64,000 bases of DNA from an archaeon. GTDB lineage: Archaea > Thermoproteota > Nitrososphaeria > Nitrososphaerales > Gagatemarchaeaceae. Of this stretch, positions 1 through 64,000 are shown in pieces. Each line of letters begins with the position of its first letter. Positions within the stretch are counted from its first letter, which is position 1. A program made the translations under genes and the position numbers. The notes under the pieces are model-generated. The model saw only the letters and a list, made by a program, of their open reading frames with translations, was not told the origin of the DNA and did no database searches. The DNA is taken from contig JAKAUC010000007.1 in NCBI GenBank assembly GCA_021827865.1, forward strand, positions 10,981 through 74,980, in the 5' to 3' direction.

Positions 1-533
1 AACTCCATGAACGACACCGAACCGGAGCTGTAGATGGCGGAGTTGTTCACCGGTGCCCCCCTGGGTCTCAGGACCGAAATATCCGTCCCGACCCCCCCAC
101 CGAAGCTGTATGTCCGAGCGGCCTCCTTGCACCAGTCGAATATCGCTTCGATTGAGTCCTCTTTGATCTTGAAGAAGTAGCAGTTCAGGAGCGTCGACTT
201 CCTGGTCTGCCCCGCGCCGAAAAGAATCCTCCCTCCGGGGACGAAACGGTAGTTCTCAAGGAGCCAGTAGAACCTGTTGGCCCATTCCTTCTTCTTGTCC
301 TCGTCCTTCTCGGGCGAGGCGAGCTCTTTCGCGACCCTGCGCCACATGTCAGCCGGGACCTTCTCAACCTGTTGGCCCGTTGCGTCTCTCAATGCGTACT
401 TCTCGTAGAAGACCCGGGCGCGCAGCTCGTCTCCTCCGAACGCCGCCAAAGTCTCCGAGGGGAGTCTGACCTCCCCTTTCATCTCCTCTCCTACATCCGG
501 AGAGTCGCGTGGTTGTTCAACTATCGACGTCAT
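1..533 (-). CDS. nrdJ: Adenosylcobalamin-dependent (class II) ribonucleotide reductase, N-terminal part; the gene runs off the left edge
   Basis: My own minus-strand translation from the ATG at 533-531 gives MTSIVEQPRD...RVFYEKYALRD...RFVPGGRILFGAG...LLNCYFF...FGGGVGTDISVLRPRGAPVNN. It is open to position 1. It is absent from the ORF track because there is no stop in the window. Confidence 0.8.
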   Translation of the reverse strand, partial: MTSIVEQPRDSPDVGEEMKGEVRLPSETLAAFGGDELRARVFYEKYALRDATGQQVEKVPADMWRRVAKELASPEKDEDKKKEWANRFYWLLENYRFVPGGRILFGAGQTRKSTLLNCYFFKIKEDSIEAIFDWCKEAARTYSFGGGVGTDISVLRPRGAPVNNSAIYSSGSVSFME

Positions 534-560
534 AACCTTAGCCTGCACCCTGTGGCTTGC

Positions 561-570
561 GATATATAAT
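561..570 (-). promoter_or_regulatory. TATA-like box (TTATATAT on the minus strand) about 30 nt upstream of the nrdJ ATG
   Basis: This AT-rich octamer is the only AT-rich element in the 152-bp spacer. Its spacing fits an archaeal short-leader or leaderless promoter. Confidence 0.45.
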
Positions 571-574
571 TCCG

Positions 575-592
575 ACTCGGCTTATTCCGAGT
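575..592. promoter_or_regulatory. Perfect inverted repeat ACTCGG-N6-CCGAGT abutting the nrdJ TATA box in the BRE position; operator or upstream-gene terminator hairpin
   Basis: Read directly: actcgg cttatt ccgagt. Confidence 0.35.
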
Positions 593-685
593 TAACCACC
601 AAGGAGGGTACTCGCCTTTTTCTCGACGACATGAGACGTTCGACTGTGAACTGATGTTGACAAGAAGGAAGTGCGAACTGATTAG

Positions 686-2773
686 CTAGCCCGCCGTCGA
701 ATACTGCGTCATCGCGACGGACTTGCACCTCTGGCACCTGCCTGCGTTCTGTGGCAGCTTCGCGCCGCAATTTCTGCAGACCGATATGACCCTGTCCACC
801 TTGAAGTAGGATAGTTTGGGCGACGCGTTGAGGATGAGGTTGTAGATCCCCCTCACTTCGTCCGAAGATCCGTCCAGGGTGATGGAGACCCCTCCGCGCA
901 GCCCTGTGGAGAGCTTCGTCACGTAGTCCATCTTCTCCGGGTTCTCAAGGTCGGCCAGGAGAAGCCTGGGGGCCTGGGTATACGCCCCTCTCATGAGAGG
1001 CTGGATGTTCGCCTTCCCATACTTCTCAGCATCAAGGCTCGCGAGCCTCGACGCGCCGTCCAAGTCCAGCATCGCAGCTCCAAGCCTGTCAATCTTGGTC
1101 GACTTGTCGTCTGCCACCTGGGTGGCTGTCCCCACTATCTTGTCTGCGAGCTCGTATCGCGAGGCCGTTGTCGGGTCCCGTATCAGACTGGCAAGGGTCT
1201 CCTCGAAGCCGACAAAATTCATGATGAGCGGCATCGTGTCAGAAGTCACGGCATCCGAACCGGACGCCAGCGAGGGAAGGAGGCCCCTCTTCAACGCTCT
1301 CTCAATCAGCCTCCTCCTCGTCGAAAGTGCGTCCGCCGCCACTCCGATGAGGAGGGCCAGCTTGGCCCGGAAGTATGTCTCGTCTTGGTTGGAGTCATAG
1401 GCGAGCCTGGGGAGGTTAAGGCTGAGCCCGTGGAGCACGTTGATGTTGTCCGCCTGGGACTCCTGAGAGAGCACGTTGGCGTTCAGCCCGAGAAAGCTCC
1501 TACGCTGGTCAGAGGAGAAGAACGCTATCCTCCCTCCGTTGAAGATGATTGACGCGGCATCCTTCAAAGTCTTCGTATCGTCCACCCTGCTGGGCTTTGC
1601 CAGAAGAATCCTGATGTCAGGCCTCGGGGTCTCTTCGACGTAGCTCCTGTAGGCGCCGAGGGCCGCGTCTAGGGTCTTGTCCAGGACTTCGCGGCCGACG
1701 TCGTCGTGCTTGTATGGATTGAGGTCGATGCTGATGGCCGGACCGGTCGCCCCGGCAACTGGCGACCCGATGGTCTCATAGAACCTCAGGAAGAGCGATT
1801 CGAGCTCCCTCTTCCCCTTGGATCTGCAGTACGGGCCGATAAACTGAAGGAAGTTCCGGAAGGTCACTTCGTCAGAAGCTTCCCTCGTGAGCATGGAAGC
1901 CATGTTGAGCACGATGTTGAGCGCCTTTTCGGCATTCTCGGGGCTCGGTATCATGGAGGCGTTGAGTATCTTCCCCCTCGGGTTGAGCCCTGCGGACCTC
2001 ATAGACAGAAGGTCGACGAACACTGCGTCGGGCGAGAGCCCCCAGGACCCCGCGTTCGTGATGTGGATGTCGCCGGAGAGGTGAGCGTCCGCCACGTCCC
2101 TCGGGAGCTGTTCCAGCAGGAGATATTCGGAGAAGACCTGCTTCCCAGTCTGGTGAATCAGCGACTCGACGTTGCCCCCGTCGTCCCCTGCCTTCCCCAA
2201 AAGTTGGGTGACGTCGTAGATGGGCATCCCAAGTCTGGTGAGCTTGTGCCTGTACTCCTCCATGCTGTGCTCCACGAGGAGCGCGTTGACTATCTCGCGT
2301 ATGAGAGGGGCGGTCAGATACTGGGTCTGGAACTTGTAGAGCCTTGACTCAGTCTCACTCGTGATCTTCTGGGCCAGCTCCACCGGCATCCCTGCCTCCT
2401 TCACAAGTGACTGGAGTATCTTGTTGGCATTGAACTCCTCCATCGTCTGGTGCGAGGTCCGGACATACAGCTTCCCGCTCTCTACGAGCGACTGCTCTTC
2501 GATCTGCCTGGTGAGGTTGAGCACAAGCCTCCCCAGGTTGGTCACTGTGTACTTCCTCTCCTGCCTGTTGAGCTGGATGAGCAGCTGCTTCACGAGCTTT
2601 CGCAGGTGGTAGGCGAACTTCCCAGACTCCTTCTTCGACTTGAACCCGGCCAGCGTCTTCAGGGCGCTGTAGGTCAGGGGTCCCTTGATGTTCAGTATCC
2701 TCAGAATCTCGAGCCTCTGCGGAGACGCGATCACACTATAGATCGTCTTGACCCTGCGAGGAGCGGCCTGCAA
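686..2773 (-). CDS. wHTH (ArsR-like) + ATP-cone-like + anaerobic RNR (NrdD)-like protein with a C-terminal Zn ribbon but no glycyl-radical motif
   Basis: N-terminal ASPQRLEILRILN...YSALK... is an ArsR-type wHTH. KLYVRTSHQTMEEFNANKILQSLV... is ATP-cone-like. HLSGDIHITN and GLSLNLPRLA are NrdD-like motifs. The end CRNCGAKLPQNAGRCQRCKS is a Zn ribbon. The track ORF (to 2914) overlaps tRNA-Pro, so the start was moved to the in-frame TTG at 2773 (or the GTG at 2734), downstream of a TATA-like element. Confidence 0.7.
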   Translation of the reverse strand: MQAAPRRVKTIYSVIASPQRLEILRILNIKGPLTYSALKTLAGFKSKKESGKFAYHLRKLVKQLLIQLNRQERKYTVTNLGRLVLNLTRQIEEQSLVESGKLYVRTSHQTMEEFNANKILQSLVKEAGMPVELAQKITSETESRLYKFQTQYLTAPLIREIVNALLVEHSMEEYRHKLTRLGMPIYDVTQLLGKAGDDGGNVESLIHQTGKQVFSEYLLLEQLPRDVADAHLSGDIHITNAGSWGLSPDAVFVDLLSMRSAGLNPRGKILNASMIPSPENAEKALNIVLNMASMLTREASDEVTFRNFLQFIGPYCRSKGKRELESLFLRFYETIGSPVAGATGPAISIDLNPYKHDDVGREVLDKTLDAALGAYRSYVEETPRPDIRILLAKPSRVDDTKTLKDAASIIFNGGRIAFFSSDQRRSFLGLNANVLSQESQADNINVLHGLSLNLPRLAYDSNQDETYFRAKLALLIGVAADALSTRRRLIERALKRGLLPSLASGSDAVTSDTMPLIMNFVGFEETLASLIRDPTTASRYELADKIVGTATQVADDKSTKIDRLGAAMLDLDGASRLASLDAEKYGKANIQPLMRGAYTQAPRLLLADLENPEKMDYVTKLSTGLRGGVSITLDGSSDEVRGIYNLILNASPKLSYFKVDRVISVCRNCGAKLPQNAGRCQRCKSVAMTQYSTAG

Positions 2774-2790
2774 TCTGACCAGGACGTCGA

Positions 2791-2810
2791 GGTCAAAAGT
2801 ATTTAACGCT
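2791..2810 (-). promoter_or_regulatory. TATA-like element (GTTAAATACTTTT on the minus strand) between tRNA-Pro and the NrdD-like gene
   Basis: AT-rich box about 25-30 nt upstream of the candidate TTG start at 2773. Confidence 0.35.
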
Positions 2811-2845
2811 ATGATAACTCGATTTAATACGCGCTTTTGATTGGA

Positions 2846-2953
2846 TGGGGTCGCCCGGATTTGAACCGGGGGTCTCAAGCGGCCTCGGCCCCCCAGCCAC
2901 GACTGATGGGACACCCAAGGCTTGAAGCCTAGACCAGACTAGCCGACGACCCC
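2846..2953 (-). tRNA. tRNA-Pro(UGG) with a 32-nt intron at the canonical 37/38 position (about 2882-2913)
   Basis: Hand fold. Acceptor GGGGTCG/CGACCCC, discriminator A. D stem GGCT/GGCT with G:U pairs. Anticodon stem CAAGC/GCTTG, loop CTTGGG|intron|C. Variable loop AGACC. T arm CCCGG-TTCAAAT-CCGGG. Confidence 0.8.
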
Positions 2954-2981
2954 GACCTTCCTCGGTCCAATCCTGAGATAG

Positions 2982-3587
2982 TTATGGGTTCTGGGGAGAT
3001 GATGGCCTTCCCCTTGAGACGAAGCGGTTCCCTCGTTCGAAGAACCTCCACCTTGTTGACCTCCCAGCCGACACGCCCACTCTGGGGCTTGTCCCGATTT
3101 CTCTGGCCATCCGGCCGTGCTCCAAGAAGATCCTGTCTGACATGACCAAGTCTTCTCCGTCCAGTTCCTTGCCTATGCCCAGGGCCTTCGTCAGGTTTCC
3201 AGGGCCCGAGGCCAGTCTGTCGACTGCAATTGGCCCCCTATTCTTCACCATCACTGCGATTCCCTCTTCCGGTTCAATCGCCCTCAGCAGTACCGCGCCC
3301 GGGGTTCCAGTAGGCTCCGTGGTGACGTTAAGGCAGAAGTGCATGCCCATGGTGAAGTAGACGTAGGCATGCCCCGGCGGTCCGAACATCACGCCGTTCC
3401 GGGATGTCTTCCCTCTGTACGCGTGACTTGCAGGGTCCTTCGGGCCCCTGTATGCCTCAGTCTCGACGACTATCCCTGATATCCTCCTGCCGCGTATAAC
3501 CCTGACAAGGCGGCACCCGACCAGGTCACTTGCCACCTCGGGGGTGTACCGGCAGAAGAACTCCCTCGGGATAACGCTCCGCTTCAA
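2982..3587 (-). CDS. mpg: DNA-3-methyladenine glycosylase (AAG/Mpg family)
   Basis: IVVETEAYRGPKDPASHAYRGKTSRNGVMFGPPGHAYVYFTMGMHFCLNV is the typical Mpg core. Confidence 0.85.
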   Translation of the reverse strand: MKRSVIPREFFCRYTPEVASDLVGCRLVRVIRGRRISGIVVETEAYRGPKDPASHAYRGKTSRNGVMFGPPGHAYVYFTMGMHFCLNVTTEPTGTPGAVLLRAIEPEEGIAVMVKNRGPIAVDRLASGPGNLTKALGIGKELDGEDLVMSDRIFLEHGRMAREIGTSPRVGVSAGRSTRWRFFERGNRFVSRGRPSSPQNP

Positions 3588-3759
3588 ACTCGCCCGGGTT
3601 CCGTCTTCTTCCGTTAATTAACCAGAGCGGGGTGTCCGACATGCGATGAAAATCCTGGCCGACCTCCAGCTCCGCTCGAAGTTCGCGATGGCCACCAGGC
3701 AAGGCCATGGACCTTGAGCACCTCGCGTCAAGGAAGGGGAAGGTAAGGGTGAAGCCTGA

Positions 3760-4656
3760 CTACGGCGTGTACGGCGTCCCTGAAATGGGGTAGCCGACCA
3801 TGCTGCCCCTCCCCATCCTGGTGTAGACCGGGAGTGCAGCGAGGTAGAATCCGAGAAACAGCGCGTACCCTATCCAGTTGTGGACCCCCCAGAACGCTGA
3901 AGCTCCGTCAACGTACCCCACCCACATCAGAAGCAGTATCCTGAGGGAATTGAGAAGTGTTAGGATGGCTATCCCGGCGACTGCGACTATGGCCGTCGAC
4001 CGTAGGTCCTTCTTCATGTCCATGTGCATGAGCGCGAGGAGACCGACGAAAGTGGTTATCGAGATGATGCTCGAGCAGCCAGGCGCAACGTAACCGGCTA
4101 CAACGTCTCCAGTTCTAGAAAACAGCTGGAACTGGGTACCCTGCCAAACCACTGGCAGGCCTGCCAGGCCGACGAACCTCGAAGCGAGGACCGACGACGC
4201 GTAGGCCAAGGGCTCGCCGAAGGCCCACTGAAGCACAAACGGGGCTCCTATCCCAGCCGAGTAGATGGCGGCGTAGGGGAGCAGGATTCTCTTCGTCAGG
4301 GGGTTGACCACCAGGGAGGAAGCGTAGAGCGTCAGGACGACGGCGACTCCCGCTGTTTCCACGGTCTGGGCCGTTAGAGGCTCGCCCAGCCATAGCAACA
4401 CCAGAATCCCTGCGCCCAGGGCTCTTATCCGGAGCTGGGTCGTGGCCCCTCCTTCGGCCGCAAGCACATCCCGGAGCTCGTTCCATCTCAGCGCGAAGAT
4501 GAGGGTGAGCAGCGCGGCGAAAGGGATAGCTGGGAAGACGCTGCCGAACGTGTCTCCCAGTGACTGGTCCAGAAGGCTGAGGAAATTTGGCGCGGTGGCC
4601 AGGCAGAGGGCCGTTCCCGCCCCAATCCAGACGACAAGCCTGACAGCGGCCTTCAA
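3760..4656 (-). CDS. Archaeosortase/exosortase-family polytopic membrane transpeptidase
   Basis: Multi-TM protein with PGCSSI (active-site Cys context), NSLRILLL (Arg) and HNWIGY (His). It sits adjacent to a cargo-like gene. Confidence 0.7.
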   Translation of the reverse strand: MKAAVRLVVWIGAGTALCLATAPNFLSLLDQSLGDTFGSVFPAIPFAALLTLIFALRWNELRDVLAAEGGATTQLRIRALGAGILVLLWLGEPLTAQTVETAGVAVVLTLYASSLVVNPLTKRILLPYAAIYSAGIGAPFVLQWAFGEPLAYASSVLASRFVGLAGLPVVWQGTQFQLFSRTGDVVAGYVAPGCSSIISITTFVGLLALMHMDMKKDLRSTAIVAVAGIAILTLLNSLRILLLMWVGYVDGASAFWGVHNWIGYALFLGFYLAALPVYTRMGRGSMVGYPISGTPYTP

Positions 4657-4669
4657 CTGTCCGCCACTT

Positions 4670-5317
4670 TCACCTGGTGACCGCAGGCACGCCCCGGACG
4701 GATGCCCTCTTCATCACCAGGTACGCCGAGACTATCGCCAAGACGAAGACGCCTAGCAGGGCCGCCTGGAACGGGAACACAGGTATCCCGCCGCCCCCCT
4801 TGGTGGAGCTGGTGCTAGAAGCCGAGGTGGTGGCGCTGGAAGAGGTCGAGACGGTCGTGGTGCTCGATGTCGATGTAATCTGGGAACTTGAGGTGTTGGA
4901 AGTGCTCGAGGTGGTGGATGTGACTGCGGTCGGCGTGTATTGGAATGTCGCCTCGGCACTGACTTGCGGAGGATAGGCTCCCCAGGTGGCGTTTACGGAA
5001 TACGTCCCTGCAATCCAGCCCGAGTTCCCGCCGGCGACTAAAGTGTAGTTGTAGAGACCAGTGGAGGCCCCGACCGGAGCCTCCCCCGGCGCGACGACTG
5101 CTCCGTGCGGGTTGATTATCTCCAAGAAGACGGCGGTGTTCGGCCCGGGGGGTGGTGACACCTTCCCTGAGATCTGGATCGCCTGTCCGTACACATACGA
5201 GGGCTTGTCAGTCGAGACAGTCAGCGTGTAGGACGTCTGGGCCATCGCTCCCTGGGCAGCGAGGACGAAGGCCAAGAAAAGCAGCAATGCGGAAGCTGCG
5301 TGGCGCCTGTGGGTCAC
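4670..5317 (-). CDS. Secreted Ser/Thr-rich surface protein with a C-terminal sorting-signal-like tail (putative archaeosortase substrate)
   Basis: Signal peptide ALLLFLAFVLAAQGAMA, a beta-rich domain and a long S/T linker. Then GGGGIPVFPFQAALLGVFVLAIVSAYLVMKRA, which is motif + TM + basic tail. Confidence 0.7.
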   Translation of the reverse strand: MTHRRHAASALLLFLAFVLAAQGAMAQTSYTLTVSTDKPSYVYGQAIQISGKVSPPPGPNTAVFLEIINPHGAVVAPGEAPVGASTGLYNYTLVAGGNSGWIAGTYSVNATWGAYPPQVSAEATFQYTPTAVTSTTSSTSNTSSSQITSTSSTTTVSTSSSATTSASSTSSTKGGGGIPVFPFQAALLGVFVLAIVSAYLVMKRASVRGVPAVTR

Positions 5318-5386
5318 GATTGCCTTCAGCCGCCGACTCTCTATATAATTGTAACATGATGAACGCCCAGTCTAGGAGTTGGTGCG

Positions 5387-5517
5387 TGGGGGTAGTCGGA
5401 TTTGAACCGACGGTCTACAGGTTTCTTAGGCAGCTCCAATGTCAAGTCATCCACGTTTCCGTGTCAGCCATTGGTGTCACTGGAGCCTGTCGCCCTGCCT
5501 GGCTGGGCTATACCCCC
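5387..5517 (-). tRNA. tRNA-Trp(CCA) with a 57-nt intron (about 5423-5479) carrying a K-turn / box C'-D'-like element
   Basis: Hand fold. GGGGGTA/TACCCCC, D arm GCCC-AGCCAGGCA-GGGC, anticodon stem ACAGG/CCTGT, loop CTCCAG|intron|A, T arm GTCGG-TTCAAAT-CCGAC. The intron contains CUGA-CACG-GAAA-CGUG-GAUGA and UUGGAGC, which is antisense to the anticodon loop. Confidence 0.85.
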
Positions 5518-5563
5518 AACACGACCGCCGGGCCAACTGCAGGTGCCTTTAGAGTTTCCGAGG

Positions 5564-5842
5564 TCAGCCAGTGAGGCTCCACGGCTTCCCGCCATGGACA
5601 ACATTCTCCGGCAGCCTGGCGCTCCATTTCTCGAGGAAGCTCATGTCCTCCTTCCTGTTTCTCAGGTTGTCTGGGAGCATGACCGGAATCTCGTCGATGA
5701 TGGGGTAGTACCTCCCGCACTGAGAGCACAGCAGGACGCCATCGACCACGACGTCGGGCTCCCGGACGCCGAACTCGATCATCTCCAGCGGATAGTGCTT
5801 GTCCATGGGACAGGCGAGTATGTCGAGGAGCTTCTTCTGCAT
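5564..5842 (-). CDS. Trm112-family small zinc-binding methyltransferase activator
   Basis: MQKKLLDILACPMDK...LLCSQCGRYYPIIDEIPVML is the classic Trm112/UPF0434 pattern. Confidence 0.8.
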   Translation of the reverse strand: MQKKLLDILACPMDKHYPLEMIEFGVREPDVVVDGVLLCSQCGRYYPIIDEIPVMLPDNLRNRKEDMSFLEKWSARLPENVVHGGKPWSLTG

Positions 5843-5921
5843 CCCCCCGCATGCTTCAAATCATGTAAAAAACGCTTGGTGGGCCAGGAAACGTTAATCT
5901 ACCGCGGCGGGACCCCTCACT

Positions 5922-6040
5922 TCAGCCGGCCATAGCGCGTGGGTCCGACCCAGACTCGTTCCGATCCTGGCAGTCAAACCGCGCGTCGCCCCGGTGCTAC
6001 TGACTTCCGAGAGGAGTCGGGAAGCCGAGGTGCCGGCGCC
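5922..6040 (+). rRNA. 5S rRNA, stand-alone; ends approximate to within about 5 nt
   Basis: GCCGGCCATAGCGCGTGGG...GTTCCGATCCTGGCAGTCAAACCGCGCG...CTACTGACTTCCGAGAGGAGTCGGGAAGCCGAGGTGCCGGC. The terminal helix GCCGGC/GCCGGC and the CATAGC, TTCCGA, ACTG and GGGAAGC blocks match archaeal 5S as I remember it. Confidence 0.8.
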
Positions 6041-6123
6041 TTCTTCTAAAAATCCCAGTTTTCATTGAAGATATCCTACAGAACATTTAAGTCCGGGTTT
6101 ACGGCGTCGGACTTCGTAATTTC

Positions 6124-7248
6124 ATGTCTGTTCTTGAGGGTGGAATTCTTCAGGTGTTTGGAGGCGCCAACGTCTCCGACCTTGTCACCCTCGTGTGGAT
6201 TGCATTCTTCGCGCTCACCTTCCTCTATCAGACCAGGATACAGTCCTACTTGGCCCTGAGCGAGATAAGCCGTGGTCTCAACAAGCTCAGGGTGATGAAG
6301 GACAAGGCGAGAAAGGACGCGATAGACTACTTGGTGGACGTCGGCAAAGCGCCGAGCGACCCCACTCAGAGAGTGGACCAGTTCCTCGATTACGTCACCA
6401 TCATGCCCGTGGACATGGACCCGGCCGGCATCGTAGGGAAGATCGACCACGTAGTGACGACCAACAACGACAGGGTCAGGACTGAGGTTGGCGCACTGCT
6501 CAACCAGAACAATCCGGTCACCGTCTCAATCAGCGAGAACCTGCTAGAGGTCGCCACTTCCCTCAACCAGATTCACAAAATCGTCCGCCACTACTACCTC
6601 CTGGGGAAGAAGACCAATTCGTACTTCACCCTCGTCCAGCTGCAGATGCTCATGCCGATGATAATCCAGGAGGCAGACGCCCTCCTCAACGCGGTCGACT
6701 CTTTCAAGCTGGGACAGCCTGTCGGGGACGGGATTGGCCCGGTCGTGGTTTCCAGGTTAATGGCCGGGAACGAAAAGCGCGTCGTAGCCAAAGACACCAT
6801 GATGGCGATTACCGAGTACAAGGGGCGGAAGCTCTACGTCCTGAAAGCTGACGGCCCCATGGCCTACGTGGGGCAGCCGGGGGTGGCCATCCAGAAGATC
6901 GTCACGGAGATGGGCGTCAAACCGAGCGCCATAGTGATGATCGATGCGGCCCTGAAGCTCGAAGGGGAGAAGACAGGGGAGATAGCGGAAGGTGTCGGCG
7001 CCGCGATCGGTGGCATCGGGGTGGAGAAGTTCCAGATTGAAGAGGCAGCCACCAAGGCCAAGGTTCCGCTGTATGCCATTCTCGTGAAACAGAGCCTCCT
7101 TGAGGCGATCACGGTGATGAGGAAGGAGATTGCCGAAGCGGCGGACAAGGTCACGCAGGTGCTGAACAGGGTCATCGAAGAGAAGACGAAGGAAGGGGAC
7201 GACGTGGTGGTCGCCGGAATAGGCAACACGCTGGGTGTAGCGCAATGA
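6124..7248 (+). CDS. Conserved archaeal membrane-anchored protein (DUF1512-like), function unknown
   Basis: 374 aa with an N-terminal TM segment (LVTLVWIAFFALTFLY). Size and architecture match what I recall for the archaeal DUF1512 family. The assignment is from memory only. Confidence 0.5.
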   Translation: MSVLEGGILQVFGGANVSDLVTLVWIAFFALTFLYQTRIQSYLALSEISRGLNKLRVMKDKARKDAIDYLVDVGKAPSDPTQRVDQFLDYVTIMPVDMDPAGIVGKIDHVVTTNNDRVRTEVGALLNQNNPVTVSISENLLEVATSLNQIHKIVRHYYLLGKKTNSYFTLVQLQMLMPMIIQEADALLNAVDSFKLGQPVGDGIGPVVVSRLMAGNEKRVVAKDTMMAITEYKGRKLYVLKADGPMAYVGQPGVAIQKIVTEMGVKPSAIVMIDAALKLEGEKTGEIAEGVGAAIGGIGVEKFQIEEAATKAKVPLYAILVKQSLLEAITVMRKEIAEAADKVTQVLNRVIEEKTKEGDDVVVAGIGNTLGVAQ

Positions 7249-7448
7249 TGAGTTCAGTTCCGGGGCCAGACAAGAAGACGAAGCTGCTGGTTTACACTAT
7301 CGAGGAATGTCCCGCCTGTGGACAGAAGACCAAACGCGCGTTCGCTGTCGGCGACTACGTGACAAAGGAGGCAGCGAAATGCGCGAAGTGCGGGAACCCT
7401 ACTCGGATAGGCTTGGTCTACGCCGAGAGCATGAAACCATCAGGTTAG
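7245..7448 (+). CDS. Small 4-Cys zinc-ribbon protein
   Basis: CPACGQKT...x22...CAKCGNPT. The ATGA overlap with the upstream gene suggests translational coupling. Confidence 0.55.
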   Translation: MMSSVPGPDKKTKLLVYTIEECPACGQKTKRAFAVGDYVTKEAAKCAKCGNPTRIGLVYAESMKPSG

Positions 7449-8342
7449 GACCACAAGGCCGCCCTCGTCGAGCGCCATCGTGTGCTCGAACTGAGCCACC
7501 GGGCTTCCAGAGGCCTCCACCAATGTCGGGTACGCCCTAACGATTTTCTTTGCGACAAGCCGTTCGACCATCCCAGCGACCTTCCGAGCGCCCAGCTCCG
7601 CCGCGTACCACCGCGGGGTGAACGGGAGGGTCTTGCGCTCGGCCCATACCATGTCAGCTAGCGCATCCAGCTCAGGCACGCCGGTCTTCTTCCTGGCCAC
7701 AATCGAGAAAATCGTCTTCGACGAGCCGTCGACGACGTAGCCTGCCGCGGTCCCGAAGGTGAGGAAAGGCTCGATGGCGAACACCTCTCCTTTCTTGAGA
7801 GGCTGCACGCCTGGCGTGAACAGGTTGGGTATGCTCTTCCCGGCGTGGACGACGTACCTATCCACGGTATGCCCGGTTAGGTTCTCTATCGTCTTGAATC
7901 CGAAGCGGGCCGCTTCCCTGTGGATCTCTCTCCCGATCTCGCCCGCTCGCTGGTCCCTCCTTGCTGTCGCTATGGCTGCCTCCAGGGACCTCCCAGTCGC
8001 TTCAAGGAGGAGGTTGTATTCCGGGTTATAGGTGACGCTCACCGAAGTGTCGGTGACATACCCGTCGACGTGGACCCCGAAATCCACCTTCACCAGGTCC
8101 CCCTCCCGAAAGACGGAGTCGTCTCCCTCCTGGGGGGCGTAGTGGGCGGTCACCTCGTTGACCCCGATTCCCGTAGGAAATGCCAGCCGGCCCCCGCGCG
8201 ACTCCACTTCCCGTTTCACAAAGTCGCAGATTTCGATGTACCCGACGCCAGGCTTGACAGCCGATCTCACCAACGACTTCACCTCGCCGGTGATTTTCCC
8301 TGACTTTCTGTACTCGTCCGGAATCAGCCCCAAATCTCTCAC
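7440..8342 (-). CDS. map: Methionine aminopeptidase, type 2 (archaeal)
   Basis: VTAHYAPQ...VKVDFGVHVDGYVTDTS...GHTVDRYVVHAGKSIPN...FAIEPF...AQFEHT. Confidence 0.9.
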   Translation of the reverse strand: MRDLGLIPDEYRKSGKITGEVKSLVRSAVKPGVGYIEICDFVKREVESRGGRLAFPTGIGVNEVTAHYAPQEGDDSVFREGDLVKVDFGVHVDGYVTDTSVSVTYNPEYNLLLEATGRSLEAAIATARRDQRAGEIGREIHREAARFGFKTIENLTGHTVDRYVVHAGKSIPNLFTPGVQPLKKGEVFAIEPFLTFGTAAGYVVDGSSKTIFSIVARKKTGVPELDALADMVWAERKTLPFTPRWYAAELGARKVAGMVERLVAKKIVRAYPTLVEASGSPVAQFEHTMALDEGGLVVLT

Positions 8343-8417
8343 AAATCCTTTATTCCGTTACGGGGTCAGCAGGTGTGCACGTGGTATTCAAATGATTTGC
8401 CGGGCGGCCCTCCATCC

Positions 8418-8918
8418 ATGAAGTTCAGGACAGTCGCGACAGGGGGCACATTCGATCACGTCCACCGAGGGCACCTCGCCCTCCTCTCTAGGAGCTTCGA
8501 TGTGGGTGATCGCGTGGTGATAGGGGTCACGTCGGACGCGTTCGCGCTGAAGGAAGGCAAGAACCCCGACCAGAGTTACGAGGAACGTATCCTCGCCTTG
8601 AAGGAGCTAATCGAGAGGAAGTTCCCCGGCAGAGACTATCTGATTGCGAAGCTCGATGACTACTTCGGCCCCGGCATAGAGTCTCCGGAGGTGGAAGCCA
8701 TCGTCGTTAGCCGGGAGACCGCACAGCGGGTGCACATCGCGAACGCGCTCAGGGAGGGCAAGGGATACCCTCCGCTCGAAGTGGTCGTCGTAGACTATGT
8801 CTTGGCTGAAGACTCGAAACCAATCTCGTCCACCAGGATCAGGCTGGGGGAGATCGACTCAGAGGGGAGTCTCACGAGGGGACACGCGGGGGATGTAGAA
8901 GAGCCGCCTCCCGAGTAG
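8418..8918 (+). CDS. coaD: Phosphopantetheine adenylyltransferase, archaeal type (cytidylyltransferase fold)
   Basis: MKFRTVATGGTFDHVHRGHLALL...VIGVTSD...ISSTRIR. The ATG at 8418 is preferred over the track start at 8373. Confidence 0.75.
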   Translation: MKFRTVATGGTFDHVHRGHLALLSRSFDVGDRVVIGVTSDAFALKEGKNPDQSYEERILALKELIERKFPGRDYLIAKLDDYFGPGIESPEVEAIVVSRETAQRVHIANALREGKGYPPLEVVVVDYVLAEDSKPISSTRIRLGEIDSEGSLTRGHAGDVEEPPPE

Positions 8919-8948
8919 TTAAATCAGAACGCCTGCAGGCGAGTCAAT

Positions 8949-10079
8949 GTGGAAAAGGACAGGCTTGATCCGTGGGGCACGAGCGTAATCAAGGACTACG
9001 CCCGGCTGCAGTCTGAGTTCGGGATCGAGCCCCTCGCCCCCCTCGTACCACGTTTCAAGGCGCCGAGTCATCATATCAGCAGAGGGATCGACTTCGGGCA
9101 GAGAGATCTGGCCAGGGTACTCGACGCCGTCGACAACCACAAACCCTACGCCGTGATGAGCGGCATCAAACCCGATGGGGTCTTCCATCTGGGGAACAAG
9201 ATGACAGCCGACGACATGGTCTATTTCCAGTCTCTCTCGAAGAAAGGGACCGTCTACTACTCGATAGCTGACGTGGAAGCATACGCCGACAACGGCCTTT
9301 CGTTCAATGAGTCGTCCAAGACCGCGGTCAGGAACGTGGCCGACATACTCGCGCTGGGGCTCGATCCCGACCGTGCGGTTGTGTACAAGCAGAGCGAGGA
9401 GATGAGGGTGATGAGGATGTCGACTATCTTCTCTCGTGCCGTGACGAACAACATGATGAAAGCTATCTACGGCGAACGCCAGCTGGGGCTCTACATGTCG
9501 GCTCTCATACAGGCCGGGGACATCCTCATGCCCCAGCTCCCGGAGTTCGGCGGGCCAAAGCCAGTCCTCGTCCCGGTCGGAGCGGACCAAGACCCACACA
9601 TCAGGCTATCGCGGGACATCGCCAATCGCTATCGCTCCGAGTTCGGGTTCATCCCACCATCGGCAATCTACCACAGGCTCGAACTGGCCCTCACCGGGGG
9701 CCAGAAGATGTCAAAGCGGGACCCCGAATCAGGTTTCACCTTGGACGACACCTCTGCGGACGCGTCTAGGCGCATCAGGGCTGCTTTCACCGGGGGGAGG
9801 GACACCGTCGAAGAGCAGCGAAGGCTCGGAGGAAGGCCCGACATATGCCCTGTCTACGACCTCTACCGGTTCCATTTCGCAAAGGACGACGAGCATGTCC
9901 AGAGGGTCGACCACGAATGCACCAAGGGTATACGCCTGTGCGGCGAATGCAAGCAGGAAGTGATAGTGACTGTCAAGACGTTCTTGGACGAGCACCATCG
10001 GAAACGCGACTCATTGATGAAGGACGCGGAGGAACTCTTGGCCAAGAACAGAGACTACCTCTCCTCCAGGGGGAAGTGA
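8949..10079 (+). CDS. trpS: Tryptophanyl-tRNA synthetase (archaeal/eukaryal type) with a C-terminal 4-Cys motif
   Basis: Class I motifs GVFHLGN (HIGH-like) and KMSKR. GTG start. Cys motif CPVY...x23...C-x6-C-x2-C. Confidence 0.85.
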   Translation: MEKDRLDPWGTSVIKDYARLQSEFGIEPLAPLVPRFKAPSHHISRGIDFGQRDLARVLDAVDNHKPYAVMSGIKPDGVFHLGNKMTADDMVYFQSLSKKGTVYYSIADVEAYADNGLSFNESSKTAVRNVADILALGLDPDRAVVYKQSEEMRVMRMSTIFSRAVTNNMMKAIYGERQLGLYMSALIQAGDILMPQLPEFGGPKPVLVPVGADQDPHIRLSRDIANRYRSEFGFIPPSAIYHRLELALTGGQKMSKRDPESGFTLDDTSADASRRIRAAFTGGRDTVEEQRRLGGRPDICPVYDLYRFHFAKDDEHVQRVDHECTKGIRLCGECKQEVIVTVKTFLDEHHRKRDSLMKDAEELLAKNRDYLSSRGK

Positions 10080-10086
10080 GTTTAGA

Positions 10087-11568
10087 TTGTCGACCGCTCT
10101 CCATCCCATCGAACGAAAGATACTTTCGGCCCTGGCGCCCCTGGGGTCTGCACCCTTCGAGGCGCTGGTCGCAGCCACTTCGCTGAACGTGGACCAAGTC
10201 AGGCGGGCCCTCCAGTGGCTCACATCGAAGGGGCTCGTCACAATCGGAGGCTCGGTGGAAGGAAGGTTGGAGCTCGTCAGAGAACCCCCGGAACTGGACC
10301 TGCTCCGCAAGGTCGGTCAGTCGACCGCGCCAGCCACCATCGGCCAGCTTCGGGGCGAATTCGGGTCCCCCGAGGAGTTCTCTGCAGCCTTCGGCAGGGC
10401 AAGGGGGTCGGGCTGGATCTCGGTGGAAGGGGGGGCGGCGCCTGTCGTGCGGCTGGTCGACACCGCGGGGGCAGAACCCCTACGTTCCCTCGTCCGCGCG
10501 GTCGCCTCGGGCAAGGCTGAGCGCGATTTCACCAAAGAAGAGTCGGCGCTCGTTACCGACCTGTTGAAACGTGGGATTGTCAGGCGCATCGAGACGCGCA
10601 CGACCACCGTCGCAATCACCGACGAAGGGAGGCGCTCTTCCTCACCAACAGAGAGCGAAGATTTCATCGACAGGCTGACCCCCAACATTCTAGCGTCCGG
10701 AGAATGGCGAGGCAGAAAGCTGCGCCCCATCGACGTCGAAGCGAAAGCCCCCCGCTATTTCCCGGGTCGGCGCCATCCCGTCCGCGACTTCATCAGGGAG
10801 GTGAGGGAGGTCTACGTCTCAATGGGCTTCACCGAACTCCAAGGGGACAGCGTCCATCCAGCCTTCTGGAACTTCGACGCCCTGTTCATTCCCCAGGACC
10901 ACCCGGGGAGGGATATGCAGGACACCTTCTACCTGGATGGGCTGGCAGACAGGACGCTCAGCCGCTCCGGGGTGGTGGCTAGGGTGGCCTCGGCCCACGA
11001 AGACGGCTGGACGACCGGGAGCAGGGGCTGGGGATATCGCTGGCGCATCGAGGAGGCGCGGCGACTGGTGCTCAGGACCCACAACACGGTGCTCTCCGTG
11101 CGGGCGCTGTCCGAGTCACAGGAAAAGGAAACGAGGGTCTTCGCCGTGTCGAAGGTTTACAGGAATGAAAACCTGGATTACAAGCATCTCGCAGAGTTCT
11201 ATCAGATGGATGGGATAATGGTGGGGAAGGGCCTAAACGTGAGACACCTCATGGGGTTCCTGGCTGAGTTCTACAAGAAGCTCGGGATGGCTGACGTGAA
11301 GCTCTGGCCCACCTACTTCCCTTACACCGAGCCCTCCCTGCAGATTGTCGGCTTTTCAAAGGCGTTCAAGAGCTGGATTGAGCTTGGCGGGTCCGGCGTG
11401 TTCCGCCCCGAGGTCACTCAACCGCTCGGCGTCAAGGTTCCGGTCCTCGCCTGGGGCCCTGGAATTGAGAGGTTGATGCTAATGAGGTTCGGCCTGGAGG
11501 ACATGCGCACCCTGTACGGTTCGGACCTATCATGGCTCAGGAACAGGGGAGAGCTTGCCGGTAGTTAG
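10087..11568 (+). CDS. pheS: Phenylalanyl-tRNA synthetase alpha subunit (archaeal, N-terminal wHTH repeats)
   Basis: Class II core ...FRNENLDYKHLAEFYQMDG...GSGVFRPEV...AWGPGIERL. TTG start. Confidence 0.9.
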   Translation: MSTALHPIERKILSALAPLGSAPFEALVAATSLNVDQVRRALQWLTSKGLVTIGGSVEGRLELVREPPELDLLRKVGQSTAPATIGQLRGEFGSPEEFSAAFGRARGSGWISVEGGAAPVVRLVDTAGAEPLRSLVRAVASGKAERDFTKEESALVTDLLKRGIVRRIETRTTTVAITDEGRRSSSPTESEDFIDRLTPNILASGEWRGRKLRPIDVEAKAPRYFPGRRHPVRDFIREVREVYVSMGFTELQGDSVHPAFWNFDALFIPQDHPGRDMQDTFYLDGLADRTLSRSGVVARVASAHEDGWTTGSRGWGYRWRIEEARRLVLRTHNTVLSVRALSESQEKETRVFAVSKVYRNENLDYKHLAEFYQMDGIMVGKGLNVRHLMGFLAEFYKKLGMADVKLWPTYFPYTEPSLQIVGFSKAFKSWIELGGSGVFRPEVTQPLGVKVPVLAWGPGIERLMLMRFGLEDMRTLYGSDLSWLRNRGELAGS

Positions 11569-13189
11569 GCTGGAGCTTACGCGCTTCACCAAGATGGTAG
11601 GGACCGGCAGGAAGGAGATCCTTGACCGCCTCCCGTACATCGGCCTCGACATAGAGAGCTCGGACAGCAAGTCGGTGCGTGTGGAGTATAGCCCCAACAG
11701 GCCTGACCTCGGGACGGACTTTGGGATCGCGCGCGCCCTCAGGGGGCTGCTCGGGACGGAGACGGGGCTCCCCGAGTTCCGGACCAAACCCACGGGCATC
11801 AAGGTCGCCGTCGACCCGAGACTCTCTAAGGTCAGGCCGTACATCGCCTGCTGCGTCGCAACAGGGCTCGACCTCGACGACGAAGATGTCCGACAGTTAA
11901 TCTCACTCCAGGAAGACCTTCACAACGGCCTAGGACGGAAACGGAGGACCGTGGCTATCGGGCTTCACGACCTCGATGCGGTGTCGCCCCCGCTATCCTA
12001 CCGGGGGGTTCCGTCGACGTTCAAGTTCCTGCCCCTGGGCGCCGACAAGCCGTCCTCCATCCGCTCCATCCTGTCCGACACCTACGAAGGGAGGGCCTAC
12101 GGGCACGTCTTCGGAGACAGCGACGTCTTCCCAGTGATCTCCGACTCGAAAGGGACGGTCATGTCTTTCCCACCGATAATCAACGGCAACGCCACCCGGG
12201 TGACGACCAAGACCAAGAGGATGTTCGTCGACGTCACGAGCACCGGCCAGAAGGCAGGGGACGACGTGCTCGCGATTCTGGCTACGACTCTCTCCGAGGC
12301 AGGGGGTAAGCTGGGAACGGTCGCAGTGCGGTATCCAGACAAGACCAGGGCTACGCCCGACCTATCCCCGACCGTGCTCCCTCTCGACCTCGGATTGGTT
12401 AATTCTGTCGTCGGACTCGACCTTCCGCGCCGGGAGATACTCGCCTGCCTCGCCAGGAGCAGGATGGGCGTGAGGGGGAGTAAGGCCGTGGGACCCAGGT
12501 ACAGAGTCGACCTGCTCCACCCGGTGGACGTGGCCGAGGAGGTAGCCCTGGGTTATGGGATCGACCGCATCGGGCCAGTGTATCCGCCGAGCAAAGCCCC
12601 CGGGGCGTTCAACCCATTCGAAGAGTTCCTCGACTCGGTGTCTACTGTAATGGCTGGGGCGGGAATGATAGAAACGATGACCTACGAGCTGACCGACCGG
12701 AGAACCCTCTACGACCATTTCGAGCGGCCATCCTCGGAGATGGTGACGGTCCAGAACCCGAAGAGCCTCGACCACTCGATGCTCAGAGACGCCCTCGTCC
12801 CCGCCCTGATGGCGGTCCTGTCTGGAAATGTGAAGTCTGACTACCCCCAGCGGGTCTTCGAGATAGGCAGGACGTACGCCCGGACACGGGACGGCGTCAA
12901 AGAATCCTGGCACCTCGGCTGCCTGGTGGCCCATTCACAGTCCTCTTACACAGAGGCGAAGATGTACCTGGAAGCGGCCTGCAGGGTGGTGGCCGGACTG
13001 GAGGTCGCCACGCGGGCGGCCGAACACTGGGCGTTCTCGCCCGGCCGGTGCGCGTCCATCGCCGTGAAGGATCACGGGCTGGGGTACGTCGGGGAGCTCA
13101 AGCCCGGCGCCATCGACGCCTTCGGAGTCGGGGTCCCTGTGTCAGGGTTCGAAATTGACCTGTCGAAGCTCTACGAACTGCTAAAATAG
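11555..13189 (+). CDS. pheT: Phenylalanyl-tRNA synthetase beta subunit (archaeal)
   Basis: MPVVRLELTRF...RPDLGTDFGIARAL.... 544 aa. Overlaps the pheS end, so the two genes are coupled. Confidence 0.9.
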   Translation: MPVVRLELTRFTKMVGTGRKEILDRLPYIGLDIESSDSKSVRVEYSPNRPDLGTDFGIARALRGLLGTETGLPEFRTKPTGIKVAVDPRLSKVRPYIACCVATGLDLDDEDVRQLISLQEDLHNGLGRKRRTVAIGLHDLDAVSPPLSYRGVPSTFKFLPLGADKPSSIRSILSDTYEGRAYGHVFGDSDVFPVISDSKGTVMSFPPIINGNATRVTTKTKRMFVDVTSTGQKAGDDVLAILATTLSEAGGKLGTVAVRYPDKTRATPDLSPTVLPLDLGLVNSVVGLDLPRREILACLARSRMGVRGSKAVGPRYRVDLLHPVDVAEEVALGYGIDRIGPVYPPSKAPGAFNPFEEFLDSVSTVMAGAGMIETMTYELTDRRTLYDHFERPSSEMVTVQNPKSLDHSMLRDALVPALMAVLSGNVKSDYPQRVFEIGRTYARTRDGVKESWHLGCLVAHSQSSYTEAKMYLEAACRVVAGLEVATRAAEHWAFSPGRCASIAVKDHGLGYVGELKPGAIDAFGVGVPVSGFEIDLSKLYELLK

Positions 13190-13363
13190 AGATGGACCTC
13201 GTCCGGGGCAGACGGCTTTCGTTCTAAAGCGCGCCAAACGGCCACCTGCGAAGGCGGAAACGCTTTGATGAGCGGATGGTTTACCCAGGCGTGCGACAGA
13301 CGGAAGCCGTTTGCCCGTTGAAGAGGCTCGGTGATGCTCCCCGCTTAAAGCTGGGCATGATCC

Positions 13364-13915
13364 GTGCTGTCAGAGACGGGCAACATTTCCCTGAAGAGAG
13401 ATGAAAACAATCTGAGTGAGAGACGCGAGAGGGCGTACGAGGACTTCGGGCGATTCCTCTCCGACTTCGTACGCGACCTCAACGACAAGTCGGAAGAGGG
13501 GTGGTCGCTGCTGGTGGAAGGGCCGCGGGACTCCCTGGCCCTGAGGAGGCTCGGCTACAGGGGACGAGTCTTGATGATTTCAGTCTTGGGGAGATGTGGC
13601 GCCGCAGCGCTCAGAGGCGTGGGGAGGGTGGTCATCCTTACAGACTTGGACAGGGAAGGCGCCTCCCTCGCTTCGAAGTACCTCAGGCTCCTGGTCCATG
13701 AAGGCATCGAGACGTCGCTAAGCGAGCGGAGAAGGCTCAAGCCGGCGTCGCGCGGCGTCTTCCTACACATCGAGAACCTGGGGCGATTTTCTGAGTCAGG
13801 CGGCGCCCGCCTCGAGCACGACGGCCCTCCGCGTGAAACCGAGGGCCCCCAGAGGAGCAGCGCCCTCGGCCCATTGAGGAGGCGCGCGGCAAGACGCATC
13901 CGTCCCCCCCGATGA
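13364..13915 (+). CDS. Small Toprim-domain protein (RNase M5-like, COG1658-type)
   Basis: LLVEGPRDSLALRRLG...VVILTDLDREG are the Toprim E and DxD motifs. The start is uncertain and the C-terminus is low-complexity. Confidence 0.6.
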   Translation: MLSETGNISLKRDENNLSERRERAYEDFGRFLSDFVRDLNDKSEEGWSLLVEGPRDSLALRRLGYRGRVLMISVLGRCGAAALRGVGRVVILTDLDREGASLASKYLRLLVHEGIETSLSERRRLKPASRGVFLHIENLGRFSESGGARLEHDGPPRETEGPQRSSALGPLRRRAARRIRPPR

Positions 13916-14022
13916 GAACCAGAAAACACGAAGTTTATATCCCCGACAAATTTGGTGGGAGCCAATTAACGATTAACACCGTTAAGGACGAGTGAAACAG
14001 ACAATGGTCGGAGAGAAAGAAA

Positions 14023-15195
14023 TTGCCAGATTCAGGTATAGTAAAGTATCTAGTCAGACTGAGGTTTGAAGTAGACGGGGTCGTTGAAAGGGCCGACGTG
14101 ATCGGGGCGATCTTCGGCCAGACCGAGGGTCTCTTCGGCCCTGAGATGAACCTGAACGAGCTTCAGAAGAGCTGGAAGGTCGGCAGGATAGAGATCAACC
14201 TGGAGTCGAAGAACGACCGGACGAGGGGAGAAGTGATTATCCCGATGTCCACCGACATCGGTACAGCTGCTCTCATCGCCGCGGCGGTCGAAAGCGTGGA
14301 CAAGGTCGGACCATGCAGCGCCCACTTCACCGTGGGAAACATCGAAGACGTGAGGGCAGTCAAGCGCAAACAGATTGTCGACAGGGCGAAGCTGATTGTA
14401 AGGGACTGGAGTTCCAAGACCTCCAGCGAAGGGGAGAACCTCCTCAAGGATGTCACCGAATCCACAAAGAGGGCGAAGGTGATCAACTACGGACTGGAGA
14501 ACCTTCCGGCCGGCCCAGGGGTATATTCCTCCGAGCTGATCTACCTGGTCGAAGGTAGAGCCGACGTGGTCCTGTTCCTGAGGGCGGGCATCGAAAACGT
14601 GGTCGCACTCGAAGGTACCAGCATCCCCGACTCCATAATAGAACTTGGCAAGAAGAAGAGGCTGATAGCGGTCCTGGACGGCGACAGGGGAGGGGATCTC
14701 ATCGAGAAGGAGCTCGGCCAGGTCATGCACGTCGAGAAGGTAATCCATGCGCCTCAGGGGAAGGAGGTTGAGGACCTCACCCCGATAGACGTGATCAACA
14801 TGCTGAAAGCGGAGAAGGTCGATGCGGCGCAGCTGAACCCAAGGAGACAGAGACCTGTCGAGAGCGCTCCTCCGCCCCAGCCGGAAGAACCGGACGAGCC
14901 CGTAGTTGCGAAGACCAGAGAACTATATCCTAACCTCAACGGTACGCTCGAGGCGATACTCCTCGACCAAGGGCTGCAGGAGGTCGGGAGGTTTCCCATC
15001 AGTGAACTGGTCCAGAAGATGGAGGGCGCCAGCGGGGCCCTGTATCTTATCTTCGACGGGATAGTGACCCAGAGGCTGGTCGAGTCTGCGACGCGCGTGG
15101 GGGTCAAAGGGATCATCGGGCACCGCACAGGCGAGCTCGGCCAAGTCCCGGAGGACGTCAGGATTGGGACTTTCAGGGACCTGGGGCTCGAGTAG
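14023..15195 (+). CDS. dnaG: Archaeal DnaG (Toprim primase-like, exosome-associated)
   Basis: KYLVRLRFEVDGVVERADVIGAIFGQTEGLFG...LVEGRADV...VLDGDRGGD. TTG start. Confidence 0.9.
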   Translation: MPDSGIVKYLVRLRFEVDGVVERADVIGAIFGQTEGLFGPEMNLNELQKSWKVGRIEINLESKNDRTRGEVIIPMSTDIGTAALIAAAVESVDKVGPCSAHFTVGNIEDVRAVKRKQIVDRAKLIVRDWSSKTSSEGENLLKDVTESTKRAKVINYGLENLPAGPGVYSSELIYLVEGRADVVLFLRAGIENVVALEGTSIPDSIIELGKKKRLIAVLDGDRGGDLIEKELGQVMHVEKVIHAPQGKEVEDLTPIDVINMLKAEKVDAAQLNPRRQRPVESAPPPQPEEPDEPVVAKTRELYPNLNGTLEAILLDQGLQEVGRFPISELVQKMEGASGALYLIFDGIVTQRLVESATRVGVKGIIGHRTGELGQVPEDVRIGTFRDLGLE

Positions 15196-15204
15196 CCTGG
15201 TCCG

Positions 15205-16260
15205 TTGAAAGTCAGCGACTTCAACCCCAAGCACGGTTACTGTTCACTTACAATAGAGTCGGCAGAGGATCTCTGGACCATGAGACGGCTCATCGCGAAG
15301 GGGGACGTGGTGGTCACGAGGGGGTCCCGGGTGGTCAAGAGGGAAGAGGAGTATTCCAGGCCGGACAAGGGGGAGCGTGTCAAGGTCACCCTGGCGCTGG
15401 CGGTGGACGAGGTCCACCTGGACAGCAGCATCGAGAGGATCAGGGTGAAGGGGACAATCATCGAAGCCAGCGACGAAAGCGTGACGAAGGTGGGCTCGCA
15501 TTCGGTCACACTGTCTCCGGGCCACTCCATGACGCTCAGGAAGAACCACTGGTCGCAGCTCGACATCCAGCTGGTCCGCTCCTCCGGGCCGTCGTACTCC
15601 AGGTTCGTCCTGGTGGCCGTCGACAGACGCGAGGCGGGAATCGGCCTCCTCAGCGGCTCGCATCTTTCGGTCGTCACTACCATCGAGTCGGGCCTGGGTG
15701 GGAAGATGGGGGAGGAGCGCAGCCCCCGTCCTTATCTCTCCAAGGTGGCTGAGGCCGTCTCTCAGTTGTCTCAGCATGGGGACAGGGTGATCGTGGCAGG
15801 CCCTGGCAACTTCAAGAACTCGGTGGCGAACCAGATCAATGAGGCTCTGAAGTCCGAGGATGTGAGGGTGGTCGATGGCCCTGACCTGACGGGAGGAGAC
15901 GGCATTAGGGCCATGATCAAGTCACCGCCCTTCCAGGCCCTGGCCAAGGGGTCAGTGGCCGTTGAAATGCAGCAGCTTGTGAGTGAAATCGTGAAGAGGA
16001 TTTCCATGGGAGACCCGAAGGTTGCCTACGCACTCCCGAGGGTGGCAAAAGCCGCCGCAGCGGGGGCCGTGGAAGCGTGCGCGGTCTCGGACGACGTCTT
16101 CTCGCTCGGGGTGGATGAGTCTCAGCTGGTCGGCGCCCTGAACGAGATAGAGGCGAAGGGCGGAAAGGTGTTCCTTGCCGACTCCTCGATGGAGTTCGGC
16201 AAGCAGGTCTCTTCGTTCGGGGGCATCGCCGCCCTCCTCAGGTACGCCCTCAGAGCTTGA
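15205..16260 (+). CDS. pelA: Pelota (mRNA surveillance / ribosome rescue factor)
   Basis: MKVSDFNPKHGYCSLTIESAEDLWTMRRLIAKGDVV.... 351 aa with an eRF1-like C-terminus. TTG start. Confidence 0.9.
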   Translation: MKVSDFNPKHGYCSLTIESAEDLWTMRRLIAKGDVVVTRGSRVVKREEEYSRPDKGERVKVTLALAVDEVHLDSSIERIRVKGTIIEASDESVTKVGSHSVTLSPGHSMTLRKNHWSQLDIQLVRSSGPSYSRFVLVAVDRREAGIGLLSGSHLSVVTTIESGLGGKMGEERSPRPYLSKVAEAVSQLSQHGDRVIVAGPGNFKNSVANQINEALKSEDVRVVDGPDLTGGDGIRAMIKSPPFQALAKGSVAVEMQQLVSEIVKRISMGDPKVAYALPRVAKAAAAGAVEACAVSDDVFSLGVDESQLVGALNEIEAKGGKVFLADSSMEFGKQVSSFGGIAALLRYALRA

Positions 16261-16516
16261 CGAGCCACGGGACCACGAACTCGGAGATTATCGCCAGCGC
16301 GACGCCCCCCTTGATCAGGTCCTTCCCCAGCCTCTGGGCGACATGGGAGTAGTATAGGAGGATGCCGACCACGAGGAGCGAGACGTAGACGATCCGCATC
16401 AGGTCAATCACCGTTGTGTCGACGACCGAAAGGAGGAAAGTCATGGACGAAGTGAACTGCTGAGCAAACTGTTGTATCTGGGATTCGATCCCGCCCGGAG
16501 GCTGGATGCTTGACAT
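16250..16516 (-). CDS. Small two-TM membrane protein, unknown function
   Basis: 88 aa with two hydrophobic helices. Sits in a plausible gap between convergent genes. Confidence 0.4.
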   Translation of the reverse strand: MSSIQPPGGIESQIQQFAQQFTSSMTFLLSVVDTTVIDLMRIVYVSLLVVGILLYYSHVAQRLGKDLIKGGVALAIISEFVVPWLVKL

Positions 16517-16597
16517 CAGGAGATTACTGGAATTTCGTATTTAACGCGCCACCCCTCGCCGTCACTTGGCGACACCCTGCCGCCCTCCTACAAGGCA

Positions 16598-17878
16598 TCA
16601 GCCGAATATGTACACGTAGAAGTATGGTCCGACTATTATCGCGAGAAGGAAGAGCAGCACTGCCATGGTGGCCGCCATGGTGATCCTCATGGCGCCTGCC
16701 TCGGACAGGCGGCCTCTCCCCAGGGCCCCGACCCCGACCCCGAAGGCCTGGCCTCCGTCAAGCGGGAAGATCGGAAGGGAGTTGAAAATTGCGAGGTTGA
16801 AGTTGAGGAAGAACAACCAGTAGAGCACGTTGGCAATGGGGACGAGGGCGCCTCCCAAAGGAGAGGTGTAGAACACCGAGTCGGAGTTTGAGAACGGCAC
16901 CGCCTGCTGGCAGTTCCCTATGTTGAGCGTCGGGATGCATCCGATGTACAGAATGGGGTTGCCGAAGATGTCGGTGTAGCCGGAGACCGCAGAGCGGAGG
17001 CTCCCCTCCGAGACCGAGTTCACTCCGATGTAGGGGTAGCTCGCTAGCGTCTGGTTAGTGCTCGTGTCTATGATTTGCTGGCAGCAGACGAGCTTGATGT
17101 TATTGATCTCCATGACCTGCCCGTCCCTGTAAATCGTGAAGTTGATCGACTCCCCCGCGGTCAGACTCGTGTTCGGGCCCAGTACCATGTCCAAGTTGGT
17201 TATCGGCTTCCCGTTGACGGCGGTCACTATGTCTCCAGGGTGCACCCCACTGTCATAGGCTGGTGTCCCCTGGCCTACCCCAGTTATCCCAGCGCCGCTG
17301 GCCACCGGGGACATGGTGCTGACAATCCCAACGAGCAGCAGCAGGCAGAGCACCGCTAGCACCATGTTGGTCCCTGCCCCCGCCGCAAGGACCCTGGCCG
17401 AGTGCCTCTTCGGCGCCTGCTTGATGGCCGACTCCTCGATGTCGACGAAGGCGCCGATCGGTATCACGAAGAAGAGCAAGATGAGCCCCGAGTTCTTCAC
17501 TGGGATGCCTAGACTCCGGGCTATGACCCCATGGGCGCCCTCGTGCACAACCATCCCTATGACCAGGGCAATCCATCCATACAGGATTGGAATATACGGG
17601 TTCAGCCCCGGTATCCCAAGGTTGACCAGAGGACCGAGGCTCACGATGTTCTGGGCTATCTGTGGGCCCCTCGACGAGATCAGCCCCCTGAACACGCTGA
17701 TGAAGATGAAGAACGCCACCGCCGCCGAAACTGGCATGAGGTAGAGCAAGACCCAGCTGACGGGCTTGGAAATACGACTGCGCCCCATGCTGTCCATGGC
17801 AGAGAGAAACCTCCTCGTCCTGAGCATCAGTATGACCCCATAGTGAAGTTCGAACCTCTTGAAGCCCTCCTGCTCCAT
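16598..17878 (-). CDS. Site-2 protease family (M50) membrane metalloprotease with a PDZ domain
   Basis: HEGAHGVIA (HExxH), PDZ-like GVHPGDIVTAVNGKPI, and NSLPIFPLDGG. Confidence 0.85.
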   Translation of the reverse strand: MEQEGFKRFELHYGVILMLRTRRFLSAMDSMGRSRISKPVSWVLLYLMPVSAAVAFFIFISVFRGLISSRGPQIAQNIVSLGPLVNLGIPGLNPYIPILYGWIALVIGMVVHEGAHGVIARSLGIPVKNSGLILLFFVIPIGAFVDIEESAIKQAPKRHSARVLAAGAGTNMVLAVLCLLLLVGIVSTMSPVASGAGITGVGQGTPAYDSGVHPGDIVTAVNGKPITNLDMVLGPNTSLTAGESINFTIYRDGQVMEINNIKLVCCQQIIDTSTNQTLASYPYIGVNSVSEGSLRSAVSGYTDIFGNPILYIGCIPTLNIGNCQQAVPFSNSDSVFYTSPLGGALVPIANVLYWLFFLNFNLAIFNSLPIFPLDGGQAFGVGVGALGRGRLSEAGAMRITMAATMAVLLFLLAIIVGPYFYVYIFG

Positions 17879-17950
17879 CTCGAAGGCGCCGAGGGCGTTC
17901 TCGCTTTAAGCGTTGATAGCTTAAATCGAAGCCGCCCCGGTTTCAGTCGA

Positions 17951-18907
17951 ATGGGCGGATGTTCGGGCTGCGGAGGGAAGCCCTTCTACACAAGACGCTA
18001 CTCCGGCGAGGTACTTTGCGTCTCATGCTTCAACGACTCCATCGTGGAGAAGACCCGCAGGACCGTCTCGAAGTACAAGATGATACGGCCGCGGGAGAAG
18101 GTAGCGGTCGCTGTCTCTGGTGGAAAGGACAGCCTTTCGCTGCTCAAGGTGCTGACAGGGCTCTACGCGCCGAAGAGGAACAGCATGGTGGCGGTCTCGG
18201 TGGACGAGGGGGTCGCCGGGTACAGGGACGAGGCACTGTCGCACGCCCATTCCCTTGCGAATGAGCTCGGCGTCGAGCACTTGGTCGTCTCATACAAGGA
18301 GATGCTCGGGTTCTCGCTGGATGAAGCCCTGGACTGGAAGGGCGAGCGCGAAGCGTCCTCCTGCAGCTTCTGCGGGGTCTTCAGGCGAAGGGCCATCGAT
18401 GTGGCTGCGCTCAAGGTCGGGGCGTCGGTGGTGGCTACGGCCCACAACCTCGACGACTTCGTCCAGACGTTCATGATGAACCTCATGCACGGCGACGTCA
18501 CCCGACTCGGATGGCTCGATCCAAACCACTCGGACGGCTCGTTCTCCGTAAGGAGGGTCAAACCCTTCATGGAGCTGTACGAGGAGGAGGTCGCCCTCTA
18601 CGCCCACCAGGTGGGTGTCCCATTGCAGAGCGTGAGCTGCCCCTACATGCACGAAGGGCTCAGGAGTGAGGTCAGGGACTACCTCAACATGATGGAGGCG
18701 AATCACCCGGGGCTCAAGAACGTCATGCTGCGCAGCGGCCTCGACGTGATCTCCCACTACTCAGGCTCTCGGGAAAGGCAATCCGTTCCCTGCGCACAGT
18801 GCGGGAAGCCCTCGTCCAGCGGCCTTTGCGGCGTATGCAGGATGAAGGCGGCAGTGGAGGAACACGTTAAAAGCCGCGCTCAACCAACGGCGTTCGGCGG
18901 TGGGTAG
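17951..18907 (+). CDS. PP-loop ATPase, tRNA 2-thiolation protein (TtuA/NcsA family)
   Basis: N-terminal CSGCG...CVSCF, SGGKDS PP-loop, C-terminal CAQCG...CGVCR. The ATG at 17951 is used because the track extension to 17531 is antisense to the S2P gene. Confidence 0.8.
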   Translation: MGGCSGCGGKPFYTRRYSGEVLCVSCFNDSIVEKTRRTVSKYKMIRPREKVAVAVSGGKDSLSLLKVLTGLYAPKRNSMVAVSVDEGVAGYRDEALSHAHSLANELGVEHLVVSYKEMLGFSLDEALDWKGEREASSCSFCGVFRRRAIDVAALKVGASVVATAHNLDDFVQTFMMNLMHGDVTRLGWLDPNHSDGSFSVRRVKPFMELYEEEVALYAHQVGVPLQSVSCPYMHEGLRSEVRDYLNMMEANHPGLKNVMLRSGLDVISHYSGSRERQSVPCAQCGKPSSSGLCGVCRMKAAVEEHVKSRAQPTAFGGG

Positions 18908-19216
18908 GGCCGGGATGGTAGCCGTATCCCAGAGTGCTGAAACCGGCTTCATGCAGCGGCCAGCAACCCTCGGGTAAAGCCATCTTCCCCGTCACCCGCG
19001 CCGGGCTGGGGAGACGAACTCACGCCGGGGTGGGCGGTCATGAGGGGCAGCCCTCTCGAAGGAGAGGGCCTGACTCTTGATTGCCGAACCGGGCGAGATC
19101 CGGGAGGGAGCAGCCCTATGGCGACGTGGCCACGCTGCCTCGTCTACGTGGGGGATCCCTGGCCCGACGAGATGGGGGCGGAGAGTGATGGTGAGCTCCG
19201 GGGGATCTACCGCCGC
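18896..19216 (+). ncRNA. ffs: Signal recognition particle RNA (archaeal 7S/SRP RNA), about 320 nt
   Basis: The 5' GGCGGTGGGTAGGGCC pairs with the 3' ...CTACCGCC. The conserved helix-8-like block GATCCGGGAGGGAGCAGCC resembles the CCCGGAAGGGAGCA I recall from methanogen SRP RNA. A T-run follows (cacgttttt). Confidence 0.65.
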
Positions 19217-19254
19217 TCACGTTTTTAACACTCCGAAATCGCTGGTCACCTCGC

Positions 19255-19392
19255 GCAGGGGTAGCCTAGAGTCCTGGACGGGGAGCCTGGTAAGGCGCAG
19301 CCAGATGGGCGCAAGCTTGCTAAGCCTGTGTCTCTAACGGGACTCGTGGGTTCGAATCCCGCCTAAGGCGGGCGATAGTCCCACCCCCTGCG
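19255..19392 (+). tRNA. tRNA-Ser(GCU), class II, interrupted by three introns (D-loop about 19270-19285, anticodon stem 29/30 about 19301-19314, T-arm about 19358-19379)
   Basis: Hand fold. Acceptor GCAGGGG/CCCCTGC with discriminator G. After removing 16+14+22 nt the arms are as follows: D arm GCCT-AGCCTGGTA-AGGC; anticodon arm CAGGC-TTGCTAA-GCCTG; long variable arm TGTCTCTAACGGGACTC; T arm GTGGG-TTCGAAT-CCCAC. The mature length is 86 nt. Confidence 0.65.
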
Positions 19393-19464
19393 CTCTCCTC
19401 TCCTTGGGACCATCACCCACGCCCCCACGAGGCTTCTTTCAGCGGCTCGCTTCTGCCGACAGGG

Positions 19465-20742
19465 TCAGCCCAGCTCTCGTCCCGCGTACCCGGCCTTCGA
19501 CCTCAACTCTTCCTCGATCCGCAGTAGCTCGTTGTACTTCGCCACCCTCTCGCCCCTCGCGGGAGCACCCGTCTTGATGAAGTCCGCCCCGAAAGCAGTC
19601 GCCAGGTGCGCTATGAACGGGTCTTCGGTCTCCCCTGACCGGTGTGAGACCACGGGGGTCCACCCCGCCGCGCGGGCAAGGCCGATGGCATCCTCGGTCT
19701 CGGACACTGTGCCTATCTGGTTCAGCTTGATCAGGACGGCATTGGTTGCCTTCTTCTCGATGCCCAACTTTATCCTCGCAACGTTGGTCACATAGATGTC
19801 GTCCCCGATGACTTTGGTGCTGCGTCCCAGTCTCTTCGTGATCGATGCGAAGTCGTCGAAGGCCTCCTCATGGAAGGGGTCCTCAATGGTGAGCAGGCCG
19901 AACTCGTCCCTCAGCCGGGCGTAGTGGTCTTCGAGGGCTTCACCGCTCATCGCATGGCCGTCCAGCGTGTACCTTCCGCTCTTCTCGTCATAGAATGTGG
20001 AAGCTGCAGCGTCAATGCCCAGCTTGACCTCCTTCTCGCTGTAGCCGGAGGCTGAAACGGCTTTGCGGATGGACCCCAGGGCTTCGCGTGTAAGCCTGAA
20101 CGGGGGGGCGAAGCCGCCTTCGTCGCCTACATTGATGGCCCCCCTGCCATGCTCCGACACGAGGATCGCCTTCAGGGAGTGGTAGACCTCCGACCCCATC
20201 CTGATCGCCTCAGCGCACGACGACGCCCCCACCGGTTCGATGAGGAACTCCTGCACAGCCAGGTCGTTGCCTGCGTGCTCCCCGCCGTTGATCACGTTCA
20301 TCATGGGCACGGGGAGAATGTACCGGCCTGACTTCCTCAGCTGGACGAAGAGGCTCACTCCATTCGAGTTGGCGGCTGCCTTCGCCGAAGCCATGGAGAC
20401 GGCAAGTATCGCGTTGGCTCCCAGCTTGCTCTTGTCCGGAGTGCCGTCCAACGAAATCATCTTGTGGTCCAGGCGCCGCTGGTCGTCGACGCGAAGACCC
20501 ACGACGCCGCGGCGGAGCGCGCCTCTGACGTTGCCCACCGCCTTCGCCACGCCCATCCCATGGAACCTCTCCCCCCCGTCTCTGAGCTCGAGCGCTTCGT
20601 GCCTCCCCTTCGACGCCCCAGAGGGGACGCTCGCCCTCCCCATGGCGCGGCCTGACTCAACCTCGGCCTCGACGGTGGGGTTTCCGCGCGAATCTAGGAC
20701 CTGCCTCGCCCTGACGTCCAGGATGTTTGTCTTGACTGCCAT
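19465..20742 (-). CDS. eno: Enolase (phosphopyruvate hydratase)
   Basis: ILDSRGNPTVE...SGASKGRHEALELRD...IKLNQIGTVSET...SHRSGETED. Confidence 0.95.
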   Translation of the reverse strand: MAVKTNILDVRARQVLDSRGNPTVEAEVESGRAMGRASVPSGASKGRHEALELRDGGERFHGMGVAKAVGNVRGALRRGVVGLRVDDQRRLDHKMISLDGTPDKSKLGANAILAVSMASAKAAANSNGVSLFVQLRKSGRYILPVPMMNVINGGEHAGNDLAVQEFLIEPVGASSCAEAIRMGSEVYHSLKAILVSEHGRGAINVGDEGGFAPPFRLTREALGSIRKAVSASGYSEKEVKLGIDAAASTFYDEKSGRYTLDGHAMSGEALEDHYARLRDEFGLLTIEDPFHEEAFDDFASITKRLGRSTKVIGDDIYVTNVARIKLGIEKKATNAVLIKLNQIGTVSETEDAIGLARAAGWTPVVSHRSGETEDPFIAHLATAFGADFIKTGAPARGERVAKYNELLRIEEELRSKAGYAGRELG

Positions 20743-20834
20743 GAATCCCCCTGGAGGCGCGGACCAGGGCGTTAAAACCTAGTTCCCGGCGCGAAGCTCC
20801 AAGCTTATTACACGTCGAAAACTCGCACGAAAAC

Positions 20835-20925
20835 GGGCCGGTCGTCTAGCATGGTTAGGACGTCGCCCTTACACGGCGAAACGCTCCGCGCGCCAGGGTC
20901 GGTGGTTCGAATCCGCCCCGGCCCA
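20835..20925 (+). tRNA. tRNA-Val(UAC) with a 16-nt intron in the variable loop (about 20881-20896)
   Basis: GGGCCGG/CCGGCCC, D arm GTCT-AGCATGGTTA-GGAC, and an intact anticodon arm TCGCC-CTTACAC-GGCGA. There are 21 nt before T arm GGTGG-TTCGAAT-CCGCC where 5 are expected. Confidence 0.75.
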
Positions 20926-20991
20926 TATTAGCAAATCCCAGCAAAGTCGACCTCGAACGGTTATCTATCCAGAGGCCCCGCCTAGGCACAG

Positions 20992-21483
20992 ATGCCCAAC
21001 TTCAGGTACATCAGCTGGTCCGAGTACGGCAACCTGGCCGAGGCCCTGGCCGAGAAGGTCAGAGCCAACGGGAAGCGTTACGACCTCGTCGTTGGCATAG
21101 CCCGAGGGGGCATCCCCGTGGCCATGGTCGTGTCAGACCACCTGAACGTCAAGATAGACTTTGTGAACGTGAAGTCCTACAACGACATCGGCAAGCGGAC
21201 CGCCCCACGGATTCTCTCCACCCTCGTGGAGGGGGTCGAAGGCAAGGACGTGCTGCTCGTCGACGACCTCGTCGACCAAGGCGACACCATGGTCTTCCTC
21301 AAAAAGTACCTCAGCGACCAGAAGCCGAAGTCGCTGGAGACCGCCGTGATGTTCAAGAAGCCTTGGAGCAAGGCTGAGCCGGACTACTACCTCGAGACGG
21401 TGTCAGAGTGGATCGTCTTCCCCTTCGAGCTGGGGGAGGTGGGGAGACAGCGGGCCTCCCTGGACGCTCAGCCTAGAGAGTGA
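20992..21483 (+). CDS. Purine phosphoribosyltransferase (hypoxanthine/xanthine-guanine PRT-like)
   Basis: VVGIARGGIPVA and the PRPP motif VLLVDDLVDQGDTM. Confidence 0.75.
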   Translation: MPNFRYISWSEYGNLAEALAEKVRANGKRYDLVVGIARGGIPVAMVVSDHLNVKIDFVNVKSYNDIGKRTAPRILSTLVEGVEGKDVLLVDDLVDQGDTMVFLKKYLSDQKPKSLETAVMFKKPWSKAEPDYYLETVSEWIVFPFELGEVGRQRASLDAQPRE

Positions 21484-22714
21484 GCAGCAGGTAGACGTTC
21501 AGGGCCAGGATGGTCCCCCCCACGGCCAAGGCAATGAGGGTGGTGGACTTCCTGTTGACGAACTCGCCCATAAGCTCCTTCTTGGCTGTGTAGTATAGCA
21601 GGGGAACCATGGGGAGAGGGATCATGATGCTCAGTATCACTTGACTGTACACCAGGAGCGAAAGCGGGCTAAGGCCCGCGACTATGGCCGCGACCGTGGG
21701 GAACACGTTGATGACCCTGGTGACTATCCTCCTGAAGTAGGGGTTGATCTTCATCCCCAGCATCCCTTCCATAATCGCCTGGCCCGCCAGAGTCCCCGTG
21801 GTGGACGACGCAATCCCAGAGGACAGGAGCGTCACTCCGAATACGATCCCAGCCAGCGGGCCGTAGAGCCCGTCCATTACCTTCGCCGCCCCCGTGACCG
21901 TCAGCGCGTTGATGTCAGTGTTACCGATGCAGCCATACACGGGACAGAGAGCCTTTCCAGCGACTACCAGTATGGCCGCATTCACCAGCGCTGCCACCGT
22001 CAGAGTGACGACGCACTCGGTCAGATGGAGCTTCCTCACTCTCCTCTTCTCTTCGAGGGTGCTCTCCTTGAGTTTCTCCTTTGTAAGATGCGAGTGGAGG
22101 AACAACGCGTGAGGCATGACCGTGGCCCCGACTATCCCGACCACGAAGGGGATATTCTCCCTATTCAGCGTCGGGACGAAGGTGTGCCTGACTATGTCGG
22201 CCAGGTTGGGACCAAAGACGTAGAGTTCATAGAGGAAGCCGACGCTGATAACAGAGACGAAGAGCATGAACGCATACTCTATCACCCTGAACCTCCTCGA
22301 AGCGAAAGCGAGGATGATCAGTACGTCGAATGCTCCCAGCACCGCCGCGTATAGCAGCGGGATGCCGAAGAGAATGTTGAGAGCGAGGACCGTGCCTAGG
22401 TACTCGGCCAAGTCGGTAGCGGCCGCAGCGGCCTCGGCAGCCAGCCAGTACGTGAGCCTGTAGTACCTCGAGTGCAACGACCCCCTCAGGAGCTCCATCA
22501 GGCTCCGCCCGGTGGCGATTCCCAGCTTCCCCGAGAGGTACTGGAGCTCCATTGCCATGAGGCTGGCCATCCAAACCGTCCAGACGAGCTCGTTCCGGAA
22601 GAGAGCGCCACTCTGAATGGCCGTCCCATAGTTCCCCGGATCCATGTAGGCCATGCTCACGATGAGCGCTGGCCCAAGGTAGGCGAAGAACTCGCGGGCT
22701 GAACTCCACCTCAT
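21473..22714 (-). CDS. mntH: NRAMP-family divalent metal (Mn2+/Fe2+) transporter
   Basis: GPALIVSMAYMDPGNYGT...VMPHALFLHS.... About 11 TM segments. Confidence 0.9.
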   Translation of the reverse strand: MRWSSAREFFAYLGPALIVSMAYMDPGNYGTAIQSGALFRNELVWTVWMASLMAMELQYLSGKLGIATGRSLMELLRGSLHSRYYRLTYWLAAEAAAAATDLAEYLGTVLALNILFGIPLLYAAVLGAFDVLIILAFASRRFRVIEYAFMLFVSVISVGFLYELYVFGPNLADIVRHTFVPTLNRENIPFVVGIVGATVMPHALFLHSHLTKEKLKESTLEEKRRVRKLHLTECVVTLTVAALVNAAILVVAGKALCPVYGCIGNTDINALTVTGAAKVMDGLYGPLAGIVFGVTLLSSGIASSTTGTLAGQAIMEGMLGMKINPYFRRIVTRVINVFPTVAAIVAGLSPLSLLVYSQVILSIMIPLPMVPLLYYTAKKELMGEFVNRKSTTLIALAVGGTILALNVYLLLTL

Positions 22715-22746
22715 CCTCGGCGTCGACGGAGTGGTGGCTACTTAAA

Positions 22747-22762
22747 GTTAGATAAATCTAAC
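22747..22762. promoter_or_regulatory. Perfect palindrome GTTAGAT-AA-ATCTAAC in the mntH / DtxR-family regulator divergent spacer (putative metalloregulator operator)
   Basis: Read directly. The TTAG/CTAA half-sites resemble the DtxR/IdeR consensus. Confidence 0.5.
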
Positions 22763-22854
22763 AAAACTAAGCACACCTCACAAATGTCCATCCATGAAAC
22801 TCGTGGGCACCCGAGAATCTTTTTATCGGGAGCTCAGGGTTCCGACCCACGGGC

Positions 22855-23292
22855 ATGGCGGCGCTGCTGCAGTCGAAGCGGGACATCTCGCGGCTGGAGG
22901 ACTATCTGGAGGCAATCTACAACCTCAACTCCGAGAAGGGGTATGTCAACGCAGCTGACGTCTCCGAGAAGCTAGGGGTGAGACCGCCGACGGTGTCCAG
23001 CATGGTGCGGAACCTCACGCGGAAGGGCTTCCTCGAGCACGAGAGGTATCGAGGGATGAGCCTCACACCTGCCGGGGAGAAAGTGGCGAAGTCTGTAATC
23101 AAGAGGCACCGGGTCATCTCTGGTTTCATCTCCATGCTCGGGGTAGATGAGCAGACCGCATACGTCGACACTGAAGGGATAGAGCATCACGTGCATCCCA
23201 GCACCCTGAGGCGGCTCGAAAGGCTCGCCGAGTACCTCCGCGAGAATCCCCAGACGCTAAGGGCGATACAAGACTTCGTGGAAGAGAAATAG
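22855..23292 (+). CDS. DtxR/MntR-family metal-dependent transcriptional repressor
   Basis: RLEDYLEAIYNLNSEKGYV...LGVRPPTVSSMVRNLTRKGFLEHERYRGMSLTPAGE...RHRV. Confidence 0.85.
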   Translation: MAALLQSKRDISRLEDYLEAIYNLNSEKGYVNAADVSEKLGVRPPTVSSMVRNLTRKGFLEHERYRGMSLTPAGEKVAKSVIKRHRVISGFISMLGVDEQTAYVDTEGIEHHVHPSTLRRLERLAEYLRENPQTLRAIQDFVEEK

Positions 23293-23296
23293 CGGC

Positions 23297-23902
23297 TCAG
23301 GCGCCCTGGGCGTCCACCAGCACCGAGCTGAGAACCCGGTGGGTCAGGCCCCAGACGACGTAGTCCCCCACCAGGTACGCCGGCATCTCCATGGTCCTCC
23401 CCTGGGACTCGAACTTGTGCACGGATCTGGCGCGGGGGGCGTAGAACTCCTGGACCCCAACCCAGCGGTAGGATGCCACCTCGTCGTTGGGCTTGACCTC
23501 CACCCCAACCTTCAGCTCGAAGACGGCGGGGACCACCTCCATCGTCCCGGTGTGCGTAGTCGTAGCCTTCCCATATCCAAGGAACTCCGCCCTGGCGCCG
23601 AGGTCGATCCCTACCTCTTCGAACGTCTCTCGCATCGCGGTGTCGCGGTGGGTCCTGTCATTGATAGAGGCCTTCCCGCCAGGCAGCGCTATCTGGCCGG
23701 ACCAGGGGTCCCCGGGTCGCTCTGCCCTCTTGATGAGGAGGACGCTGGCAGGCTCCCCCGCACGAAGTATCACCGCAACCGAAGCCGAGCTCAGTCCCTT
23801 CGAGGCGGGTTCGCCCTTGACGAGGTTCATGGCGACCTTCGAAATGAAATCGTCCAAGGCACTGCTTCTCTCCTCCAATTTTAAATATACAGCGTGACCC
23901 AC
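23297..23902 (-). CDS. NUDIX hydrolase (CoA pyrophosphatase-like)
   Basis: Nudix box LPGGKASINDRTHRDTAMRETFEEVG. Confidence 0.75.
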   Translation of the reverse strand: MGHAVYLKLEERSSALDDFISKVAMNLVKGEPASKGLSSASVAVILRAGEPASVLLIKRAERPGDPWSGQIALPGGKASINDRTHRDTAMRETFEEVGIDLGARAEFLGYGKATTTHTGTMEVVPAVFELKVGVEVKPNDEVASYRWVGVQEFYAPRARSVHKFESQGRTMEMPAYLVGDYVVWGLTHRVLSSVLVDAQGA

Positions 23903-23910
23903 AGGCTGAG

Positions 23911-24279
23911 TTGCCTGATATCATGTCCCATGAATCTAGTCGGACCGAACTCACCGTAAAACTGACTGAAGAGAACTTCGACGATGCTGTCTCTGGGCCC
24001 ACGCCCGTGTTCGTGGACTATTGGGCCGTATGGTGCGGGCCGTGCAGGATCATGGACCCTGTGGTTGAGAAGCTTGCGGCGAAGTACTTTGGAAGAGTGC
24101 TCTTCGGGAAGGTGAACGTCGACGAAGAGATGAACATCTCTTCCCGATTCCAGGTCTTCTCCATCCCGACGTTCATGATATTCAAGAACGGGCAGCCGAT
24201 GGACGCGGTCATCGGGGCCGTGGGAGAGGCATCTCTGGAGAAGCTCATCACCGGCGCCATCGGCACCGGGACCCCATGA
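23911..24279 (+). CDS. trxA: Thioredoxin
   Basis: VDYWAVWCGPCRIM...FSIPTFMIFKNGQ. Confidence 0.9.
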   Translation: MPDIMSHESSRTELTVKLTEENFDDAVSGPTPVFVDYWAVWCGPCRIMDPVVEKLAAKYFGRVLFGKVNVDEEMNISSRFQVFSIPTFMIFKNGQPMDAVIGAVGEASLEKLITGAIGTGTP

Positions 24280-24280
24280 C

Positions 24281-25039
24281 CTAGGTCACCCTGGTCCCAT
24301 CTGTCAGGAATATGTCTGCCTCTTCGAGGCTTATCGACCTCGAGGATAGGACGGGCCCGAACTCGAACGACCTGCTCCTGTTGATAGGCTGTCCGCCGAC
24401 CAGCCTGTTGAAGGGGGGCATCACCGTCAGCCTACCCTTCCCCCGGAGCTTGGAGGGGTACCCTGCCCCCTCCATCAGCTTGGCGACGTCGTAGTCAGCG
24501 GTCACCCACACCGACTCCCTCGTCCTGGCGCCCATGCCGTCACGCATCTCGTAGGTGAAGTGGGAGTGGCCTATGACGAGGTTCCTCGTCGCAATGGCTT
24601 CCTCCGAGGGCCAGGCATGCCCGTGGGCAACCCCGATCTGCTTCCGCCCCTCGCCCAAGGTGGTCCCCTGAGACCTGTCCAGTTTCACGCGCGGGGGGAG
24701 GACCGTCTTGATGTTCCCGTCGTGGTTCCCCGGGACGACCTCCACGACCTCGAAGAGGTCCAGCATGGTGTCGAAGAACCACGGGACCGCCCCCCAGTCT
24801 ATGTCCTCCACCTTGCCGACCGTGTGCTTGACGTCTCCCAACACGACCAGCCTTGTTGTCGAATACTCCTCAGCAGCCCGCTTCACCCTCTCAACCATCC
24901 TCACCGAGTAGGCGGGTAGGCGGAAGCCTTTCTTCGCCATCTCCTTCTCCAGGCCGAGGTGCAGGTCGGATATCAGCAGGGTCTTGCTCTCGGCCGTAGA
25001 GAACACTAGCGCGGCTTCTCCGGGGACTATCTTCAGCAA
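24281..25039 (-). CDS. Calcineurin-like metallophosphoesterase (MPE / SbcD-like; Lhr- or ligase-associated type)
   Basis: ISDLHLG...VLGDVKH...VPGNHDG...HGH...GHSH metal-binding motifs. Confidence 0.8.
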   Translation of the reverse strand: MLKIVPGEAALVFSTAESKTLLISDLHLGLEKEMAKKGFRLPAYSVRMVERVKRAAEEYSTTRLVVLGDVKHTVGKVEDIDWGAVPWFFDTMLDLFEVVEVVPGNHDGNIKTVLPPRVKLDRSQGTTLGEGRKQIGVAHGHAWPSEEAIATRNLVIGHSHFTYEMRDGMGARTRESVWVTADYDVAKLMEGAGYPSKLRGKGRLTVMPPFNRLVGGQPINRSRSFEFGPVLSSRSISLEEADIFLTDGTRVT

Positions 25040-25040
25040 G

Positions 25041-25724
25041 CTACGCTATCAGCGGGAGGACCTGGCTCCCCACGAAGTTCTTGAACTCCGACAGCTCCAT
25101 CTTGCTGAACCCCGTCAGGATGCAGTTCCTCGTGAGCCCGAACACGTAGCCGTACTCCCTGCTCTTGAAGACGATGTACCACAGCTTCCCATGAGTAAGG
25201 TAGTCGGTGTAGAGGCTCGTGTTGCCCAGTTCAGCGCCATAGAGGGACAGCTTGGTGATGTTAGGCAGGTCGACGTCCGAATAGAATATCACCTTGGTGT
25301 CGTCGAAGTTCGCCTCATGGAACTTCCGTAAGGTCTCCGGGTCGATCCTGGCCTCGACCACCTGACCAAGGCTCATGAACACCGCCTTGCTCATCTCGTT
25401 CGCTATGTTGTTAGCTCGGTTTTTCTTGTCGTAGACAGTGAGGAACATCCTATCCTTGTACATTCCGAAGGAGAAAGGCGCTTCATAGGTCCTGGGGACC
25501 GGGACCGACTCGCCCCTGTGGGGGACCACGAAGACGGAGTCAAATGAGAACTTCCCCTCGAGTGACCCCTTGCCGACCCCCAGGTCTGTTATCTCTGACA
25601 CGAGCTTGAACTCCTTCCCCTCTACGCTCGTCTCCGTCTCTATCCTGAACGACTTCAACTTCTCCGCGAGGGTGTCGATCTCGTAGTTCTCCCTCACGAG
25701 GAAGACCTTGCCTGCTAGCACCAA
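25041..25724 (-). CDS. Hypothetical protein (227 aa) embedded between Lhr and MPE; no motif recognised
   Basis: Clean ORF. It lies 36 nt downstream of the Lhr stop and its stop abuts the MPE start. Confidence 0.6.
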   Translation of the reverse strand: MVLAGKVFLVRENYEIDTLAEKLKSFRIETETSVEGKEFKLVSEITDLGVGKGSLEGKFSFDSVFVVPHRGESVPVPRTYEAPFSFGMYKDRMFLTVYDKKNRANNIANEMSKAVFMSLGQVVEARIDPETLRKFHEANFDDTKVIFYSDVDLPNITKLSLYGAELGNTSLYTDYLTHGKLWYIVFKSREYGYVFGLTRNCILTGFSKMELSEFKNFVGSQVLPLIA

Positions 25725-25760
25725 CCCGTCCTGACCTCCACGAATCCTGTTATTGGGCTT

Positions 25761-28700
25761 TCAGCTCCCCCAGTACTGCCTGGTCGTGACGAACCGAATC
25801 TTAGCTTCGAGCAGGTCCCTGTAGAACGCCTCCTCGTCATCATGCATCTCGGCTAGGATCCTGGACGCGGTCTGCGGGCCGATGCCATAGACGGTCTGGG
25901 CGACGACCGCCTTCCTTCCGTACGACAGGACCAGGTCGGCCCCCCGCCTGGCCCGCGAAAGCTCAGAGCGCTCCTCTTCGTTCAGCTGGGTCCTGGCCTC
26001 TCTCTTCTTGATCAGTTCGGAGAGCTTGGCCGTCCCACAGTAACATGGAGCCAGGAGCCCTGACCCGCAGCTTCCGCACCGGGGCTCCTCAGGAACTTCG
26101 CCCACTGTGGTCTGGCCTTGGTCCGAGCCACACTTCACGCAAAGGAGGCTCACCTCGGTCCCGAATATGGTCGCCTTCAGCCTCTGGTAGGACGACTTCC
26201 CCAGTGAGTCGGGGGCAACGGCCTCGGGAACCTCGAGGTACCGATAGAGGAGACTGTAGGCGATGGGGGTGGGCCTCTCACCCGCTTGGAAGGTCTCAAC
26301 CGCTATCTTGCCGCCGGCCACCGCCATGAGAATCTCCTTCGAGTGACCCATGTCAATCAGGTCCCTCCCGGTCTCCTGCAGGGCCTCCTCGAAGATGGGG
26401 GTCTTTTCGAAGCGGGTAGGGAGGGAGCAGAGGTTGGGGTGGGCAATCAATTTGCCCCGCTTCAGCGCTCCGAACCTCTCGGCCACGAACTTCACTCGAG
26501 CAGGGAAGGGGAAGTTCCTCTGGGCGGCGACCGCATAGGTCCTCTCGAGCTCCTCGGGGGTCAGGCGCATCAGCTCCGTGGCAATCGCCTCAAGGTCCAG
26601 CTCCCCAGTCTCCGTGGTGAGCTCCATCAGAAGCCTGTATCCGTCGAGCCACCAGACTCTCACCAGTCCCCGCCTAGACAGGATCTCTTCGAACACATAG
26701 GCGAACGTCCTGTTGACCGACTCCCCGAAGCAGAGATGGACGATCAGGTACCGGCCGAAACCTTCGAAGAGGACCAGCCTATCCGATGGGACCGACGCTC
26801 CCATCTTCTTCTGCTCGGCGATCTGGTCCACAACGAGGGCCCGCGCAGCCGTGTCCCCGGGGATGTGCCCCTCGACCCTCTCGACCGCGTCTTGACCCGC
26901 GTCCAGCGCGTCTGAGACCTCCCTTCTCAGGCTGCCGGTCTCCACGGCGAGCTCGTATGGAATCGGCAGCATCTCGCCGTCCCACCCGGGGACGGCGGCG
27001 AGCGGGTCTTCAACGGGGGTCACATAGATCTTCCTGTCCTCGGCTATCTGTTCCACCTGCCACACCCGCCCCTTGATCACGAAGTGTATGCCGACCTTCG
27101 CCTTCAGAAGGACGAACTCCTCGCCCAGTATGCCCACGGTCTGGTTGGTGGACACGTCCACGACAAGGTATCTGGTCTCGTCGGGGATCATCGACAGGTT
27201 CTCGTAGTAGTACTCCCTAGTCAGTCTGGTCCTGGACAGCGTCGTGCCGTCGAATCTGAGCTTCCGGAGCTCTGCGAGATAGCCCACGGTTCTGAGGAAT
27301 GCGTCGTCTTGGAGGCCCTCGAACGGGGCTGCTTTCCTCACCTCCGCCAGCATCCTACTTGCCTCCATCGTCTCGAAGTCCATGAGGTACCCTGCGACCT
27401 GGTGGGCAAGCACGTCCAGGGAGTTCGAGTATGGCCTGGTGGGCTCGATCCTCTTCTGGGCGGCCGAGCGGATGCTGGCGGTGGACTCCATGATGTCATC
27501 CGCCGAGACCGTGACGAGGACGCCCTTGGAGACCCTCCCGAGCCTGTGGCCGCTCCTGCCGACGCGCTGCACGAGGCTTGTGACCTGCCTTGGTGACATG
27601 TACTGGACCACCAGGTCCACAGACCCCACATCGATGCCCAGCTCCAGGGTGCTGGTGCAGACCAGAGCCTTCAGCTCTCCGGCCTTGAACGCCTGCTCCA
27701 CCCGCTCTCGCTCCTCCCTGGGCAGCGACCCGTGATGGACCCCGACGTCCTTCCTGAGCCTGGCCAGCTTCTCTCCAAGCATCTCGGCGAGGGTCCTGCT
27801 GTTGACGAAGATGAGGGTCGAAGTGTGGCCGTCGATCAGGGCGTTGATCCGGGTGAGCCTGGCCGCCAGGTCGGGCGCCGAGTATGTCTCCTTGGCGGCT
27901 GACTGGCTCGCTGGGTCGGGGACCGGGTACTCGATGGCGAAGGCGAATTCCTTGGGCGCATCAGCCTTCACGATCTTAACGCTCCGGTTTCCGAAGAGGA
28001 ATTTGGCCGCCACCGCTGGAGTCCCGACGGTGGCGGAGAGCGCGACCAGCTGGAAGTCGGGAGCCACCTTCCGGAGCCGCTCCAGCCCTACGCAGAGCTG
28101 CACCCCTCGCTTGCTCTCTACCAGGTTGTGGAGCTCATCCACTACCACTGCCTTCAGGTGCGACAAGTTGTCCCTCATCCTCCGGCCCGGGAGTATCGCC
28201 TGCAATGTCTCCGGGGTGGTTACCAAGACGTCAGGGGGGTGCGTCGACTGCTTCGACCTCTGGGACTGGGGGGTGTCCCCATGCCTGACGTCGACCGTGA
28301 GCCCTAGCCTGGCGCACCAGGCTTGTAACCGCTTCAGCATGTCGCGGTTCAGGGCTCGCATGGGGGTGATGTACAGCAGCGAAATCCCGTCCCCGTGACC
28401 TTCAGACAACAGCCTGCTCAGCAGCGGAAGCATTGCGGCTTCGGTCTTCCCGGAACCTGTGGGGGCTACCACGAGGACGTCTCCCCCTCGAGAGACGAGG
28501 GGCCATGCCTCGATCTGGGGGGGCGTGGGCTCAACCATCCCCGTGTCTGCCAGGAACCCCCTCACGGCTGGAGCGAGAGCTTCGAACGCGGTCCGAGCAG
28601 ACAACAACGGTGAGAGGACCGCCACCCGATTTAAGGTGTCACGAGAGAGGGGTCGGTGAAACTGTATTCCGGCCTCCCGGGGGGCAATGTCTAAAAGCGC

Positions 28701-28769
28701 CCGGGGCCCGCGCAGGCTCGAAGCTTGTCCCGAGGCGTCAGAGAGGTCTCCCAGGAGAGGCCGTCTCAT
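25761..28769 (-). CDS. lhr: Lhr-type DExH helicase (Lhr-core + DEAD-associated domain) with a C-terminal Zn ribbon and HhH
   Basis: APTGSGKTEAAMLP, VVVDELHNL, SATVG, HHGSL, QRVGRSGHR, DVLAHQVAGYL, CVKCGS...CGSCGS, YGIGPQTASRIL. The true start is probably downstream of 28769, for example the GTG near 28625, because the first 45-50 codons overlap the divergent gene. Confidence 0.85.
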   Translation of the reverse strand: MRRPLLGDLSDASGQASSLRGPRALLDIAPREAGIQFHRPLSRDTLNRVAVLSPLLSARTAFEALAPAVRGFLADTGMVEPTPPQIEAWPLVSRGGDVLVVAPTGSGKTEAAMLPLLSRLLSEGHGDGISLLYITPMRALNRDMLKRLQAWCARLGLTVDVRHGDTPQSQRSKQSTHPPDVLVTTPETLQAILPGRRMRDNLSHLKAVVVDELHNLVESKRGVQLCVGLERLRKVAPDFQLVALSATVGTPAVAAKFLFGNRSVKIVKADAPKEFAFAIEYPVPDPASQSAAKETYSAPDLAARLTRINALIDGHTSTLIFVNSRTLAEMLGEKLARLRKDVGVHHGSLPREERERVEQAFKAGELKALVCTSTLELGIDVGSVDLVVQYMSPRQVTSLVQRVGRSGHRLGRVSKGVLVTVSADDIMESTASIRSAAQKRIEPTRPYSNSLDVLAHQVAGYLMDFETMEASRMLAEVRKAAPFEGLQDDAFLRTVGYLAELRKLRFDGTTLSRTRLTREYYYENLSMIPDETRYLVVDVSTNQTVGILGEEFVLLKAKVGIHFVIKGRVWQVEQIAEDRKIYVTPVEDPLAAVPGWDGEMLPIPYELAVETGSLRREVSDALDAGQDAVERVEGHIPGDTAARALVVDQIAEQKKMGASVPSDRLVLFEGFGRYLIVHLCFGESVNRTFAYVFEEILSRRGLVRVWWLDGYRLLMELTTETGELDLEAIATELMRLTPEELERTYAVAAQRNFPFPARVKFVAERFGALKRGKLIAHPNLCSLPTRFEKTPIFEEALQETGRDLIDMGHSKEILMAVAGGKIAVETFQAGERPTPIAYSLLYRYLEVPEAVAPDSLGKSSYQRLKATIFGTEVSLLCVKCGSDQGQTTVGEVPEEPRCGSCGSGLLAPCYCGTAKLSELIKKREARTQLNEEERSELSRARRGADLVLSYGRKAVVAQTVYGIGPQTASRILAEMHDDEEAFYRDLLEAKIRFVTTRQYWGS

Positions 28770-30731
28770 CTTACCACAGTAAAGGAGATCATCCTGGAGA
28801 ATTTCATGAGTTACGAGTATGCCCGGATACCCCTCCGCGAGGGCTTGAACCTGGTAGTCGGTCCCAACGGGGCCGGCAAGTCCTCGGTCCTCCTCGCCAT
28901 TTCCGTAGCGTTCGGGCAGGCGTACACCGAAAGGTCAAGGAAGCTCTCAGACCTCATCAGGCGCGGTAAAGACATCGCCCGGGTTTCTCTCATCTTCGAC
29001 AACTCCCAGAAGGCGGGGCGGAGGCCGATTCCCTACTCGAAGTCGGACACCTTCATGCTCAGCAGGTACCTGAGGCGCGACGGTTCGTACTGGTTCGAGG
29101 CGGACTACAAGGAGATAGACAAGAGCGAGGTCGTGAGGCTCCTCAGCGAGTTCGGCATCAACCCAGACAACCTGCTCATCATCATGCACCAGGGGATGAT
29201 AGAGGAGCTGGGCGCCGTCACCCCCCAGGAGCGCCTGAGGATGGTCGAAGAGGCGGTCGGGTTCTCCGAGTACAGGCAGAGGATCACGTTGGCCGAGCAG
29301 GAGCTGGGCGGACTGGTGGGAGAGGAGAGCTCCCTCCTCCAACTCATAGACAACGCCAACCAGGCCCTCGAATACTGGAAGCAGGTGTACGACCGCTACC
29401 AGGAGAAGCGGAGGCAAATCGAACACAGAGACCTCCTGACCAAGGAGCTTCTGTGGAGCACTGAGAACAAGCTCAGCAAGGCACTACAGGGCGCCGAGGA
29501 GAAGATTGCTTCGAAGACGAAGGCCCTTGAAGACCTGAAGTCGCAGCAGACCGAGGTCTCTTCCGACGCCGAGCAGACCCACCAGACGCTCCTGGACAAG
29601 CAGGTGGAACTGCGCAAGCTCTACTATGCCCTCGTGCGGGCGGAGTCGGAGAAGGCGAAGGACGAGTCGGCTCGCGACGCCTACCGGTCGATAAAGGACG
29701 ACCTCTCAGGGCTGTCAACCACGATTGACGAGCTCCTGTCAAAAGGGGGGGACAGGAGCGCGAAGAGGCTCAAGGAGCTCGCCGCGTACATCGAGCAAAA
29801 GAGCCTATCGGCCGAAGAGGATGCCCAGCGCCGCAAGACGGAGCTGGACAGAGAAGTCTCTTCCCTGCAGCCTGACATCACCAAGACCGAGGACCTCATC
29901 AGGCGCGCTACCGACAGCTACGTGTCCTTCAAAGTCAAGGCTGAGGTACTCTCGTACCGCATCAGAGTGACGGAGTCTGACCTCCACGACCTCGAGAGGA
30001 CTGCTAGAGAGTACAAAGCGGAGCTGGACAAACTGGCTCCGGACCTCGAAAGGGCGGGGGGCAGGATGGAGACAGCGCGCCAGCCCTATGAAGTCTCAGA
30101 GGAGCTGAAGCTTGTGTCCGCCCACATCCAAAAGATGCAGGACGTGCCCGACGACGCGGAGAAAATCTACAACGACTACTCTGGCAACATCGAAGAGCTG
30201 AAGGCGAAGCTCGCAATGCTCCAGGAGAACAAGAAGTCCATGCTCTCGGAGCTGGACTCGCGTAAGGGCATCTGGAGGAAAGCCATGGAAGATCTGGTTG
30301 AAACTGTGGATCCATCCTATCAGGCGGTCCTGTCCGCAACGGACGCCAGCGGCTTCATAAAGTTCGAGCAGGCTGACACCATCGAAGACGCCGGCCTCGA
30401 CCTATACGTCGGGTTCAGGGGGGGCGCCCCCACCACCCTCGATCCGTTCACCCAGAGCGGCGGGGAGCGGTCGGTGGCCCTGATGGCTTTCATCCTGTCC
30501 CTCCAGGCGAGGATAGTCTCCCCCCTGAGGGCGATGGACGAGTTCGACATACATATGGACCCCAAGAACAGGGAAGCGATGTTCAAGATGATTCTGTCGC
30601 AGATGAAGCAGAGGGAGGCCTCACAATACATCGTAATCACCCCGTCGATACTGACGGTGTTCGACAGGAGCGCCCACGTCATCACGGTCCAGGCGGTCCA
30701 CGGCTCGTCCGAGGTCAAGGAGCTGAAGTAA
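28725..30731 (+). CDS. SMC-superfamily ATPase, short coiled coil, no hinge or zinc hook; Smc5/6-like head motifs
   Basis: ILENFMSYEY, Walker A GPNGAGKSS, Q-loop IIMHQG, signature QSGGERS, Walker B AMDEFDIHMD, C-terminal QYIVITPSIL. About 330 aa of heptad-rich sequence separates the head halves. Confidence 0.8.
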   Translation: MSRGVREVSQERPSHLTTVKEIILENFMSYEYARIPLREGLNLVVGPNGAGKSSVLLAISVAFGQAYTERSRKLSDLIRRGKDIARVSLIFDNSQKAGRRPIPYSKSDTFMLSRYLRRDGSYWFEADYKEIDKSEVVRLLSEFGINPDNLLIIMHQGMIEELGAVTPQERLRMVEEAVGFSEYRQRITLAEQELGGLVGEESSLLQLIDNANQALEYWKQVYDRYQEKRRQIEHRDLLTKELLWSTENKLSKALQGAEEKIASKTKALEDLKSQQTEVSSDAEQTHQTLLDKQVELRKLYYALVRAESEKAKDESARDAYRSIKDDLSGLSTTIDELLSKGGDRSAKRLKELAAYIEQKSLSAEEDAQRRKTELDREVSSLQPDITKTEDLIRRATDSYVSFKVKAEVLSYRIRVTESDLHDLERTAREYKAELDKLAPDLERAGGRMETARQPYEVSEELKLVSAHIQKMQDVPDDAEKIYNDYSGNIEELKAKLAMLQENKKSMLSELDSRKGIWRKAMEDLVETVDPSYQAVLSATDASGFIKFEQADTIEDAGLDLYVGFRGGAPTTLDPFTQSGGERSVALMAFILSLQARIVSPLRAMDEFDIHMDPKNREAMFKMILSQMKQREASQYIVITPSILTVFDRSAHVITVQAVHGSSEVKELK

Positions 30732-30735
30732 CTTC

Positions 30736-31494
30736 TTGGAACAGACCAAGCTCGACGACTACCTCAGGGTGATAGAGCTATGCCGCGACGTCGAGACCAG
30801 CAGCGCGAACCCCTTCGACGTGGACATAAGGGAGAAGATACTGCTGTTGAAGCAGAGGCTCCCGGAGCTCAAGCTCCTGGACGAACTGTTGGTGGACTCG
30901 GAGGCGATGCTCGAGCTGGCGCAGATAGTGAAGCTTCAGGACCAGTGGCTGAAGTCGAGAGCTTCGGCTCTCTTCATCGACCCTCTTCTCATCCAGCTCA
31001 AGGTGAAGCTCCTCTCCAAGGAAGCCCTCACCGAGGCGTTCGTCAGGAGCTGGCACCCGATAGCCCAGGTGGACCAGCTGTCTCCCAGGGGGCTGGAGAA
31101 GGCCTTCGTCTACTGGCGCGAGCTAATCCCGCTCTCTGAGAGGTTCAAAGACCAGTTCGGGAACTACGGAGTCAGGCCGGGGACGGTCGATTACGCCGAC
31201 CTGGTCAGCACCGGCGTCTTCACCAGGGAGGAGTTCGAGGTCGAACTGACCCAGTTGTACGAAGAGCTCCTGAGGGAGTCCAACGGAGACTGGGTCGACT
31301 ACCGCCAGTTCATCGGGGTCGAAAGCTTCGAGATGAAGGTCAGGAGGGCATACCTCCTCGCGTTCCTCATCAGCGAAGGGAGGGCCCTCCTGAAGACCGA
31401 GCCTCTCACGGGAAGAATCTGGACCATGGCCCTGGCCGAGAAGACGAAGGGGACTCCGAAGTCTGTCGCGATATCGATAACGGGCGAGAATTGA
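30736..31494 (+). CDS. Kleisin-like (ScpA-like) subunit
   Basis: N-terminal NPFDVDIREKILLLKQRL...MLELAQIVKLQDQWL and C-terminal winged-helix-like VRRAYLLAFLISEGRALLKTEPLTGRIW resemble the ends of ScpA. Only a 4-nt gap follows the SMC-like gene. Confidence 0.6.
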   Translation: MEQTKLDDYLRVIELCRDVETSSANPFDVDIREKILLLKQRLPELKLLDELLVDSEAMLELAQIVKLQDQWLKSRASALFIDPLLIQLKVKLLSKEALTEAFVRSWHPIAQVDQLSPRGLEKAFVYWRELIPLSERFKDQFGNYGVRPGTVDYADLVSTGVFTREEFEVELTQLYEELLRESNGDWVDYRQFIGVESFEMKVRRAYLLAFLISEGRALLKTEPLTGRIWTMALAEKTKGTPKSVAISITGEN

Positions 31495-32054
31495 TGGAGT
31501 CGGACACCGCTGACAGGGCGCTTCTGGAGAGGAAGGTCAGGCGGGCCTTCCAGGTCTTAGTCCTCCAGCGTGGGCGTAACCCCGGCGTCAAGGGGTGGGA
31601 GATGAAGCGGTACCTGGGGAGGGACTACCGCAAGATCATCGGAGTCCTCTCAGAAGACGTCGCACCCATGGGCCTCGAGGTGTTCGAGGTGAAGGGCGTC
31701 GACGGGACCGACGATTCATCCCGCTTCCTCCTGAGGTTCAAGGAGCCTCCTACCGTCACGGAGGCGGAAACGTCGGGCATCAGGATAGACGACCTGGCTG
31801 TCCTCGCGGCAACCATCGCCTTCGTCAACTCCAAGACCGGCCGTGTCGCCAGGCGCGAGGTCGAGCAGTTCCTCAGGGAGAAGTTCCCCAGGTGGAGGAT
31901 CGACTACTCGCTCGACCGGTACGTGAAGCGCGGCTACCTAGAGCAGGACGAACGGACCATGGTGCACATAGGCTGGAGGACCAGAGCGGAGGTGGACGAG
32001 AAGACTCTCATGACGCTGATACTGTCGCGCGCTCAGGAAGCGGCGAAGAAGTAG
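31491..32054 (+). CDS. Tandem winged-helix kite-like subunit (ScpB / Nse3-MAGE-like)
   Basis: LERKVRRAFQVLVLQRG...GWEMKRYLGRDYRKIIGVLSEDVAPMGLEVFEVKG...SRFLLRF, then a second WH (VARREVEQFLREKFP...YVKRGYLEQDE). Its start overlaps the stop of the kleisin gene (TTGATG). Confidence 0.55.
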   Translation: MMESDTADRALLERKVRRAFQVLVLQRGRNPGVKGWEMKRYLGRDYRKIIGVLSEDVAPMGLEVFEVKGVDGTDDSSRFLLRFKEPPTVTEAETSGIRIDDLAVLAATIAFVNSKTGRVARREVEQFLREKFPRWRIDYSLDRYVKRGYLEQDERTMVHIGWRTRAEVDEKTLMTLILSRAQEAAKK

Positions 32055-34900
32055 CGCCTGCGCAGCGCCTCCCTCTCTCCTTCGATGATGAGTTCAACGA
32101 CATCCGTCCCTTCCTTCCTCATCTTCGCGGCCAGCGCTGCAGCTTCTGCCAGCCTTATCCCCCTCCCGGCCAGGATCATGTCAGCGGCGTGACCGTACTC
32201 CTTCCTCAGCTCCGACGACTTTCTGAGCGCCTCGACCACCTTCAGCTTGGCTCCGGTAAGAGCCGCCCTGCTCCTGGCCTTCATGGCCAGCGAGAAGACG
32301 TTCTCATAAGAGTCGGTCGAGAGCCCCAACCTAGGCTTCCCGCACGCGGGGCAGCTCTCGAGCCCCTCTAGGTCTGCGACCTTTCTAAGCTCCAGGAAGT
32401 TCCAGCAGCTGGTGCAGACCGCCACGAGGAACGTCTCGTTGACCCTTGCCCTGGTCGACTGCTTCAGGAGGGCCCTCAACCGCTCTGGTGAGACTATCTC
32501 TCCACGTCTGCTGATCTCCTCCACCCCGATTCTGGCGATGGGGGTGAGCCCCTCGTACTCTACCAGCTTCACGTCAATCGCGCCTGCGTTAATCTTCTCG
32601 ATCACGTCGGCAGCCGCCGAGAGGTCGAAGTCGTCGTGGAAAATCATGCTCATCGCCTCTTCGTAGACGGGGGTGTCCCTGAGGGCTTCGATGATCCCGG
32701 CGATGGAGACACTTGCGTAGTCTGCGTCCTTGGCTATGGCGCCGCACTTCTTGCCCGCGTGGATGAGGCGCCGCTTGAAGATCCCGCTCCTCTCTACGGC
32801 TTTCTCAGTCGCTGCCTTCAGGTCGAGCTTGTGGAGCTCCTCGACCACCGAAAGGACGACGGCGGGCGTCACCTCGGCCTCGATCACAATCCGGTAAGGG
32901 TCCTGGTGGACGGCTACCGACTGCCCTATCCGTTCGGAAATGAGGTGACCGAGGACCCTGGCCAGCAGCCTGTTCACCCTGTGCCCGAAGGCCGCCTGTA
33001 TGACCAGGTACTTGTCCCACTTCTCGATGGTCACAAGCCTCTCTGAGGGTATGGGGAGCTTCGCAGCCTGCTGCTCCGCGACCTCCTTCAAGGATTCCTG
33101 GAGGGCGTCCTTGGAGGCCGGGTAAGTCCTGGCCAGCTCGTCCAGGTATTCAGCCTCTCCACCCTTCTCCAACTCCTCGGCGTACCTCCTTCGTACGGAC
33201 CCTACCTCTGCCGCGACCTCCATCGGGACAGGTATCTCATCTCCCACCCAGTGGGGGACTGCACCCGTCGGATCATCCTCTGACCTCACGTATACCTTGT
33301 TCCCGTAGATCTGCTCTACCTTCCAGCACCTCCCCGCCTCCACGAACTTGACACCGACCTCCCCGTACTCCGACACGAACGCCTCGTCCAAGGTGCCGAC
33401 GAACGTGTCCCCTTCGATGACCAGGTACTGCTTCTCGTCCGGAATCATCGAGAGGTTGTCGAAGTAGTACTGGAACAGCGGCTTGACGTCCCTGGCGCGG
33501 AAGACCTTCCCGTCCGATTCACTGTAGTAGGCCAGGCGGGGATAGCGCTCCCGCATGTAGGTGAGCACCTTCTTCATCCTCTCCCCGTCGAGTTCCGCAT
33601 AGGCATAGCTCCTCTTGAAGAAGGCCACCAGGTCGTCGAAGTTCCAGTTCCCCTGCTCGATGAGCAGCCCGGCGACCTGGTGTATGGCCACGTCGTAGGG
33701 GTTGAAGATCGGCTCGAGGGGTTCCAGCTCGCCCATCACCGCCTTCCTGCAGAGCACGGCGGCTTCCAGCGTGTCGTCAGAGTCCTGGGTGATCACCAGC
33801 CCATTGGAGACCTCACCCACCCTGTGCCCGCTGCGTCCTACCCTCTGAATCAGCCTGGTCACCTGCCTCGGGGAGTTGTACTGAATCACATACTCAAGGA
33901 ACCCTATGTCTATGCCGAGCTCGAGGCTGCTCGTGCATATTACTCCGAGCAGCTTCCCATCCTTGAGGCTCCTCTCGACGGCTTCCCTGGTCGCCTTGGA
34001 CAGCGAGCTGTGGTGGACCGCTATGGCGAATCCTGGATCCCACACCCTGAATCGACTCGACAGCGCCTCGGCCTCCGACCGCGTGTTCGTGAAAATGAGG
34101 ACTGACCTGTATTTCTCCACCAGCTCCCTGACGGTCCTGAGCCTGGCCGCGACTTCGGGGTAGGAGTATATGGCATCGGCGAGGATCCTGTCGTCCCCCG
34201 TCGCCCTGGGGGCCACCACCTTCAGCGACAGGCTCTTCTCAACCGGGACGCGCACCACCTCGCATTCTCTCCCGTTCCCCACTAGGAACTGAGCGACCTT
34301 CTCCGGGGAGCCGACGGTGGCCGACAGACCGACTACCTGGAACTCCTTCTCTGCCACGTCCCTCAGCCTCTCGAGCCCGACGCTCAGTTGGCTCCCTCTC
34401 TTGTCCTCCGAGAGCTCGTGCACCTCGTCCACCACCACCCACCTCAGCTTCGCCAGGTTCTGCCTGATCCTCCTCCCCACGAGCATGATCTGGAGGGTCT
34501 CCGGCGTCGTGATGAGTATGTCGGGCGGGGCCAGGCTCAGGTTGGTCCTCTCTGCCTGGCTACTGTCTCCGTGCCTCACTCCCAGCCTGATGTCGAAGCG
34601 CTTGCACCACCACTGCATCCTGTCGAGCATGTCCCTGTTGAGAGCTCGGAGCGGGGTGATGTACAACAGTTTCGTCCCCTTCTCTCTCGTCTCGCCCTCG
34701 CGGATGATGGCGTCAAGAATCGGAAGCAGGGCCGCTTCAGTCTTCCCAGTCCCCGTCGGGGCCATGAGGAGCGCATTCTTTCCTTTCATCACTATGGGGA
34801 GGAGCTTCGCCTGGGGGTCGGTGGGGGAGTCGAATCCCCGTTCCTTCAAGGCTGCGAGCAGGGGAGGCGAAAGGAACTGGAAGACGTTCTGCCCTTGCAC
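32033..34900 (-). CDS. lhr: Second Lhr-type DExH helicase paralogue (Zn ribbon + HhH-like tail)
   Basis: APTGTGKTEAALLP, VVVDEVHEL, SATVG, HHSSL, QRVGRSGHR, DVAIHQVAGLL, CTSCWN...CPACGK. Confidence 0.85.
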   Translation of the reverse strand: MQGQNVFQFLSPPLLAALKERGFDSPTDPQAKLLPIVMKGKNALLMAPTGTGKTEAALLPILDAIIREGETREKGTKLLYITPLRALNRDMLDRMQWWCKRFDIRLGVRHGDSSQAERTNLSLAPPDILITTPETLQIMLVGRRIRQNLAKLRWVVVDEVHELSEDKRGSQLSVGLERLRDVAEKEFQVVGLSATVGSPEKVAQFLVGNGRECEVVRVPVEKSLSLKVVAPRATGDDRILADAIYSYPEVAARLRTVRELVEKYRSVLIFTNTRSEAEALSSRFRVWDPGFAIAVHHSSLSKATREAVERSLKDGKLLGVICTSSLELGIDIGFLEYVIQYNSPRQVTRLIQRVGRSGHRVGEVSNGLVITQDSDDTLEAAVLCRKAVMGELEPLEPIFNPYDVAIHQVAGLLIEQGNWNFDDLVAFFKRSYAYAELDGERMKKVLTYMRERYPRLAYYSESDGKVFRARDVKPLFQYYFDNLSMIPDEKQYLVIEGDTFVGTLDEAFVSEYGEVGVKFVEAGRCWKVEQIYGNKVYVRSEDDPTGAVPHWVGDEIPVPMEVAAEVGSVRRRYAEELEKGGEAEYLDELARTYPASKDALQESLKEVAEQQAAKLPIPSERLVTIEKWDKYLVIQAAFGHRVNRLLARVLGHLISERIGQSVAVHQDPYRIVIEAEVTPAVVLSVVEELHKLDLKAATEKAVERSGIFKRRLIHAGKKCGAIAKDADYASVSIAGIIEALRDTPVYEEAMSMIFHDDFDLSAAADVIEKINAGAIDVKLVEYEGLTPIARIGVEEISRRGEIVSPERLRALLKQSTRARVNETFLVAVCTSCWNFLELRKVADLEGLESCPACGKPRLGLSTDSYENVFSLAMKARSRAALTGAKLKVVEALRKSSELRKEYGHAADMILAGRGIRLAEAAALAAKMRKEGTDVVELIIEGEREALRRRYFFAAS

Positions 34901-35042
34901 CGCTCACCGTCTCCTTGGGTCGTCTGGGCGCGGCGTCAAGAACTGTGGGAAACTCCTCGGCCTCCTCCAATAAGTTTGCGGTCGGCCAGTCGTCAGAAAA
35001 GCGTCGGCTGCGAAAGTGAGCTGTGGCGTGAGTATCGCCTTA

Positions 35043-35068
35043 AATAACGGACTATAACATACGTTATT
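35043..35068. promoter_or_regulatory. Inverted repeat AATAACG-N12-CGTTATT immediately upstream of the HTH regulator ATG (35078)
   Basis: Read directly in the AT-rich spacer cttaaataacggactataacatacgttattgaaaagacgATG. Confidence 0.35.
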
Positions 35069-35077
35069 GAAAAGACG

Positions 35078-35512
35078 ATGACCCGCCTCATCAGCCCCTA
35101 TGAGATAGTCGCGAAGTCAGCCCTCCCCGCCCTGAGGGCCATGGTGGCGAGAAGGCTGCAGGAGGAGTACCGTCTCACCCAGCAGGAGGTCGCGAAGCGC
35201 CTCGGGGTCACCCAGGCCTCAGTGAGTAACTACGCGAGAAAGACGAGGGGGGTCATGGTCAACCTCGAGGGCGACCCGACCGTGACGAAGGCCGCGGACA
35301 AGATAGCCAAGGAGCTCTCCTTGGACCATCCCGACACCAGAGAGGCGCTCCGGTCGATGACCGAGGTCCTCGACTACATCAGGTTCAACAAGATGATGTG
35401 CCTCCTGCACGGCGACCTTGAGCCCGACTTCAAGGTGGAAGGCTGCTACGCCTGCGAAGGCACCTTTTCCGTAAAGGATTTTGACAGGCTGAAGTTGCTC
35501 GTCAGCAGCTGA
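35078..35512 (+). CDS. HTH (Cro/XRE-like) transcriptional regulator with a Cys-containing C-terminal domain
   Basis: LTQQEVAKRLGVTQASVSNYARKTRG is a helix-turn-helix. The C-terminus is MMCLLHGD...EGCYACEG. Confidence 0.6.
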   Translation: MTRLISPYEIVAKSALPALRAMVARRLQEEYRLTQQEVAKRLGVTQASVSNYARKTRGVMVNLEGDPTVTKAADKIAKELSLDHPDTREALRSMTEVLDYIRFNKMMCLLHGDLEPDFKVEGCYACEGTFSVKDFDRLKLLVSS

Positions 35513-35514
35513 AA

Positions 35515-36441
35515 TTGCTAGCCGATCCCAAGCCAAGTTGGCTCACTGTAAAACCTCCCATCGGGGAGAACTACGACGACCTGAAGGCCCTCTTCGGCCG
35601 CTTGAACCTGCACACGGTCTGCGAGGAAGCCCACTGTCCGAACGTCCACGAATGCTGGGGGGGCGGGACGGCCACCCTGATGCTGATGGGGGACGTCTGC
35701 TCGCGGGCATGCCGGTTCTGCATGGTCACCCCGGGGAAGCCCCAGGGGGTCCTGGACGAGCTCGAGCCAGAGAACGTCGCATTCGCCCTTTCCCAGATGG
35801 GCCTGACCTACGTAGTGCTGACCTCTGTAGACAGAGACGACCTGCCTGACGGCGGGGCTTCCCACATCGCCCGCACGGTCAAGCTCGTGAAGGAGGAGAA
35901 CCCGGGGATGCTCGTCGAAGTCCTGATCCCAGACTTCCAGGGGGACCTCGACGGCCTGAGGGCTGTCGTCGAAGCGCGACCCGACGTCATAGCCCACAAC
36001 ATCGAGACCACTATTTCTCTCACCCACAGGGTGAGGGACCCGCGGGCGAACTACTGGCAGTCGCTCTCGGTCCTGCGGAACGTGAAGAAGCTGGACCCTG
36101 GCGTCTACACCAAGTCGTCCATAATGGTGGGCCTCGGGGAGTCAGAGGAGGAGGTATACCAGGCGATGACGCACCTGAGGCAGGCGGACGTGGACTTCCT
36201 CACGGTGGGACAGTACCTCCGCCCTTCCGCGCGCCACCTTAAAGTGGCCGATTACGTCGACCCCATACACTTCGGACGATACAGAGCCATGGGTGAAGAA
36301 CTCGGGTTCTTGTACGTCGCCTCGGGCCCGCTGGTGAGAAGCAGCTACCGCGCGGGGGAATTCTTCATCAGGACGGCCATCCAAAGGAACAGTAGAGCCC
36401 ACCAATCTTATATGGGCGCCGGAATCAGAAAAAATCCTTGA
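35515..36441 (+). CDS. lipA: Lipoyl synthase
   Basis: CEEAHCPNVHECW...MLMGDVCSRACRFC carries the two Fe-S cluster motifs. TTG start. Confidence 0.9.
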   Translation: MLADPKPSWLTVKPPIGENYDDLKALFGRLNLHTVCEEAHCPNVHECWGGGTATLMLMGDVCSRACRFCMVTPGKPQGVLDELEPENVAFALSQMGLTYVVLTSVDRDDLPDGGASHIARTVKLVKEENPGMLVEVLIPDFQGDLDGLRAVVEARPDVIAHNIETTISLTHRVRDPRANYWQSLSVLRNVKKLDPGVYTKSSIMVGLGESEEEVYQAMTHLRQADVDFLTVGQYLRPSARHLKVADYVDPIHFGRYRAMGEELGFLYVASGPLVRSSYRAGEFFIRTAIQRNSRAHQSYMGAGIRKNP

Positions 36442-38588
36442 CCGAAGAAGATTCCATGAAGAGGTCTGGCACCGACGCGGTACCACGAATCTTCAGCGAG
36501 TCTGATTTCAAGTTCGCCACTCCCGAAGAGTTTCTCTTTCAGAGGCTATCCCCCGACGGAGGCATCCGCGGGAAGGACCCAAACCTCTCACCGGATACTC
36601 TGAAACGGATCTACGAGCAGCTTGTTTTCGGCCGCCTCTTCGACGACAAGGCGACCAACCTCTCGACCCTCAGGGAGATCGGGACCTATGCGCCCGGCAA
36701 GGGGCAGGAGGCGGCGCAGATTGGGCCGGTCAACGCCCTGGAGCGGGGAGATTGGTACGTCCCCATGTACAGAGACTCCGCGGGTATGCTGGCCTTCGGG
36801 ATGCCCCCAGTCAAGCTGCTGCAGTACTGGGGCGGGGACGAGAGGGGGATGCAGACGCCCGGGGACCTGAACATGCTCCCGCTGGCCGTTCCAGTTGCCA
36901 CCCAGCTCCCTCACGCCGCGGGGCTCGCGATGGCGAAGCGCCTGCAGGGGGAGAAGTCAGTTGTATTCGTGGTCACCGGGGACGGCGGCACCTCCAAGGC
37001 GGACTTCCACGAAGCGATGAACATAGCCGGGGTCTACGACCTGCCAGTCATATTCGGGGTGGAGAACAACCAGTGGGCCCTCTCCGTCAGGAGGGGCGCC
37101 CAGACGGCGTCGAAGACCATCGCCCAGAAGGCAGTCGCCTACGGCTTCGAAGGGATCCTCGTCGACGGCAACGACGTCATCGCGTCCTATGAGGCTACCA
37201 AGTACGCGGTCGACAAGGCAAGGAGGGGCGGGGGACCCACCCTGATCGAGTACTCTACCTACAGGCTCGGCCCGCACACGACCGCCGAGCTTGTCTCCAA
37301 CAAGCTGAAGGCTCCGGATGAGGTCGCTGAATGGGAGCGGAGGAGCCCCATCGTCAGATTCGAGAAGTACCTGAGGTCGCGCGGCCTGCTGGACGACAAG
37401 ACGAAGGAGGCTGTCGCTGCCGCCGCCCAGGACAAGATGAACGAGGCGATAGCTGCCTACAGGGCGACCCCCCCCGTGGACCCGGAGGCGATATTCGACT
37501 ACACCTACTCCTCACTCACCCCAGTCCTCGCCATGGAGAAGGCCGAGTTTCTTGGGGGACAGTCTGGCCCAGCGGCTTCGGCGCCCGAGCCGTCGGCCAC
37601 CGGCGGGAAGCCGGGGATAAACATCAGGAACGCGGTCAACATGGCCCTCAGGGAGGGCCTGCGGCGCGACAGCAGGCTGGTGATATTCGGGGAGGACGTG
37701 GCAAAGAACGGCGGCGTCTTCCAGGTGACGCGCGGGCTTTTTGACGAGTTCGGCCCCAGCAGGGTCTTCGACACCCCCCTGGCCGAGCTCAGCATAGCTG
37801 GCATATTCGTGGGCCTCTCTATCGGCGGCATGGTCCCCGTGGCCGAGTTCCAGTTTGACGGCTTCACTTTCCCTGCCTTCGACCAGATCTTCAGTCACAT
37901 AGCCAGGATGAGGAACAGGACCAGAGGGAGGTTCGCACTCAGGGGTGTCATCCGATTCCCCTATGGGGCAGGCATACGACCCCCAGAGCTCCACTCTGAA
38001 TCCCCCGAAGCCTACTTCGCCCACACGCCGGGGCTGAAGGTCGTAGTCCCCTCCACCCCATATGACGCCAAAGGCCTCCTCGCATCCGCCCTGACCGACC
38101 CGGACCCGGTGGTGTTCATGGAGCCCAAGAAGATCTACGACTCCCCCAAGGCCGACGTCCCTGAGGAGGAGTACCGCATCCCCATAGGCAAGGCAAGTGT
38201 GGTAAGGCAGGGCAACGACGTCACGCTCGTCTCCTACGGCGCGATGATGGTCCCCACCGCACAGGCGGCGGAGGCGCTTCAGAGCGAGAGGTCTGTCTCG
38301 GCCGAAGTGGTCGACCTGCGAACCGTCTCCCCCATCGACTTCGAAACCGTGGTGGGATCGGTGCAGAAGACCGGAAGGCTCGTCGTCGTCCACGAAGCGC
38401 CCCGCAATGTCGGGATAGGGGCGGAGGTAGCGGCCACCGTGGCTGAGAGGGCCCTGGACTACCTGAAGGCGCCCGTCAGGAGGGTGACCGGCTACGACAT
38501 ACCCGTACCCCTGGCCAAGCTCGAGGACAACTATATCCCGAGCAAGGAACGCGTCATGAAGGCGGCCCTCGACGTGGTCGGCTACTGA
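36438..38588 (+). CDS. 2-oxoacid dehydrogenase E1 component, fused alpha + beta subunits (TPP-dependent)
   Basis: The alpha part has VVFVVTGDGGTSKADFHEAMN...VENNQWALS. The beta part has INIRNAVNMALRE...VFGEDV...GGVF...DTPLAE...RFPYGAGIRPPELHS. It is one continuous 716-aa frame. Confidence 0.85.
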   Translation: MTEEDSMKRSGTDAVPRIFSESDFKFATPEEFLFQRLSPDGGIRGKDPNLSPDTLKRIYEQLVFGRLFDDKATNLSTLREIGTYAPGKGQEAAQIGPVNALERGDWYVPMYRDSAGMLAFGMPPVKLLQYWGGDERGMQTPGDLNMLPLAVPVATQLPHAAGLAMAKRLQGEKSVVFVVTGDGGTSKADFHEAMNIAGVYDLPVIFGVENNQWALSVRRGAQTASKTIAQKAVAYGFEGILVDGNDVIASYEATKYAVDKARRGGGPTLIEYSTYRLGPHTTAELVSNKLKAPDEVAEWERRSPIVRFEKYLRSRGLLDDKTKEAVAAAAQDKMNEAIAAYRATPPVDPEAIFDYTYSSLTPVLAMEKAEFLGGQSGPAASAPEPSATGGKPGINIRNAVNMALREGLRRDSRLVIFGEDVAKNGGVFQVTRGLFDEFGPSRVFDTPLAELSIAGIFVGLSIGGMVPVAEFQFDGFTFPAFDQIFSHIARMRNRTRGRFALRGVIRFPYGAGIRPPELHSESPEAYFAHTPGLKVVVPSTPYDAKGLLASALTDPDPVVFMEPKKIYDSPKADVPEEEYRIPIGKASVVRQGNDVTLVSYGAMMVPTAQAAEALQSERSVSAEVVDLRTVSPIDFETVVGSVQKTGRLVVVHEAPRNVGIGAEVAATVAERALDYLKAPVRRVTGYDIPVPLAKLEDNYIPSKERVMKAALDVVGY

Positions 38589-38650
38589 ATAGGCTCCCCA
38601 CGAGCTGGCTGCACAGTTTTTAACCCTCCACCGGGTCGCCCGTATCTGTC

Positions 38651-39865
38651 TTGGAGTTCAGACTGCCGGACCTCGGCGAAGGCATCACCGAGGGAGAGGT
38701 CATCAAGTGGATGGTGAAGGAAGGGGACCAGATCAAGGAAGACCAGCCCATCGTCGAAGTGATGACGGACAAGGTGAACGTCCAGATTCCATCCCCCAGG
38801 AGCGGGAGGGTGTCAAAGCTACTGGTCAAGGAAGGAGACGTGGCAAAGGTTGGCCAGACGATTCTGGTGATAGACGATGGGAACGCCAGCGCTCCGGCGG
38901 TCCCCCCAGTAGCGGCTCCCCCCAAGGCCGCGCCAGCGCAGGCGGCTGCCCAGTCACAGCAGGCACCCCCAGCCCCTGCCCAATCCGTCCTCGCTACTCC
39001 GGCCACGAGAAGGCTGGCGAGGGAGCTTGGCGTGGACATCGCGAGGGTCCACGGGTCGGGGCCACAGGGGAGGGTGACCGATGAGGACATCAGGACGTCA
39101 GCGTCGAGGCCGGCCGCGACCGCCGCAGCCCTCCAGTCGCTTCAGCCGACCAGGGGGGGCCCCGGAGAAGAGCTCATCCCACTGAGGGGCCTGAGGAGGA
39201 CCATATCCGACAGAATGGTGAAGTCCCAGAGGACGACAGCTCAGGTCACCCACGTCGACGAGGCGGACATGACTGAACTCGTGCTGCTGAGAGAGGCGCT
39301 CAGGGGGAGCGCCGATAAGAGGGGGGTGCGCCTGACCTACCTCCCGTTCATAATCAAGGCGCTGGTGCCCGCCCTCAAGGAGTTCCCATACGTCAACTCT
39401 TCGCTGGACGAACAGGCCGGGAACATCGTCCTGAAGAAGTACTACAACATCGGGATCGCGACAGACACCGAGCAGGGGCTCGTCGTACCTGTCGTGAAGG
39501 ACGTGGACAGGAAGGACATATTCGAGCTCGCAGGGGAGATTGCCAAGCTCTCTGAGAAGGCCAGGACCGGGCAGCTTGGGCTCGATGACGTCCGGGGCTC
39601 CACTTTCACCATCACCAACGTCGGGGCGATAGGCGGACTCTTCGCCACACCCATCATCAACCTCCCTGAGGTCGCTATCCTGGGGCTCCACAAGATAGCC
39701 AAGCGACCGGTCGTCCGCGACGGTAAGATAGAAGTCAGAGACACCACCTACCTTTCACTGTCGTTCGACCACAGGGTGATAGACGGCGCCTATGCGGCAA
39801 GGTTCACCTCGAGACTGATCGAGACGATACAGGACACGAAGAAGCTGCTGGCCGAAGTCCTCTAG
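38651..39865 (+). CDS. Dihydrolipoamide acyltransferase E2 (lipoyl domain + PSBD + catalytic domain)
   Basis: LPDLGEGITEGEV..W.VKEGD...VMTDKV, ATPATRRLARELGVD, SLSFDHRVIDGA. Confidence 0.9.
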   Translation: MEFRLPDLGEGITEGEVIKWMVKEGDQIKEDQPIVEVMTDKVNVQIPSPRSGRVSKLLVKEGDVAKVGQTILVIDDGNASAPAVPPVAAPPKAAPAQAAAQSQQAPPAPAQSVLATPATRRLARELGVDIARVHGSGPQGRVTDEDIRTSASRPAATAAALQSLQPTRGGPGEELIPLRGLRRTISDRMVKSQRTTAQVTHVDEADMTELVLLREALRGSADKRGVRLTYLPFIIKALVPALKEFPYVNSSLDEQAGNIVLKKYYNIGIATDTEQGLVVPVVKDVDRKDIFELAGEIAKLSEKARTGQLGLDDVRGSTFTITNVGAIGGLFATPIINLPEVAILGLHKIAKRPVVRDGKIEVRDTTYLSLSFDHRVIDGAYAARFTSRLIETIQDTKKLLAEVL

Positions 39866-39914
39866 CAGGGCGCCTCCCAGCAACGTTTAAGCCCGTAGAC
39901 AGCGGCGACCCCGT

Positions 39915-41318
39915 TTGTCCATGATAGAGGCAGACGTCGCCATAATCGGAGGAGGACCCGGGGGCTATGTCTGCGGCATCAGGTCCGCCCAGCTCGGCCT
40001 GAAAACTGTGGTCATAGAAGCCGACAGGCTCGGAGGGGAGTGCCTGAACTACGGGTGCATACCATCGAAGTCCCTCATAACGGTCTCCAAGCTTGTCGAC
40101 AAGATCAAGGAGGCTGAGAAGTTCGGCCTGAGGGCCTCCAGCGTCTCCGTGGACTTCGCCCAGCTGCAGAAGTGGAAGTCCGAGGTCGTCTCGAAGCTCG
40201 TCAGCGGGGTGGAGGGGCTGCTGCGTGGCTACCGGGCCTCGGTAATCTTCGGCGTGGCCGAAGTGGTGTCGAAGGACCGCCTGGTGGTGACCACCGCCCA
40301 GGGAAAGGAGGACGTCTCGTTCAGGAGCCTGGTGATCGCCACCGGGACCAGGACGTCGAGCCTGCCTGGCCTAGAGTTCGACGGCGACTTGGTGATCAGC
40401 TCGAAGGAGGGGCTCGAACTCAAGGGCGCTCCCGGCCGACTGCTGATAGTGGGGGGAGGCGCCATAGGGCTGGAGTTCGCCTCGTTGTTCCAGAAGCTCG
40501 GGAGCCAGGTCACGGTCGTCGAGATAATGGACCAGCTCCTGCCGGGGAGCGACCCCGAGATCGTAAGGACCGTCCATAGGAAGCTTGAGGCAAGGGGCGG
40601 GAAGGTCCACCTGAAGTCGAAGGTCGCGCGAGTCGTGAAGAAGGGGTCCGAGGCCGAAGTCGAGATAGAGACCCCCGAAGGGACGCTGACCGTCGTGGCG
40701 GACAAGATCCTGGTGAGCGTCGGGCGGAAGCCCAGGATAGAGAATCTCAACCTCGCAGCCATCGGCGTGCAGACCGACCCGAGGGGGTACATACTCACCA
40801 ACGAGAAGATGCAGACGAACGTCCCTGGCGTCTATGCCATCGGGGACGTGAGAGGCCCCCCTCTCCTGGCGCACAAGGCCTCCAAGGAGGGGATCGTGGC
40901 AGCGGAGTGCATCTCGGGCCTTCCATCTGCAGCGGACTGGAAGGTCATCCCAGACGCGGTCTTCTGTGACCCCGAGGTCGCCAGCGCGGGCCTGACAGAG
41001 GCCAAGGCCATCGAGGCAGGATACAAAGTGAAGCGGAGCAGGTTTCAGTTCGCCGCCCTGGGGAGGGCCCTCTCGGCAGGGGAGCCCGAGGGGTTCGTCA
41101 AGGTCGTCTCGAACGAGGAGGACGGCCTTGTCCTCGGCGTCCAGATCGTCGGGCCTGAGGCTTCGAACCTGATAAGCGAGGCGGCTCTTGCCATAGAGAT
41201 GGGAGCCACCGTGGAGGACATCGCCCTTACGGTCCACCCCCACCCCACTCTGCCGGAAGCGATCATGGAAGCGGCGGAGTCCGCCGCCGGCCACCCGATC
41301 CACCAGCTCAAGGCATGA
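39915..41318 (+). CDS. lpdA: Dihydrolipoyl dehydrogenase E3
   Basis: IIGGGPGGYV...GGECLNYGCIPSK...VHPHPTLPEA. Confidence 0.9.
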   Translation: MSMIEADVAIIGGGPGGYVCGIRSAQLGLKTVVIEADRLGGECLNYGCIPSKSLITVSKLVDKIKEAEKFGLRASSVSVDFAQLQKWKSEVVSKLVSGVEGLLRGYRASVIFGVAEVVSKDRLVVTTAQGKEDVSFRSLVIATGTRTSSLPGLEFDGDLVISSKEGLELKGAPGRLLIVGGGAIGLEFASLFQKLGSQVTVVEIMDQLLPGSDPEIVRTVHRKLEARGGKVHLKSKVARVVKKGSEAEVEIETPEGTLTVVADKILVSVGRKPRIENLNLAAIGVQTDPRGYILTNEKMQTNVPGVYAIGDVRGPPLLAHKASKEGIVAAECISGLPSAADWKVIPDAVFCDPEVASAGLTEAKAIEAGYKVKRSRFQFAALGRALSAGEPEGFVKVVSNEEDGLVLGVQIVGPEASNLISEAALAIEMGATVEDIALTVHPHPTLPEAIMEAAESAAGHPIHQLKA

Positions 41319-41953
41319 GCTGCTTCCTCTTCGACTTCGGCACCATGGAGTACGGCGAAGCTCTGGAGCTTCAGAGAGAGCTAGCCGCCAAGAGAGCCAG
41401 GGGGGAGATCCCCGACTCCCTGGTCCTGGTCGAGCATCCACACGTGGTCACCCTGGGCCGGAAGACCACCCCTGACAACTTCAGGCCCCAGAAGATACCC
41501 ATCTTCCAGGTGGAGCGCGGCGGCGACGCAACCTACCACGGCCCAGGTCAGCTGGTCGGATACCCAATCTTCCTCCTGAAGGACCACGACGTCCGCCGTC
41601 ACGTCCGGGGCATCGAAGAGGCGGTCATCAGGACTGCAGCGGCGTACGGCGTCGACGGGGAGAGGCTGGAGGGGCACCCCGGCGTCTGGGTGGGGGGGAA
41701 GAAGCTCGCGTCCATCGGGGTGGCGGTCACGGACTGGGTCTCCTACCACGGGTTCGCGCTGAACGTCAACACCGACCTGAGCTACTTCGAGCTAATCAGG
41801 CCCTGCGGCCTCGACCCCTCAACCATGACCTCGATGCAGAAGATCCTGGGGAGGCCGCTCCCCTTCGAAGAGGTGAAGCCCCGCTTCGTCAGGGAGTATT
41901 CAGCCGTCACCGGCGCGGAGTTCTCTCACCAACGCCTGGTGAGCCGTGGTTAG
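41315..41953 (+). CDS. lipB: Octanoyltransferase (lipoate-protein ligase B)
   Basis: VEHPHVVTLGR...ERGGDATYHGPGQLVGYPI...KKLASIGV. ATGA overlap with E3. Confidence 0.85.
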   Translation: MSCFLFDFGTMEYGEALELQRELAAKRARGEIPDSLVLVEHPHVVTLGRKTTPDNFRPQKIPIFQVERGGDATYHGPGQLVGYPIFLLKDHDVRRHVRGIEEAVIRTAAAYGVDGERLEGHPGVWVGGKKLASIGVAVTDWVSYHGFALNVNTDLSYFELIRPCGLDPSTMTSMQKILGRPLPFEEVKPRFVREYSAVTGAEFSHQRLVSRG

Positions 41954-41991
41954 GCGACAAGATTTTAGCGCACCGCCCTGCGGCGGCGTCC

Positions 41992-43593
41992 ATGCCCAAG
42001 AAGTCCTCATCTTCCGGGAGGAAGCCCGCCCGCAAGGTCACCTATGTCACTCTCTTCGCCGACGAGAGCCTAAACCCGAAGTATGAGGCCGCCCTGAAGC
42101 GGCTCGAGGGGAGGCTGGGCCAGAGCCACCCGATGCACATAGGCGGGAAAGAGGTCTGGTCTGAGGCCGGAGAGTTCGAGGTCCGGAGCCCCATGGACAC
42201 TTCAATAGTCGTCGGCAAGTTCCAGGTCGGGACGAGGGAGCACGCGAGAGCTTCCATCGCGGCGGCGAAGAAGGGGTTCGAGGTCTGGAGCGCGAAGACG
42301 TGGCAGGACAGGGTACGCGCCTTCGACAGGTACGCGAAGCTTGTGGACGAAAGGAAGTTCGACATCGCGGCTGCGATAACCTACGAGGTGGGGAAGAACA
42401 GGCTGGAAGCGCTTGCCGAGTGCTGGGAAGCCATGGATGCGGTCAAGTTCTACGCCGGGACCATGCGAAGGGAGAAGGGATACTCCATCAGGATGGGGCC
42501 GGGGGGCCCCGGAGAGCGCAACACCGACGTCCTGAAGCCTCACGGCGTGTGGCCCATCATATCACCTTTCAACTTCCCGTTCATGCTCGCGAACGGGATG
42601 GCCATGGGTGCCCTGATGACTGGGAACTCGGTGATACTGAAGCCGACGAGCGCGGCGCCCCTCACCGGGCTGATGCTCTACCGGCTCTACATAGACTCGG
42701 GGGTCCCTGCGGGGGCGGTCAACTACGTGACAGGCCCGGGCGAGAACTTCGAGGACGAATTCGTCTCCAACCAAGACGTCGACGGGATTGCTTTCACCGG
42801 CTCGAGGGACGTCGGGATGAGGCTCTTCAGGCGCTTCCACACGGAGCAGCCTTACCCCAAGCCGATCCTCATGGAAATGGGGAGCAAGAACCCGACCATC
42901 GTCACGGCTAAGGCTGACATCCCAAAGGCGGTGGAAGGCACTGTCCGGGCCGCCTTCGGCTACGGAGGCCAAAAGTGCAGCGCGACCTCCCGCGTCTACG
43001 TCCAGAAGGAGGTGAAGGACAGGTTCCTCGCCGCGCTGAAGGAGAGGGTGGAGAAGGTGGCGGTGGGCGACCCCAGGGAAAAGGGGACGTTCATGGGGCC
43101 GGTCATCAACGCCAAGGCGGTGGATACCTTCAGGAAGGCGGTCGACGACGCGAAGCAGGCTGGGGCCCGGATGGTCACCGGGGGGAGCGTCCTGGAAGGG
43201 GGGAAGGAGCAGGCCGGCTTCTATGTCTCTCCCACCGTCGTGGCCGACCTCCCCGAGGAGAGCAGGCTCGTCAAGGACGAGCTGTTCGTACCATTCGTGG
43301 TCGTGAACGGCTTCTCCGGGCTCGACGAAGCGCTTCAAAGGGCGAATTCGACTGACTACGGCCTCACCGCCGGGATATTCACCAAGGACAAGAAGGAGAT
43401 CAAGAAGTTCTTCGACGGGATAAAGTTCGGCGTGACATACGCGAACAGGAGCGGAGGGTCGACCACGGGCGCCTGGCCGGGCGCGCAGTCGTTCACCGGC
43501 TGGAAGGCCAGCGGGGTGACGGGGAAAGGGGTGGGGAGCCCCTATTACCTGCTGACTTTCCTCAGGGACCAGTCGCAGACCGACGTCGTCTAG
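41992..43593 (+). CDS. Aldehyde dehydrogenase family, 1-pyrroline-5-carboxylate dehydrogenase-like
   Basis: ISPFNFPF, FTGSRDVG, EMGSKNP and GQKCSA are ALDH motifs. Length and C-terminus resemble RocA/PruA. Confidence 0.7.
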   Translation: MPKKSSSSGRKPARKVTYVTLFADESLNPKYEAALKRLEGRLGQSHPMHIGGKEVWSEAGEFEVRSPMDTSIVVGKFQVGTREHARASIAAAKKGFEVWSAKTWQDRVRAFDRYAKLVDERKFDIAAAITYEVGKNRLEALAECWEAMDAVKFYAGTMRREKGYSIRMGPGGPGERNTDVLKPHGVWPIISPFNFPFMLANGMAMGALMTGNSVILKPTSAAPLTGLMLYRLYIDSGVPAGAVNYVTGPGENFEDEFVSNQDVDGIAFTGSRDVGMRLFRRFHTEQPYPKPILMEMGSKNPTIVTAKADIPKAVEGTVRAAFGYGGQKCSATSRVYVQKEVKDRFLAALKERVEKVAVGDPREKGTFMGPVINAKAVDTFRKAVDDAKQAGARMVTGGSVLEGGKEQAGFYVSPTVVADLPEESRLVKDELFVPFVVVNGFSGLDEALQRANSTDYGLTAGIFTKDKKEIKKFFDGIKFGVTYANRSGGSTTGAWPGAQSFTGWKASGVTGKGVGSPYYLLTFLRDQSQTDVV

Positions 43594-43998
43594 CTAGAAC
43601 GGAAGAAGGAAGAGCGCGGCAGCCACGGTCAGGTCGATGGGCCACCACGCCGGAATCTCCATCTTACCCAACCTGAAGCTCCCCATCAGGGTAGTGGTCC
43701 AGTCCTTCTTGGAGACAGGGCTCCGCCTCCAGGCGAAGTACACGATGTCTTCGAGCACTGCAAGAAAGAACGTGTTCCCCGCCCAGGCTGTGAGCGAAGT
43801 GGAGTATGAAACGATCACGAAGAGGGGGAGGAGCAGATAGAGGTGGTAGGGGGATATCTCCCAGAAGACGGGCTTCTCAACGAAGCCCTCAGCCGTCTTC
43901 GTCCAGTCCCGCTCGTACCTGTTGACATACCTGTACTCTATCCCGGCATAGACTATTCCGAAGGCTACGACCCTGATGAAGGCCGCAGGGTCGAACAA
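43594..43998 (-). CDS. Membrane protein, unknown function, directly downstream of rps19
   Basis: 134 aa with about 4 hydrophobic segments. Its start lies 1 nt after the S19 stop. Confidence 0.5.
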   Translation of the reverse strand: MFDPAAFIRVVAFGIVYAGIEYRYVNRYERDWTKTAEGFVEKPVFWEISPYHLYLLLPLFVIVSYSTSLTAWAGNTFFLAVLEDIVYFAWRRSPVSKKDWTTTLMGSFRLGKMEIPAWWPIDLTVAAALFLLPF

Positions 43999-43999
43999 G

Positions 44000-44395
44000 T
44001 CACTTCAATGGCACGTAAAGGCTCGAGCGGCTTGCGCCAATGCCCGGCGTACCGTGGACGACCTTCTTGTTCGTGATCACATATTCCCCCAGGTACCTGC
44101 CGATCATCTCCGGCTTGACTTCGAGGGGGACAAACTCCCTTCCGTTGTGGACGGCTATGGTGAGCCCAACCATGGTCGGGAGGATAATCATGTCCCTGGC
44201 GTGGGTCTTGATCTGGCCCTGGAGCTTCCCTTCCTTGGTCGCCCTGGCGTCTTCGAGGAGCTTCCGCTTGTCTTCGGAAACCCCGCGGTTGAGAGAGCGC
44301 CTCGCCCTTGACGGCAGAAGCTCGAGCAGCGCCTCGGTCGACATCGAGTTGAGCTCCTCGATGGTCCTCCCTCTGTACCTGAACTCCTTCGGCAT
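44000..44395 (-). CDS. rps19: 30S ribosomal protein S19
   Basis: FRYRGRTIEEL...TKEGKLQGQIKTHARDMIILPTMVGLTIAVHNGREF. Confidence 0.95.
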   Translation of the reverse strand: MPKEFRYRGRTIEELNSMSTEALLELLPSRARRSLNRGVSEDKRKLLEDARATKEGKLQGQIKTHARDMIILPTMVGLTIAVHNGREFVPLEVKPEMIGRYLGEYVITNKKVVHGTPGIGASRSSLYVPLK

Positions 44396-45136
44396 CTACT
44401 TCGAGACCTCCGCGCTGGCCCTGGCCAATCTCTTCCTTCCCGTCTTCCTCGGCGCTATTAATCCTACCTTCCTTCCAGGCGGAGCGTTCCTGGAGGTGCT
44501 GGTCGACTTGCCCGGATGCTGGTGCCTGCCGCCCCCGAACGGGTGGTAGACCACCGCCATAGCAATCCCTCTCATGCGCGGGTAGACCCGCCCCGAAGCC
44601 CTCATGGCGTGGTGCCTCGCCCCGGCCGTCAGAAACGGCTTCTCCCTCCTTCCACCCCCGGCTACCTCACCGATGGTGGCCCTGCAGACATCGCTCACCA
44701 TGATGTTCTTACCGGACGGCAGCTTGATGATGGCCCTTCCGTTCGCCTTCGAGAAGAGGACGGCCGACGTCCCCGACGCCCGGACCAGCCTCCCCCCATC
44801 TCCCCTTCGAATCTCGATGTTGCATACGCGGGTCCCTTCCGGAATCCTGGAGAGCGGCATGATGTTCCCTCCGCTGACCTGTGAAGTGGGTCCCACCGTC
44901 ACCTGCTGCCCCACTGACATCCCCGCGACGGCTGGGACGTAGGTGTACCTGTTCCTGTCGAGCTTGAGCTGAGCCAGGGGCGCGCTCCTGCCCCGCTCGT
45001 CCAGAATCGCGGTCACGGTCGCCTGTCCATCGGCCCCTTCCTTCGGGTACCGGACGGGCGCGATCTTCCCTTTGATGGGCGCCCTGAACTGTATCCCTGC
45101 CTTTCCCCGCCTCCGCTGTAGTATCCTCTTGCCCAT
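44396..45136 (-). CDS. rpl2: 50S ribosomal protein L2
   Basis: GKRILQRRRGKAG...MRGIAMAVVYHPFGGG. Confidence 0.95.
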   Translation of the reverse strand: MGKRILQRRRGKAGIQFRAPIKGKIAPVRYPKEGADGQATVTAILDERGRSAPLAQLKLDRNRYTYVPAVAGMSVGQQVTVGPTSQVSGGNIMPLSRIPEGTRVCNIEIRRGDGGRLVRASGTSAVLFSKANGRAIIKLPSGKNIMVSDVCRATIGEVAGGGRREKPFLTAGARHHAMRASGRVYPRMRGIAMAVVYHPFGGGRHQHPGKSTSTSRNAPPGRKVGLIAPRKTGRKRLARASAEVSK

Positions 45137-45139
45137 CTC

Positions 45140-45406
45140 TTACACCAGCCCCATCTTGGTGGCGAGTTCCGCCGCCTTCCCCGCCTCGACCAGCCTGACG
45201 AACGCCTTCTTTCCCCTGGTCGTCCTCGAAGTGTTCACAGCGTCCACCTTGACTTCGTAGAGGGCCTGGACGGCATTGGCTATCTGCGTCTTGGTCACCC
45301 TGTCTTCTACCACGAAGCACAGCTTGTTCTCGCGCTCTATCTGGTCGAAGGTCCGCTCCGTCACATAGGGCCTCTTCAGAATCTTCTGGGCGTCCTCGAG
45401 CCTCAC
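45140..45406 (-). CDS. rpl23: 50S ribosomal protein L23
   Basis: ILKRPYVTERT...KLCFVVEDRVTKTQIANAVQALYEVKV. Confidence 0.9.
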   Translation of the reverse strand: MRLEDAQKILKRPYVTERTFDQIERENKLCFVVEDRVTKTQIANAVQALYEVKVDAVNTSRTTRGKKAFVRLVEAGKAAELATKMGLV

Positions 45407-46201
45407 CTAGGAGCCAACCCCCTTCACCTTGGAACCCAGCGCGCTGAGCGCCGACTCGGTCCAAATAGTTAGCCTTCCGGGGACCCCTCCCGGCGCAAGG
45501 TCCAACACGCTCAGGCTCTCGACCCTGGTGACTCCGACCCCCGGTATCCCACCGGCCGCCTTCCCGACTCCCCGGTCGTTGGTCACCACGATCAGTGGCC
45601 CCACGCGGGTCCTGTACGCCCTCCCCCTCAGGCGCCTCTTCCCCGAGTTGCGCTTGACATGGGAGTCTACCCTCTGGAGCTCGTCCTTCAGCTCGACCTT
45701 CTCAAGGAACGAAACCAACTCAACGGTCTTCTCCACGGTCTCGATGTCGTCGGCGACCACCATGGGGAGTGAGATCTTTGCAACCCTGTGCCCCCTGGCC
45801 TTGACCGCATCCACGTTGGCGGTAAATGCAATCGCCGAGTTGGTGGCGAGCCTGTTCTCCTTCTTGTTCACGCCGAGGTGAATGACCTTCTCAGACCTCG
45901 GCGGATGAGGCAGCCTCCCCTTCACCACGCTCGCTACCCCGGCCGCGAGCCCACTCTTCGAGTACCTCTCCCCCTTCACTCTGGGGATTCTGGACTGACC
46001 AGTGCCCGTAGGTGGGTTGTGGGTCTCCGCTGTCGTCCTTTCACCGGCCATCGGATCCCTCCCTTTCGGCTGGAGGTGGTGCGACCCCACCAGCCAGAAC
46101 ATGCGCTTCACCAGGTCAGGCCTAAGCTGCGTGGAGAACACTGCGGGGACCTCAACCTCACCCGACGTCTTCCCGTTCAGGTCGAGGACTATTGCCTTCA
46201 T
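45407..46201 (-). CDS. rpl4: 50S ribosomal protein L4
   Basis: 264 aa, ...PKGRDPMAGERTTAETHNPPTGTGQSRIPRV.... Position between L3 and L23. Confidence 0.9.
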   Translation of the reverse strand: MKAIVLDLNGKTSGEVEVPAVFSTQLRPDLVKRMFWLVGSHHLQPKGRDPMAGERTTAETHNPPTGTGQSRIPRVKGERYSKSGLAAGVASVVKGRLPHPPRSEKVIHLGVNKKENRLATNSAIAFTANVDAVKARGHRVAKISLPMVVADDIETVEKTVELVSFLEKVELKDELQRVDSHVKRNSGKRRLRGRAYRTRVGPLIVVTNDRGVGKAAGGIPGVGVTRVESLSVLDLAPGGVPGRLTIWTESALSALGSKVKGVGS

Positions 46202-47151
46202 CTGTTCCTCGCCATCGTGCTCACTTCGACCACCTGGGGTGGGTTCTGGTTCTTCGTGAATCCTCTCGCCCTCATCCTGACCATGACGAACCTGCGCGCC
46301 GGCCCGGGGACAGAGCCCCTCACCACCGCGTAGTCCCCGGCTACGTTGCCGAAGTGCTCGAATCCCCCGTTGGGCGTCACCGGCTTCGCCGACGCATTCC
46401 CGACCAACAGAATCCTCTTCCCGGTTTCAGTCCTCTGATGGAAGCCCATCTGCCCTGCCCTGGCGATGGTGTACATCACGGCAGCCGGGTGCCAGGGCCC
46501 GATCACTCCCACCGCCCTGACGCTCTTTCTGGACTTGTGCTGCTTCCTCTTGACTCCGAACCTAGTGATGGGGCCCTCGAAGCCTTTGCCCTTCGTGATG
46601 CCGAGGACGTCCACGTACATCCCGGCCTTGAACATGTCAGTGAACTTCACCTTCTTACCTATCAGGCCGAGGACGAACTCCGCCTGTCCCTTGAGATCCC
46701 CTCCGGACACCCCCACCTCCATGACGATGGGCTTCTTTTGCGACAGCCCCACGTCGCGGGGGATGGACGACACAAGCGCGGCCACCCTGCTCACGCTTTC
46801 GATGGGCAGCTTGTCGGGCGTCGTCTGGTTTGCCTGCTTGACGTCAGCGATCGCCATATCCTGGCCGTTCTCGTGCTTGTAGAGCCTCAGCCCCACCACC
46901 TGGGAGTCCGGGAGAGCCAGGACGCTGGAGATGTTGAATAGAGGCTTCCCGAAATTGGGGGTCTTGGCCCTGTCATCCACTGTAATCACGTGGGCAGTAC
47001 CTGCCTTGTAGCCAGGAAATCCCAGAAGAGTCGGCTTCTCCGACTCTACCTTGGGCCAGGTCCTTACCCTTGGTACGAGGCTCTTGGCGCGCCCTCTCGG
47101 CCTGTATGCGAGACTTCCCCGACGAGGCGCAGAATGCTTCCTATGACCCAA
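46198..47151 (-). CDS. rpl3: 50S ribosomal protein L3
   Basis: MGHRKHSAPRRGSLAYRPRGRA...GITKGKGFEGPITRFGV...AGQMGFHQRTE. Confidence 0.95.
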   Translation of the reverse strand: MGHRKHSAPRRGSLAYRPRGRAKSLVPRVRTWPKVESEKPTLLGFPGYKAGTAHVITVDDRAKTPNFGKPLFNISSVLALPDSQVVGLRLYKHENGQDMAIADVKQANQTTPDKLPIESVSRVAALVSSIPRDVGLSQKKPIVMEVGVSGGDLKGQAEFVLGLIGKKVKFTDMFKAGMYVDVLGITKGKGFEGPITRFGVKRKQHKSRKSVRAVGVIGPWHPAAVMYTIARAGQMGFHQRTETGKRILLVGNASAKPVTPNGGFEHFGNVAGDYAVVRGSVPGPARRFVMVRMRARGFTKNQNPPQVVEVSTMARNR

Positions 47152-47198
47152 ATCACGCCAAACCTTCCTTTTCCTAGGGCCCGTTTTACGGTTCGCAC

Positions 47199-48023
47199 TT
47201 AAGCTTTCCCGACTGAGACGACCCCCACGAGTCCCAAGCCTGCGGAGATTGCCTCCTCAGTCCTCACCGTCTCCACGTGCTGCTCCGGGTAGAGGTTCAC
47301 CACGAAGTCCACTTCGTCCTTCAGCTTCTGCCCGAAGATCTCGTAGAGCCCCCTGGACGGAGGGCCGAAGATCAGCTTGACCCCGTTCGCACCATTTATG
47401 GCCCGCCCGAGGGGCCCGAAGACGCTCCCCAGGGGCATTCCGAGGCGCGAGGTGGCGACCTTGACTTCGAACCTCTCGTCCTCCAACACGCCGGCGCAAG
47501 TCTTCTCTTCCACGCTGTACCCCCAATATGCCCCCGCCTCCTCCCTGGCCACCGTCGCCGCGGCAAGGGGCTTGACTGCGACGATCTTCACTGTGACGCG
47601 TCTCCCCACCGGGAACTTCCCATCCAGCCTCGCGCTGGCATCCAGTCCGAGGTCCACCGTCCCATCGTCGTTGGTCACGCCATCCCTGACGTCTCCCACG
47701 GCCACCCGGTCGAGAGGGACCCTCGCCTTATGGGATGGGATCCTGAGCGGCGGGAGGATGCCCGCGTACTTCAGAGATTCATCGAGGGGGTAGAGCCTTC
47801 GTCTCAGGTACTGGGGCGTCTCGAGATACTCGAGCACCTTGCGGACCAGCGGTCCCTCCCCTCCTCCTCTGGGGTCTCGGAATACCTCAATGACGTCCAC
47901 CCCGTATATTGCACAGGCCCTGGCAATCGTCCCCAGCTTCGCCGTCTTCTCTCTGGGCGACTCCTTCTCCTCAAGGACTGTGTCTGGGATAGAGATGGCC
48001 AGCTTCTTGCCGAGAAAGGCCAT
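47199..48023 (-). CDS. SPOUT-superfamily putative RNA methyltransferase (COG2106-like), the usual archaeal neighbour of rpl3
   Basis: LAISIPDTVLEEKESPREKTAKLGTIARACAIYGVDVIEVF. Also in the conserved position upstream of L3. Confidence 0.65.
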   Translation of the reverse strand: MAFLGKKLAISIPDTVLEEKESPREKTAKLGTIARACAIYGVDVIEVFRDPRGGGEGPLVRKVLEYLETPQYLRRRLYPLDESLKYAGILPPLRIPSHKARVPLDRVAVGDVRDGVTNDDGTVDLGLDASARLDGKFPVGRRVTVKIVAVKPLAAATVAREEAGAYWGYSVEEKTCAGVLEDERFEVKVATSRLGMPLGSVFGPLGRAINGANGVKLIFGPPSRGLYEIFGQKLKDEVDFVVNLYPEQHVETVRTEEAISAGLGLVGVVSVGKA

Positions 48024-48084
48024 GCGTCTTCGGTCGCTGCGCCGGATAATTCAGTCTTCCCCGCGCGGGTCCCATGCAAAGCAG

Positions 48085-49416
48085 ATGAACCGACGCGCTC
48101 AGGGGGGACTCATGGCGGCGGGATCAAGGCCGGGGAAGGACAGATGGCTCTACAGCACCTTCCCCGTCTCGGTGGCCACGGGCCCGCTGGGTACCATGGT
48201 GCTCCTCTACCTGATAGCACAGAACGGGCAGGCGCTGGGGACCATCTACGGCGGACTGGCGACGGCGGTCTACAACGGCATCAGCATACCCGCGGCTCTG
48301 TTCTGGGGGATCACCATCGACAGGTTGCACAAGCGGAGGGCCCTGATAGCGTTGAGCTATGCACTGACGGCCGCGGCGCTGGCGTCTTTCTTCTTCGGAG
48401 ACTCCGCTGCCGGGACGATCATGCGATACGGAATCATCTCCTTCGTCTCCTTCGCGTCGGCGACCCCTCTGAACCTCCTGATCATGGAGACGGAGCAGAA
48501 GAGTAGGTGGGCGAGCGCCTTCGCGAAACTCTCCATGGTTTCGAGCGTGGGCAACGTCGTCGGCTTGGTGGTCAGCACCCTGTGGACCGACGTCCTTCCC
48601 AGCCAGCTCGTCTTCCTCTTCGTCCCGATGGGGGCCCTGTCCCTGACTTCGTCGGTGATGGCCCTCCTGATGATCAAGGAGCCTGCCTTCGTGCTGGAGA
48701 GGGAGACCGTGGCGGCGAGGAGGCCGAGCTTCTTCTCCCGGCTCCTGGCCAACCCTGTCTTCTTCGTCGTCATCCCCTCCCTCTCCGACTTCAAGCGCGC
48801 TTTCCGCGGACTGCGTTCGACCCTGACCAGGGGCGCCCCGCTGTTCTACATCTCCACCATCCTCTTCTACGCGTCAAGCGGACTGTTCAACACTTCATTC
48901 GTCCCCGCCATGCACCTCTTCTCGCTCCCCGACCAAGACGTCTTCGCCGTCGTCCTGGTGGGGATGGCCGTCCAGACCCTGGCTTTCAGAGTGTCCGGGC
49001 GTTATGTGAGCACTCGGAGCCTCGTGACATCTTCGGTCCAAGGGCTCGTCCTCAGAGGATGGATGTATCTGGGGCTTGGAGTGGCCGCACTGCTGCTTAC
49101 TGGCCCCTTGTTTCTGATACCTGCCCTCATCCTATACCCTGTGGCCGGCGGGGTGGCCTTCGCCGTGTATTACACGTCGGCGAACACCATGATGTTCACA
49201 TCGGTGCAGAGCAGGTCGGCGGGCGCTGCCCTGGGGGTCTACTCCGCGGTGGTGGGGATCGCCTCCATGGCCGGTTCCTTCGCCTCAGGCTTCGTCTCCG
49301 TGTACGACGGGTACTATACGACGTTCATACTGGCGGCGTTGCTGCTCTTCGCAGCCGTAGGGGTCGTAGGGCGCCTCCCGACACCCTCGAGCCCTGACGA
49401 GAGCGCCCTCCAGTGA
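48085..49416 (+). CDS. MFS-type transporter
   Basis: About 12 hydrophobic segments. The ATG at 48085 (or 48112) is preferred because the track extension to 47839 is antisense to the SPOUT gene. Confidence 0.7.
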   Translation: MNRRAQGGLMAAGSRPGKDRWLYSTFPVSVATGPLGTMVLLYLIAQNGQALGTIYGGLATAVYNGISIPAALFWGITIDRLHKRRALIALSYALTAAALASFFFGDSAAGTIMRYGIISFVSFASATPLNLLIMETEQKSRWASAFAKLSMVSSVGNVVGLVVSTLWTDVLPSQLVFLFVPMGALSLTSSVMALLMIKEPAFVLERETVAARRPSFFSRLLANPVFFVVIPSLSDFKRAFRGLRSTLTRGAPLFYISTILFYASSGLFNTSFVPAMHLFSLPDQDVFAVVLVGMAVQTLAFRVSGRYVSTRSLVTSSVQGLVLRGWMYLGLGVAALLLTGPLFLIPALILYPVAGGVAFAVYYTSANTMMFTSVQSRSAGAALGVYSAVVGIASMAGSFASGFVSVYDGYYTTFILAALLLFAAVGVVGRLPTPSSPDESALQ

Positions 49417-49472
49417 CCCCCGGTCGCAGACCCGACCCGGCGCCGGCCGACACAAACCTTAAGTTAGCCATC

Positions 49473-49489
49473 ACCTAACCACGTTAGGT
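49473..49489. promoter_or_regulatory. Palindrome ACCTAAC-CAC-GTTAGGT upstream of the DtxR-like regulator gene (putative operator)
   Basis: Read directly. Flanking TTAGCC and TCTAA elements give a DtxR/IdeR-box-like region. Confidence 0.5.
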
Positions 49490-49499
49490 AGAATCTAAG

Positions 49500-49916
49500 A
49501 TGAGCCCAGGACTCAGCAGGAGAGAGTTGGACTGCGTCGAGGCGGTGTACTCCCTCTCTTCGAACGGCTGGCCGGCAAGGGTGAAGGACGTCGCTGGCAG
49601 GATGAGGGTGACCCCGCCGACTGCCGTCCAGTTCTTGGCAAAGCTGATCGACACGGACCTGGTCGAGAAGGGGCCGAGCGGGTACAAGCTCACGAAGAGC
49701 GGCGTCGAGTGCCTCAACGGGGCGACCAGGACACACAGGATCTTCGAGACCCTGCTGGTGAGGAACGGCTTCCCCCTGGAGGACGCTTGCAAAGTCTCAT
49801 CTTCGCTCACCGGCACGATAGACGAAACCGCCCTGGAGAAGCTTTGCTCTCATATGAGCCACCCTGACAAGTGCCCTCACGGAATGCCAATCCCCGGAGG
49901 CGCCAAGCATGTTTGA
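49500..49916 (+). CDS. DtxR-family metal-dependent regulator (short form)
   Basis: LDCVEAVYSLS...ARVKDVAGRMRVTPPTAVQFLAKL...LVEKGPSGYKLTKSG...THRIFE...CPHG. Confidence 0.75.
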   Translation: MSPGLSRRELDCVEAVYSLSSNGWPARVKDVAGRMRVTPPTAVQFLAKLIDTDLVEKGPSGYKLTKSGVECLNGATRTHRIFETLLVRNGFPLEDACKVSSSLTGTIDETALEKLCSHMSHPDKCPHGMPIPGGAKHV

Positions 49917-50820
49917 CCTGAACGCCCTCCTGCACCCCGCCTCAGGCCTCGCCGTCCCTGTTGTCCTGGGGATCGCCCTGATCCTTGGGATGCTCCACGG
50001 GCTGACGCCCGACGAGCACACTTGGCCGATTACGTTCAGCTACTCCGTGGGCAGCTACAGCACCAGGGGCGGCATGCGGGCGGGGTTCATGTTCTCCGGA
50101 GGGTTCACTGTCCAACGGACCATACTGGCAGCTCTCGGCTTCGCCGGCCTCGCCGCGGTCTACGAGACTTACAACCTCGACGGGTACGTCTACGTGCTGG
50201 TAGGCATAGGCATGCTCCTCGCGGGGTACTACCTCCTGAGGGGCACGGACGTGCACCTCCCTCTGGACAGGCTTCTGGGCGGCAAGGAGCACCACACGAC
50301 CAAGGCGGAGCGGCTCCCCATGCACGAGTCCGAGGAGACAGCCAAGCCTGTGCCGCTGAAGATGGCCACCGCTCACGGTTTCATCGCCGGCTGGGGGATA
50401 GGAGCCTATGCTAGCATAATCGTGTTCATACTCGCGCCACAGATGCCCAACATATTCTACGCCGCCCTGGTCGGCACCTTCTTCGGGATAGGGACCATGT
50501 TCATGCAGATAATCATCGGTTCAATCTTCGCCAACATAATGAGGGTCAAGAAGCTCACTGTCGAGCAGATAAAATACATCGGCAGGTCTGCGGCCGCAAG
50601 AACCCTCTACCTTGGCGGTCTCGCGTTCGCTGCCATCGGCGCGCTGATAGTGGCCTTCCCTTTCATTGATACCATGGCCGTAGGCACGGGTAACCCCATA
50701 CCCAACCTGTCCTCCGTCGGCATCTCTTCAGTACTGGTCCTCCTCACGGTGGGGGTGATCGGATTCGGGAACCTCTACCTTGGGTACAAAGAAATCACGA
50801 GCCCTTCTCGCGCTGGGTAA
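49909..50820 (+). CDS. Polytopic membrane protein, putative metal transporter (NicO/UreH-like)
   Basis: LHGLTPDEHTWPI resembles the H-x3-P-x-H metal motif of Ni/Co transporters. The gene is coupled to the DtxR-like gene by an 8-nt overlap. Confidence 0.45.
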   Translation: MFDLNALLHPASGLAVPVVLGIALILGMLHGLTPDEHTWPITFSYSVGSYSTRGGMRAGFMFSGGFTVQRTILAALGFAGLAAVYETYNLDGYVYVLVGIGMLLAGYYLLRGTDVHLPLDRLLGGKEHHTTKAERLPMHESEETAKPVPLKMATAHGFIAGWGIGAYASIIVFILAPQMPNIFYAALVGTFFGIGTMFMQIIIGSIFANIMRVKKLTVEQIKYIGRSAAARTLYLGGLAFAAIGALIVAFPFIDTMAVGTGNPIPNLSSVGISSVLVLLTVGVIGFGNLYLGYKEITSPSRAG

Positions 50821-50829
50821 GCACAAAAG

Positions 50830-50932
50830 TGGACCGGGGGGGATTCGGACCCCCGACCTCTCCCAGTCTGGATTTCTTTGCCAAGGGACTGGACGGAGCG
50901 ACCTGTATCCTACCAGACTAGACGACCGGCCC
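50830..50932 (-). tRNA. tRNA-Ala(GGC) with two introns (16 nt at 27/28, about 50889-50904; 13 nt next to the anticodon loop, about 50865-50877)
   Basis: Hand fold. Acceptor GGGCCGG/CCGGTCC with G3:U70 and A73. D arm GTCT-AGTCTGGTA-GGAT. After removing 16+13 nt the anticodon arm is CTCCC-TTGGCAA-GGGAG. Variable loop AGGTC. T arm GGGGG-TCCGAAT-CCCCC. Mature length 74 nt. Confidence 0.6.
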
Positions 50933-50998
50933 TCAATTCCGGGCCTGGGAGCGCGCCGTTAAAAGAGTTGGAGGCGCTGAGGGGAAGAGCCGCTTGGT

Positions 50999-52129
50999 TT
51001 AGCCTCGTATCTCCTTCAGGACCCGCCCGTAGGCGTACCAAGCATCCTTGGGTCCTGCCTTCTCGTCGATGAGCCCGAAGTGGTTCTCCTGAGGAGGGAA
51101 AGACGTCCAGGAGGTGTCCAGGTACCGCCATATGCCGATCCCAATCACCCCGTCGAGCGAGTGAGCCTCCTTCAGCGCCTGGCACACGTAGTCGGCCTGC
51201 TTCTCCTTGCTGTAGCCTAGCGCAGACGGCCCGCTGGGGTATCCTGTCTCTGCTATCATGACAGGCTTCTCGGCAACCCGGGCGAAGTCGCGCGCCCTCC
51301 TCACCACCGAAGCGTCGACGGGCTCCGACGACTTGTAGTTGGGATAGAAGTCGAGGCCCAGGACGTCGCAGAACTTCGCGTACTCGGCGACGTCGAGCCT
51401 CCCTTCGTCGGCCTCGAGGTTCACCATGGTAGACGCTCTCGGGTCCTCCAAGTGCACGGCATCGTTCAGCGTCCTGAGGAGGGCATCCCTGAATCCACTC
51501 CCTTCCAGCCAGGATGCGCCCGAGCGCCATCCTCCGGCCTCATGCATCGCCCACCAGTCCGGCTCGTTCTCTATCTGCCAGGTACTGATGTCCCCCCTGT
51601 AGTGCCTAACCAAGAGCCTGGCGTGCAGCTGCGCCCTCTTCAGGTACTCGTCTGGCCCCGCGTCAGGGCTCAGCCCCGCCGGGAGGAACCTGCTATAGCC
51701 ACAGGCGAGGACCGGGAGGACGGATATCCCCTGCGCCTTCAGCGCCTTCACCAAGCCGTCCATCGGCCACTTCTCATACCCTGCATCTAGCGTCGAGCCC
51801 AGGGTGCCGAGAGGGAGAGGGACCGGCTCGAAGAACCTCCAGGGGAACCAGCATCTGACGAAGTCGGCCCCGATCGACTTCAAGCTATCCGCGAGGGCTA
51901 GAGACGCTCTGTCGGCCTCGTCCTGAGGGATTGGCTGGTGGTGCAGAGCGATGGTCGCCTCCTCCGTCCTCTCGAACCCACCCCTCTCCCTCAGGCTCAG
52001 GGAGAGCAGGTGCGGGAAAATGATCGACTTCGGCTCCTGGGCGCCGGCGTACCTCCAGGGGTCGTCCAAGTTTATCCCGAAAGAGAACCTCCGATCTGGG
52101 CCCATGGCGGCGACTCGCGGCCACTTCAC
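50999..52129 (-). CDS. Clan GH-A (TIM-barrel) glycoside hydrolase
   Basis: WQIENEPDWW (NEP acid/base) and IAETGYPS (nucleophile Glu) have the spacing typical of GH-A. The family is unresolved. Confidence 0.6.
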   Translation of the reverse strand: MKWPRVAAMGPDRRFSFGINLDDPWRYAGAQEPKSIIFPHLLSLSLRERGGFERTEEATIALHHQPIPQDEADRASLALADSLKSIGADFVRCWFPWRFFEPVPLPLGTLGSTLDAGYEKWPMDGLVKALKAQGISVLPVLACGYSRFLPAGLSPDAGPDEYLKRAQLHARLLVRHYRGDISTWQIENEPDWWAMHEAGGWRSGASWLEGSGFRDALLRTLNDAVHLEDPRASTMVNLEADEGRLDVAEYAKFCDVLGLDFYPNYKSSEPVDASVVRRARDFARVAEKPVMIAETGYPSGPSALGYSKEKQADYVCQALKEAHSLDGVIGIGIWRYLDTSWTSFPPQENHFGLIDEKAGPKDAWYAYGRVLKEIRG

Positions 52130-52184
52130 TTACGGGTTTCCTCGACCAAAAAGGCGTATTACCCATGAGCCTCGCAGCACAAAC

Positions 52185-52859
52185 ATGGATATTCCCATCA
52201 GAACCGGGACAGCGACGGATCTCACCCACACCATCAAGAACGGGATGACCATCTACGTGGGCGACGCTGTTCCAAGGGTGTCGAAGTTCAAGACGCTCGC
52301 GAAGGACGGCGTGAACCTCTCGGTCATCACCCTGGGGTCGCACACGGGGACCCACGTTGACGCTCCCGCCCATTTCGTCAAGGGGGGGCGGCCCTTGGAC
52401 GAACTTTCAGTGGATGCCTTCGTCGGGGAGGCGGCGGTGCTCGACCTCTCAGGGGTCGAGGCCGGGTCGGCTATCCGCGCCTCGCATCTCGATGCGCACG
52501 CAGGTGAAGTAAGGAAGGGGGACATCGTCCTCATCAACACCGGCTACGGCAGGAGGTGGAACGACCCCCGCGCGAGGCGACGGTACACCTACCTGGGCGG
52601 CGACGCCGCGGAGTGGCTCGTGAAGAAGAAGGTGAAGGCGGTGGGCATCGATTATCTTTCGGTCGAGGGATTCGGCGCGCCTAAACCAGTGGCACATGTC
52701 ACCCTGCTCTCGCACGGGATTCCAATCATAGAATCCCTGAATGGGAACATCTCTTCCCTCGGGCGTAGGGTCTTCTTCGTCTGCCTTCCAATCAAAGTCG
52801 GGGGGTGCGACGGCGCCCCCGCCAGGGCAATGGCCTACCAACTGGAGGGCGGGCGTTGA
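52185..52859 (+). CDS. Cyclase-family metal hydrolase (kynurenine formamidase-like)
   Basis: GSHTGTHVDAPAHF motif. The ATG at 52185 is preferred because the upstream track extension is antisense to the GH gene. Confidence 0.7.
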   Translation: MDIPIRTGTATDLTHTIKNGMTIYVGDAVPRVSKFKTLAKDGVNLSVITLGSHTGTHVDAPAHFVKGGRPLDELSVDAFVGEAAVLDLSGVEAGSAIRASHLDAHAGEVRKGDIVLINTGYGRRWNDPRARRRYTYLGGDAAEWLVKKKVKAVGIDYLSVEGFGAPKPVAHVTLLSHGIPIIESLNGNISSLGRRVFFVCLPIKVGGCDGAPARAMAYQLEGGR

Positions 52860-53740
52860 CGCTGAGGCTCCGGGGCATAATCTCGCCGATGCCTACACCG
52901 TTCGACGGGAGCGGGAGCGTCGACGAGAAGAGGCTGAGGGAACTCACAGATTACCTCATCCAGGGAGGCATCGACGGACTCTTCCCTCTGGGGACGACTG
53001 GGGAATTCGCCCTCATGGACAGGGCGGAGCGGAAGCGCGTGCTCGAAGTCGTCGCCGACAGGGCGGACTCGAAGATCCCGGTCCTCGCGGGGGTCTCGGA
53101 CCCTTCGCCTAGGAACGCCATCGCCTTCGCGAAGGATGCCGAGGACGCTGGAGCAGACGCGGTCGTGGCCACCGCACCATACTTCTACCGGACGAGTGAG
53201 GAGGGGTTGTACCTTCACTTCAAGATGATCCATGAGGGAATCGGCCTCCCGCTCATCTTGTACAACATCCCAGAGTGGACCCACAACTACGTCCCTCCCT
53301 CCATAGTCTCTCGATTGGCCGACGAGGGGGCAATCATCGGGATAAAGTACACCGAATACAACATGCTCAACCTGACCGACTTCATAGAGTCGGTCGGTAG
53401 CAAGATCGCCGTGTTCACCGGCTCCGATGCGATGGCCTTCGCGTGTCTGGAGGCAGGCGGGGCCGGCGCAGTCATCAGCGTGTCCAACGTCGCGCCCAGG
53501 ACCGCGTCGAGCATATTCGACCTGGTCGAAGCTTCGAAGTTCAAGGAGGCTCTGTCAGTCCAGAAGTCCTTGCTCCGAGTCATACAAGCGGTGGGGCTAG
53601 GCTACTTCCCGGCAGGGCTCAAGGAGGCCATGAAGGTCGCGGGCTTTCCAGTGGGCGACGTGAGGCGGCCGCAGACTCCGCTCACCGAAGGAGAGAAGAA
53701 GGATGTAGCGAGGCTGATGGGAACGGCGAGGTTGAAATAG
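52856..53740 (+). CDS. DapA/NAL-family aldolase, probable 2-keto-3-deoxygluconate aldolase
   Basis: IISPMPTPFD...GIDGLFPLGTTGEF...GIKYT.... 294 aa, as in crenarchaeal KDG aldolase. The TTG start overlaps the upstream stop (TTGA). Confidence 0.7.
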   Translation: MTLRLRGIISPMPTPFDGSGSVDEKRLRELTDYLIQGGIDGLFPLGTTGEFALMDRAERKRVLEVVADRADSKIPVLAGVSDPSPRNAIAFAKDAEDAGADAVVATAPYFYRTSEEGLYLHFKMIHEGIGLPLILYNIPEWTHNYVPPSIVSRLADEGAIIGIKYTEYNMLNLTDFIESVGSKIAVFTGSDAMAFACLEAGGAGAVISVSNVAPRTASSIFDLVEASKFKEALSVQKSLLRVIQAVGLGYFPAGLKEAMKVAGFPVGDVRRPQTPLTEGEKKDVARLMGTARLK

Positions 53741-53775
53741 GTGGAGCAGCCCGAGCGTACAAGAAGGCGAGCAAG

Positions 53776-54960
53776 ATGAGAATCTCAAGTTTTGAAGTTT
53801 TCACCCTAGGCGAACCGGGCAAGGCGGGAGGCGCCACTTGGGCTGGGATATCCATCATCCTGAGGCTCACCACCTCGAACGGCCTTGTCGGATACGGGGA
53901 GGCCGTCCCGACCTTGAGAGTCAGGCCAGTGGTGGAGTCCCTCCGAGAGGTTGGGCGCCTGTACAAGGGCAAGGACCCGGCCGACCTCGAGCTCAACCAG
54001 CACGAATGGCACAAACACGACTTCTACCTCCCTGTCTCCTTCGAATCTACCACCGCCCTCAGCGCCTTCGACATCGCCTGCTGGGACATCCTCGGGAAGC
54101 AACACGGCGTGCCGGTGCACAAGCTCCTGGGAGGGTCCTTCAGGGAGTCGGTGCGCATGTACTCCAACGGATGGTATTCTGATTGTGTGACGCCAGAGCA
54201 GTTCGCGAGCCGAGCCAAGAAGTACGCGGCCATGGGCTACACAGGGCTGAAGTTCGACCCGTTCGGGAGGTACTACGACTGGATTGACGCGCCGGGTCTC
54301 GAGCTCGCTTACGAGAGGGTGAAGGCTGTGAAGGAGGCGACCAAAGGGAGGGTGGAACTCCTCATCGAGCACCATGGCCGGTTCAACCCCAACTCCGCCA
54401 TCATGGCTGCCCGGAAACTCGAGCCTCTCGACCCTCTCTTCGCCGAAGAGCCGATTCACCCAGACAACGTGGAGGCGCTCAGGAAGTACAGGTCATCGAC
54501 CAAGATCCGCGTCGCCCTCGGCGAGAGGATACTCACCAAGGAGCACGCTGCCTACGTCTGCTCAAACCATCTCACAGACTTCCTACAGGCGGACATAACA
54601 AACATCGGAGGGATCACGCAGGCGAAGAAGGTGAGCGCCATAGCGGAGGCCTACGGAGTGGAGATGGCCTTCCACAACGCCTTCGGCCCGATTCAGAACG
54701 CCGCGACCCTCCAGGTGGACGCCACGATACCCAACTTCCTGATCCAAGAGTCGTTCTACGACGTATTCCCAGAGTGGAAGCGGAAGCTCGTGAAAGACGG
54801 GACCCCAGTTCTGGACGGGCACTCTAGGGTGCCGAGCGGTCCCGGTCTCGGCGTTGATGTAGACGAGCGAGTGTTGAAGGAGCACGCCTTCGACGGTCAG
54901 GAGACCTTCGACCCAGACGAGCCAGTCTGGATAGTGAAGGACACCTGGAAGAAGGCCTAG
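53776..54960 (+). CDS. Enolase-superfamily gluconate (sugar-acid) dehydratase
   Basis: MRISSFEVFTL...ATWAGISIILRLTTSNGLVGYGEAVPTLRV...HEWHKHDFYLPVSFESTTALSAFDIACWDILGK. This closely parallels the Sulfolobus gluconate dehydratase N-terminus as I remember it. Confidence 0.75.
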   Translation: MRISSFEVFTLGEPGKAGGATWAGISIILRLTTSNGLVGYGEAVPTLRVRPVVESLREVGRLYKGKDPADLELNQHEWHKHDFYLPVSFESTTALSAFDIACWDILGKQHGVPVHKLLGGSFRESVRMYSNGWYSDCVTPEQFASRAKKYAAMGYTGLKFDPFGRYYDWIDAPGLELAYERVKAVKEATKGRVELLIEHHGRFNPNSAIMAARKLEPLDPLFAEEPIHPDNVEALRKYRSSTKIRVALGERILTKEHAAYVCSNHLTDFLQADITNIGGITQAKKVSAIAEAYGVEMAFHNAFGPIQNAATLQVDATIPNFLIQESFYDVFPEWKRKLVKDGTPVLDGHSRVPSGPGLGVDVDERVLKEHAFDGQETFDPDEPVWIVKDTWKKA

Positions 54961-54963
54961 GAT

Positions 54964-56307
54964 TCAGGCGCGTATCGCTATCATCACGTCGTTGACATTT
55001 GTCCCGGTGGGGCCGGTCATGACGAGGTCGCCCAGCGCCTCGAAGAACGGGTTCGAATCGTTGTCGCCCAGGTGTCGGCGTGGGTCGAGGCCCAGCTCCC
55101 TGGCCCTCTCAACGGTAGTCGAGTCAGCGTATGCACCCGCGGCCTTCGTCGACCCGTCGACTCCGTCTGTACCGAAGGACACCACCGCGACACCTGATGT
55201 GCCTTCAAGGCGGATGGCTGCGGCCAGGGCCAGCTCCTGGTTCCTCCCCCCCTTCCCACTTCCCCTGACCGTTACCGTCGTCTCGCCCCCCCAGACCTCG
55301 GCCGTGTGCCTCCCAGGCCTCGAGAGCGCCTGACGCGCCAGCCTGGCGCCCACAACTCTCGCCTCTCCGGTGACCGCTCCCGCCAGGCGCACCCTGTACC
55401 CCGAACTTTGCAGGGAAGCCTTGGCCGCTATGCATGCAGCCGAGTTGGTCCCCACCAGGAAATTTGCGACATTCCTGAAGATGGGGTCTCCCGGTTTCGG
55501 GGTCTCGCTGATGGCCCCCACCGTCCCTGAGGTGATCAGCTCTCTTACAGAGGCGGGCACCTTCTGCCACACTCTCCGGGCCTTGAGGACCTTCGCCGCG
55601 TCGACGAATGTAGTGGGGTCCGCAACGGTCGGGCCCGATGCCACGGAGCTCAGGTCGTCCCCTACGACATCTGAGATTATCAGTCCGATGACTTGCGCGC
55701 CACCTGTCGCTTCGACCAGCCTCCCCCCCGCTATCTGGGAAAGGTGCTTCCTCACGCAGTTCACCTCCCCTATCGCCGCCCCGGCCTTCAAGAGAAGGCC
55801 GGTGGTCCTCTCGAGCTCTCCCATGGCAAGCCCTTCGGGGGGCGCCGGCATCAACGCCGAGCCGCCACCGGAGAGAAGGGCTATCACCAGGTCCCCCTCC
55901 GCCACTCCGTTCAACGCGTGGAGCATACGTTTCACCCCTCTCAACCCCTTCACTGACGGGAGCGGGTGGGTCGACATCGCGAACTGTATCCTCTCCAGCT
56001 TGGGGAGGAAAGTCTGGTAATCGGGGACCACCACGACCCCGCGGTCCACCCTCCATCCCAGCATGCGCTCCAGCTCCGCAGCCATCAGCCCCGACGCCTT
56101 CCCTCCTCCAACCACCACGACCTTGCGGAAGTGGGCCAGGTCTCGCGCGACGCCGCCGACCTCTAGCGAGCCCCCTCGGACTTTCACGGCCCTCCTCACG
56201 AGCAGTGCGGGATCAGCAGCGTCCAGGGCGGCCTTTACCGCGATGAGCGCGTCCCTTCTGACGCCGCGCGCCCCCTCGATGGCCGTCTTCAGGCCTCCGG
56301 TCACCAC
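54964..56307 (-). CDS. Glycerate 2-kinase (MOFRL family)
   Basis: VVGGGKASGLMA...GGETTV...GKGGRNQE...GTDGVDG...TGPTGTNVND. Confidence 0.8.
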   Translation of the reverse strand: MVTGGLKTAIEGARGVRRDALIAVKAALDAADPALLVRRAVKVRGGSLEVGGVARDLAHFRKVVVVGGGKASGLMAAELERMLGWRVDRGVVVVPDYQTFLPKLERIQFAMSTHPLPSVKGLRGVKRMLHALNGVAEGDLVIALLSGGGSALMPAPPEGLAMGELERTTGLLLKAGAAIGEVNCVRKHLSQIAGGRLVEATGGAQVIGLIISDVVGDDLSSVASGPTVADPTTFVDAAKVLKARRVWQKVPASVRELITSGTVGAISETPKPGDPIFRNVANFLVGTNSAACIAAKASLQSSGYRVRLAGAVTGEARVVGARLARQALSRPGRHTAEVWGGETTVTVRGSGKGGRNQELALAAAIRLEGTSGVAVVSFGTDGVDGSTKAAGAYADSTTVERARELGLDPRRHLGDNDSNPFFEALGDLVMTGPTGTNVNDVMIAIRA

Positions 56308-56342
56308 AATCCGACGCCACCACGCCTCAAGATGTAAATACG

Positions 56343-57845
56343 ATGGCGAGGCGCTCGCTCTCCAAGTTGCCTTCCAATCCTGGGACGATGTTCATCGACG
56401 GCGAGTGGGTCCACGGCACGCGCGAGGAAACGATAGACGTCGTAAACCCCGCGACCGAGCGCTCCTTCGCAAAGGTCCCCCGGGGTTCCAGAGAGGACGC
56501 CAAGAGGGCCCTTGACTCGGCCGCGGACGCACAGAAGGGGTGGGAGATGCTCCCTCCTCTGGAGCGCGCCTCTTACTTGAAGAAGATGGCCGCGCTCATC
56601 AGAGCCAAGAGCGAGCAGCTGGCATTGGTGCTCACATCGGAGCAAGGCAAGCCGCTCTTCGAAGCGAGGCTAGAGGTGGAAGGCTCGGCGGCCCACTTCG
56701 AGTATTACGCGGAGTTCGCCCGCAGGATCGAAGGGGACGTCCTCCCCAGCGACAACCCGGCTCAGACCGTCATGATTCTCAGGCTTCCGATAGGCGTTGT
56801 CGCAGCAATCACCCCCTGGAACTTTCCCTCGGCCATGGTGGCGAGGAAGCTGGCACCTGCCCTCGTCACTGGCAACACCGTCGTGGTCAAGCCGTCGAGC
56901 AACACCCCCCTCAGCGCCATCGAGATCGTCAAGATCGCCGAGCAGGCGGGGATACCAAAGGGGGTCGTTAACCTCGTCACCGGGGACGGCTCCGAGGTGG
57001 GGGACGAGCTCTGCGGAAGCAGGAAGACCGGCCTGGTGACCATGACCGGCAGCACGGAGGCTGGCAGGAAGATAATGCAGCGGGCTTCGGCCCAAATGGG
57101 CAAGCTCATCCTAGAGCTCGGCGGGAAGGCTCCCCTCATCATATGGCGGGACGCCGACCTGGAGTGGGCCCTGAGATGCGCACTGTGGGCAAGGTACTGG
57201 AACTGCGGCCAGACCTGCATAAGCGCCGAGAGGATGTACCTGGACAGGGAGGTGAAGCCGAAGTTCATGTCGAAGTTCGTGGAGTTGACAAAGGGACTCA
57301 GGATAGGGGATCCTGTGTCAGCGGGGACGGACCTTGGTCCAATGGTGAGCGCCCGCGAGAGGGAGACGAGCGAGGAGTTCATAGAACTGGCCAGGAGCGA
57401 GGGGTCCTCCGTTGAGTCTGGCGGGTTACGCCCGCCCTCGATGCCCAAGGGATGGTACCTCGAGCCGACGATAATCGACGACGTCGGCCAGGACTCGCCG
57501 CTCGTGCAGAAGGAGATCTTCGGGCCAGTCGTACCGGTGCTAGAGGTCGAGTCCTTCGACCAGGCTATCGAACTGGCAAACGACTCCGAATACGGGCTGG
57601 CATCCTATGTTTTCACCCGAGACAACCGCAATGTGATGAAAGCGATGCATGAGATCAAGTTTGGTGAGACATACATCAACCAGGTGGGACCTGAGCAACT
57701 CCAGGGGGCGCACACAGGCTTCAGGATGTCTGGCCTCGGCGCCGAGGGCTCCCGGCATGGGCTGGAGCTTTATACCCAGATGAAGACGTGCTACGTAGAC
57801 TGGAGCGACAAGCCTGCGCTGCCGTACCTGTTCCCCTATACCTGA
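56343..57845 (+). CDS. NAD(P)+ aldehyde dehydrogenase, probable glyceraldehyde dehydrogenase
   Basis: ITPWNFP, MTGSTEAG, ELGGKAP and GQTCIS motifs, in ED-cluster context. Confidence 0.75.
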   Translation: MARRSLSKLPSNPGTMFIDGEWVHGTREETIDVVNPATERSFAKVPRGSREDAKRALDSAADAQKGWEMLPPLERASYLKKMAALIRAKSEQLALVLTSEQGKPLFEARLEVEGSAAHFEYYAEFARRIEGDVLPSDNPAQTVMILRLPIGVVAAITPWNFPSAMVARKLAPALVTGNTVVVKPSSNTPLSAIEIVKIAEQAGIPKGVVNLVTGDGSEVGDELCGSRKTGLVTMTGSTEAGRKIMQRASAQMGKLILELGGKAPLIIWRDADLEWALRCALWARYWNCGQTCISAERMYLDREVKPKFMSKFVELTKGLRIGDPVSAGTDLGPMVSARERETSEEFIELARSEGSSVESGGLRPPSMPKGWYLEPTIIDDVGQDSPLVQKEIFGPVVPVLEVESFDQAIELANDSEYGLASYVFTRDNRNVMKAMHEIKFGETYINQVGPEQLQGAHTGFRMSGLGAEGSRHGLELYTQMKTCYVDWSDKPALPYLFPYT

Positions 57846-57851
57846 GCCACC

Positions 57852-58928
57852 ATGAAAGCGATAACGGTCACGCCAGGCACGCCAGGTTCGGTCTCGCTGA
57901 GGGACGTCCCAGACCCCACACCGAGGACTGGCCAGCTTCTGCTCAGGGTCCAGAAGGTAGGGATCTGCGGCACAGACATGGACATCGTAAACGGGTTCTA
58001 TGGAGAAGCCCCGGCGGGGTCTCCCTACCTGATTCTTGGCCACGAATCGCTGTCCAGGGTGGAGCGCGCGGGGCCGGGCTGCGAAGGATTCAACGAAGGC
58101 GACCTGGTGGTGCCCACCGTCCGCCGAGGCTGCCCGGAGAACTGCCTTAACTGCAGGAGCGGGGAGTCTGACATGTGCCTCACCGGGCACTATGAGGAGC
58201 ACGGGATCAAACGCCTCCATGGGTTCGCCAGTGAACTCGCCCTGAGCGACTCGCGGTACGTAGTCAAACTCCCCGAGTCCTTGTCGGAGGTGGGGATCCT
58301 ACTTGAGCCGCTTACGATTGTGGAAAAGGGGGTGCAGCAGGCGTTCCGCATTCAGAACGCGCGGATGAAGTGGGAGCCGAGCACCGCTCTTGTCCTCGGC
58401 TCCGGGCCCGTGGGCCTTCTGGCGACCGCGCTTCTGAGGCAGATGGGTCTGGACGTGACCGCCGTCGCTCGGAAGCCCGCAGGCACCCCCAAGGCTAGGC
58501 TGGCGGCCTCCACCGGCGCGACCTACGTCGACGTCAGGGACGTACCGCTGTCTTCCATGGAAGGCAAGTTCGACATTGTCTTCGAAGCGACAGGCTCGAC
58601 AGCAGTGGCCCTGGAGGCCCAGAACCTCTGCGACACCAACGGCGTGGTATCGTTCGTAGGAATCTACAAGTCACAGGCTGGGACCGAGGATGCTGGAAAG
58701 GTGTTCACCAACCTCGTACTGGGAAACCGCGTATACTTCGGGTCTGTCAACGCCAACATCTCTTACTTCAGTAAGGGAGCGACTGACCTGGTGAACATCA
58801 GGAAGAAGTGGGCCGGCTTTCTGGAGGGAATCCTGACGAACAAGGTCCCCCTGGATAAGGCGGAGTCTGCCTACGGGCCCAAGGGGGAAGGGGACGTCAA
58901 GACAATCCTCGAAATGGGATCAGGGTGA
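57852..58928 (+). CDS. Zn-dependent MDR-family glucose 1-dehydrogenase-like
   Basis: VGICGTDMDIV...ILGHE... and the structural-Zn Cys cluster CPENCLNCRSGESDMC. 358 aa. Confidence 0.75.
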   Translation: MKAITVTPGTPGSVSLRDVPDPTPRTGQLLLRVQKVGICGTDMDIVNGFYGEAPAGSPYLILGHESLSRVERAGPGCEGFNEGDLVVPTVRRGCPENCLNCRSGESDMCLTGHYEEHGIKRLHGFASELALSDSRYVVKLPESLSEVGILLEPLTIVEKGVQQAFRIQNARMKWEPSTALVLGSGPVGLLATALLRQMGLDVTAVARKPAGTPKARLAASTGATYVDVRDVPLSSMEGKFDIVFEATGSTAVALEAQNLCDTNGVVSFVGIYKSQAGTEDAGKVFTNLVLGNRVYFGSVNANISYFSKGATDLVNIRKKWAGFLEGILTNKVPLDKAESAYGPKGEGDVKTILEMGSG

Positions 58929-59107
58929 CTGGCGAACTTCATGCCGCCTGGGTCCGGCAGGGTTGCTCGCAAAACACCAGTTGTCGGCCCGGTTCTACTG
59001 TGGTGAAACGTAAATACCAGTCGGTGGTGCGACCCCGAGAGCGGACACTTGCATAGACAGAAGCGCGAAGCAACCATTCCATCGCTGGCGGGCAATATCG
59101 AAGCAGG

Positions 59108-61033
59108 TTGCCGCGTCCCTGTACTGACTGCCGGGATAGGTCTCTAGACCGCGTCAGGGTGTCTCAACAAACGACAGAGAAAGAAGCGGCGCAGTGGGGG
59201 CGCGGGCAGAAGTCGTTCTCTTTGCCTTCGTCTGAAGAATACAAGCCGATCTCCGGGTATGGAATCATAGGGAACACAAGAACGGCGGCCCTGGTCGGAT
59301 ATGACGGTTCGATTGACTGGTGCTGCATGCCCAAGTTCAGCTCTCCGAGCATTTTTGCTGCCATCCTCGACAGAGGGAAGGGAGGTCGTTGGGCGATACA
59401 GCCGGCTGCAACCGCCACCTCGACCCAGTCATATCTGGAGGACACGAACATACTGAGGACCGAGTTCCGGACGGCGACCTCGAGAGTCATCTTGACCGAT
59501 TTCATGCCCTGCTCCGTCACCCAGGAAGCTTGGTCTGCACCACCGGAGATCCACAGGACCGCGCAGTGCCTCAGCGGCACGATGAGGCTTAGGCTCGAAT
59601 TCAAACCTGTCTTCAACTATGGCTACGTGACGCCCAAGTTCAAACCGACCGCGTTCGGTGTCAGGGTGAGGAGCAGGAAAGAGGAGGTCGTTCTGTCGAG
59701 CTCCGTCCCACTCCAGGTGTCAGAGTCAGGCGCGTCGGCGGAGTTCACCGTCTCCCAGGGAGAAAAGAAGGCATTCGTGCTGAGCTACGGCGAAGACGAG
59801 CCGCGGAAGGTGCAGGAGTACCACACCGAAAGGCAGCGGGCAAAGTCCGAGGTGTTCTGGATGGACTGGGCGTCGATGCTGAGGTATAGGGGGAGGTGGA
59901 GAGACGCCGTGGTGAGGTCTGCCCTGACCCTGAAACTTCTCATCTACTCGCCGACCGGGGCCATGGTCGCCGCGCCGACCACCTCTCTTCCAGAGTCTGT
60001 GGGGAACGGAAGGAACTGGGACTACAGGTACTCATGGCTCCGCGACTCCGCCAGCGCCCTCTGGGCCTTCCACAACATCGGCTACAAGAGCGAAAGCGAA
60101 GCGTACCTGCGCTGGCTGATAGACAACAATCCCTCACTGGACATGGACCTCAGGCTGATGTATGACATCGATGGGGGGAGCGACATGAAGGAGAGGGTCC
60201 TTGACCAGCTCGAGGGTTACAAAAAATCCCGCCCCGTAAGGGTGGGCAACCAGGCTGTCAACCAGGTACAGTATGACGCCTATGGGTACATGCTCGACGC
60301 CCTCTACTTCTCGTCCAGGCACGGCCGCCAGGTGGACGACGAGATGTACTTCAGGTTCGTAAAACCTCTTGCAGACTTCATCGTAGAGCACTGGTCCGAG
60401 CCTGGGAACGGGATCTGGGAGATTAGGGACGGACAGCAACACTATGTCTACACCAAGGCGTGGTGCTACGCGGGCCTGCAGAGGGCGGTGAAGATAGCCG
60501 AGGCAACGGGCCACGACGACGAGATACCGTCATGGAAGGCGGTCATGAGGCAGATCAAGGAGGAGGTCATCCGCGAAGGATGGAACGCGGAGAAGAACTC
60601 TTTTGTCTTGTACTACGGGTCGGAACACTTGGACGCCGCGACCCTGATGCTCCCGCTCATAGGCTTCCTGCCTGTCAACGACGAGAAGATGCGGGGGACA
60701 ATCGAAGCTGTCAGAAGGGAACTGTCAGAGGGGGCGCTCGTCTACAGGTACAAGGCGGATGACGGCCTCAAAGGGGAGGAGGGCGCCTTCCTCCTGTGCG
60801 GTTTCTGGCTCGTAGCCTGCCTTGCTCGGCTCGGCAGGGTCGAAGAGGCAACGAAGAACTTCGAAGAGCTATTGACCCACGCGAACCACCTCGGTCTGTA
60901 TCCTGAGGAGGTCGCCCCCAAGTCTGGAGAGGCGCTTGGCAACTTCCCACAGGCGTTCAGCCACATGGGGCTGATACTCGCTGCCAAGGAGCTGGAAGAC
61001 GCCATCCTGAGGACCGAGAAGCCTCCGGAGTAA
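59108..61033 (+). CDS. GH15-family glycoside hydrolase (glucoamylase/trehalase-type)
   Basis: ISGYGIIGNTRTAALVGYDGSIDWCCMPKFSSPSIFAAIL...NWDYRYSWLRDSA...GLYPEE. The start is uncertain (TTG 59108 or GTG near 59159). Confidence 0.8.
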   Translation: MPRPCTDCRDRSLDRVRVSQQTTEKEAAQWGRGQKSFSLPSSEEYKPISGYGIIGNTRTAALVGYDGSIDWCCMPKFSSPSIFAAILDRGKGGRWAIQPAATATSTQSYLEDTNILRTEFRTATSRVILTDFMPCSVTQEAWSAPPEIHRTAQCLSGTMRLRLEFKPVFNYGYVTPKFKPTAFGVRVRSRKEEVVLSSSVPLQVSESGASAEFTVSQGEKKAFVLSYGEDEPRKVQEYHTERQRAKSEVFWMDWASMLRYRGRWRDAVVRSALTLKLLIYSPTGAMVAAPTTSLPESVGNGRNWDYRYSWLRDSASALWAFHNIGYKSESEAYLRWLIDNNPSLDMDLRLMYDIDGGSDMKERVLDQLEGYKKSRPVRVGNQAVNQVQYDAYGYMLDALYFSSRHGRQVDDEMYFRFVKPLADFIVEHWSEPGNGIWEIRDGQQHYVYTKAWCYAGLQRAVKIAEATGHDDEIPSWKAVMRQIKEEVIREGWNAEKNSFVLYYGSEHLDAATLMLPLIGFLPVNDEKMRGTIEAVRRELSEGALVYRYKADDGLKGEEGAFLLCGFWLVACLARLGRVEEATKNFEELLTHANHLGLYPEEVAPKSGEALGNFPQAFSHMGLILAAKELEDAILRTEKPPE

Positions 61034-61040
61034 TCGCGCA

Positions 61041-62387
61041 TCAGCGGTATCCTGCGGCCGTCTCTTCTAGCACAGCTCTTACGTCCTTGGATGCGTCACC
61101 CACGAGGCACCTTCTCACCGTCACCGCCCCGTTATCACCGAGATGCTCGCCACCTGACCCAATGGCCCGGAGCGCCCCCTCGGCAAGCCCTTCATCGTCG
61201 CCAGGCTTGAAGGTGTACCCGTTCGACCCTCCGATCACCAGCTCCGACACCCCCGCCCCCTCGCTTACCACCGCCGGCTTCTTGTTGATCCAGCCTTCAA
61301 GGACCGTGATGCCGAACCCTTCGATTCTGGAGGGCAGCAATACTGCCGAGGCCAGGGAGTAGGCCGCCCTGACTTCCTCCGCGGATGCGTATCCCAAGAA
61401 TACGGTCTTGTCGCTGATTTTGAGCCTCTTGGCCGTCTTGATGAGGTGCTCCTTCCAGAGCGCCCCCTTGTCCCTCCCCAACCCGCCGGCGCTGCTCGAG
61501 GAGAAGCTCCCATTGCCGATCAGCAGAAGCCTGACCTTGGCCCTGTTCTTCATCCTGGCAAGTGCTCGGATGGCGACGTCCTGGGACTTGATAGGGTCCA
61601 TCCGTGCGACAGTTAGAAGGAGCTTCTCCCCTGGCTTCAGACCAATCCTCTCACTCAGTGCCGCCTTCGCCGCGGAGGAGGGCGCCTTCCACTCCGTCTC
61701 GTCTATGTATGGATAGAGCTGGTGAGCGTGTCCTCGGTAACCTGTCTTTACCAGCCCCTCAAGGTCCTTCTTCGTGCTGACTATGACCGAGTCAAAGCCC
61801 TCGAGCGCCCTCCGTACAAATCCCCCCAGGTGCCCGAGGTTCTCAGGCCTGAAGGGGACGTGCCACCGAAGCACTGCAGGTGCGGAGATCCCGATTAGCT
61901 GCCCCGTCTGTATGAGCTGGAAGTCATGGATGTAGAAGATGTCGACATCTCCGACGTAGTGGAATATCTTCTCGGTGTTGGCCCAGTTGTAATGTACATA
62001 CCCGAGGTATTCGTTCCTGTTGAATGGCCGGTCCCCAAGCCCATGTATGGTAGACCAGAACCCTTCCTTGAAGGAGCCGTAGTCTCTGAGGTAGCGCTGT
62101 CCGAGCTCCACGTGCGAGACGAGAATGTCGTCGAGCTTCACTTGCGGAGGGTACTTGATTCCGAGGCTAATCCAAACGGAGTCCTTAGCAAATCCGGCCT
62201 TCGTAAGGTGCGAAAGGAGCGGGAGCACCATCGACGTGACTCCGCCTGGGGCGTAGACGTAGTCGACCCCCCGCTGCAGCGACTTCAGGTCGACCGGGTC
62301 GTCCAGCTCACCATATTTCTTCTGGAGCTCGGAGTAATCGAGCCTGAACCTTATCGGCGGGGTCTGAGTGTTAATGCAGATTCTCAT
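61041..62387 (-). CDS. GT-B retaining glycosyltransferase (GT4-like; TreT / sugar-phosphate synthase-like)
   Basis: IHDFQLIQ...LRWHVPF...ARMDPIKSQ...LPSRIEGFGITVLEGW. Confidence 0.7.
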   Translation of the reverse strand: MRICINTQTPPIRFRLDYSELQKKYGELDDPVDLKSLQRGVDYVYAPGGVTSMVLPLLSHLTKAGFAKDSVWISLGIKYPPQVKLDDILVSHVELGQRYLRDYGSFKEGFWSTIHGLGDRPFNRNEYLGYVHYNWANTEKIFHYVGDVDIFYIHDFQLIQTGQLIGISAPAVLRWHVPFRPENLGHLGGFVRRALEGFDSVIVSTKKDLEGLVKTGYRGHAHQLYPYIDETEWKAPSSAAKAALSERIGLKPGEKLLLTVARMDPIKSQDVAIRALARMKNRAKVRLLLIGNGSFSSSSAGGLGRDKGALWKEHLIKTAKRLKISDKTVFLGYASAEEVRAAYSLASAVLLPSRIEGFGITVLEGWINKKPAVVSEGAGVSELVIGGSNGYTFKPGDDEGLAEGALRAIGSGGEHLGDNGAVTVRRCLVGDASKDVRAVLEETAAGYR

Positions 62388-63064
62388 GAAGGCCGACTCC
62401 CGCTCCCGCCAAAAAGACCTCTAATGGCTTCCATGGACCCCTCTCCATCGCTACCATCCGCGACGTAATCAGCCCTTCGCTTGAGTTCATCCACTGAATT
62501 CCCGAGCGCAATTCTGAACCCAGAGACACCGAACATGGGCAGGTCGTTCTCCCCGTCCCCGATGCACGCGGTCCTCTCGGGCGCAAGATGAAGCGTCTTC
62601 AAGACAGCCAAGAGCCCGGTTCCCTTGTCCACCCCGACGGGGACTATCATCAGTCTGTCCTTGTTTACCTGGACACTGGCCAGTCGCGAAACCACGCTTC
62701 GCGCGAGGTCAAGGTTCTCAATGGAGGATGAGATTATCACTTCTTCGCATCCCTCTTCGAACCGGCTCAGAACCCGTCTTCTTTCTTCCGCCCACCCGTC
62801 GGGGATCTGTCGTTCTCTGGCCGCCCCCACTGCGAGCAACGCCCCGTTTTCTGCGACGGTGGCGTCGAACAAGCCATCCCCGGTGATCCTCATAGCCTCG
62901 CCAGTGCATCTCCCAGTGGCCAGTATCAGCTTCGTGCCGTTTGCCCTCAGCCTCCTCATCGCCTCCACCAACGCGGGCTTCAGCCGCTCCCCTCCAGATG
63001 TGAGCGTACCGTCCAAGTCAGTCGCGAGGGCGTCGATTCGTAGTTCCCCGACCTGCCTCTTCAT
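62384..63064 (-). CDS. HAD-IIB (Cof/SPP/MPGP-type) sugar-phosphate phosphatase
   Basis: LATDLDGTL...ILATGR...IGDGENDLPMF. ATGA overlap with the downstream GT gene. Confidence 0.75.
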   Translation of the reverse strand: MKRQVGELRIDALATDLDGTLTSGGERLKPALVEAMRRLRANGTKLILATGRCTGEAMRITGDGLFDATVAENGALLAVGAARERQIPDGWAEERRRVLSRFEEGCEEVIISSSIENLDLARSVVSRLASVQVNKDRLMIVPVGVDKGTGLLAVLKTLHLAPERTACIGDGENDLPMFGVSGFRIALGNSVDELKRRADYVADGSDGEGSMEAIRGLFGGSGSRPS

Positions 63065-63165
63065 ACGTTAGGAATCCGCCGGGTGCCTGCACTTATCTCT
63101 TTGTATATCAAATCGTTATGATATGTCGAAGTCTTAAATAGACGCAGCTCCAGAAATCGCTTGGT

Positions 63166-63585
63166 ATGCCTCTGACATTAGATGAAGTAAAGTCGAAGGG
63201 GAGGCTCGTTGCCGACAACGACAGGTACCGGGTCCGCGACTACGACCTCGGCGACCTGACGGTCTCCTTGACTGAATTGAAGAAAGGCCAGGGAACCCGA
63301 GGCCACATGCACAGCTCCAATGCCGAAGTCTATTTCTTCACTGGTGGAAGGGCAGAAATGGAAATAGGCGGTGAGAAGTTCGACATCGACGAAGGCGTCG
63401 TCCTCATCCCAAAGGGTGAGTTCCACAGGGTACAGAACAGGTCCAGGGACTCGGAGTTGGCTTTCATATCCGTCTTCCCGGGGAAGCGAAAGGATTCGAA
63501 CGCCCTGTACTCCAGAGACAGAGGGGGAGGCGAGGCCGCCAGGGGCCGAACCATCCAATACCGTGGGGCGTCCGGCATAACCTAG
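63166..63585 (+). CDS. Cupin-domain protein
   Basis: GTRGHMHSSNAEVYFFTGGRAEMEIGGEKFDIDEGVVLIPKGEFHRVQN. Confidence 0.65.
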   Translation: MPLTLDEVKSKGRLVADNDRYRVRDYDLGDLTVSLTELKKGQGTRGHMHSSNAEVYFFTGGRAEMEIGGEKFDIDEGVVLIPKGEFHRVQNRSRDSELAFISVFPGKRKDSNALYSRDRGGGEAARGRTIQYRGASGIT

Positions 63586-63710
63586 GCGCGGAGAGGTCAG
63601 GCTTGCCGCCCATCAGGGCCCCCGAAGACAAACGCAGCCGGAATGCGCACACAGCGACCAGCGCGCTCCCGCCGAAGGCGAGAAGAGAGAACCAGCAATC
63701 GCAGGCCAAG

Positions 63711-64000
63711 ATGAAACTGGTTGAGATAATCAAAGACAGCGAAGTGGCAAAACTGATCTCAGATCCCATGCGGAGGGGAATCTTGAACCTCCTTCGGCGA
63801 AGGGCCATGTCCCAGTCAGAACTGGCGGAGAGCCTGGGGCTTACAGACGGGACGGTGAACTACCACCTGGGTCTCCTTCGGGGCGCGGGATTCCTCAAAG
63901 TCGCCCGGGCGGAGATAGAAGAGCACGGCATCATGCAGAAGTTCTATGTCCCGACAGCGTACCTCTACCTTCCAGACGCGGAGTCATTGCCTCTGGAGGC
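63711..64000 (+). CDS. ArsR-family wHTH transcriptional regulator (3' end outside the window)
   Basis: My own translation gives MKLVEIIKDSEVAKLISDPMRRGILNLLRRRAMSQSELAESLGLTDGTVNYHLGLLRGAGFLKV.... It is open to the window end. Confidence 0.7.
   Translation, partial: MKLVEIIKDSEVAKLISDPMRRGILNLLRRRAMSQSELAESLGLTDGTVNYHLGLLRGAGFLKVARAEIEEHGIMQKFYVPTAYLYLPDAESLPLE

What the first reader, a model, noticed from the sequence alone, without database searches (positions are those of the whole stretch)
25761..34900. Two paralogous Lhr helicases bracket the SMC-like operon
A 1002-aa and a 955-aa Lhr-type DExH helicase share the same domain order: helicase core, the DEAD-associated HQVAG block, an internal/C-terminal CxxC...CxxC ribbon and an HhH-like tail. 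They flank the SMC-like triad. The left one is head-to-head with it, and their predicted 5' ends overlap at 28725-28769. The right one is tail-to-tail, with a 22-nt 3' overlap at 32033-32054. This tight sandwich suggests a functional module (helicase plus loop-extruding or DNA-clamping ATPase). That logic resembles Wadjet/Smc5-6-type DNA surveillance or a repair machine, and I do not know of a described equivalent.
Basis: inference. Interest (0 to 1): 0.6.

Follow-up and report, generated by a model that had tools for sequence, protein, structure and literature searches.

The report
Lhr helicases flanking archaeal SMC5/6-like operon
In this soil thaumarchaeon two anciently diverged Lhr repair helicases flank the archaeal relative of the eukaryotic SMC5/6 complex; the right-hand pairing is old and widely kept, the left-hand one is a local addition, and the link seems undescribed in papers.

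Summary
The genes are real and at the stated coordinates. Both flanking proteins are complete Lhr-core helicases, 37% identical, and both carry the C-terminal CxxC...CxxC motif that marks the aLhr1 class. They are therefore not an aLhr1/aLhr2 pair. The middle triad is the already published archaeal SMC5/6-related complex: a Smc5/6-like ATPase, an Nse4-like kleisin and an Nse1/3-like kite. The genome also has a canonical SMC-ScpB.

The 22-nt convergent 3' overlap is real. The 5' overlap is an artefact of ORF extension. The true spacer is about 120 bp and holds two invariant TATA-like boxes.

The right-hand helicase (LhrB clade) abuts the kite gene across distant Thermoproteota and in a Hydrothermarchaeota MAG. 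Its linkage looks ancestral and was lost mainly in one clade. The left-hand helicase (LhrA clade) sits there only in close relatives, as an LhrA-X-MPE operon.

X, a 227-aa orphan with an RdgC-like predicted fold, is the most conserved neighbour of the SMC gene (23 of 38 lineages).

A shared DNA-repair pathway is likely but unproven. Passive synteny remains a serious rival.

Earlier follow-ups in this scan had already noted a conserved Lhr neighbour on other genomes.

The parts
24281..25039 (-). MPE: Lhr-associated metallophosphoesterase (SbcD-related / PdeM-like), last gene of the LhrA-X-MPE operon
   Evidence: TIGR00024 SbcD_rel_arch 4.7e-23, PdeM 1.1e-15; Metallophos 0.001, just below the Pfam cut-off. 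It lies beside X in 10 of 38 lineages.
25041..25724 (-). X: 227-aa orphan with an RdgC-like predicted fold; the most conserved neighbour of the SMC5/6-like gene
   Evidence: No Pfam, NCBIfam or PDB sequence hit. All homologues listed are unnamed or 'hypothetical protein'. AF2 mean pLDDT 90.9. Foldseek top hits are RdgC 2owl/2owy, E 1e-6, prob 1.0, TMq 0.60. Present within about 9-10 kb of the SMC gene in 23 of 38 lineages, mostly head-to-head.
25761..28604 (-). LhrA (P0001): Lhr-core helicase with the aLhr1-type Cys motif and an HhH-like tail. The maximal ORF runs to 28769; the likely start is TTG 28604 (alternative GTG 28625)
   Evidence: Pfam domains. Start inferred. Separate paralogue clade, support 0.98.
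28605..28724 (.). Divergent spacer with two invariant TATA-like boxes (ATTTAAG 28629-28635 for LhrA; TCTAAA 28690-28695 for the SMC gene)
   Evidence: Alignment of 15 relatives. The boxes and both start codons are invariant or nearly so, while the spacer as a whole has 59% mean column identity.
28725..30731 (+). Short (668 aa) SMC5/6-related ATPase
   Evidence: SMC_N 8.7e-36. Best PDB sequence hits are yeast Smc5 at 1e-29 and Smc6 at 3.5e-22, ahead of prokaryotic SMC at about 6e-19. A canonical 1209-aa SMC lies elsewhere in the genome.
30736..31494 (+). Nse4-like kleisin
   Evidence: The family profile hits yeast Nse4 at 2.1e-5 and human NSE4/EID3 at 7.1e-5, with weak hits to ScpA. Always follows the SMC gene.
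31491..32054 (+). Nse1/Nse3 (MAGE)-type kite, tandem winged helix
   Evidence: AF2 mean pLDDT 93.5. Foldseek top hits are Nse3 and Nse1 of 7dg2 (E 1.6e-6, TMq 0.69), followed by MAGE, JetB, ScpB and MukE.
32033..34900 (-). LhrB (P0002): Lhr-core helicase with the aLhr1-type Cys motif; the ancestral convergent neighbour of the kite gene
   Evidence: Pfam domains. Orthologues adjacent to the triad in many lineages. Tree.
32033..32054 (.). 22-nt overlap of the convergent 3' ends of the kite gene and LhrB
   Evidence: Read directly. Similar 4-26-nt overlaps occur in L116, L128, L126, L129, L120, L060, L054, L056 and L053.

Best explanation
The stretch 24281-34900 is a conserved archaeal genome-maintenance gene cluster.

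Core. The core is the published SMC5/6-related operon: a short Smc5/6-like ATPase, an Nse4-like kleisin and an Nse1/3-like kite. It is present in addition to the canonical SMC-ScpB.

Old neighbours. Two neighbours have stayed with this core over very long evolutionary distances. One is X, an RdgC-like-fold orphan, which lies head-to-head with the SMC gene. The other is LhrB (P0002), an aLhr1-class 3'-5' helicase, which lies tail-to-tail with the kite gene.

Local addition. In this organism's close relatives a second, anciently diverged aLhr1-class paralogue (LhrA, P0001) sits in front of X and the MPE nuclease. This makes an LhrA-X-MPE operon that points away from the SMC operon across a 120-bp spacer with two TATA boxes.

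Inferred mechanism (not shown). The SMC5/6-like ring clamps branched or damaged DNA. The Lhr helicase or helicases unwind or remodel it. MPE trims DNA ends, and the RdgC-like protein modulates strand exchange. The products would thus act in one fork-rescue or recombination pathway, recalling the eukaryotic Smc5/6-helicase (Mph1/Sgs1) relationship, which I cite from memory.

Shown: gene identities, paralogy, synteny pattern, co-occurrence. Inferred: any functional or physical coupling.
For: Identities:
-.
- The triad is extra to the condensin: a canonical SMC and ScpB are found on contig C20.

Neighbour census over 38 lineages:
- triad 38 of 38;
- X 23;
- Lhr 20 (LhrB 18);
- MPE 10;
- a generic ABC ATPase 12;
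- every other real gene cluster 6 or fewer.

Phylum sample of 301 genomes (tallied by hand from the listed places):
- LhrB and the SMC gene are within about 6 kb in 44 of 117 genomes for which both places were listed.
- These fall in families f7, f9, f11, f15, f17, f27, f30 and f41.
- From the named loci, the same holds in nearly all non-AOA Nitrososphaeria and in Hydrothermarchaeota L060.

Proximity survives rearrangement:
- co-directional in L076, L082, L083 and L115;
- gaps of 0.4-5.5 kb in L124, L058, L064, L130, L038 and L041.

Lhr tree: unlinked LhrB sequences form one clade (support 1.00) nested in a linked grade, so linkage is ancestral.

Co-occurrence (hand count):
- about 152 of 154 triad-positive genomes have LhrB;
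- the same 12 of 16 genomes are positive for both in f13, and the same 2 of 8 in f27.

Lhr-X-MPE operons exist with either paralogue: LhrA here, LhrB in L076 and L082.

Literature: aLhr1 deletion strains of S. acidocaldarius are sensitive to DNA damage (PMC10003305).
Against: - No expression, interaction or genetic data exist.
- The kite-LhrB pair is convergent and so is not co-transcribed.
- Its ends overlap, which could freeze the adjacency without any selection.
- The tree implies few independent events: one ancestral linkage and one main loss. The genome counts are therefore not independent.
- Thirteen families keep both gene sets unlinked, so adjacency is dispensable.
- LhrB also occurs without the triad (f12, f24, f28).
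- LhrA linkage is confined to one order-level group plus two isolated cases (L104, L111).
- Hajj et al. 2021 found no conserved aLhr1 neighbourhood, although they annotated neighbours with TIGR profiles only.
Confidence: 0.5

Rival explanations
1. Passive synteny. LhrB and the kite gene are functionally unrelated housekeeping genes. Their adjacency is an ancestral accident, preserved because the convergent coding ends overlap and leave no neutral breakpoint. LhrA landed next door by a local rearrangement.
For: - 3' overlaps of 4-26 nt occur in most linked loci.
- The tree is compatible with a single origin and a single major loss of linkage.
- Thirteen families function with the genes unlinked.
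- LhrB exists in families without the triad.
- Hajj et al. report no conserved aLhr1 context.
Against: - Where the overlap has been broken, the genes still stay within 0.4-5.5 kb and can even change orientation (L076, L082, L083, L115, L130, L064, L038).
- Every other flank except X and MPE has decayed to 6 of 38 lineages or fewer.
- Presence and absence of the two gene sets coincide exactly within f13 and f27.
- X and MPE, both repair-type genes, join the same cluster, and MPE is a known Lhr partner.
Confidence: 0.3
2. Anti-plasmid or anti-virus defence island. An SMC-like sensor (Wadjet or Lamassu style) would work with BrxHI- or SngC-like Lhr helicases and a nuclease (MPE) as effectors.
For: - Both Lhr proteins score 335-347 bits against the PADLOC BrxHI model and about 295 bits against SngC.
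- The SMC gene gives weak LmuB (1.2e-17), mad3 and JetC hits.
- Smc5/6 restricts viral DNA in humans, according to the abstract of PMC10586767.
Against: - The kleisin, kite, X and MPE have no PADLOC hit.
- The SMC is closer to Smc5/6 than to JetC or LmuB.
- The locus sits among housekeeping genes: Nramp, DtxR, NUDIX, thioredoxin and lipoyl synthase.
- Its distribution is broad and lineage-consistent, with a tree that follows families, unlike patchy defence islands.
- BrxHI is simply an Lhr-family helicase, so those hits reflect family membership.
Confidence: 0.07
3. Assembly or binning artefact. The two helicase copies, or the sandwich itself, would result from chimeric assembly of two strains.
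For: - The MAG has 7.5% contamination.
- A second, 80%-identical copy of the locus lies on contig C15.
Against: - The same gene order is found on 34 independent contigs from other MAGs, including a 1.8-Mb chromosome and a 1.1-Mb contig.
- The two helicases are only 37% identical and belong to separate ancient clades.
Confidence: 0.01

Closest known systems
Archaeal SMC5/6-related complex operon (van Hooff et al., bioRxiv 10.1101/2024.01.07.573240; Yoshinaga & Inagaki 2021, PMC8665677)
   Same: - Three-gene operon of an SMC closest to Smc5/6, an Nse4-related kleisin and an Nse1/3-related kite.
- Found in TACK archaea alongside a canonical SMC complex.
   Different: - Neither 'helicase' nor 'Lhr' occurs in the van Hooff preprint, and no searched paper holds Lhr, SMC5 and archaea together. 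I did not search the Yoshinaga paper for these terms. MPE and an RdgC-like neighbour were not looked for in either paper.
- Here the operon is embedded in a conserved cluster with aLhr1-class helicases, X and MPE.
aLhr1 helicases of Archaea (Hajj et al. 2021, PMC8301817; S. acidocaldarius Saci_0814, PMC10003305)
   Same: - Lhr-core architecture plus the C-terminal Cys-rich motif in both window proteins.
- Deletion strains of aLhr1 in Sulfolobales are sensitive to DNA damage.
   Different: - Two ancient paralogue clades (LhrA and LhrB) both carry the aLhr1 hallmark. The paper reports two aLhr1 paralogues only for Thermoproteales, and it found only aLhr1, not aLhr2, in Thaumarchaeota, where the ammonia oxidisers I checked carry one Lhr.
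- A conserved SMC5/6-like neighbour was not reported; the paper states that no gene conservation was found.
- Placement against the reference aLhr1 sequences was not tested.
Bacterial and archaeal Lhr-MPE cassette (cited in Hajj et al. 2021; Ejaz & Shuman work recalled from memory)
   Same: An Lhr-core helicase co-oriented with a TIGR00024/PdeM-type metallophosphoesterase.
   Different: - A third, conserved gene (X) is wedged between the helicase and MPE.
- X and MPE stay with the SMC operon even when no Lhr precedes them, as in L052, L054 and L060.
Eukaryotic Smc5/6 and its helicase clients (Mph1/FANCM, Sgs1/BLM), from memory
   Same: An Smc5/6-type complex associated with a 3'-5' DNA helicase implicated in fork and recombination-intermediate processing.
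   Different: - Lhr is not orthologous to Mph1 or Sgs1.
- The association here is genomic only.
- There is no Nse2 SUMO ligase and no Nse5/6.
RdgC (bacterial recombination-associated ring-shaped DNA-binding protein, PDB 2owl/2owy)
   Same: The predicted fold of X matches RdgC (E 1e-6, prob 1.0, TMq 0.60).
   Different: - No sequence similarity, and no Pfam hit at all at E<=1.
- X is about 75 residues shorter.
- Alignment rmsd is 6.5-8.5 A.
- Ring formation and DNA binding are untested.

Membership tests
Lhr-core helicase family | SF2 DExH RecA1 + RecA2 core with intact motifs | tested here: met
   DEAD at about 3.5e-38 and Helicase_C at 4.5e-23 and 5.1e-20 in the two proteins. Motifs read from the sequences: APTGSGKT/DELH/SAT/QRVGRSGHR in P0001 and APTGTGKT/DEVH/SAT/QRVGRSGHR in P0002.
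Lhr-core helicase family | Lhr winged-helix domain and Domain 4 (DEAD_assoc, PF08494) | tested here: met
   WH_Lhr at 8e-14 and 2.5e-13; DEAD_assoc at 2.4e-17 and 1.4e-31, all above the Pfam cut-offs. Best PDB hit is M. smegmatis Lhr 5v9x.
aLhr1 class (Hajj et al. 2021) | Additional Cys-rich motif at the C-terminal end | tested here: met
   CxxC...CxxC is present in both proteins and conserved in 53 of 54 aligned Lhr sequences of both clades. The criterion is quoted from the paper.
aLhr1 class (Hajj et al. 2021) | Phylogenetic grouping with reference aLhr1 sequences (SiRe_1605, Saci_0814, P. abyssi Q9V0H2) | not tested
aLhr2 class | Lhr-core without the C-terminal Cys motif; reported as not found in Thaumarchaeota | tested here: not met
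   Both proteins carry the motif.
Archaeal SMC5/6-related complex | SMC head closer to Smc5/Smc6 than to condensin-type SMC | tested here: met
   Smc5 at 9.7e-30 and Smc6 at 3.5e-22, against prokaryotic SMC at about 6e-19. This is a similarity ranking, not a phylogeny.
Archaeal SMC5/6-related complex | Nse4-related kleisin encoded next to the SMC gene | tested here: met
   Profile A3 hits yeast Nse4 at 2.1e-5 and human NSE4/EID3 at 7.1e-5. The gene starts 4 nt after the SMC stop codon.
Archaeal SMC5/6-related complex | Nse1/3-type kite (tandem winged helix) | tested here: met
   Foldseek: 7dg2 Nse3 at 1.6e-6 with TMq 0.69, and Nse1 at 3.3e-5, on a model with mean pLDDT 93.5.
Archaeal SMC5/6-related complex | Coexists with a separate condensin-type SMC complex | tested here: met
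   A 1209-aa SMC and ScpB are on contig C20. ScpA was not detected by Pfam.
Wadjet (JetABCD) | JetA, JetB and JetC family membership plus a JetD Toprim nuclease | tested here: not met
   PADLOC gives only weak JetC hits (1.6e-11) and nothing for the kleisin or kite. No JetD-like gene was seen among the neighbours annotated; the rest of the window was not screened for JetD.
Lhr-MPE cassette | TIGR00024/PdeM-type metallophosphoesterase co-oriented with an Lhr-core gene | tested here: met
   TIGR00024 at 4.7e-23 for 24281-25039(-), on the same strand as LhrA. An extra gene, X, lies between them.
RdgC family (for X) | Sequence membership (Pfam RdgC) | tested here: not met
   No Pfam hit at E<=1. 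Only fold similarity was found.
BREX (BrxHI helicase) | Co-located core BREX genes (PglX methyltransferase, BrxC, PglZ) | not tested
   I did not search for these genes specifically. The neighbours annotated are housekeeping or repair genes. The BrxHI hit reflects Lhr-family homology.

The most novel reading that the evidence does not exclude
The aLhr1-class helicase would be a dedicated working partner of the archaeal SMC5/6-like complex, docked physically, for example through its Zn-ribbon/HhH tail. The RdgC-like ring protein X would act as a loader or DNA-junction adaptor and MPE as the nuclease. That would make an archaeal forerunner of the eukaryotic Smc5/6-helicase fork-protection axis.
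Probability: 0.17. Interest if true: 0.8.

Novelty: new variant of a known kind. Interest (0 to 1): 0.55.

Why it matters
The biochemical role of the archaeal SMC5/6-related complex is unknown, and so is the cellular role of aLhr1 helicases. A conserved gene cluster joining the two, together with an MPE nuclease and an RdgC-like orphan, gives a concrete and testable hypothesis for all four. It may also bear on how the eukaryotic Smc5/6 repair machinery came to work with DNA helicases. Finally, it corrects the published picture of Lhr in these archaea: two ancient aLhr1-type paralogues are present, and aLhr1 genes do have a conserved neighbourhood.

Tried and rejected
1. aLhr1 + aLhr2 pair: rejected, because both proteins carry the aLhr1 Cys motif.
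2. Recent duplication of one helicase: rejected. Identity is 37% and the clades are separate and include other classes.
3. Triad as the housekeeping condensin: rejected, because a canonical SMC and ScpB lie elsewhere.
4. Triad as ASRP, coalescin, Rad50 or arcadin-4: these NCBIfam hits are far below their cut-offs.
5. Wadjet, Lamassu or BREX: see the rival explanations.
6. Contig C15 as a true second locus: it is 80% identical at the nucleotide level and collinear over 10 kb in a bin with 7.5% contamination, so it is more likely a co-binned relative.
7. Naming the aLhr class by similarity to M. smegmatis or E. coli Lhr or to PRK13767: the scores do not discriminate.
8. Using the single Lhr of ammonia oxidisers as a reference: it is about equally distant from both window proteins, at 33-35%.
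9. Looking for a kleisin or kite next to the SMC5/6-like genes of ANME and Methanosarcinales: none was found even with relaxed HMM searches; only X was found in some.
10. Looking for a conserved partner of LhrB where it is unlinked from the triad: none was found, apart from a tandem LhrA-like gene in f26 and f46.
12. Sequence-family searches for X: nothing was found.
Full report
OBSERVATION

- P0001, 25761-28769 (-), 1002 aa.
- P0003, 28725-30731 (+), 668 aa.
- P0004, 30736-31494 (+), 252 aa.
- P0005, 31491-32054 (+), 187 aa.
- P0002, 32033-34900 (-), 955 aa.

Both outer proteins have the complete Lhr-core set of DEAD, Helicase_C, WH_Lhr and DEAD_assoc. Both hit M. smegmatis Lhr as their best solved structure. 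They are 37% identical over 916 aligned residues, and the alignment starts at P0001 residue 56.

The 22-nt convergent overlap at 32033-32054 can be read directly from the sequence.

The 5' overlap is not real.
- Orthologues align to P0001 only from about residue 53-61.
- I aligned the spacer from 15 relatives. Two boxes are invariant: ATTTAAG at 28629-28635 and TCTAAA at 28690-28695.
- The TTG at 28725, the SMC start, is also invariant. A CAA at 28602-28604 is nearly invariant; on the minus strand it is a TTG start for the helicase.
- The rest of the spacer varies (59% mean column identity).
- Each box lies about 25-35 nt upstream of its start codon. This is what one expects of archaeal TATA boxes on leaderless or short-leader mRNAs (inference).
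- The two genes are therefore divergent across about 120 bp with separate core promoters.

WHAT THE MIDDLE GENES ARE

P0003 matches yeast Smc5 (1e-29) and Smc6 (3.5e-22) better than any prokaryotic SMC.

A profile of 36 P0004 homologues hits yeast Nse4 (2.1e-5) and human NSE4/EID3 (7.1e-5).

The AlphaFold model of P0005 has mean pLDDT 93.5. It matches Nse3 and Nse1 of the Nse1-Nse3-Nse4 complex best (E 1.6e-6, TMq 0.69), followed by MAGE proteins, JetB, ScpB and MukE.

The genome separately encodes a 1209-aa canonical SMC with ScpB, and a Rad50-like gene.

This is therefore the 'SMC5/6-related' archaeal complex described by van Hooff et al. and Yoshinaga & Inagaki. The van Hooff preprint does not contain the words 'helicase' or 'Lhr'. 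No paper in the searchable library holds Lhr, SMC5 and archaea together.

WHAT THE HELICASES ARE

Hajj et al. 2021 distinguish aLhr1 from aLhr2 by an extra C-terminal Cys-rich motif. Both window proteins have a CxxC...CxxC motif. These four cysteines are conserved in 53 of 54 Lhr sequences that I aligned from both clades and from ammonia oxidisers. The pair is therefore two aLhr1-type paralogues, not aLhr1 + aLhr2.

Trees separate an LhrA clade from an LhrB clade.
- LhrA holds P0001, two sequences from other classes that lie near the triad, and two from f26 and f46 that are unlinked from it (support 0.98).
- LhrB holds P0002 and the widespread orthologues (support 0.92).
- The duplication is therefore ancient.

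I could not place either clade against named reference aLhr1 sequences.

IS THE JUXTAPOSITION CONSERVED?

I used three data sets.
- 80 named loci from GTDB genomes.
- A 301-genome sample of the phylum, searched with the SMC gene and with P0002.
- Windows of about 9 kb on either side of the SMC gene in 40 diverse genomes, annotated with locus-derived HMMs.

Census. Clustering all flanking ORFs over 38 lineages gave the following.

| Gene cluster | Lineages (of 38) |
|---|---|
| SMC, kleisin, kite | 38 each |
| 227-aa orphan X | 23 |
| Lhr | 20 (LhrB 18) |
| Generic ABC ATPase | 12 |
| MPE | 10 |
| Any other real gene | 6 or fewer |

Two clusters with 7 and 8 lineages are antisense shadow ORFs inside the SMC gene.

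LhrB (right-hand helicase).
- It mostly abuts the kite gene tail-to-tail, with overlaps of 4-26 nt.
- This is seen in families f7, f9, f11, f15, f17 (one genus), f27, f30 (in part) and f41.
- It is also seen in deep Nitrososphaeria, in a Hydrothermarchaeota MAG (L060) and in an unclassified archaeon (L064).
- By my hand tally, the two genes lie within about 6 kb in 44 of 117 genomes where both places were listed.
- These counts are not independent. In the LhrB tree the unlinked sequences (13 families) form one clade with support 1.00, nested in a grade of linked ones. The simplest history is an ancestral linkage lost once, plus a few genus-level losses.

Proximity after rearrangement.
- LhrB is co-directional in L076, L082, L083 and L115.
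- Gaps of 0.4-5.5 kb occur in L124, L058, L064, L130, L038 and L041.

Co-occurrence.
- About 152 of 154 triad-positive genomes have LhrB (hand count).
- The positive genomes are the same 12 of 16 in f13, and the same 2 of 8 in f27.
- LhrB also exists without the triad (f12, f24, f28).

LhrA (left-hand helicase).
- The full sandwich occurs in 34 loci of close relatives, mostly at 75% SMC identity or more, with one at 63%.
- In L034 and L035, LhrA lies in tandem upstream of LhrB on the right side.
- In about a dozen relatives at 62-65% SMC identity it is absent from the 10 kb on either side.
- It reappears near the triad only in L104 (f44) and L111 (f31).
- Tandem LhrB-LhrA pairs unlinked from the triad occur in f26 and f46.

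EXTENSION OF THE CLUSTER

Downstream of LhrA lie X (25041-25724) and an MPE (24281-25039). The MPE matches TIGR00024 at 4.7e-23 and is PdeM-like. This is the phosphoesterase type that Hajj et al. and earlier bacterial work associate with Lhr.

X has no Pfam, NCBIfam or PDB sequence hit. In a 5.8-billion-protein collection the best 120 homologues listed are either unnamed or called 'hypothetical protein'. It is nevertheless strongly conserved, with 48% mean column identity over 29 lineages.

Its model has mean pLDDT 90.9. The model matches the recombination-associated ring protein RdgC (2owl and 2owy; E 1e-6 to 2e-5, prob 1.0, TMq 0.56-0.60).

In most lineages X lies head-to-head with the SMC gene. 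This includes Methanosarcinales and ANME loci where no kleisin or kite is adjacent. In this window's lineage LhrA has been placed between X and the SMC gene. In L076 and L082 the order is LhrB-X-MPE. Either paralogue can therefore head an Lhr-X-MPE operon.

INTERPRETATION

The descriptive picture is solid. This is a conserved archaeal cluster of DNA-maintenance genes centred on the SMC5/6-like operon. X and LhrB are old neighbours. MPE and LhrA are additions in some lineages.

A shared pathway (fork rescue or processing of recombination intermediates) is an inference. It rests on four things.
- The conserved neighbourhood.
- The co-occurrence pattern.
- The known DNA-damage phenotypes of aLhr1 mutants.
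- The eukaryotic precedent of Smc5/6 acting with helicases, which I cite from memory.

The main rival is frozen ancestral synteny of overlapping convergent genes. A defence reading is weak.
- PADLOC hits to BrxHI, SngC and DpdJ reflect Lhr-family homology.
- The kleisin, kite, X and MPE have no defence-model hits.
- The flanks are housekeeping genes.

EARLIER NOTES OF THIS SCAN

Follow-ups on other genomes had already remarked on a conserved Lhr neighbour of this operon. First-reader notes on this window flagged the mis-set start and the Lhr-orphan-MPE operon.

My analyses agree with these notes. They add the paralogue structure, the ancestral-linkage tree, the quantified census, the aLhr1 assignment and the RdgC-like fold of X.

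Noticed in passing
window 25041-25724 (-): The 227-aa orphan X is the most conserved neighbour of the archaeal SMC5/6-like gene (23 of 38 lineages, usually head-to-head). Its confident predicted fold matches bacterial RdgC, although it has no sequence-family hit.
   Followed up: partly
G000 contig C15 (15,114 bp), aligned to window 24004-34171: A second, collinear copy of the whole MPE-X-LhrA-SMC-kleisin-kite-LhrB locus lies on contig C15. It is 80% identical at the nucleotide level, in a bin with 7.5% contamination, so it is probably a co-binned related strain and not a true duplication.
   Followed up: partly
L021:5660-9904 (-): The LhrA orthologue of a peat MAG (SPRUCE 323) is 1414 aa. An intein (Intein_splicing at 1.2e-7, below the Pfam cut-off, plus a LAGLIDADG domain above it) splits its RecA2 domain. 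Inteins at this site were reported for aLhr2; here one is in an aLhr1-type protein.
   Followed up: partly
L063, L065-L068, L070-L075, L077, L079, L080, L084: In ANME, Methanosarcinales and 'Halobacteria' MAGs, SMC5/6-like genes at 42-44% identity have no recognisable kleisin or kite next to them. Four of them (L067, L068, L073, L080) still have X head-to-head.
   Followed up: partly
window 28725-30731 (+): The SMC5/6-like ATPase is only 668 aa, against about 1090 for Smc5. Its alignments to Smc5 and Smc6 cover heads and proximal arms only, so it appears to lack a hinge. Other follow-ups in the scan noted the same.
   Followed up: no
G049, G057, G089 (family f10): In three genomes of one family LhrB lies a constant 16 kb or so from the SMC5/6-like gene on the same contig. 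This looks like a loosened but still regional linkage.
   Followed up: no
L147:1871-7885, L148:1671-7911; L034:13297-18983, L035:13305-18930: LhrA-type and LhrB-type genes occur as same-strand tandem pairs in four unrelated loci, in both orders. This hints that the ancient duplication was tandem, or that the two helicases work together.
   Followed up: no
window 28640-28680: A partly conserved GAGAGGGG...GAAAGTGT stretch lies between the two TATA-like boxes of the divergent spacer. It could be a shared regulator site.
   Followed up: no

What the first reader, a model, noticed from the sequence alone, without database searches (positions are those of the whole stretch)
28725..32054. Compact hinge-less Smc5/6-like ATPase + kleisin + tandem-WH (MAGE/Nse3-like) kite operon
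Three tightly coupled + strand genes: a 4-nt gap before the TTG at 30736, and a TTGATG stop/start overlap at 31491-31496.

Gene 1 (668 aa) has a complete ABC/SMC head: GPNGAGKSS, IIMHQG, QSGGERS, AMDEFD. Only about 330 residues separate the two head halves. The apex (around LLSKGGDRS) has neither a hinge domain nor a Rad50-type CxxC hook. Two head details are what I associate with eukaryotic Smc5/Smc6 rather than Smc1-4/Rad50. These are the N-terminal ...ENFMSYEY... and the C-terminal QYIVITPSIL, where other SMCs have an ITH/ISH His-loop.

Gene 2 (252 aa) has ScpA/kleisin-like N- and C-terminal ends. Gene 3 (187 aa) is a two-winged-helix kite whose first WH follows the MAGE-homology pattern (KV..lv.fL......i...EM...lg.dY......a...l...GlEv.EV......f.L). 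Together this looks like a miniature Smc5/6-Nse4-Nse3-type holocomplex in an archaeon. Its size and architecture differ from canonical archaeal Smc-ScpAB.
Basis: partly seen in the sequence, partly recalled or inferred. Interest (0 to 1): 0.85.

Follow-up and report, generated by a model that had tools for sequence, protein, structure and literature searches.

The report
Compact hinge-less archaeal Smc5/6-like complex
This three-gene operon in a Nitrososphaerota archaeon encodes a relative of the eukaryotic Smc5/6 DNA-repair complex, a family already described in archaea, but here the SMC subunit has half-length arms ending in a bare hairpin with no hinge or zinc hook.

Summary
Three coupled + strand genes (668, 252 and 187 aa) sit at the stated coordinates with all the stated motifs.

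- Gene 1's heads match eukaryotic Smc5/Smc6 better than any other solved SMC. This is clearest for the C-terminal head.
- The gene 2 family carries the Nse4 C-terminal domain: 20 of 28 members hit Pfam Nse4_C, and a family profile hits yeast Nse4 in the PDB.
- The gene 3 family is a tandem winged-helix protein. Its only kite-like matches are to Nse1, Nse3 and MAGE, and they are weak.
- The three genes are conserved together in 35 of 41 related loci across TACK archaea.

The family itself is not new. SMC5/6-related archaeal SMCs (Yoshinaga & Inagaki 2021) and SMC5/6-related SMC–kleisin–kite operons (van Hooff et al., bioRxiv 2024/25) are published.

What those papers do not mention is the architecture. 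The two heads are only 315 aa apart. They are joined by two long helices linked by a 4-residue turn, and the protein has no cysteine. Relatives of 548–685 aa share this build. Other relatives carry a hinge (982 aa, same three genes) or a CxxCG zinc hook (about 1,030 aa, gene stands alone).

The likely role is an ATP-gated DNA clamp in repair, given the flanking Lhr helicases and a PdeM-like phosphoesterase. That role is inferred, not shown.

The parts
28725..30731 (+). Gene 1: 668-aa SMC5/6-related SMC-type ATPase, compact form
   Evidence: ORF. Pfam SMC_N 8.7e-36. Best PDB matches are Smc5 and Smc6. Constant 668-aa length in more than 100 clusters.
28779..29294 (+). N-terminal head half (residues 19-190), with Walker A GPNGAGKSS (28860-28886) and Q-loop IIMHQG (29178-29195)
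   Evidence: Family HMM boundaries. Motif positions. N-head alone scores 59 bits against Smc5/6 and 49-54 against other SMCs.
29262..29741 (+). Ascending coiled-coil helix (residues 180-339)
   Evidence: AF2 model: one continuous helix, pLDDT 80-94 from residue 240 onward.
29742..29753 (+). Apex: a 4-residue turn K340-G-G-D343, with no hinge and no CxxC
   Evidence: AF2. In the 44-sequence family alignment, length variation and gaps centre on residues 341/342 and fall off on both sides. No CxxC in any short member, and the query has 0 Cys. Pfam finds only coiled-coil noise here.
29754..30239 (+). Descending coiled coil (helix 344-446, break 447-458, helices 459-527), including the conserved head-proximal DVPDDAEKIYNDY segment
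   Evidence: AF2. Family consensus.
30237..30719 (+). C-terminal head half (residues 505-665), with signature QSGGERS (30453-30473), Walker B AMDEFD (30531-30548) and the Smc5-type QYIVITPSIL in place of the His-loop (30624-30653)
   Evidence: Searched alone, only Smc5 and Smc6 chains pass E<1e-5, and the ITP motif aligns with human and yeast Smc5.
30736..31494 (+). Gene 2: 252-aa Nse4-related kleisin. The C-terminal winged-helix region lies at about residues 150-235 (about 31183-31440).
   Evidence: This protein alone has no Pfam hit. The family profile hits yeast Nse4 at 1.5e-4 and EID3 at 2.5e-3. Nse4_C is found in 20 of 28 family members. The N-terminal 11 residues are conserved, which supports the TTG start.
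31494..32054 (+). Gene 3: 186-aa tandem winged-helix kite, Nse1/3-like (alternative TTG start at 31491)
   Evidence: AF2 secondary structure shows H-H-H-E-E twice plus a C-terminal helix (pLDDT 61). Foldseek top hits are 7dg2_A and 7dg2_C (Nse1-Nse3-Nse4) and 9bd3_C (MAGE-A4), E about 1e-2. Pfam SMC_Nse1 in 4 of 29 and MAGE in 2 of 29 members.
25761..28769 (-). Context: Lhr-type helicase, divergent from gene 1. The real start is probably near 28604, which leaves a shared upstream region of about 120 bp.
   Evidence: Pfam DEAD, Helicase_C, WH_Lhr and DEAD_assoc. NCBIfam ligase-associated DEXH helicase 5.5e-118. Orthologues are 947 aa. TTG codons at ORF codons 55-56.
25041..25724 (-). Context: 227-aa protein of unknown family ('U227'), a conserved neighbour of the three genes
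   Evidence: No Pfam, NCBIfam, PADLOC or PDB match. Present upstream in 22 of 31 loci, including 13 of 21 distant ones.
24281..25039 (-). Context: PdeM/SbcD-related metallophosphoesterase, last gene of the Lhr-U227-phosphoesterase string
   Evidence: NCBIfam TIGR00024 SbcD_rel_arch 4.7e-23 and TIGR04123 PdeM 1.1e-15, both below their cut-offs.
32033..34900 (-). Context: second Lhr-type helicase, convergent with gene 3. The two 3' ends overlap by 22 nt.
   Evidence: A convergent Lhr is found in 13 of 13 close and 5 of 22 distant loci, and also in Thermofilales L001.

Best explanation
The operon encodes a homodimeric SMC-kleisin-kite complex of the archaeal SMC5/6-related lineage, in a reduced form.

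Each 668-aa ATPase folds back on itself. Its N- and C-terminal halves form one ABC head with all catalytic motifs present. About 155 residues per strand form an antiparallel coiled coil roughly 20-24 nm long, which ends in a 4-residue turn with no hinge domain and no zinc hook.

Inferred from the homologous complexes:
- The Nse4-like kleisin bridges the two heads, with its N-terminus on one neck and its C-terminal winged helix on the other cap.
- It carries a dimer of the Nse1/3-like kite.
- ATP-driven head engagement clamps DNA on top of the heads against the kleisin/kite module, as in Smc5/6, MukBEF and Smc-ScpAB.
- With no apical connection, the arms cannot close a hinge-sealed lumen. The complex is therefore more likely an ATP-gated DNA clamp, sensor or tether than a long-range loop extruder.

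The conserved neighbourhood (two Lhr helicases and a PdeM/SbcD-like phosphoesterase) points to DNA repair or handling of replication stress.

Shown: the identity of the three proteins, the hairpin architecture, and conservation of the three genes as a unit. Inferred: stoichiometry, the clamping mechanism and the repair role.
For: Smc5/6 affinity of the heads. JGI already names relatives 'SMC protein 5'.

Kleisin. Kite.

The three genes are conserved in 35 of 41 loci, in Nitrososphaerota, Thermofilales, Thermoprotei and Bathyarchaeia. The junctions are tightly coupled: median ORF gaps of +1 and -4 nt.

Hairpin architecture:
- AF2 predicts helix 180-339, turn 340-343, helix 344-446, with pLDDT 80-94 in the arm.
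- The inter-head linker is 213-346 aa in the short family, against 640-708 aa in long relatives and about 830 aa in canonical Smc.
- There is no CxxC and no conserved apex.

A hinge-bearing 982-aa homologue has the same kleisin (hhalign 2e-23) and kite (3.6e-21), and an Lhr nearby.

Repair context: Lhr and PdeM-like neighbours.

The setting is core chromosome. SRP RNA, 5S rRNA, tRNAs and housekeeping genes are in the window, and gene order is conserved down to about 60% kite identity.

Published framework: PMC8665677; bioRxiv 10.1101/2024.01.07.573240 and its supplement.
Against: - No complex prediction or experiment was possible, so the subunit contacts are assumed by homology.
- The AF2 heads were poorly modelled (pLDDT below 50), and the alignment was shallow (at least 87% identity).
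- The kite evidence is weak: Foldseek E about 1e-2 on a pLDDT-61 model, and Pfam E about 0.01 in 6 of 29 members.
- My neighbour-joining head tree has low support: 42% for the family and 33% for family plus eukaryotic SMC5.
- Lhr linkage drops to 5 of 22 in distant loci, so the repair inference rests on moderate association only.
- The arm tips could still dimerise in ways that sequence does not reveal.
Confidence: 0.72

Rival explanations
1. It is the lineage's main chromosome-organising condensin-like machine. It would be functionally equivalent to Smc-ScpAB and would fold or segregate the chromosome despite its short arms.
For: The locus is in the core genome, inherited vertically, and conserved across many TACK lineages. 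Many archaea keep only one of the two SMC types (PMC8665677).
Against: Hairpin arms with no apical closure do not fit the segment-capture and loop-extrusion models built on hinge-closed rings. In van Hooff Table S3, the three Nitrososphaerales families seen with an Nse1/3-related kite also have a ScpB-like kite, which implies a second, canonical complex. The neighbours are repair-type genes.
Confidence: 0.12
2. It is an SMC-based defence system against plasmids or viruses, in the manner of Wadjet or Lamassu. It would sense foreign DNA and recruit a nuclease.
For: Gene 1 gets weak PADLOC hits to LmuB (1.2e-17), mad3 (1.7e-28) and JetC (1.6e-11). JetB is at Foldseek rank 5 for the kite. Eukaryotic Smc5/6 restricts viral DNA (PMC10586767, from the abstract listed). 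A phosphoesterase lies nearby.
Against: Genes 2 and 3 have no PADLOC hit, and there is no JetD or LmuA-type effector in the operon. The locus is syntenic with housekeeping genes in all close relatives and is not in a variable island. The PADLOC matches are generic ABC-head or coiled-coil similarity.
Confidence: 0.06
3. It is a Rad50-like DNA-end tethering ATPase that works with the neighbouring SbcD/PdeM-like phosphoesterase. The kleisin and kite would be accessory.
For: It has a short antiparallel coiled coil like Rad50 and RecN. Close long relatives carry a Rad50-type CxxCG at the apex. An SbcD-related phosphoesterase and Lhr lie in the divergent gene string.
Against: The query and all 44 short relatives lack CxxC. 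Rad50 models score far below SMC models: 1.8e-18 against 1.8e-50. The phosphoesterase is in a different transcription unit, whereas the kleisin and kite are the translationally coupled partners.
Confidence: 0.08

Closest known systems
Archaeal SMC5/6-related SMC / Nse4-related kleisin / Nse1,3-related kite operons (van Hooff et al., bioRxiv 10.1101/2024.01.07.573240; 'SMC5/6-related aSMC' of Yoshinaga & Inagaki 2021, PMC8665677)
   Same: Same three protein families, same gene order (SMC-kleisin-kite), and same TACK distribution. A hinge-bearing 982-aa member found here (L164) has clearly homologous kleisin and kite.
   Different: Here the SMC is 668 aa, with a 315-aa inter-head linker against 640-708 aa. 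It ends in a hairpin with no hinge. The main text and held supplements of the van Hooff preprint and the main text of Yoshinaga & Inagaki 2021 never describe a hinge-less or short form.
Eukaryotic Smc5/6-Nse4-Nse1/Nse3
   Same: Best head similarity, including the ITP(K/S)(L/I)L motif in place of the His-loop. Nse4_C-type kleisin winged helix. Kite fold closest to Nse1, Nse3 and MAGE.
   Different: One SMC gene, so presumably a homodimer. One kite gene with no RING domain. No Nse2 or Nse5/6 genes in the operon or among its conserved neighbours. No hinge. Arms less than half as long.
Canonical prokaryotic Smc-ScpAB
   Same: Homodimeric SMC + kleisin + kite architecture and operon logic. NCBIfam's best model for gene 1 is SMC_prok_A, at 172 bits against a cut-off of 729.
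   Different: No member of the gene 2 or gene 3 family matches ScpA or ScpB models. The C-terminal head is far closer to Smc5. No hinge. The linker is 315 aa against about 830 aa.
Hinge-less SMC-like ATPases: Rad50, ASRP (ClsN/Sph), RecN, Lamassu LmuB
   Same: An ABC head plus a short antiparallel coiled coil with no SMC hinge.
   Different: Rad50 and ASRP dimerise through a CxxC zinc hook (PMC9389158), which is absent here. None of these proteins is known to pair with a kleisin and a kite (my own knowledge). The ASRP model scores only 44 bits against a cut-off of 300.
MukBEF / MksBEF / Wadjet JetABC
   Same: SMC + kleisin + kite. JetB appears among the weak fold matches for the kite.
   Different: From my own knowledge, those systems have a different gene order, hinge-bearing SMC subunits of more than 1,000 aa, and a JetD nuclease in Wadjet. 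There are no specific sequence matches here.

Membership tests
Archaeal SMC5/6-related SMC-kleisin-kite complex | SMC head closer to eukaryotic Smc5/6 than to canonical SMC or Rad50 | tested here: met
   PDB ranking for the whole protein and for each head half. Eukaryotic SMC5 are the first non-family hits I looked up among 1.84 billion representatives. My own neighbour-joining tree agrees but is weakly supported.
Archaeal SMC5/6-related SMC-kleisin-kite complex | Adjacent Nse4-related kleisin | tested here: met
   The family profile hits Nse4 (1.5e-4) and EID3 (2.5e-3). Nse4_C is found in 20 of 28 members. The window protein on its own gives no hit.
Archaeal SMC5/6-related SMC-kleisin-kite complex | Adjacent Nse1/3-related kite (tandem winged helix) | tested here: inconclusive
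   The top Foldseek hits are Nse1, Nse3 and MAGE-A4, but E is about 1e-2 on a pLDDT-61 model. Pfam SMC_Nse1 and MAGE appear in 6 of 29 members at E about 0.01. The profile found no PDB sequence match. The direction is consistent, but it is not significant alone.
SMC proteins in the strict sense | Central hinge dimerisation domain between long coiled-coil arms | tested here: not met
   315-aa linker. AF2 hairpin with a 4-residue turn. The apex is unconserved and variable in length. There is no SMC_hinge signal, whereas the 982-aa relative P0414 gives SMC_hinge as its top hit.
SMC / ABC ATPase head | Walker A, Q-loop, signature motif and Walker B with the catalytic Glu | tested here: met
   Motifs located at residues 46-54, 152-157, 577-583 and 603-608. 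These positions are invariant or nearly so in the 44-sequence family alignment.
Canonical Smc-ScpAB | ScpA-family kleisin and ScpB-family kite | tested here: not met
   No ScpA or ScpB Pfam or NCBIfam match for the window proteins or any family member. Pyrococcus ScpA C-domain scores only E = 0.3 against the kleisin profile.
Rad50 / ASRP (ClsN, Sph) | CxxC zinc hook at the coiled-coil apex | tested here: not met
   0 Cys in the query. No CxxC in the 44 short relatives or in 42 SMC ORFs from related loci. CxxCG is present only in the long Bathyarchaeia relatives.
Wadjet / Lamassu defence systems | Associated nuclease effector (JetD or LmuA) and island-like distribution | tested here: not met
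   No such gene in the operon or in 80 related loci. The chromosomal setting is syntenic and housekeeping.
Eukaryotic-type Smc5/6 holocomplex | Smc5/Smc6 heterodimer, Nse1 RING plus Nse3 kite pair, Nse2, Nse5/6 | tested here: not met
   The operon has one SMC gene and one kite gene, and the 187-aa kite has no RING domain. Other subunits elsewhere in the genome could not be searched.

The most novel reading that the evidence does not exclude
Compact SMC-kleisin-kite complexes with bare hairpin arms are a widespread natural 'minimal SMC machine' in TACK archaea. They would work with no apical dimerisation at all.

Within this one SMC5/6-related family the apex has been exchanged repeatedly between three forms: a hinge (982 aa, with kleisin and kite), a Rad50-like CxxCG zinc hook (about 1,030 aa, gene stands alone) and a plain hairpin (548-685 aa, with kleisin and kite).

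If so, the head/kleisin/kite DNA clamp would be the conserved functional core of the Smc5/6 lineage. It would also give a living series of intermediates between SMC-type and Rad50-type architectures.
Probability: 0.4. Interest if true: 0.75.

Novelty: new variant of a known kind. Interest (0 to 1): 0.55.

Why it matters
The origin of Smc5/6 and the role of the hinge and long arms in SMC action are both open questions.

This is a small, homodimeric, three-gene Smc5/6-like complex (668 + 252 + 187 aa) that naturally lacks a hinge yet keeps its kleisin and kite. It would be a tractable model for structural and single-molecule work. It tests directly whether head-level DNA clamping is enough for function. 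It also shows how apex modules (hinge, zinc hook, hairpin) interchange within a single lineage.

The conserved pairing with Lhr helicases, a PdeM-like phosphoesterase and an uncharacterised 227-aa protein gives concrete leads on what the ancestral Smc5/6-type machine did in archaea.

The headline claim, however, is not new: an Smc5/6-Nse4-Nse3-like complex in an archaeon is already in the literature.

Tried and rejected
- **Shallow profiles.** Profiles of genes 2 and 3 built from relatives at 78% identity or more found nothing in the PDB. They had to be rebuilt from distant loci.
- **Genome scan.** The genome-contig scan used generic Walker A/B patterns and returned mostly canonical SMCs. Only two true relatives came back, L001 and L002. 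The metagenome scan seeded with the kite alignment worked much better.
- **False SMC candidates.** The 668-aa ORF upstream of the kleisin in L127/L131 and the 682-aa ORF in L158 showed no similarity to gene 1. The first reads like an aconitase-type enzyme by eye, not by a tool. Seven kleisin-kite pairs therefore truly lack an adjacent SMC.
- **AF2 of gene 1.** The heads were unusable (pLDDT below 50), so I ran no fold search on that model.
- **U227.** It gave no Pfam, NCBIfam, PADLOC or PDB match, even with an 18-sequence profile.
- **ASRP/ClsN membership.** Considered and rejected: 44 bits against a cut-off of 300, and no hook.
- **Actinobacterial 'hinge-less SMC' (PMC12153180).** This is a different, bacterial group with no kleisin or kite context described.
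- **Assembly truncation.** Rejected.
- **Defence system.** Rejected on context.
- **Head tree.** My neighbour-joining bootstraps are too weak to date or count apex changes.

Full report
**Observation**

The gene 1 stop is followed by a 4-nt gap before the TTG of gene 2. The TGA of gene 2 overlaps the TTG/ATG of gene 3, and homologues start 'ME...', which favours the ATG at 31494. All quoted motifs are present. Gene 1 has no cysteine. Its two head halves, as delimited by family HMMs, are 315 residues apart. The 668-aa length recurs in more than 100 clusters at 90% identity, on contigs up to 1.8 Mb, so this is not a truncated Smc. Named relatives are Nitrososphaerota/Nitrososphaerales MAGs. The window also carries archaeal SRP RNA, 5S rRNA, intron-bearing tRNAs and housekeeping genes, so it is core chromosome.

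**Gene 1**

Pfam finds SMC_N (8.7e-36). NCBIfam's best model is archaeal-type SMC, far below its cut-off, followed by Rad50 and ASRP at much lower scores.

Against all PDB sequences, the best matches are yeast Smc5 (1e-29), human SMC5 and Smc6, ahead of prokaryotic Smc heads and Rad50. Head-only PDB constructs are shorter than full-length chains, so I repeated the search with each head half separately:
- The C-terminal half hits only Smc5 and Smc6 chains at E<1e-5 (about 60 bits). In the whole-protein search, the Pyrococcus Smc C-head chains scored about 25 bits.
- SQYIVITPSIL aligns with human SQYFFITPKLL and yeast SQYFLITPKLL.
- The N-terminal half discriminates only weakly: 59 bits for Smc5/6 against 49-54 for other SMCs.

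In an exhaustive HMMER search of 1.84 billion representatives, the hits that follow the archaeal family and that I looked up are eukaryotic SMC5. A neighbour-joining tree of concatenated heads gives the same picture but with weak bootstrap support.

**Genes 2 and 3**

Neither protein matches any Pfam, NCBIfam or PADLOC model on its own. Profiles built from close relatives find nothing in the PDB.

I collected distant relatives through genomic context. These were two genomes (Thermofilales L001 and Thaumarchaeota UBA160 L002) and 80 metagenome loci seeded with the kite alignment.

With a 28-sequence kleisin alignment:
- The top PDB matches are yeast Nse4 (1.5e-4) and human EID3 (2.5e-3), ahead of Pyrococcus ScpA (0.3).
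- 20 of 28 members individually hit Pfam Nse4_C (best 3.5e-7), and none hits ScpA.

The kite evidence is weaker:
- No PDB sequence match.
- Pfam SMC_Nse1 in 4 and MAGE in 2 of 29 members, at E about 0.01, and no ScpB.
- A low-confidence AF2 model (pLDDT 61) with a tandem winged-helix secondary-structure pattern.
- The best Foldseek matches for that model are two chains of the Nse1-Nse3-Nse4 complex and the MAGE-A4 homology domain, followed by JetB, at E about 1e-2.

I conclude that gene 2 is an Nse4-related kleisin. Gene 3 is a kite most like Nse1/Nse3, with no proof that it is specifically MAGE/Nse3-like.

**Conservation**

In loci with enough room, an SMC-like gene (570-725 aa) and the kleisin lie directly upstream of the kite in 35 of 41 cases. 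The junctions are tight or overlapping. Named members come from Nitrososphaerota, Bathyarchaeia, Thermoprotei and Thermofilales. Seven loci have kleisin-kite pairs with no adjacent SMC.

**Architecture**

The compact form is a family trait:
- Relatives at 33-45% identity are 548-685 aa long, with inter-head linkers of 213-346 aa. Long archaeal relatives have 640-708 aa, eukaryotic SMC5/6 about 680-716 aa, and canonical Smc about 830 aa.
- AF2 models the arm confidently (pLDDT 80-94): helix 180-339, a 4-residue turn K340-G-G-D343, helix 344-446, a short break, then helices running into the C-terminal head.
- In the 44-sequence alignment, gaps and length variation centre on residues 341/342 and fall off on both sides. 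This is what an antiparallel hairpin that is trimmed from its tip would show.
- The apex is not conserved, and no member has a CxxC.
- Pfam finds nothing but coiled-coil noise at the apex.

**Unexpected relatives**

The long relatives closest to the query (P0371, P0383 and P0388; 1,016-1,047 aa; Bathyarchaeota) carry an invariant central CxxCG: EKPQI(K/R)CDKCGS or TCERCGS. This is a Rad50/ASRP-style zinc-hook signature. In three contigs for one cluster and one contig for another, these genes stand alone with no kleisin or kite beside them.

Another relative (P0414/P0534, 982 aa) has a globular middle region whose best Pfam hit is SMC_hinge (E 0.0075, nearly full length). It is followed by clear homologues of the kleisin (hhalign 2e-23) and the kite (3.6e-21), with an Lhr helicase nearby.

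One SMC5/6-related family thus shows three apex types.

**Context**

Gene 1 is divergent from a gene string on the - strand: an Lhr helicase, an unknown 227-aa protein (U227) and a PdeM/SbcD-related phosphoesterase. A second Lhr is convergent with the kite, and the two 3' ends overlap by 22 nt.
- The convergent Lhr is present in 13 of 13 close and 5 of 22 distant loci, and in Thermofilales.
- U227 is present upstream in 22 of 31 loci, including 13 of 21 distant ones. It has no detectable family.

This is moderate guilt-by-association evidence for a role in DNA repair or replication stress, in line with what Smc5/6 does in eukaryotes.

**What is already known**

Yoshinaga & Inagaki (2021) defined 'SMC5/6-related aSMC' in TACK archaea, including Thaumarchaeota.

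Van Hooff et al. (bioRxiv 2024/25) showed that TACK and Asgard archaea have a second SMC operon with an SMC5/6-related SMC, an Nse4-related kleisin and an Nse1/3-related kite. Their Table S3 lists Nse1/3-related kites alongside ScpB-like kites in Nitrososphaerales families.

Neither paper's main text, nor the supplements held for the van Hooff preprint, describes a hinge-less or short form or an Lhr link. The only 'hinge-less SMC' paper I found concerns marine Actinobacteria. ASRPs (ClsN/Sph) are a different, hook-bearing family.

**Mechanism and verdict**

The most likely reading is a homodimeric, kleisin-bridged, kite-loaded ATPase that clamps DNA at its heads. It would be a minimal Smc5/6-type clamp rather than a hinge-closed loop extruder, acting in repair together with Lhr-type helicases.

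Identity and architecture are well supported. Stoichiometry, clamping and the repair role are inferred. I could not test whether the same genome also holds canonical Smc-ScpAB, and I could not predict the complex.

Novelty: a new variant (hairpin-armed) of a known kind. Interest is moderate, 0.55.

Noticed in passing
window 25041-25724 (-): A 227-aa protein with no Pfam, NCBIfam, PADLOC or PDB match. It sits between Lhr and a PdeM-like phosphoesterase, and it is the most persistently conserved neighbour of the three genes: 22 of 31 loci, including 13 of 21 distant ones. It may be an extra partner or a repair factor.
   Followed up: partly
window 25761-28769 (-) and 32033-34900 (-): Two paralogous Lhr-type helicases (36-39% identical across relatives) bracket the three genes. 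The upstream ORF is probably over-extended by about 55 codons, because orthologues are 947 aa. The downstream Lhr overlaps the kite's 3' end by 22 nt, and the same overlap is seen in relatives.
   Followed up: partly
window 24281-25039 (-): A metallophosphoesterase with sub-threshold matches to archaeal SbcD-related phosphoesterase (4.7e-23) and to PdeM, the ligase-associated DNA-damage-response endonuclease (1.1e-15). It has no Pfam hit at E<=0.001. Together with Lhr it resembles the bacterial Lhr/PdeM damage-response pairing.
   Followed up: partly
P0371, P0383, P0388 (loci L161-L163, L165): Bathyarchaeia relatives of gene 1 (35-40% identical, 1,016-1,047 aa) carry an invariant central CxxCG zinc-hook-like motif and are stand-alone genes. 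The central arm of P0383 matches the NCBIfam ASRP model (4e-24). These are SMC5/6-type heads on a Rad50/ASRP-type arm.
   Followed up: partly
L127, L131, L143, L147, L152, L158, L159: Kleisin-kite pairs of this family with no adjacent SMC-like gene. The partner ATPase, perhaps the hook-type protein, must be encoded elsewhere.
   Followed up: no
L164:755-9703: The hinge-bearing 982-aa relative has the same kleisin and kite downstream. After a 365-aa gene on the opposite strand come a DUF763 gene and then an Lhr helicase. The Lhr association therefore also holds for the full-length form.
   Followed up: partly
window 5387-5517 (-), 5922-6041 (+), 18898-19212 (+), 20835-20925 (+): Two long tRNAs that presumably contain introns (131 and 91 nt; the second is tRNA-Val(TAC)), a lone 5S rRNA, and archaeal SRP RNA.
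   Followed up: no
window 35078-41318 (+): An HTH regulator, lipoyl synthase, a fused E1 alpha/beta 2-oxoacid dehydrogenase (716 aa), E2 and E3. This is a complete 2-oxoacid dehydrogenase cluster immediately downstream. The HTH and LipA part is syntenic with the three genes in close relatives.
   Followed up: no

What the first reader, a model, noticed from the sequence alone, without database searches (positions are those of the whole stretch)
50830..50932. tRNA-Ala(GGC) with two introns, one inside the anticodon stem (27/28)
The acceptor stem has the Ala identity pair G3:U70 and A73. The 46-nt anticodon region only gives a perfect CUCCC/GGGAG stem and a UUGGCAA loop after removing two segments. 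These are AGGUCGCUCCGUCCAG (16 nt) and a 13-nt segment at the 3' side of the loop. The precursor can form an alternative long helix CCAGUC/GACUGG.
Basis: partly seen in the sequence, partly recalled or inferred. Interest (0 to 1): 0.6.

Follow-up and report, generated by a model that had tools for sequence, protein, structure and literature searches.

The report
Two-intron alanine tRNA gene, thaumarchaeal
This is a real alanine tRNA gene (anticodon GGC) of an uncultured soil or peat thaumarchaeon, broken by two short introns that hide it from standard tRNA finders; it is a good new example of a known archaeal phenomenon, not a new kind of thing.

Summary
Confirmed. On the minus strand, 50932-50830 encodes a 103-nt precursor of tRNA-Ala(GGC). 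ARAGORN and the Rfam tRNA model miss it. Removing 16 nt (50904-50889, between positions 27/28) and 13 nt (50878-50866, canonical 37/38) gives a 74-nt cloverleaf that ARAGORN calls Ala(GGC), with G3:U70 and A73. Its second is shifted by one nucleotide: position 38 is U, not A.

Both inserts sit in bulge-helix-bulge (BHB) splicing motifs. Intron 1 is a relaxed HBh' form whose 4-bp helix borrows the 3' strand of the D-stem (GGAU/GUCC). In 32 distinct orthologous inserts this helix is always possible, and the adjoining hairpin stem co-varies. Pair 28:42, formed only after splicing, switches U-A/C-G. Relatives that lack the insert join exactly at 27|28.

The host belongs to the Nitrososphaerales, not the Thermoproteales. 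The genome encodes two EndA paralogues and RtcB, and no other Ala(GGC) gene, although GCC is its commonest alanine codon. Multi-intron tRNAs are already documented in Thaumarchaeota, and this scan confirmed a three-intron tRNA-Ser in the same window.

The parts
50830..50932 (-). Whole tRNA-Ala(GGC) gene, a 103-nt precursor from G1 (50932) to discriminator A73 (50830). No CCA is encoded.
   Evidence: Full-length orthologues at 78-96% identity in the same genus.
50905..50932 (-). Exon 1, tRNA positions 1-27: 5' acceptor strand, D-arm (GUCU / AGUCUGGUA / GGAU), A26, C27.
   Evidence: Cloverleaf drawn by ARAGORN after splicing. D-stem and acceptor pairs hold in 100% of cells across 15 orthologues.
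50889..50904 (-). Intron 1, 16 nt, AGGUCGCUCCGUCCAG, between positions 27 and 28. Layout: A | GG-UCGCU-CC hairpin (h') | GUCC (pairs with G22-U25) | AG.
   Evidence: Unique deletion that restores the C27-G43 and U28-A42 pairs. Orthologues without it read GGATAC|CCCC. In 32 distinct inserts, H is possible in 32/32 and h' of at least 2 bp in 31/32. The h' pair takes 5 pair types.
50907..50910 (-). G22 G23 A24 U25, the 3' strand of the D-stem. In the precursor it serves as one strand of the 4-bp BHB helix of intron 1.
   Evidence: Pairs with GUCC (50894-50891) in 15/15 orthologues, with U-G changing to C-G once (helix 2).
50879..50888 (-). Exon 2, positions 28-37: U28 CCC UU GGC A37. Anticodon GGC is at 50882-50880.
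   Evidence: Pair 28:42 is U-A in 8 and C-G in 7 orthologues.
50866..50878 (-). Intron 2, 13 nt, AAGAAAUCCAGAC, at the canonical 37/38 site. Layout: A | A-GAAA-U minimal hairpin | CCAG (pairs with U32-G35) | AC.
   Evidence: ARAGORN intron mode gives i(39,13) once intron 1 is removed. H2 is paired in 100% of cells. Intron-less homologues read TTGGCATGGG, giving U38. Relatives with only this intron score 51.6-54.2 bits on Rfam tRNA.
50830..50865 (-). Exon 3, positions 38-73: U38, GGGAG, variable loop AGGUC, T-arm GGGGG/UCCGAAU/CCCCC (C55 instead of U55), 3' acceptor strand, A73.
   Evidence: C55 also occurs in other tRNAs of this genome.
50959..50966 (-). TCTTTTAA, an isolated A/T-rich box 27-34 nt upstream of G1. 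Probably a TATA box.
   Evidence: Read directly. A comparable A/T box sits at the same distance in all 15 orthologous loci, in otherwise GC-rich DNA. Function is inferred.
50819..50829 (-). CUUUUGUGCUU directly after A73, a T-rich stretch of the kind that ends archaeal tRNA transcripts.
   Evidence: Read directly. Function is inferred and the stretch is only weakly conserved.

Best explanation
This is a functional gene for tRNA-Ala(GGC) in a Nitrososphaerales (thaumarchaeal) genome, transcribed from the minus strand as a 103-nt precursor with two introns. Each intron is presented to the archaeal splicing endonuclease in a bulge-helix-bulge (BHB) motif. Intron 2 (13 nt, 37/38) uses the standard arrangement: U32-G35 pair with CCAG of the intron, flanked by the bulges C36 A37|A and A C|U38, with the anticodon stem on one side and a minimal A-U/GAAA hairpin on the other. 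Intron 1 (16 nt, 27/28) uses a relaxed HBh' arrangement. Its 3' segment GUCC pairs with G22-U25, displacing the normal D-stem partner GUCU. The bulges are A26 C27|A and A G|U28, and a GG/CC hairpin inside the intron supplies the outer helix. No helix is available on the exon side. The two motifs do not overlap, so both can form at once. The genome's two-subunit EndA (catalytic alpha plus structural beta, the form known to accept relaxed motifs) would cut at the four sites and RtcB would join the three exons. The D-stem and the full 5-bp anticodon stem can form only afterwards, and CCA is added after transcription. Shown here: sequence, exon/intron borders, motif geometry, conservation and covariation, and presence of the enzyme genes. 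Inferred: actual cleavage, ligation, order of events and expression.
For: The spliced 74-mer is called tRNA-Ala(GGC) by ARAGORN, and removing intron 1 alone gives Ala(GGC) with a canonical 13-nt intron. The double-BHB precursor structure is paired in 99.7% of cells in 15 orthologues, with 0/500 shuffles reaching its covariation score, and the h' pair occurs as GC 6, CG 4, AU 3, GU 1, UA 1. Pair 28:42 spans intron 1 and is U-A in 8 and C-G in 7. Among 32 distinct insert-1 sequences of 14-21 nt, H is possible in 32/32 and h' of at least 2 bp in 31/32, while bulge bases vary (A/G/U; AG/AA/AU). Orthologues lacking intron 1 join exactly at C27|N28, and intron-less copies are called Ala(GGC) by ARAGORN and score 55 bits on Rfam. 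No other Ala(GGC) gene exists in the 99%-complete assembly. GCC is 46% and GCU 11% of alanine codons in long ORFs. There are two tRNA_int_endo ORFs. The 185-aa one is most similar to the catalytic chains of crenarchaeal (alpha-beta)2 enzymes (3P1Z_B, E=3e-43), and the 181-aa one is divergent with no His at the aligned catalytic position. RtcB is intact. A TATA-like box sits at a conserved distance. Literature: Thaumarchaeota carry multiple non-canonical tRNA introns (PMC8450103) and alpha2beta2 endonucleases (PMC4090602).
Against: Nearest-neighbour folding does not predict the double-BHB fold for the naked precursor: the MFE is -44.5 kcal/mol against -29.6 for the BHB fold, mainly because of a 10-bp D-arm x intron-2 helix. 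The same program also fails to give the cloverleaf for the mature sequence, so this argument is weak. Intron 2's inner helix h' is a single A-U pair in this species. The T-loop has C55 instead of the nearly universal U55, although four tRNAs of this genome share that. The subunit roles of the two EndA paralogues rest on alignment only. The assembly has 7.5% estimated contamination.
Confidence: 0.9

Rival explanations
1. Same gene and same first intron, but the second intron has the reader's borders (AGAAAUCCAGACU, between 38/39), giving A38 in the mature tRNA.
Against: BHB geometry (4-bp helix U32-G35/CCAG, then a 3-nt bulge cut after its second base) places the cuts after A37 and before U38. 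ARAGORN's intron mode places it at 37/38. All intron-less homologues have U38 (TTGGCATGGG). Relatives whose introns have no A-run (e.g. CA|UGACUAAGCCCCAAGC|U) also give U38.
Confidence: 0.04
2. This is a decaying tRNA pseudogene. The two inserts are junk insertions that are never removed, and alanine GCC/GCU codons are read by another tRNA.
For: Standard finders do not call it. It has the unusual C55 and a weak D-stem with two G-U pairs.
Against: It is kept in 39 genomes of four genera with compensatory changes in exon stems and in the intron hairpin. It is the only G34 alanine tRNA gene although GCC is the commonest alanine codon. A promoter-like box is conserved. C55 is shared with other tRNAs in this genome.
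Confidence: 0.02
3. A different tRNA with a different exon structure, for example the tRNA-Arg(CCG) with a long variable arm that ARAGORN reports when only the second segment is removed.
For: ARAGORN outputs Arg(CCG) for that partial construct. It likewise mis-calls the one-intron orthologue L017 as Pro(UGG) when run without intron mode.
Against: That fold has a mismatched anticodon stem and D-stem (drawing). It ignores the G3:U70/A73 alanine identity set. It is incompatible with the 28:42 covariation and with intron-less orthologues that are plainly Ala(GGC).
Confidence: 0.01
4. The precursor's functional fold is the reader's long helix CCAGUC/GACUGG, or the alternative register GGAU/GUCC at precursor nucleotides 44-47, rather than two BHB motifs.
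For: Both pairings are possible in this sequence, and RNAfold uses the second register in its MFE.
Against: The long helix is unpaired in 4, 6 and 1 of 15 orthologues at three of its six pairs and equals the shuffled controls. The alternative register is broken in 7 of 15, wherever position 28 is C. Neither places splice sites in bulges.
Confidence: 0.02

Closest known systems
Multi-intron tRNA genes with non-canonical BHB introns in Thaumarchaeota/Nitrososphaeria, as handled by the Thaumarchaeota-specific intron model of tRNAscan-SE 2.0 (PMC8450103)
   Same: Same phylum-level host, short introns at non-canonical sites combined with a canonical 37/38 intron, BHB-type junctions, two-subunit EndA. 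A three-intron tRNA-Ser in this same window was already confirmed by this scan (note e1-3923925).
   Different: This isoacceptor and site (Ala-GGC, 27/28) in this uncultured family is not named in any paper I could read. I could not run tRNAscan-SE to see whether it already calls the gene.
Multi-intron tRNAs of Thermoproteales (Pyrobaculum, Thermofilum, Caldivirga; Sugahara 2007/2008, Fujishima 2010, as cited in PMC4090602 and PMC3218864)
   Same: Two to three introns per gene, relaxed HBh'/hBH motifs, (alpha-beta)2 endonuclease, introns in stems that force an alternative precursor fold.
   Different: The host is a different class. I saw no sign that intron 1 shares sequence with introns of other tRNA genes in this genome, whereas Thermoproteales introns form families spread across genes. 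CCA is not encoded here.
Canonical archaeal 37/38 tRNA intron with strict hBHBh' motif (Marck and Grosjean 2003, as cited in PMC4090602)
   Same: Intron 2 matches it: anticodon-loop bases 32-35 pair with the intron, there are two 3-nt bulges, and the anticodon stem acts as the outer helix.
   Different: Very short (13 nt), with the inner helix reduced to one A-U pair closing a GAAA loop. While intron 1 is present the outer helix is only 3 bp.
Heavily interrupted tRNA genes of Asgard archaea (bioRxiv 10.64898/2026.10.13.758758)
   Same: Inserts in or next to the D-arm are what standard annotation misses. Comparison with uninterrupted orthologues, without using the motif, defines the inserts. 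Gains and losses are lineage-specific.
   Different: Different phylum, and here there is one site in one gene rather than a genome-wide census.

Membership tests
tRNA-Ala (archaeal, anticodon GGC) | G3:U70 wobble pair in the acceptor stem and discriminator A73 | tested here: met
   Read directly. G3:U70 is invariant in all 13 orthologues with a complete 3' end.
tRNA-Ala (archaeal, anticodon GGC) | Cloverleaf with a 7-nt anticodon loop carrying GGC at 34-36 after removal of intervening sequences | tested here: met
   ARAGORN calls the spliced 74-mer tRNA-Ala(ggc). Naturally intron-less orthologues are called the same and score 55 bits on RF00005.
tRNA-Ala (archaeal, anticodon GGC) | Charged with alanine and used in translation | not testable with these tools
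   Indirect only: it is the sole G34 Ala gene in the assembly, and GCC+GCU make up 57% of alanine codons.
Archaeal BHB tRNA intron | Two 3-nt bulges on opposite strands separated by a 4-bp helix, with splice sites after the second bulge base | tested here: met
   Intron 1: GGAU/GUCC with bulges AC|A and AG|U. Intron 2: UUGG/CCAG with bulges CA|A and AC|U. The cuts so defined give exactly the mature sequence.
Archaeal BHB tRNA intron | Strict form hBHBh': an outer helix of at least 2 bp on both sides | tested here: not met
   Intron 1 has h' (GG/CC, co-varying) but no exon-side helix h, so it is the relaxed HBh' form. Intron 2 has h (3-5 bp) but h' is a single A-U pair in this species. The gene is filed under the relaxed class, which is a recognised class (PMC4090602).
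Archaeal BHB tRNA intron | Actual excision by the splicing endonuclease and ligation of the exons | not testable with these tools
(alpha-beta)2 heterotetrameric EndA, the broad-specificity type | Two separate paralogous subunit genes of about 180 aa | tested here: met
   185-aa and 181-aa ORFs, each with tRNA_int_endo_N plus tRNA_int_endo domains.
(alpha-beta)2 heterotetrameric EndA, the broad-specificity type | A catalytic Tyr/His/Lys triad in one subunit only, and the crenarchaea-specific loop in that subunit | tested here: inconclusive
   The 185-aa protein aligns without a gap to A. pernix 3P1Z_B through the loop region and keeps FAVY..IDHAP..VRKQF. The 181-aa protein shows KKPAKYVV where the His lies. 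No residue-level structural check was made.
Thermoproteales-type transposed tRNA introns | Near-identical intron sequences recurring in unrelated tRNA genes of the same genome | tested here: not met
   Inspection of 25 long tRNA genes of this genome by eye and by motif found no other insert resembling intron 1. This was not an exhaustive alignment.

The most novel reading that the evidence does not exclude
The two introns may be removed in a fixed order set by the precursor's fold. In this genus a 10-bp helix between the D-arm 5' half (UCUAGUCUGG) and the 3' end of intron 2 plus exon 3 (CCAGACUGGG) would hold the D-stem open. That frees GGAU to build the BHB of intron 1 (hybrid fold -38.3 kcal/mol against -29.6 for the double-BHB fold). 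Only after intron 1 is removed and the RNA refolds would the canonical BHB of intron 2 form. Intron 2 would then act as a folding chaperone for excision of intron 1.
Probability: 0.06. Interest if true: 0.5.

Novelty: new member of a known kind. Interest (0 to 1): 0.3.

Why it matters
The gene supplies the only tRNA able to read GCC, the commonest alanine codon in this genome, yet ARAGORN and the Rfam tRNA model do not report it. Genome annotations of this uncultured Nitrososphaerales family that rely on those tools would therefore appear to lack an essential tRNA. The locus is also a clean natural series for studying tRNA intron turnover. Within one family the same gene occurs with one, two or three introns. 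The 27/28 intron shows how a short insert can borrow a D-stem strand to build its own splice motif, which is the kind of relaxed substrate that explains why these archaea keep a two-subunit endonuclease. It does not change what is known about how archaeal tRNA splicing works.

Tried and rejected
- ARAGORN and Rfam (gathering and E<=10) on the raw locus found no tRNA, only noise hits such as plastid UTR motifs and tmRNA fragments matching the T-arm.
- The alternative register GGAU/GUCC at precursor nucleotides 44-47, which RNAfold uses, is broken in 7/15.
- The D-arm x intron-2 10-bp helix is paired in 98.6% of cells within the genus, but all its columns are nearly invariant, so there is no covariation. 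Eight of the ten pairs are forced by other constraints and only the two bulge bases are free. The duplex is weak (-2 to -9 kcal/mol) in 8 of 31 relatives. I treat it as a by-product.
- Thermodynamic folding was not usable to decide between models, because it does not recover the cloverleaf even for the mature sequence.
- The first collection scan used too loose a pattern. It did reveal the Nitrososphaerales affiliation.
- Literature search for the specific site '27/28' was impossible because slashes and two-character terms cannot be searched. PMC1852824 is not held.
- A search for intron-1-like sequences in other tRNA genes of the genome found none.

Full report
**The observation**

The plus strand at 50830-50932 reads as nothing recognisable. 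The reverse complement is GGGCCGG UC GUCU AGUCUGGUA GGAU AC [AGGUCGCUCCGUCCAG] UCCC UUGGCA [AAGAAAUCCAGAC] U GGGAG AGGUC GGGGG UCCGAAU CCCCC CCGGUCC A. ARAGORN on the window, ARAGORN on the local region, Rfam at gathering thresholds and Rfam at E<=10 all fail to call a tRNA here. In precursor numbering, nucleotide i lies at window position 50933-i.

**Splicing in silico**

It has a 7-bp acceptor stem with G3:U70, A73, a 5-bp anticodon stem CUCCC/GGGAG and a 5-bp T-stem. Removing only the first segment gives Ala(GGC) with a 13-nt intron that ARAGORN places at the canonical site, i(39,13), which is 37/38. Removing only the second gives a poor 'Arg(CCG)' fold with mismatches, which I reject.

**Comparative test that does not use the splicing motif**

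A search of 40 related genomes found full-length copies at 78-96% identity in the same genus, and I aligned them.

- Two relatives (L016, L017) lack the first insert exactly, reading GGATAC|CCCC.
- A pattern scan of 300 genomes of the order found the insert in 39 genomes of the host's own family: 32 of genus g1 including this one, 5 of g21, 1 of g23 and 1 of g20.
- Four genomes of the family have the gene without the insert (G013, G145, G265, G165).
- All matched copies in five other families also lack it.
- Shifting the deletion by one base either way destroys the C27-G43 or N28-N42 pair, so the borders 27|28 are unique.
- Naturally intron-less orthologues are called tRNA-Ala(GGC) by ARAGORN (L034, L067) and score 55 bits on RF00005. 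Orthologues with only the 37/38 intron score 51.6-54.2 bits. L001 (this gene) and the three-intron L008 get no hit. Insert 1 is therefore what blinds the standard tools.

**Structure and covariation**

I wrote three structures onto the 15-sequence alignment.

- Double-BHB precursor: paired in 99.7% of cells, 0 of 500 shuffles reach its covariation score, and it beats every slid control. The second pair of the intron-1 hairpin occurs as GC 6, CG 4, AU 3, GU 1, UA 1.
- Mature cloverleaf: also 99.7% paired. Pair 28:42, whose partners lie on either side of both introns, is U-A in 8 and C-G in 7 sequences.

Across all 32 distinct insert-1 sequences from the order-wide scan (14-21 nt), the layout is always one base, a hairpin, GUCC (twice GUCU, once GUUC, all still able to pair with GGAU), then two bases. 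The 4-bp helix is possible in 32/32 and a hairpin stem of at least 2 bp in 31/32. The three bulge bases vary (A/G/U; AG/AA/AU).

**Anatomy of the two motifs**

The archaeal BHB rule is taken from established knowledge (Marck and Grosjean 2003, as summarised in PMC4090602). On each strand there is a 4-nt helix segment, then a 3-nt bulge cut after its second base, then an outer helix.

- Intron 2 fits this in the ordinary way. U32 U33 G34 G35 pair with C C A G (U-G, U-A, G-C, G-C). The bulges are C36 A37|A and A C|U38. The outer helices are the anticodon stem and an A-U pair closing GAAA. This fixes the intron as AAGAAAUCCAGAC (50878-50866) and position 38 as U, as in every intron-less homologue (TTGGCATGGG).
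- Intron 1 uses G22 G23 A24 U25, the 3' strand of the D-stem, against GUCC of the intron. The bulges are A26 C27|A and A G|U28, with GG/CC as the inner helix. There is no exon-side outer helix, so it is the relaxed HBh' form.
- GUCC gives one more G-C pair than the D-stem's own GUCU, so the D-stem cannot form until the intron is removed.
- The two motifs occupy precursor nucleotides 23-45 and 46-71 and do not overlap, so neither needs prior removal of the other.

**Enzymes**

The assembly encodes two tRNA-intron-endonuclease paralogues.

- The 185-aa protein has both Pfam domains. It is most similar to the catalytic chains of the Aeropyrum and Pyrobaculum (alpha-beta)2 enzymes (3P1Z_B E=3e-43, 3AJV_B, 2ZYZ_B). 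It aligns through the loop region and keeps the Y...H...K positions.
- The 181-aa protein is more divergent and has no His at the aligned position, as expected of a structural beta subunit.
- RtcB is intact with a 501-aa open frame.

PMC4090602 assigns alpha2beta2 enzymes to Thaumarchaeota and links them to relaxed motifs. [quoted passage not shown] Cleavage and ligation at this locus are inferred, not shown.

**Need for the gene and expression signals**

ARAGORN with introns allowed finds Ala(CGC) and Ala(UGC) genes but no other Ala(GGC) in the 99%-complete assembly. The pattern scan and a regular-expression search find only this copy. In 416 long ORFs, GCC is 46% and GCU 11% of alanine codons (a rough count, since some long ORFs in a 62.5% GC genome may be spurious). 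An isolated A/T box (TCTTTTAA here; GCTTAAAG, GGATAACTAG and others elsewhere) lies 25-35 nt upstream of G1 in all 15 loci. CCA is never encoded.

**Host**

Named records with identical or near-identical genes are 'Nitrososphaerales archaeon' or 'Thaumarchaeota archaeon' MAGs from soil, peat and groundwater. Nitrosopumilales copies have no intron at all. This agrees with the earlier follow-up on the three-intron tRNA-Ser in this window (note e1-3923925). The tRNAscan-SE 2.0 paper states that Thaumarchaeota tRNA genes are known to have multiple non-canonical introns, includes a Thaumarchaeota-trained BHB model, and reports 107 such introns in the genomes it analysed (PMC8450103). The category is therefore known. 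I found no paper naming this gene or site, but I could not search for '27/28' as a term.

**Caveats**

- RNAfold gives an MFE of -44.5 kcal/mol for the naked precursor, dominated by a 10-bp helix between the D-arm 5' half and CCAGACUGGG. The double-BHB fold scores -29.6, and a hybrid fold (that helix plus the correct BHB-1) scores -38.3.
- The helix lies in invariant columns, so it cannot be tested within the genus. Eight of its ten pairs are forced by other constraints, and it is weak in 8 of 31 relatives. I regard it as incidental and keep an ordered-splicing reading at about 6%.

**Verdict**

This is a genuine two-intron tRNA-Ala(GGC). It is a new member of a known kind, of modest interest.

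Noticed in passing
L008 1501-1634 and L012 1501-1632 (also L037, L064, L065, L103, L149): In some species of the same family the orthologous tRNA-Ala(GGC) carries a third intron of about 30 nt in the T-loop at 59/60. It has a strict hBHBh' motif: H = UUCG/CGGA or CGAG, bulges AA|U and UA|U, the T-stem as outer helix, and a 9-bp internal hairpin. So the gene occurs with one, two or three introns within one family.
   Followed up: partly
window 50842-50848 (T-loop UCCGAAU); G000 C18:47575-47661, C15:13438-13528, C13:446484-446581, C18:47684-47798: Position 55 of the T-loop is C instead of the almost universal U (pseudouridine 55) in this tRNA. The same is true of tRNA-Thr(GGU), one Val(UAC) copy and a tRNA that ARAGORN labels Ala(UGC) in this genome. 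One further tRNA has G55. In tRNA-Ala(GGC), C55 is shared by several sister species and alternates with U55.
   Followed up: partly
whole genome G000: ARAGORN with introns allowed finds no credible gene for many isoacceptors (Asp, Ile, Met, Tyr, Lys-UUU, Gly-UCC, Glu-UUC, Cys-GCA, three Ser). Rfam tRNA gives only 37 hits above threshold. Many hits are 90-126 nt long with inserts in the variable loop, D-arm or anticodon arm. The genome appears to be rich in non-canonical introns overall.
   Followed up: partly
window 50913-50922 with 50862-50871: There is a 10-bp complementarity between the D-arm 5' half (UCUAGUCUGG) and the end of intron 2 plus exon 3 (CCAGACUGGG). It dominates the predicted MFE fold of the precursor. 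In L117 a D-loop C-to-U change is matched by G-to-A in the intron, but 8 of 31 relatives have only weak complementarity.
   Followed up: yes
G000 C11:31815-31905 vs C15:13438-13528; G148 and G293 (two Ala-GGC copies each): Near-duplicate tRNA genes lie on different contigs, for example two Val(UAC) genes that differ at a few bases including U55/C55. This fits the 7.5% contamination estimate, or two co-binned strains, rather than true paralogues.
   Followed up: no
L017 1501-1592: The ARAGORN call in its default mode labels the one-intron Ala(GGC) orthologue as tRNA-Pro(UGG), because it absorbs the intron into a long variable arm. This is a caution for automatic annotation of these MAGs.
   Followed up: yes
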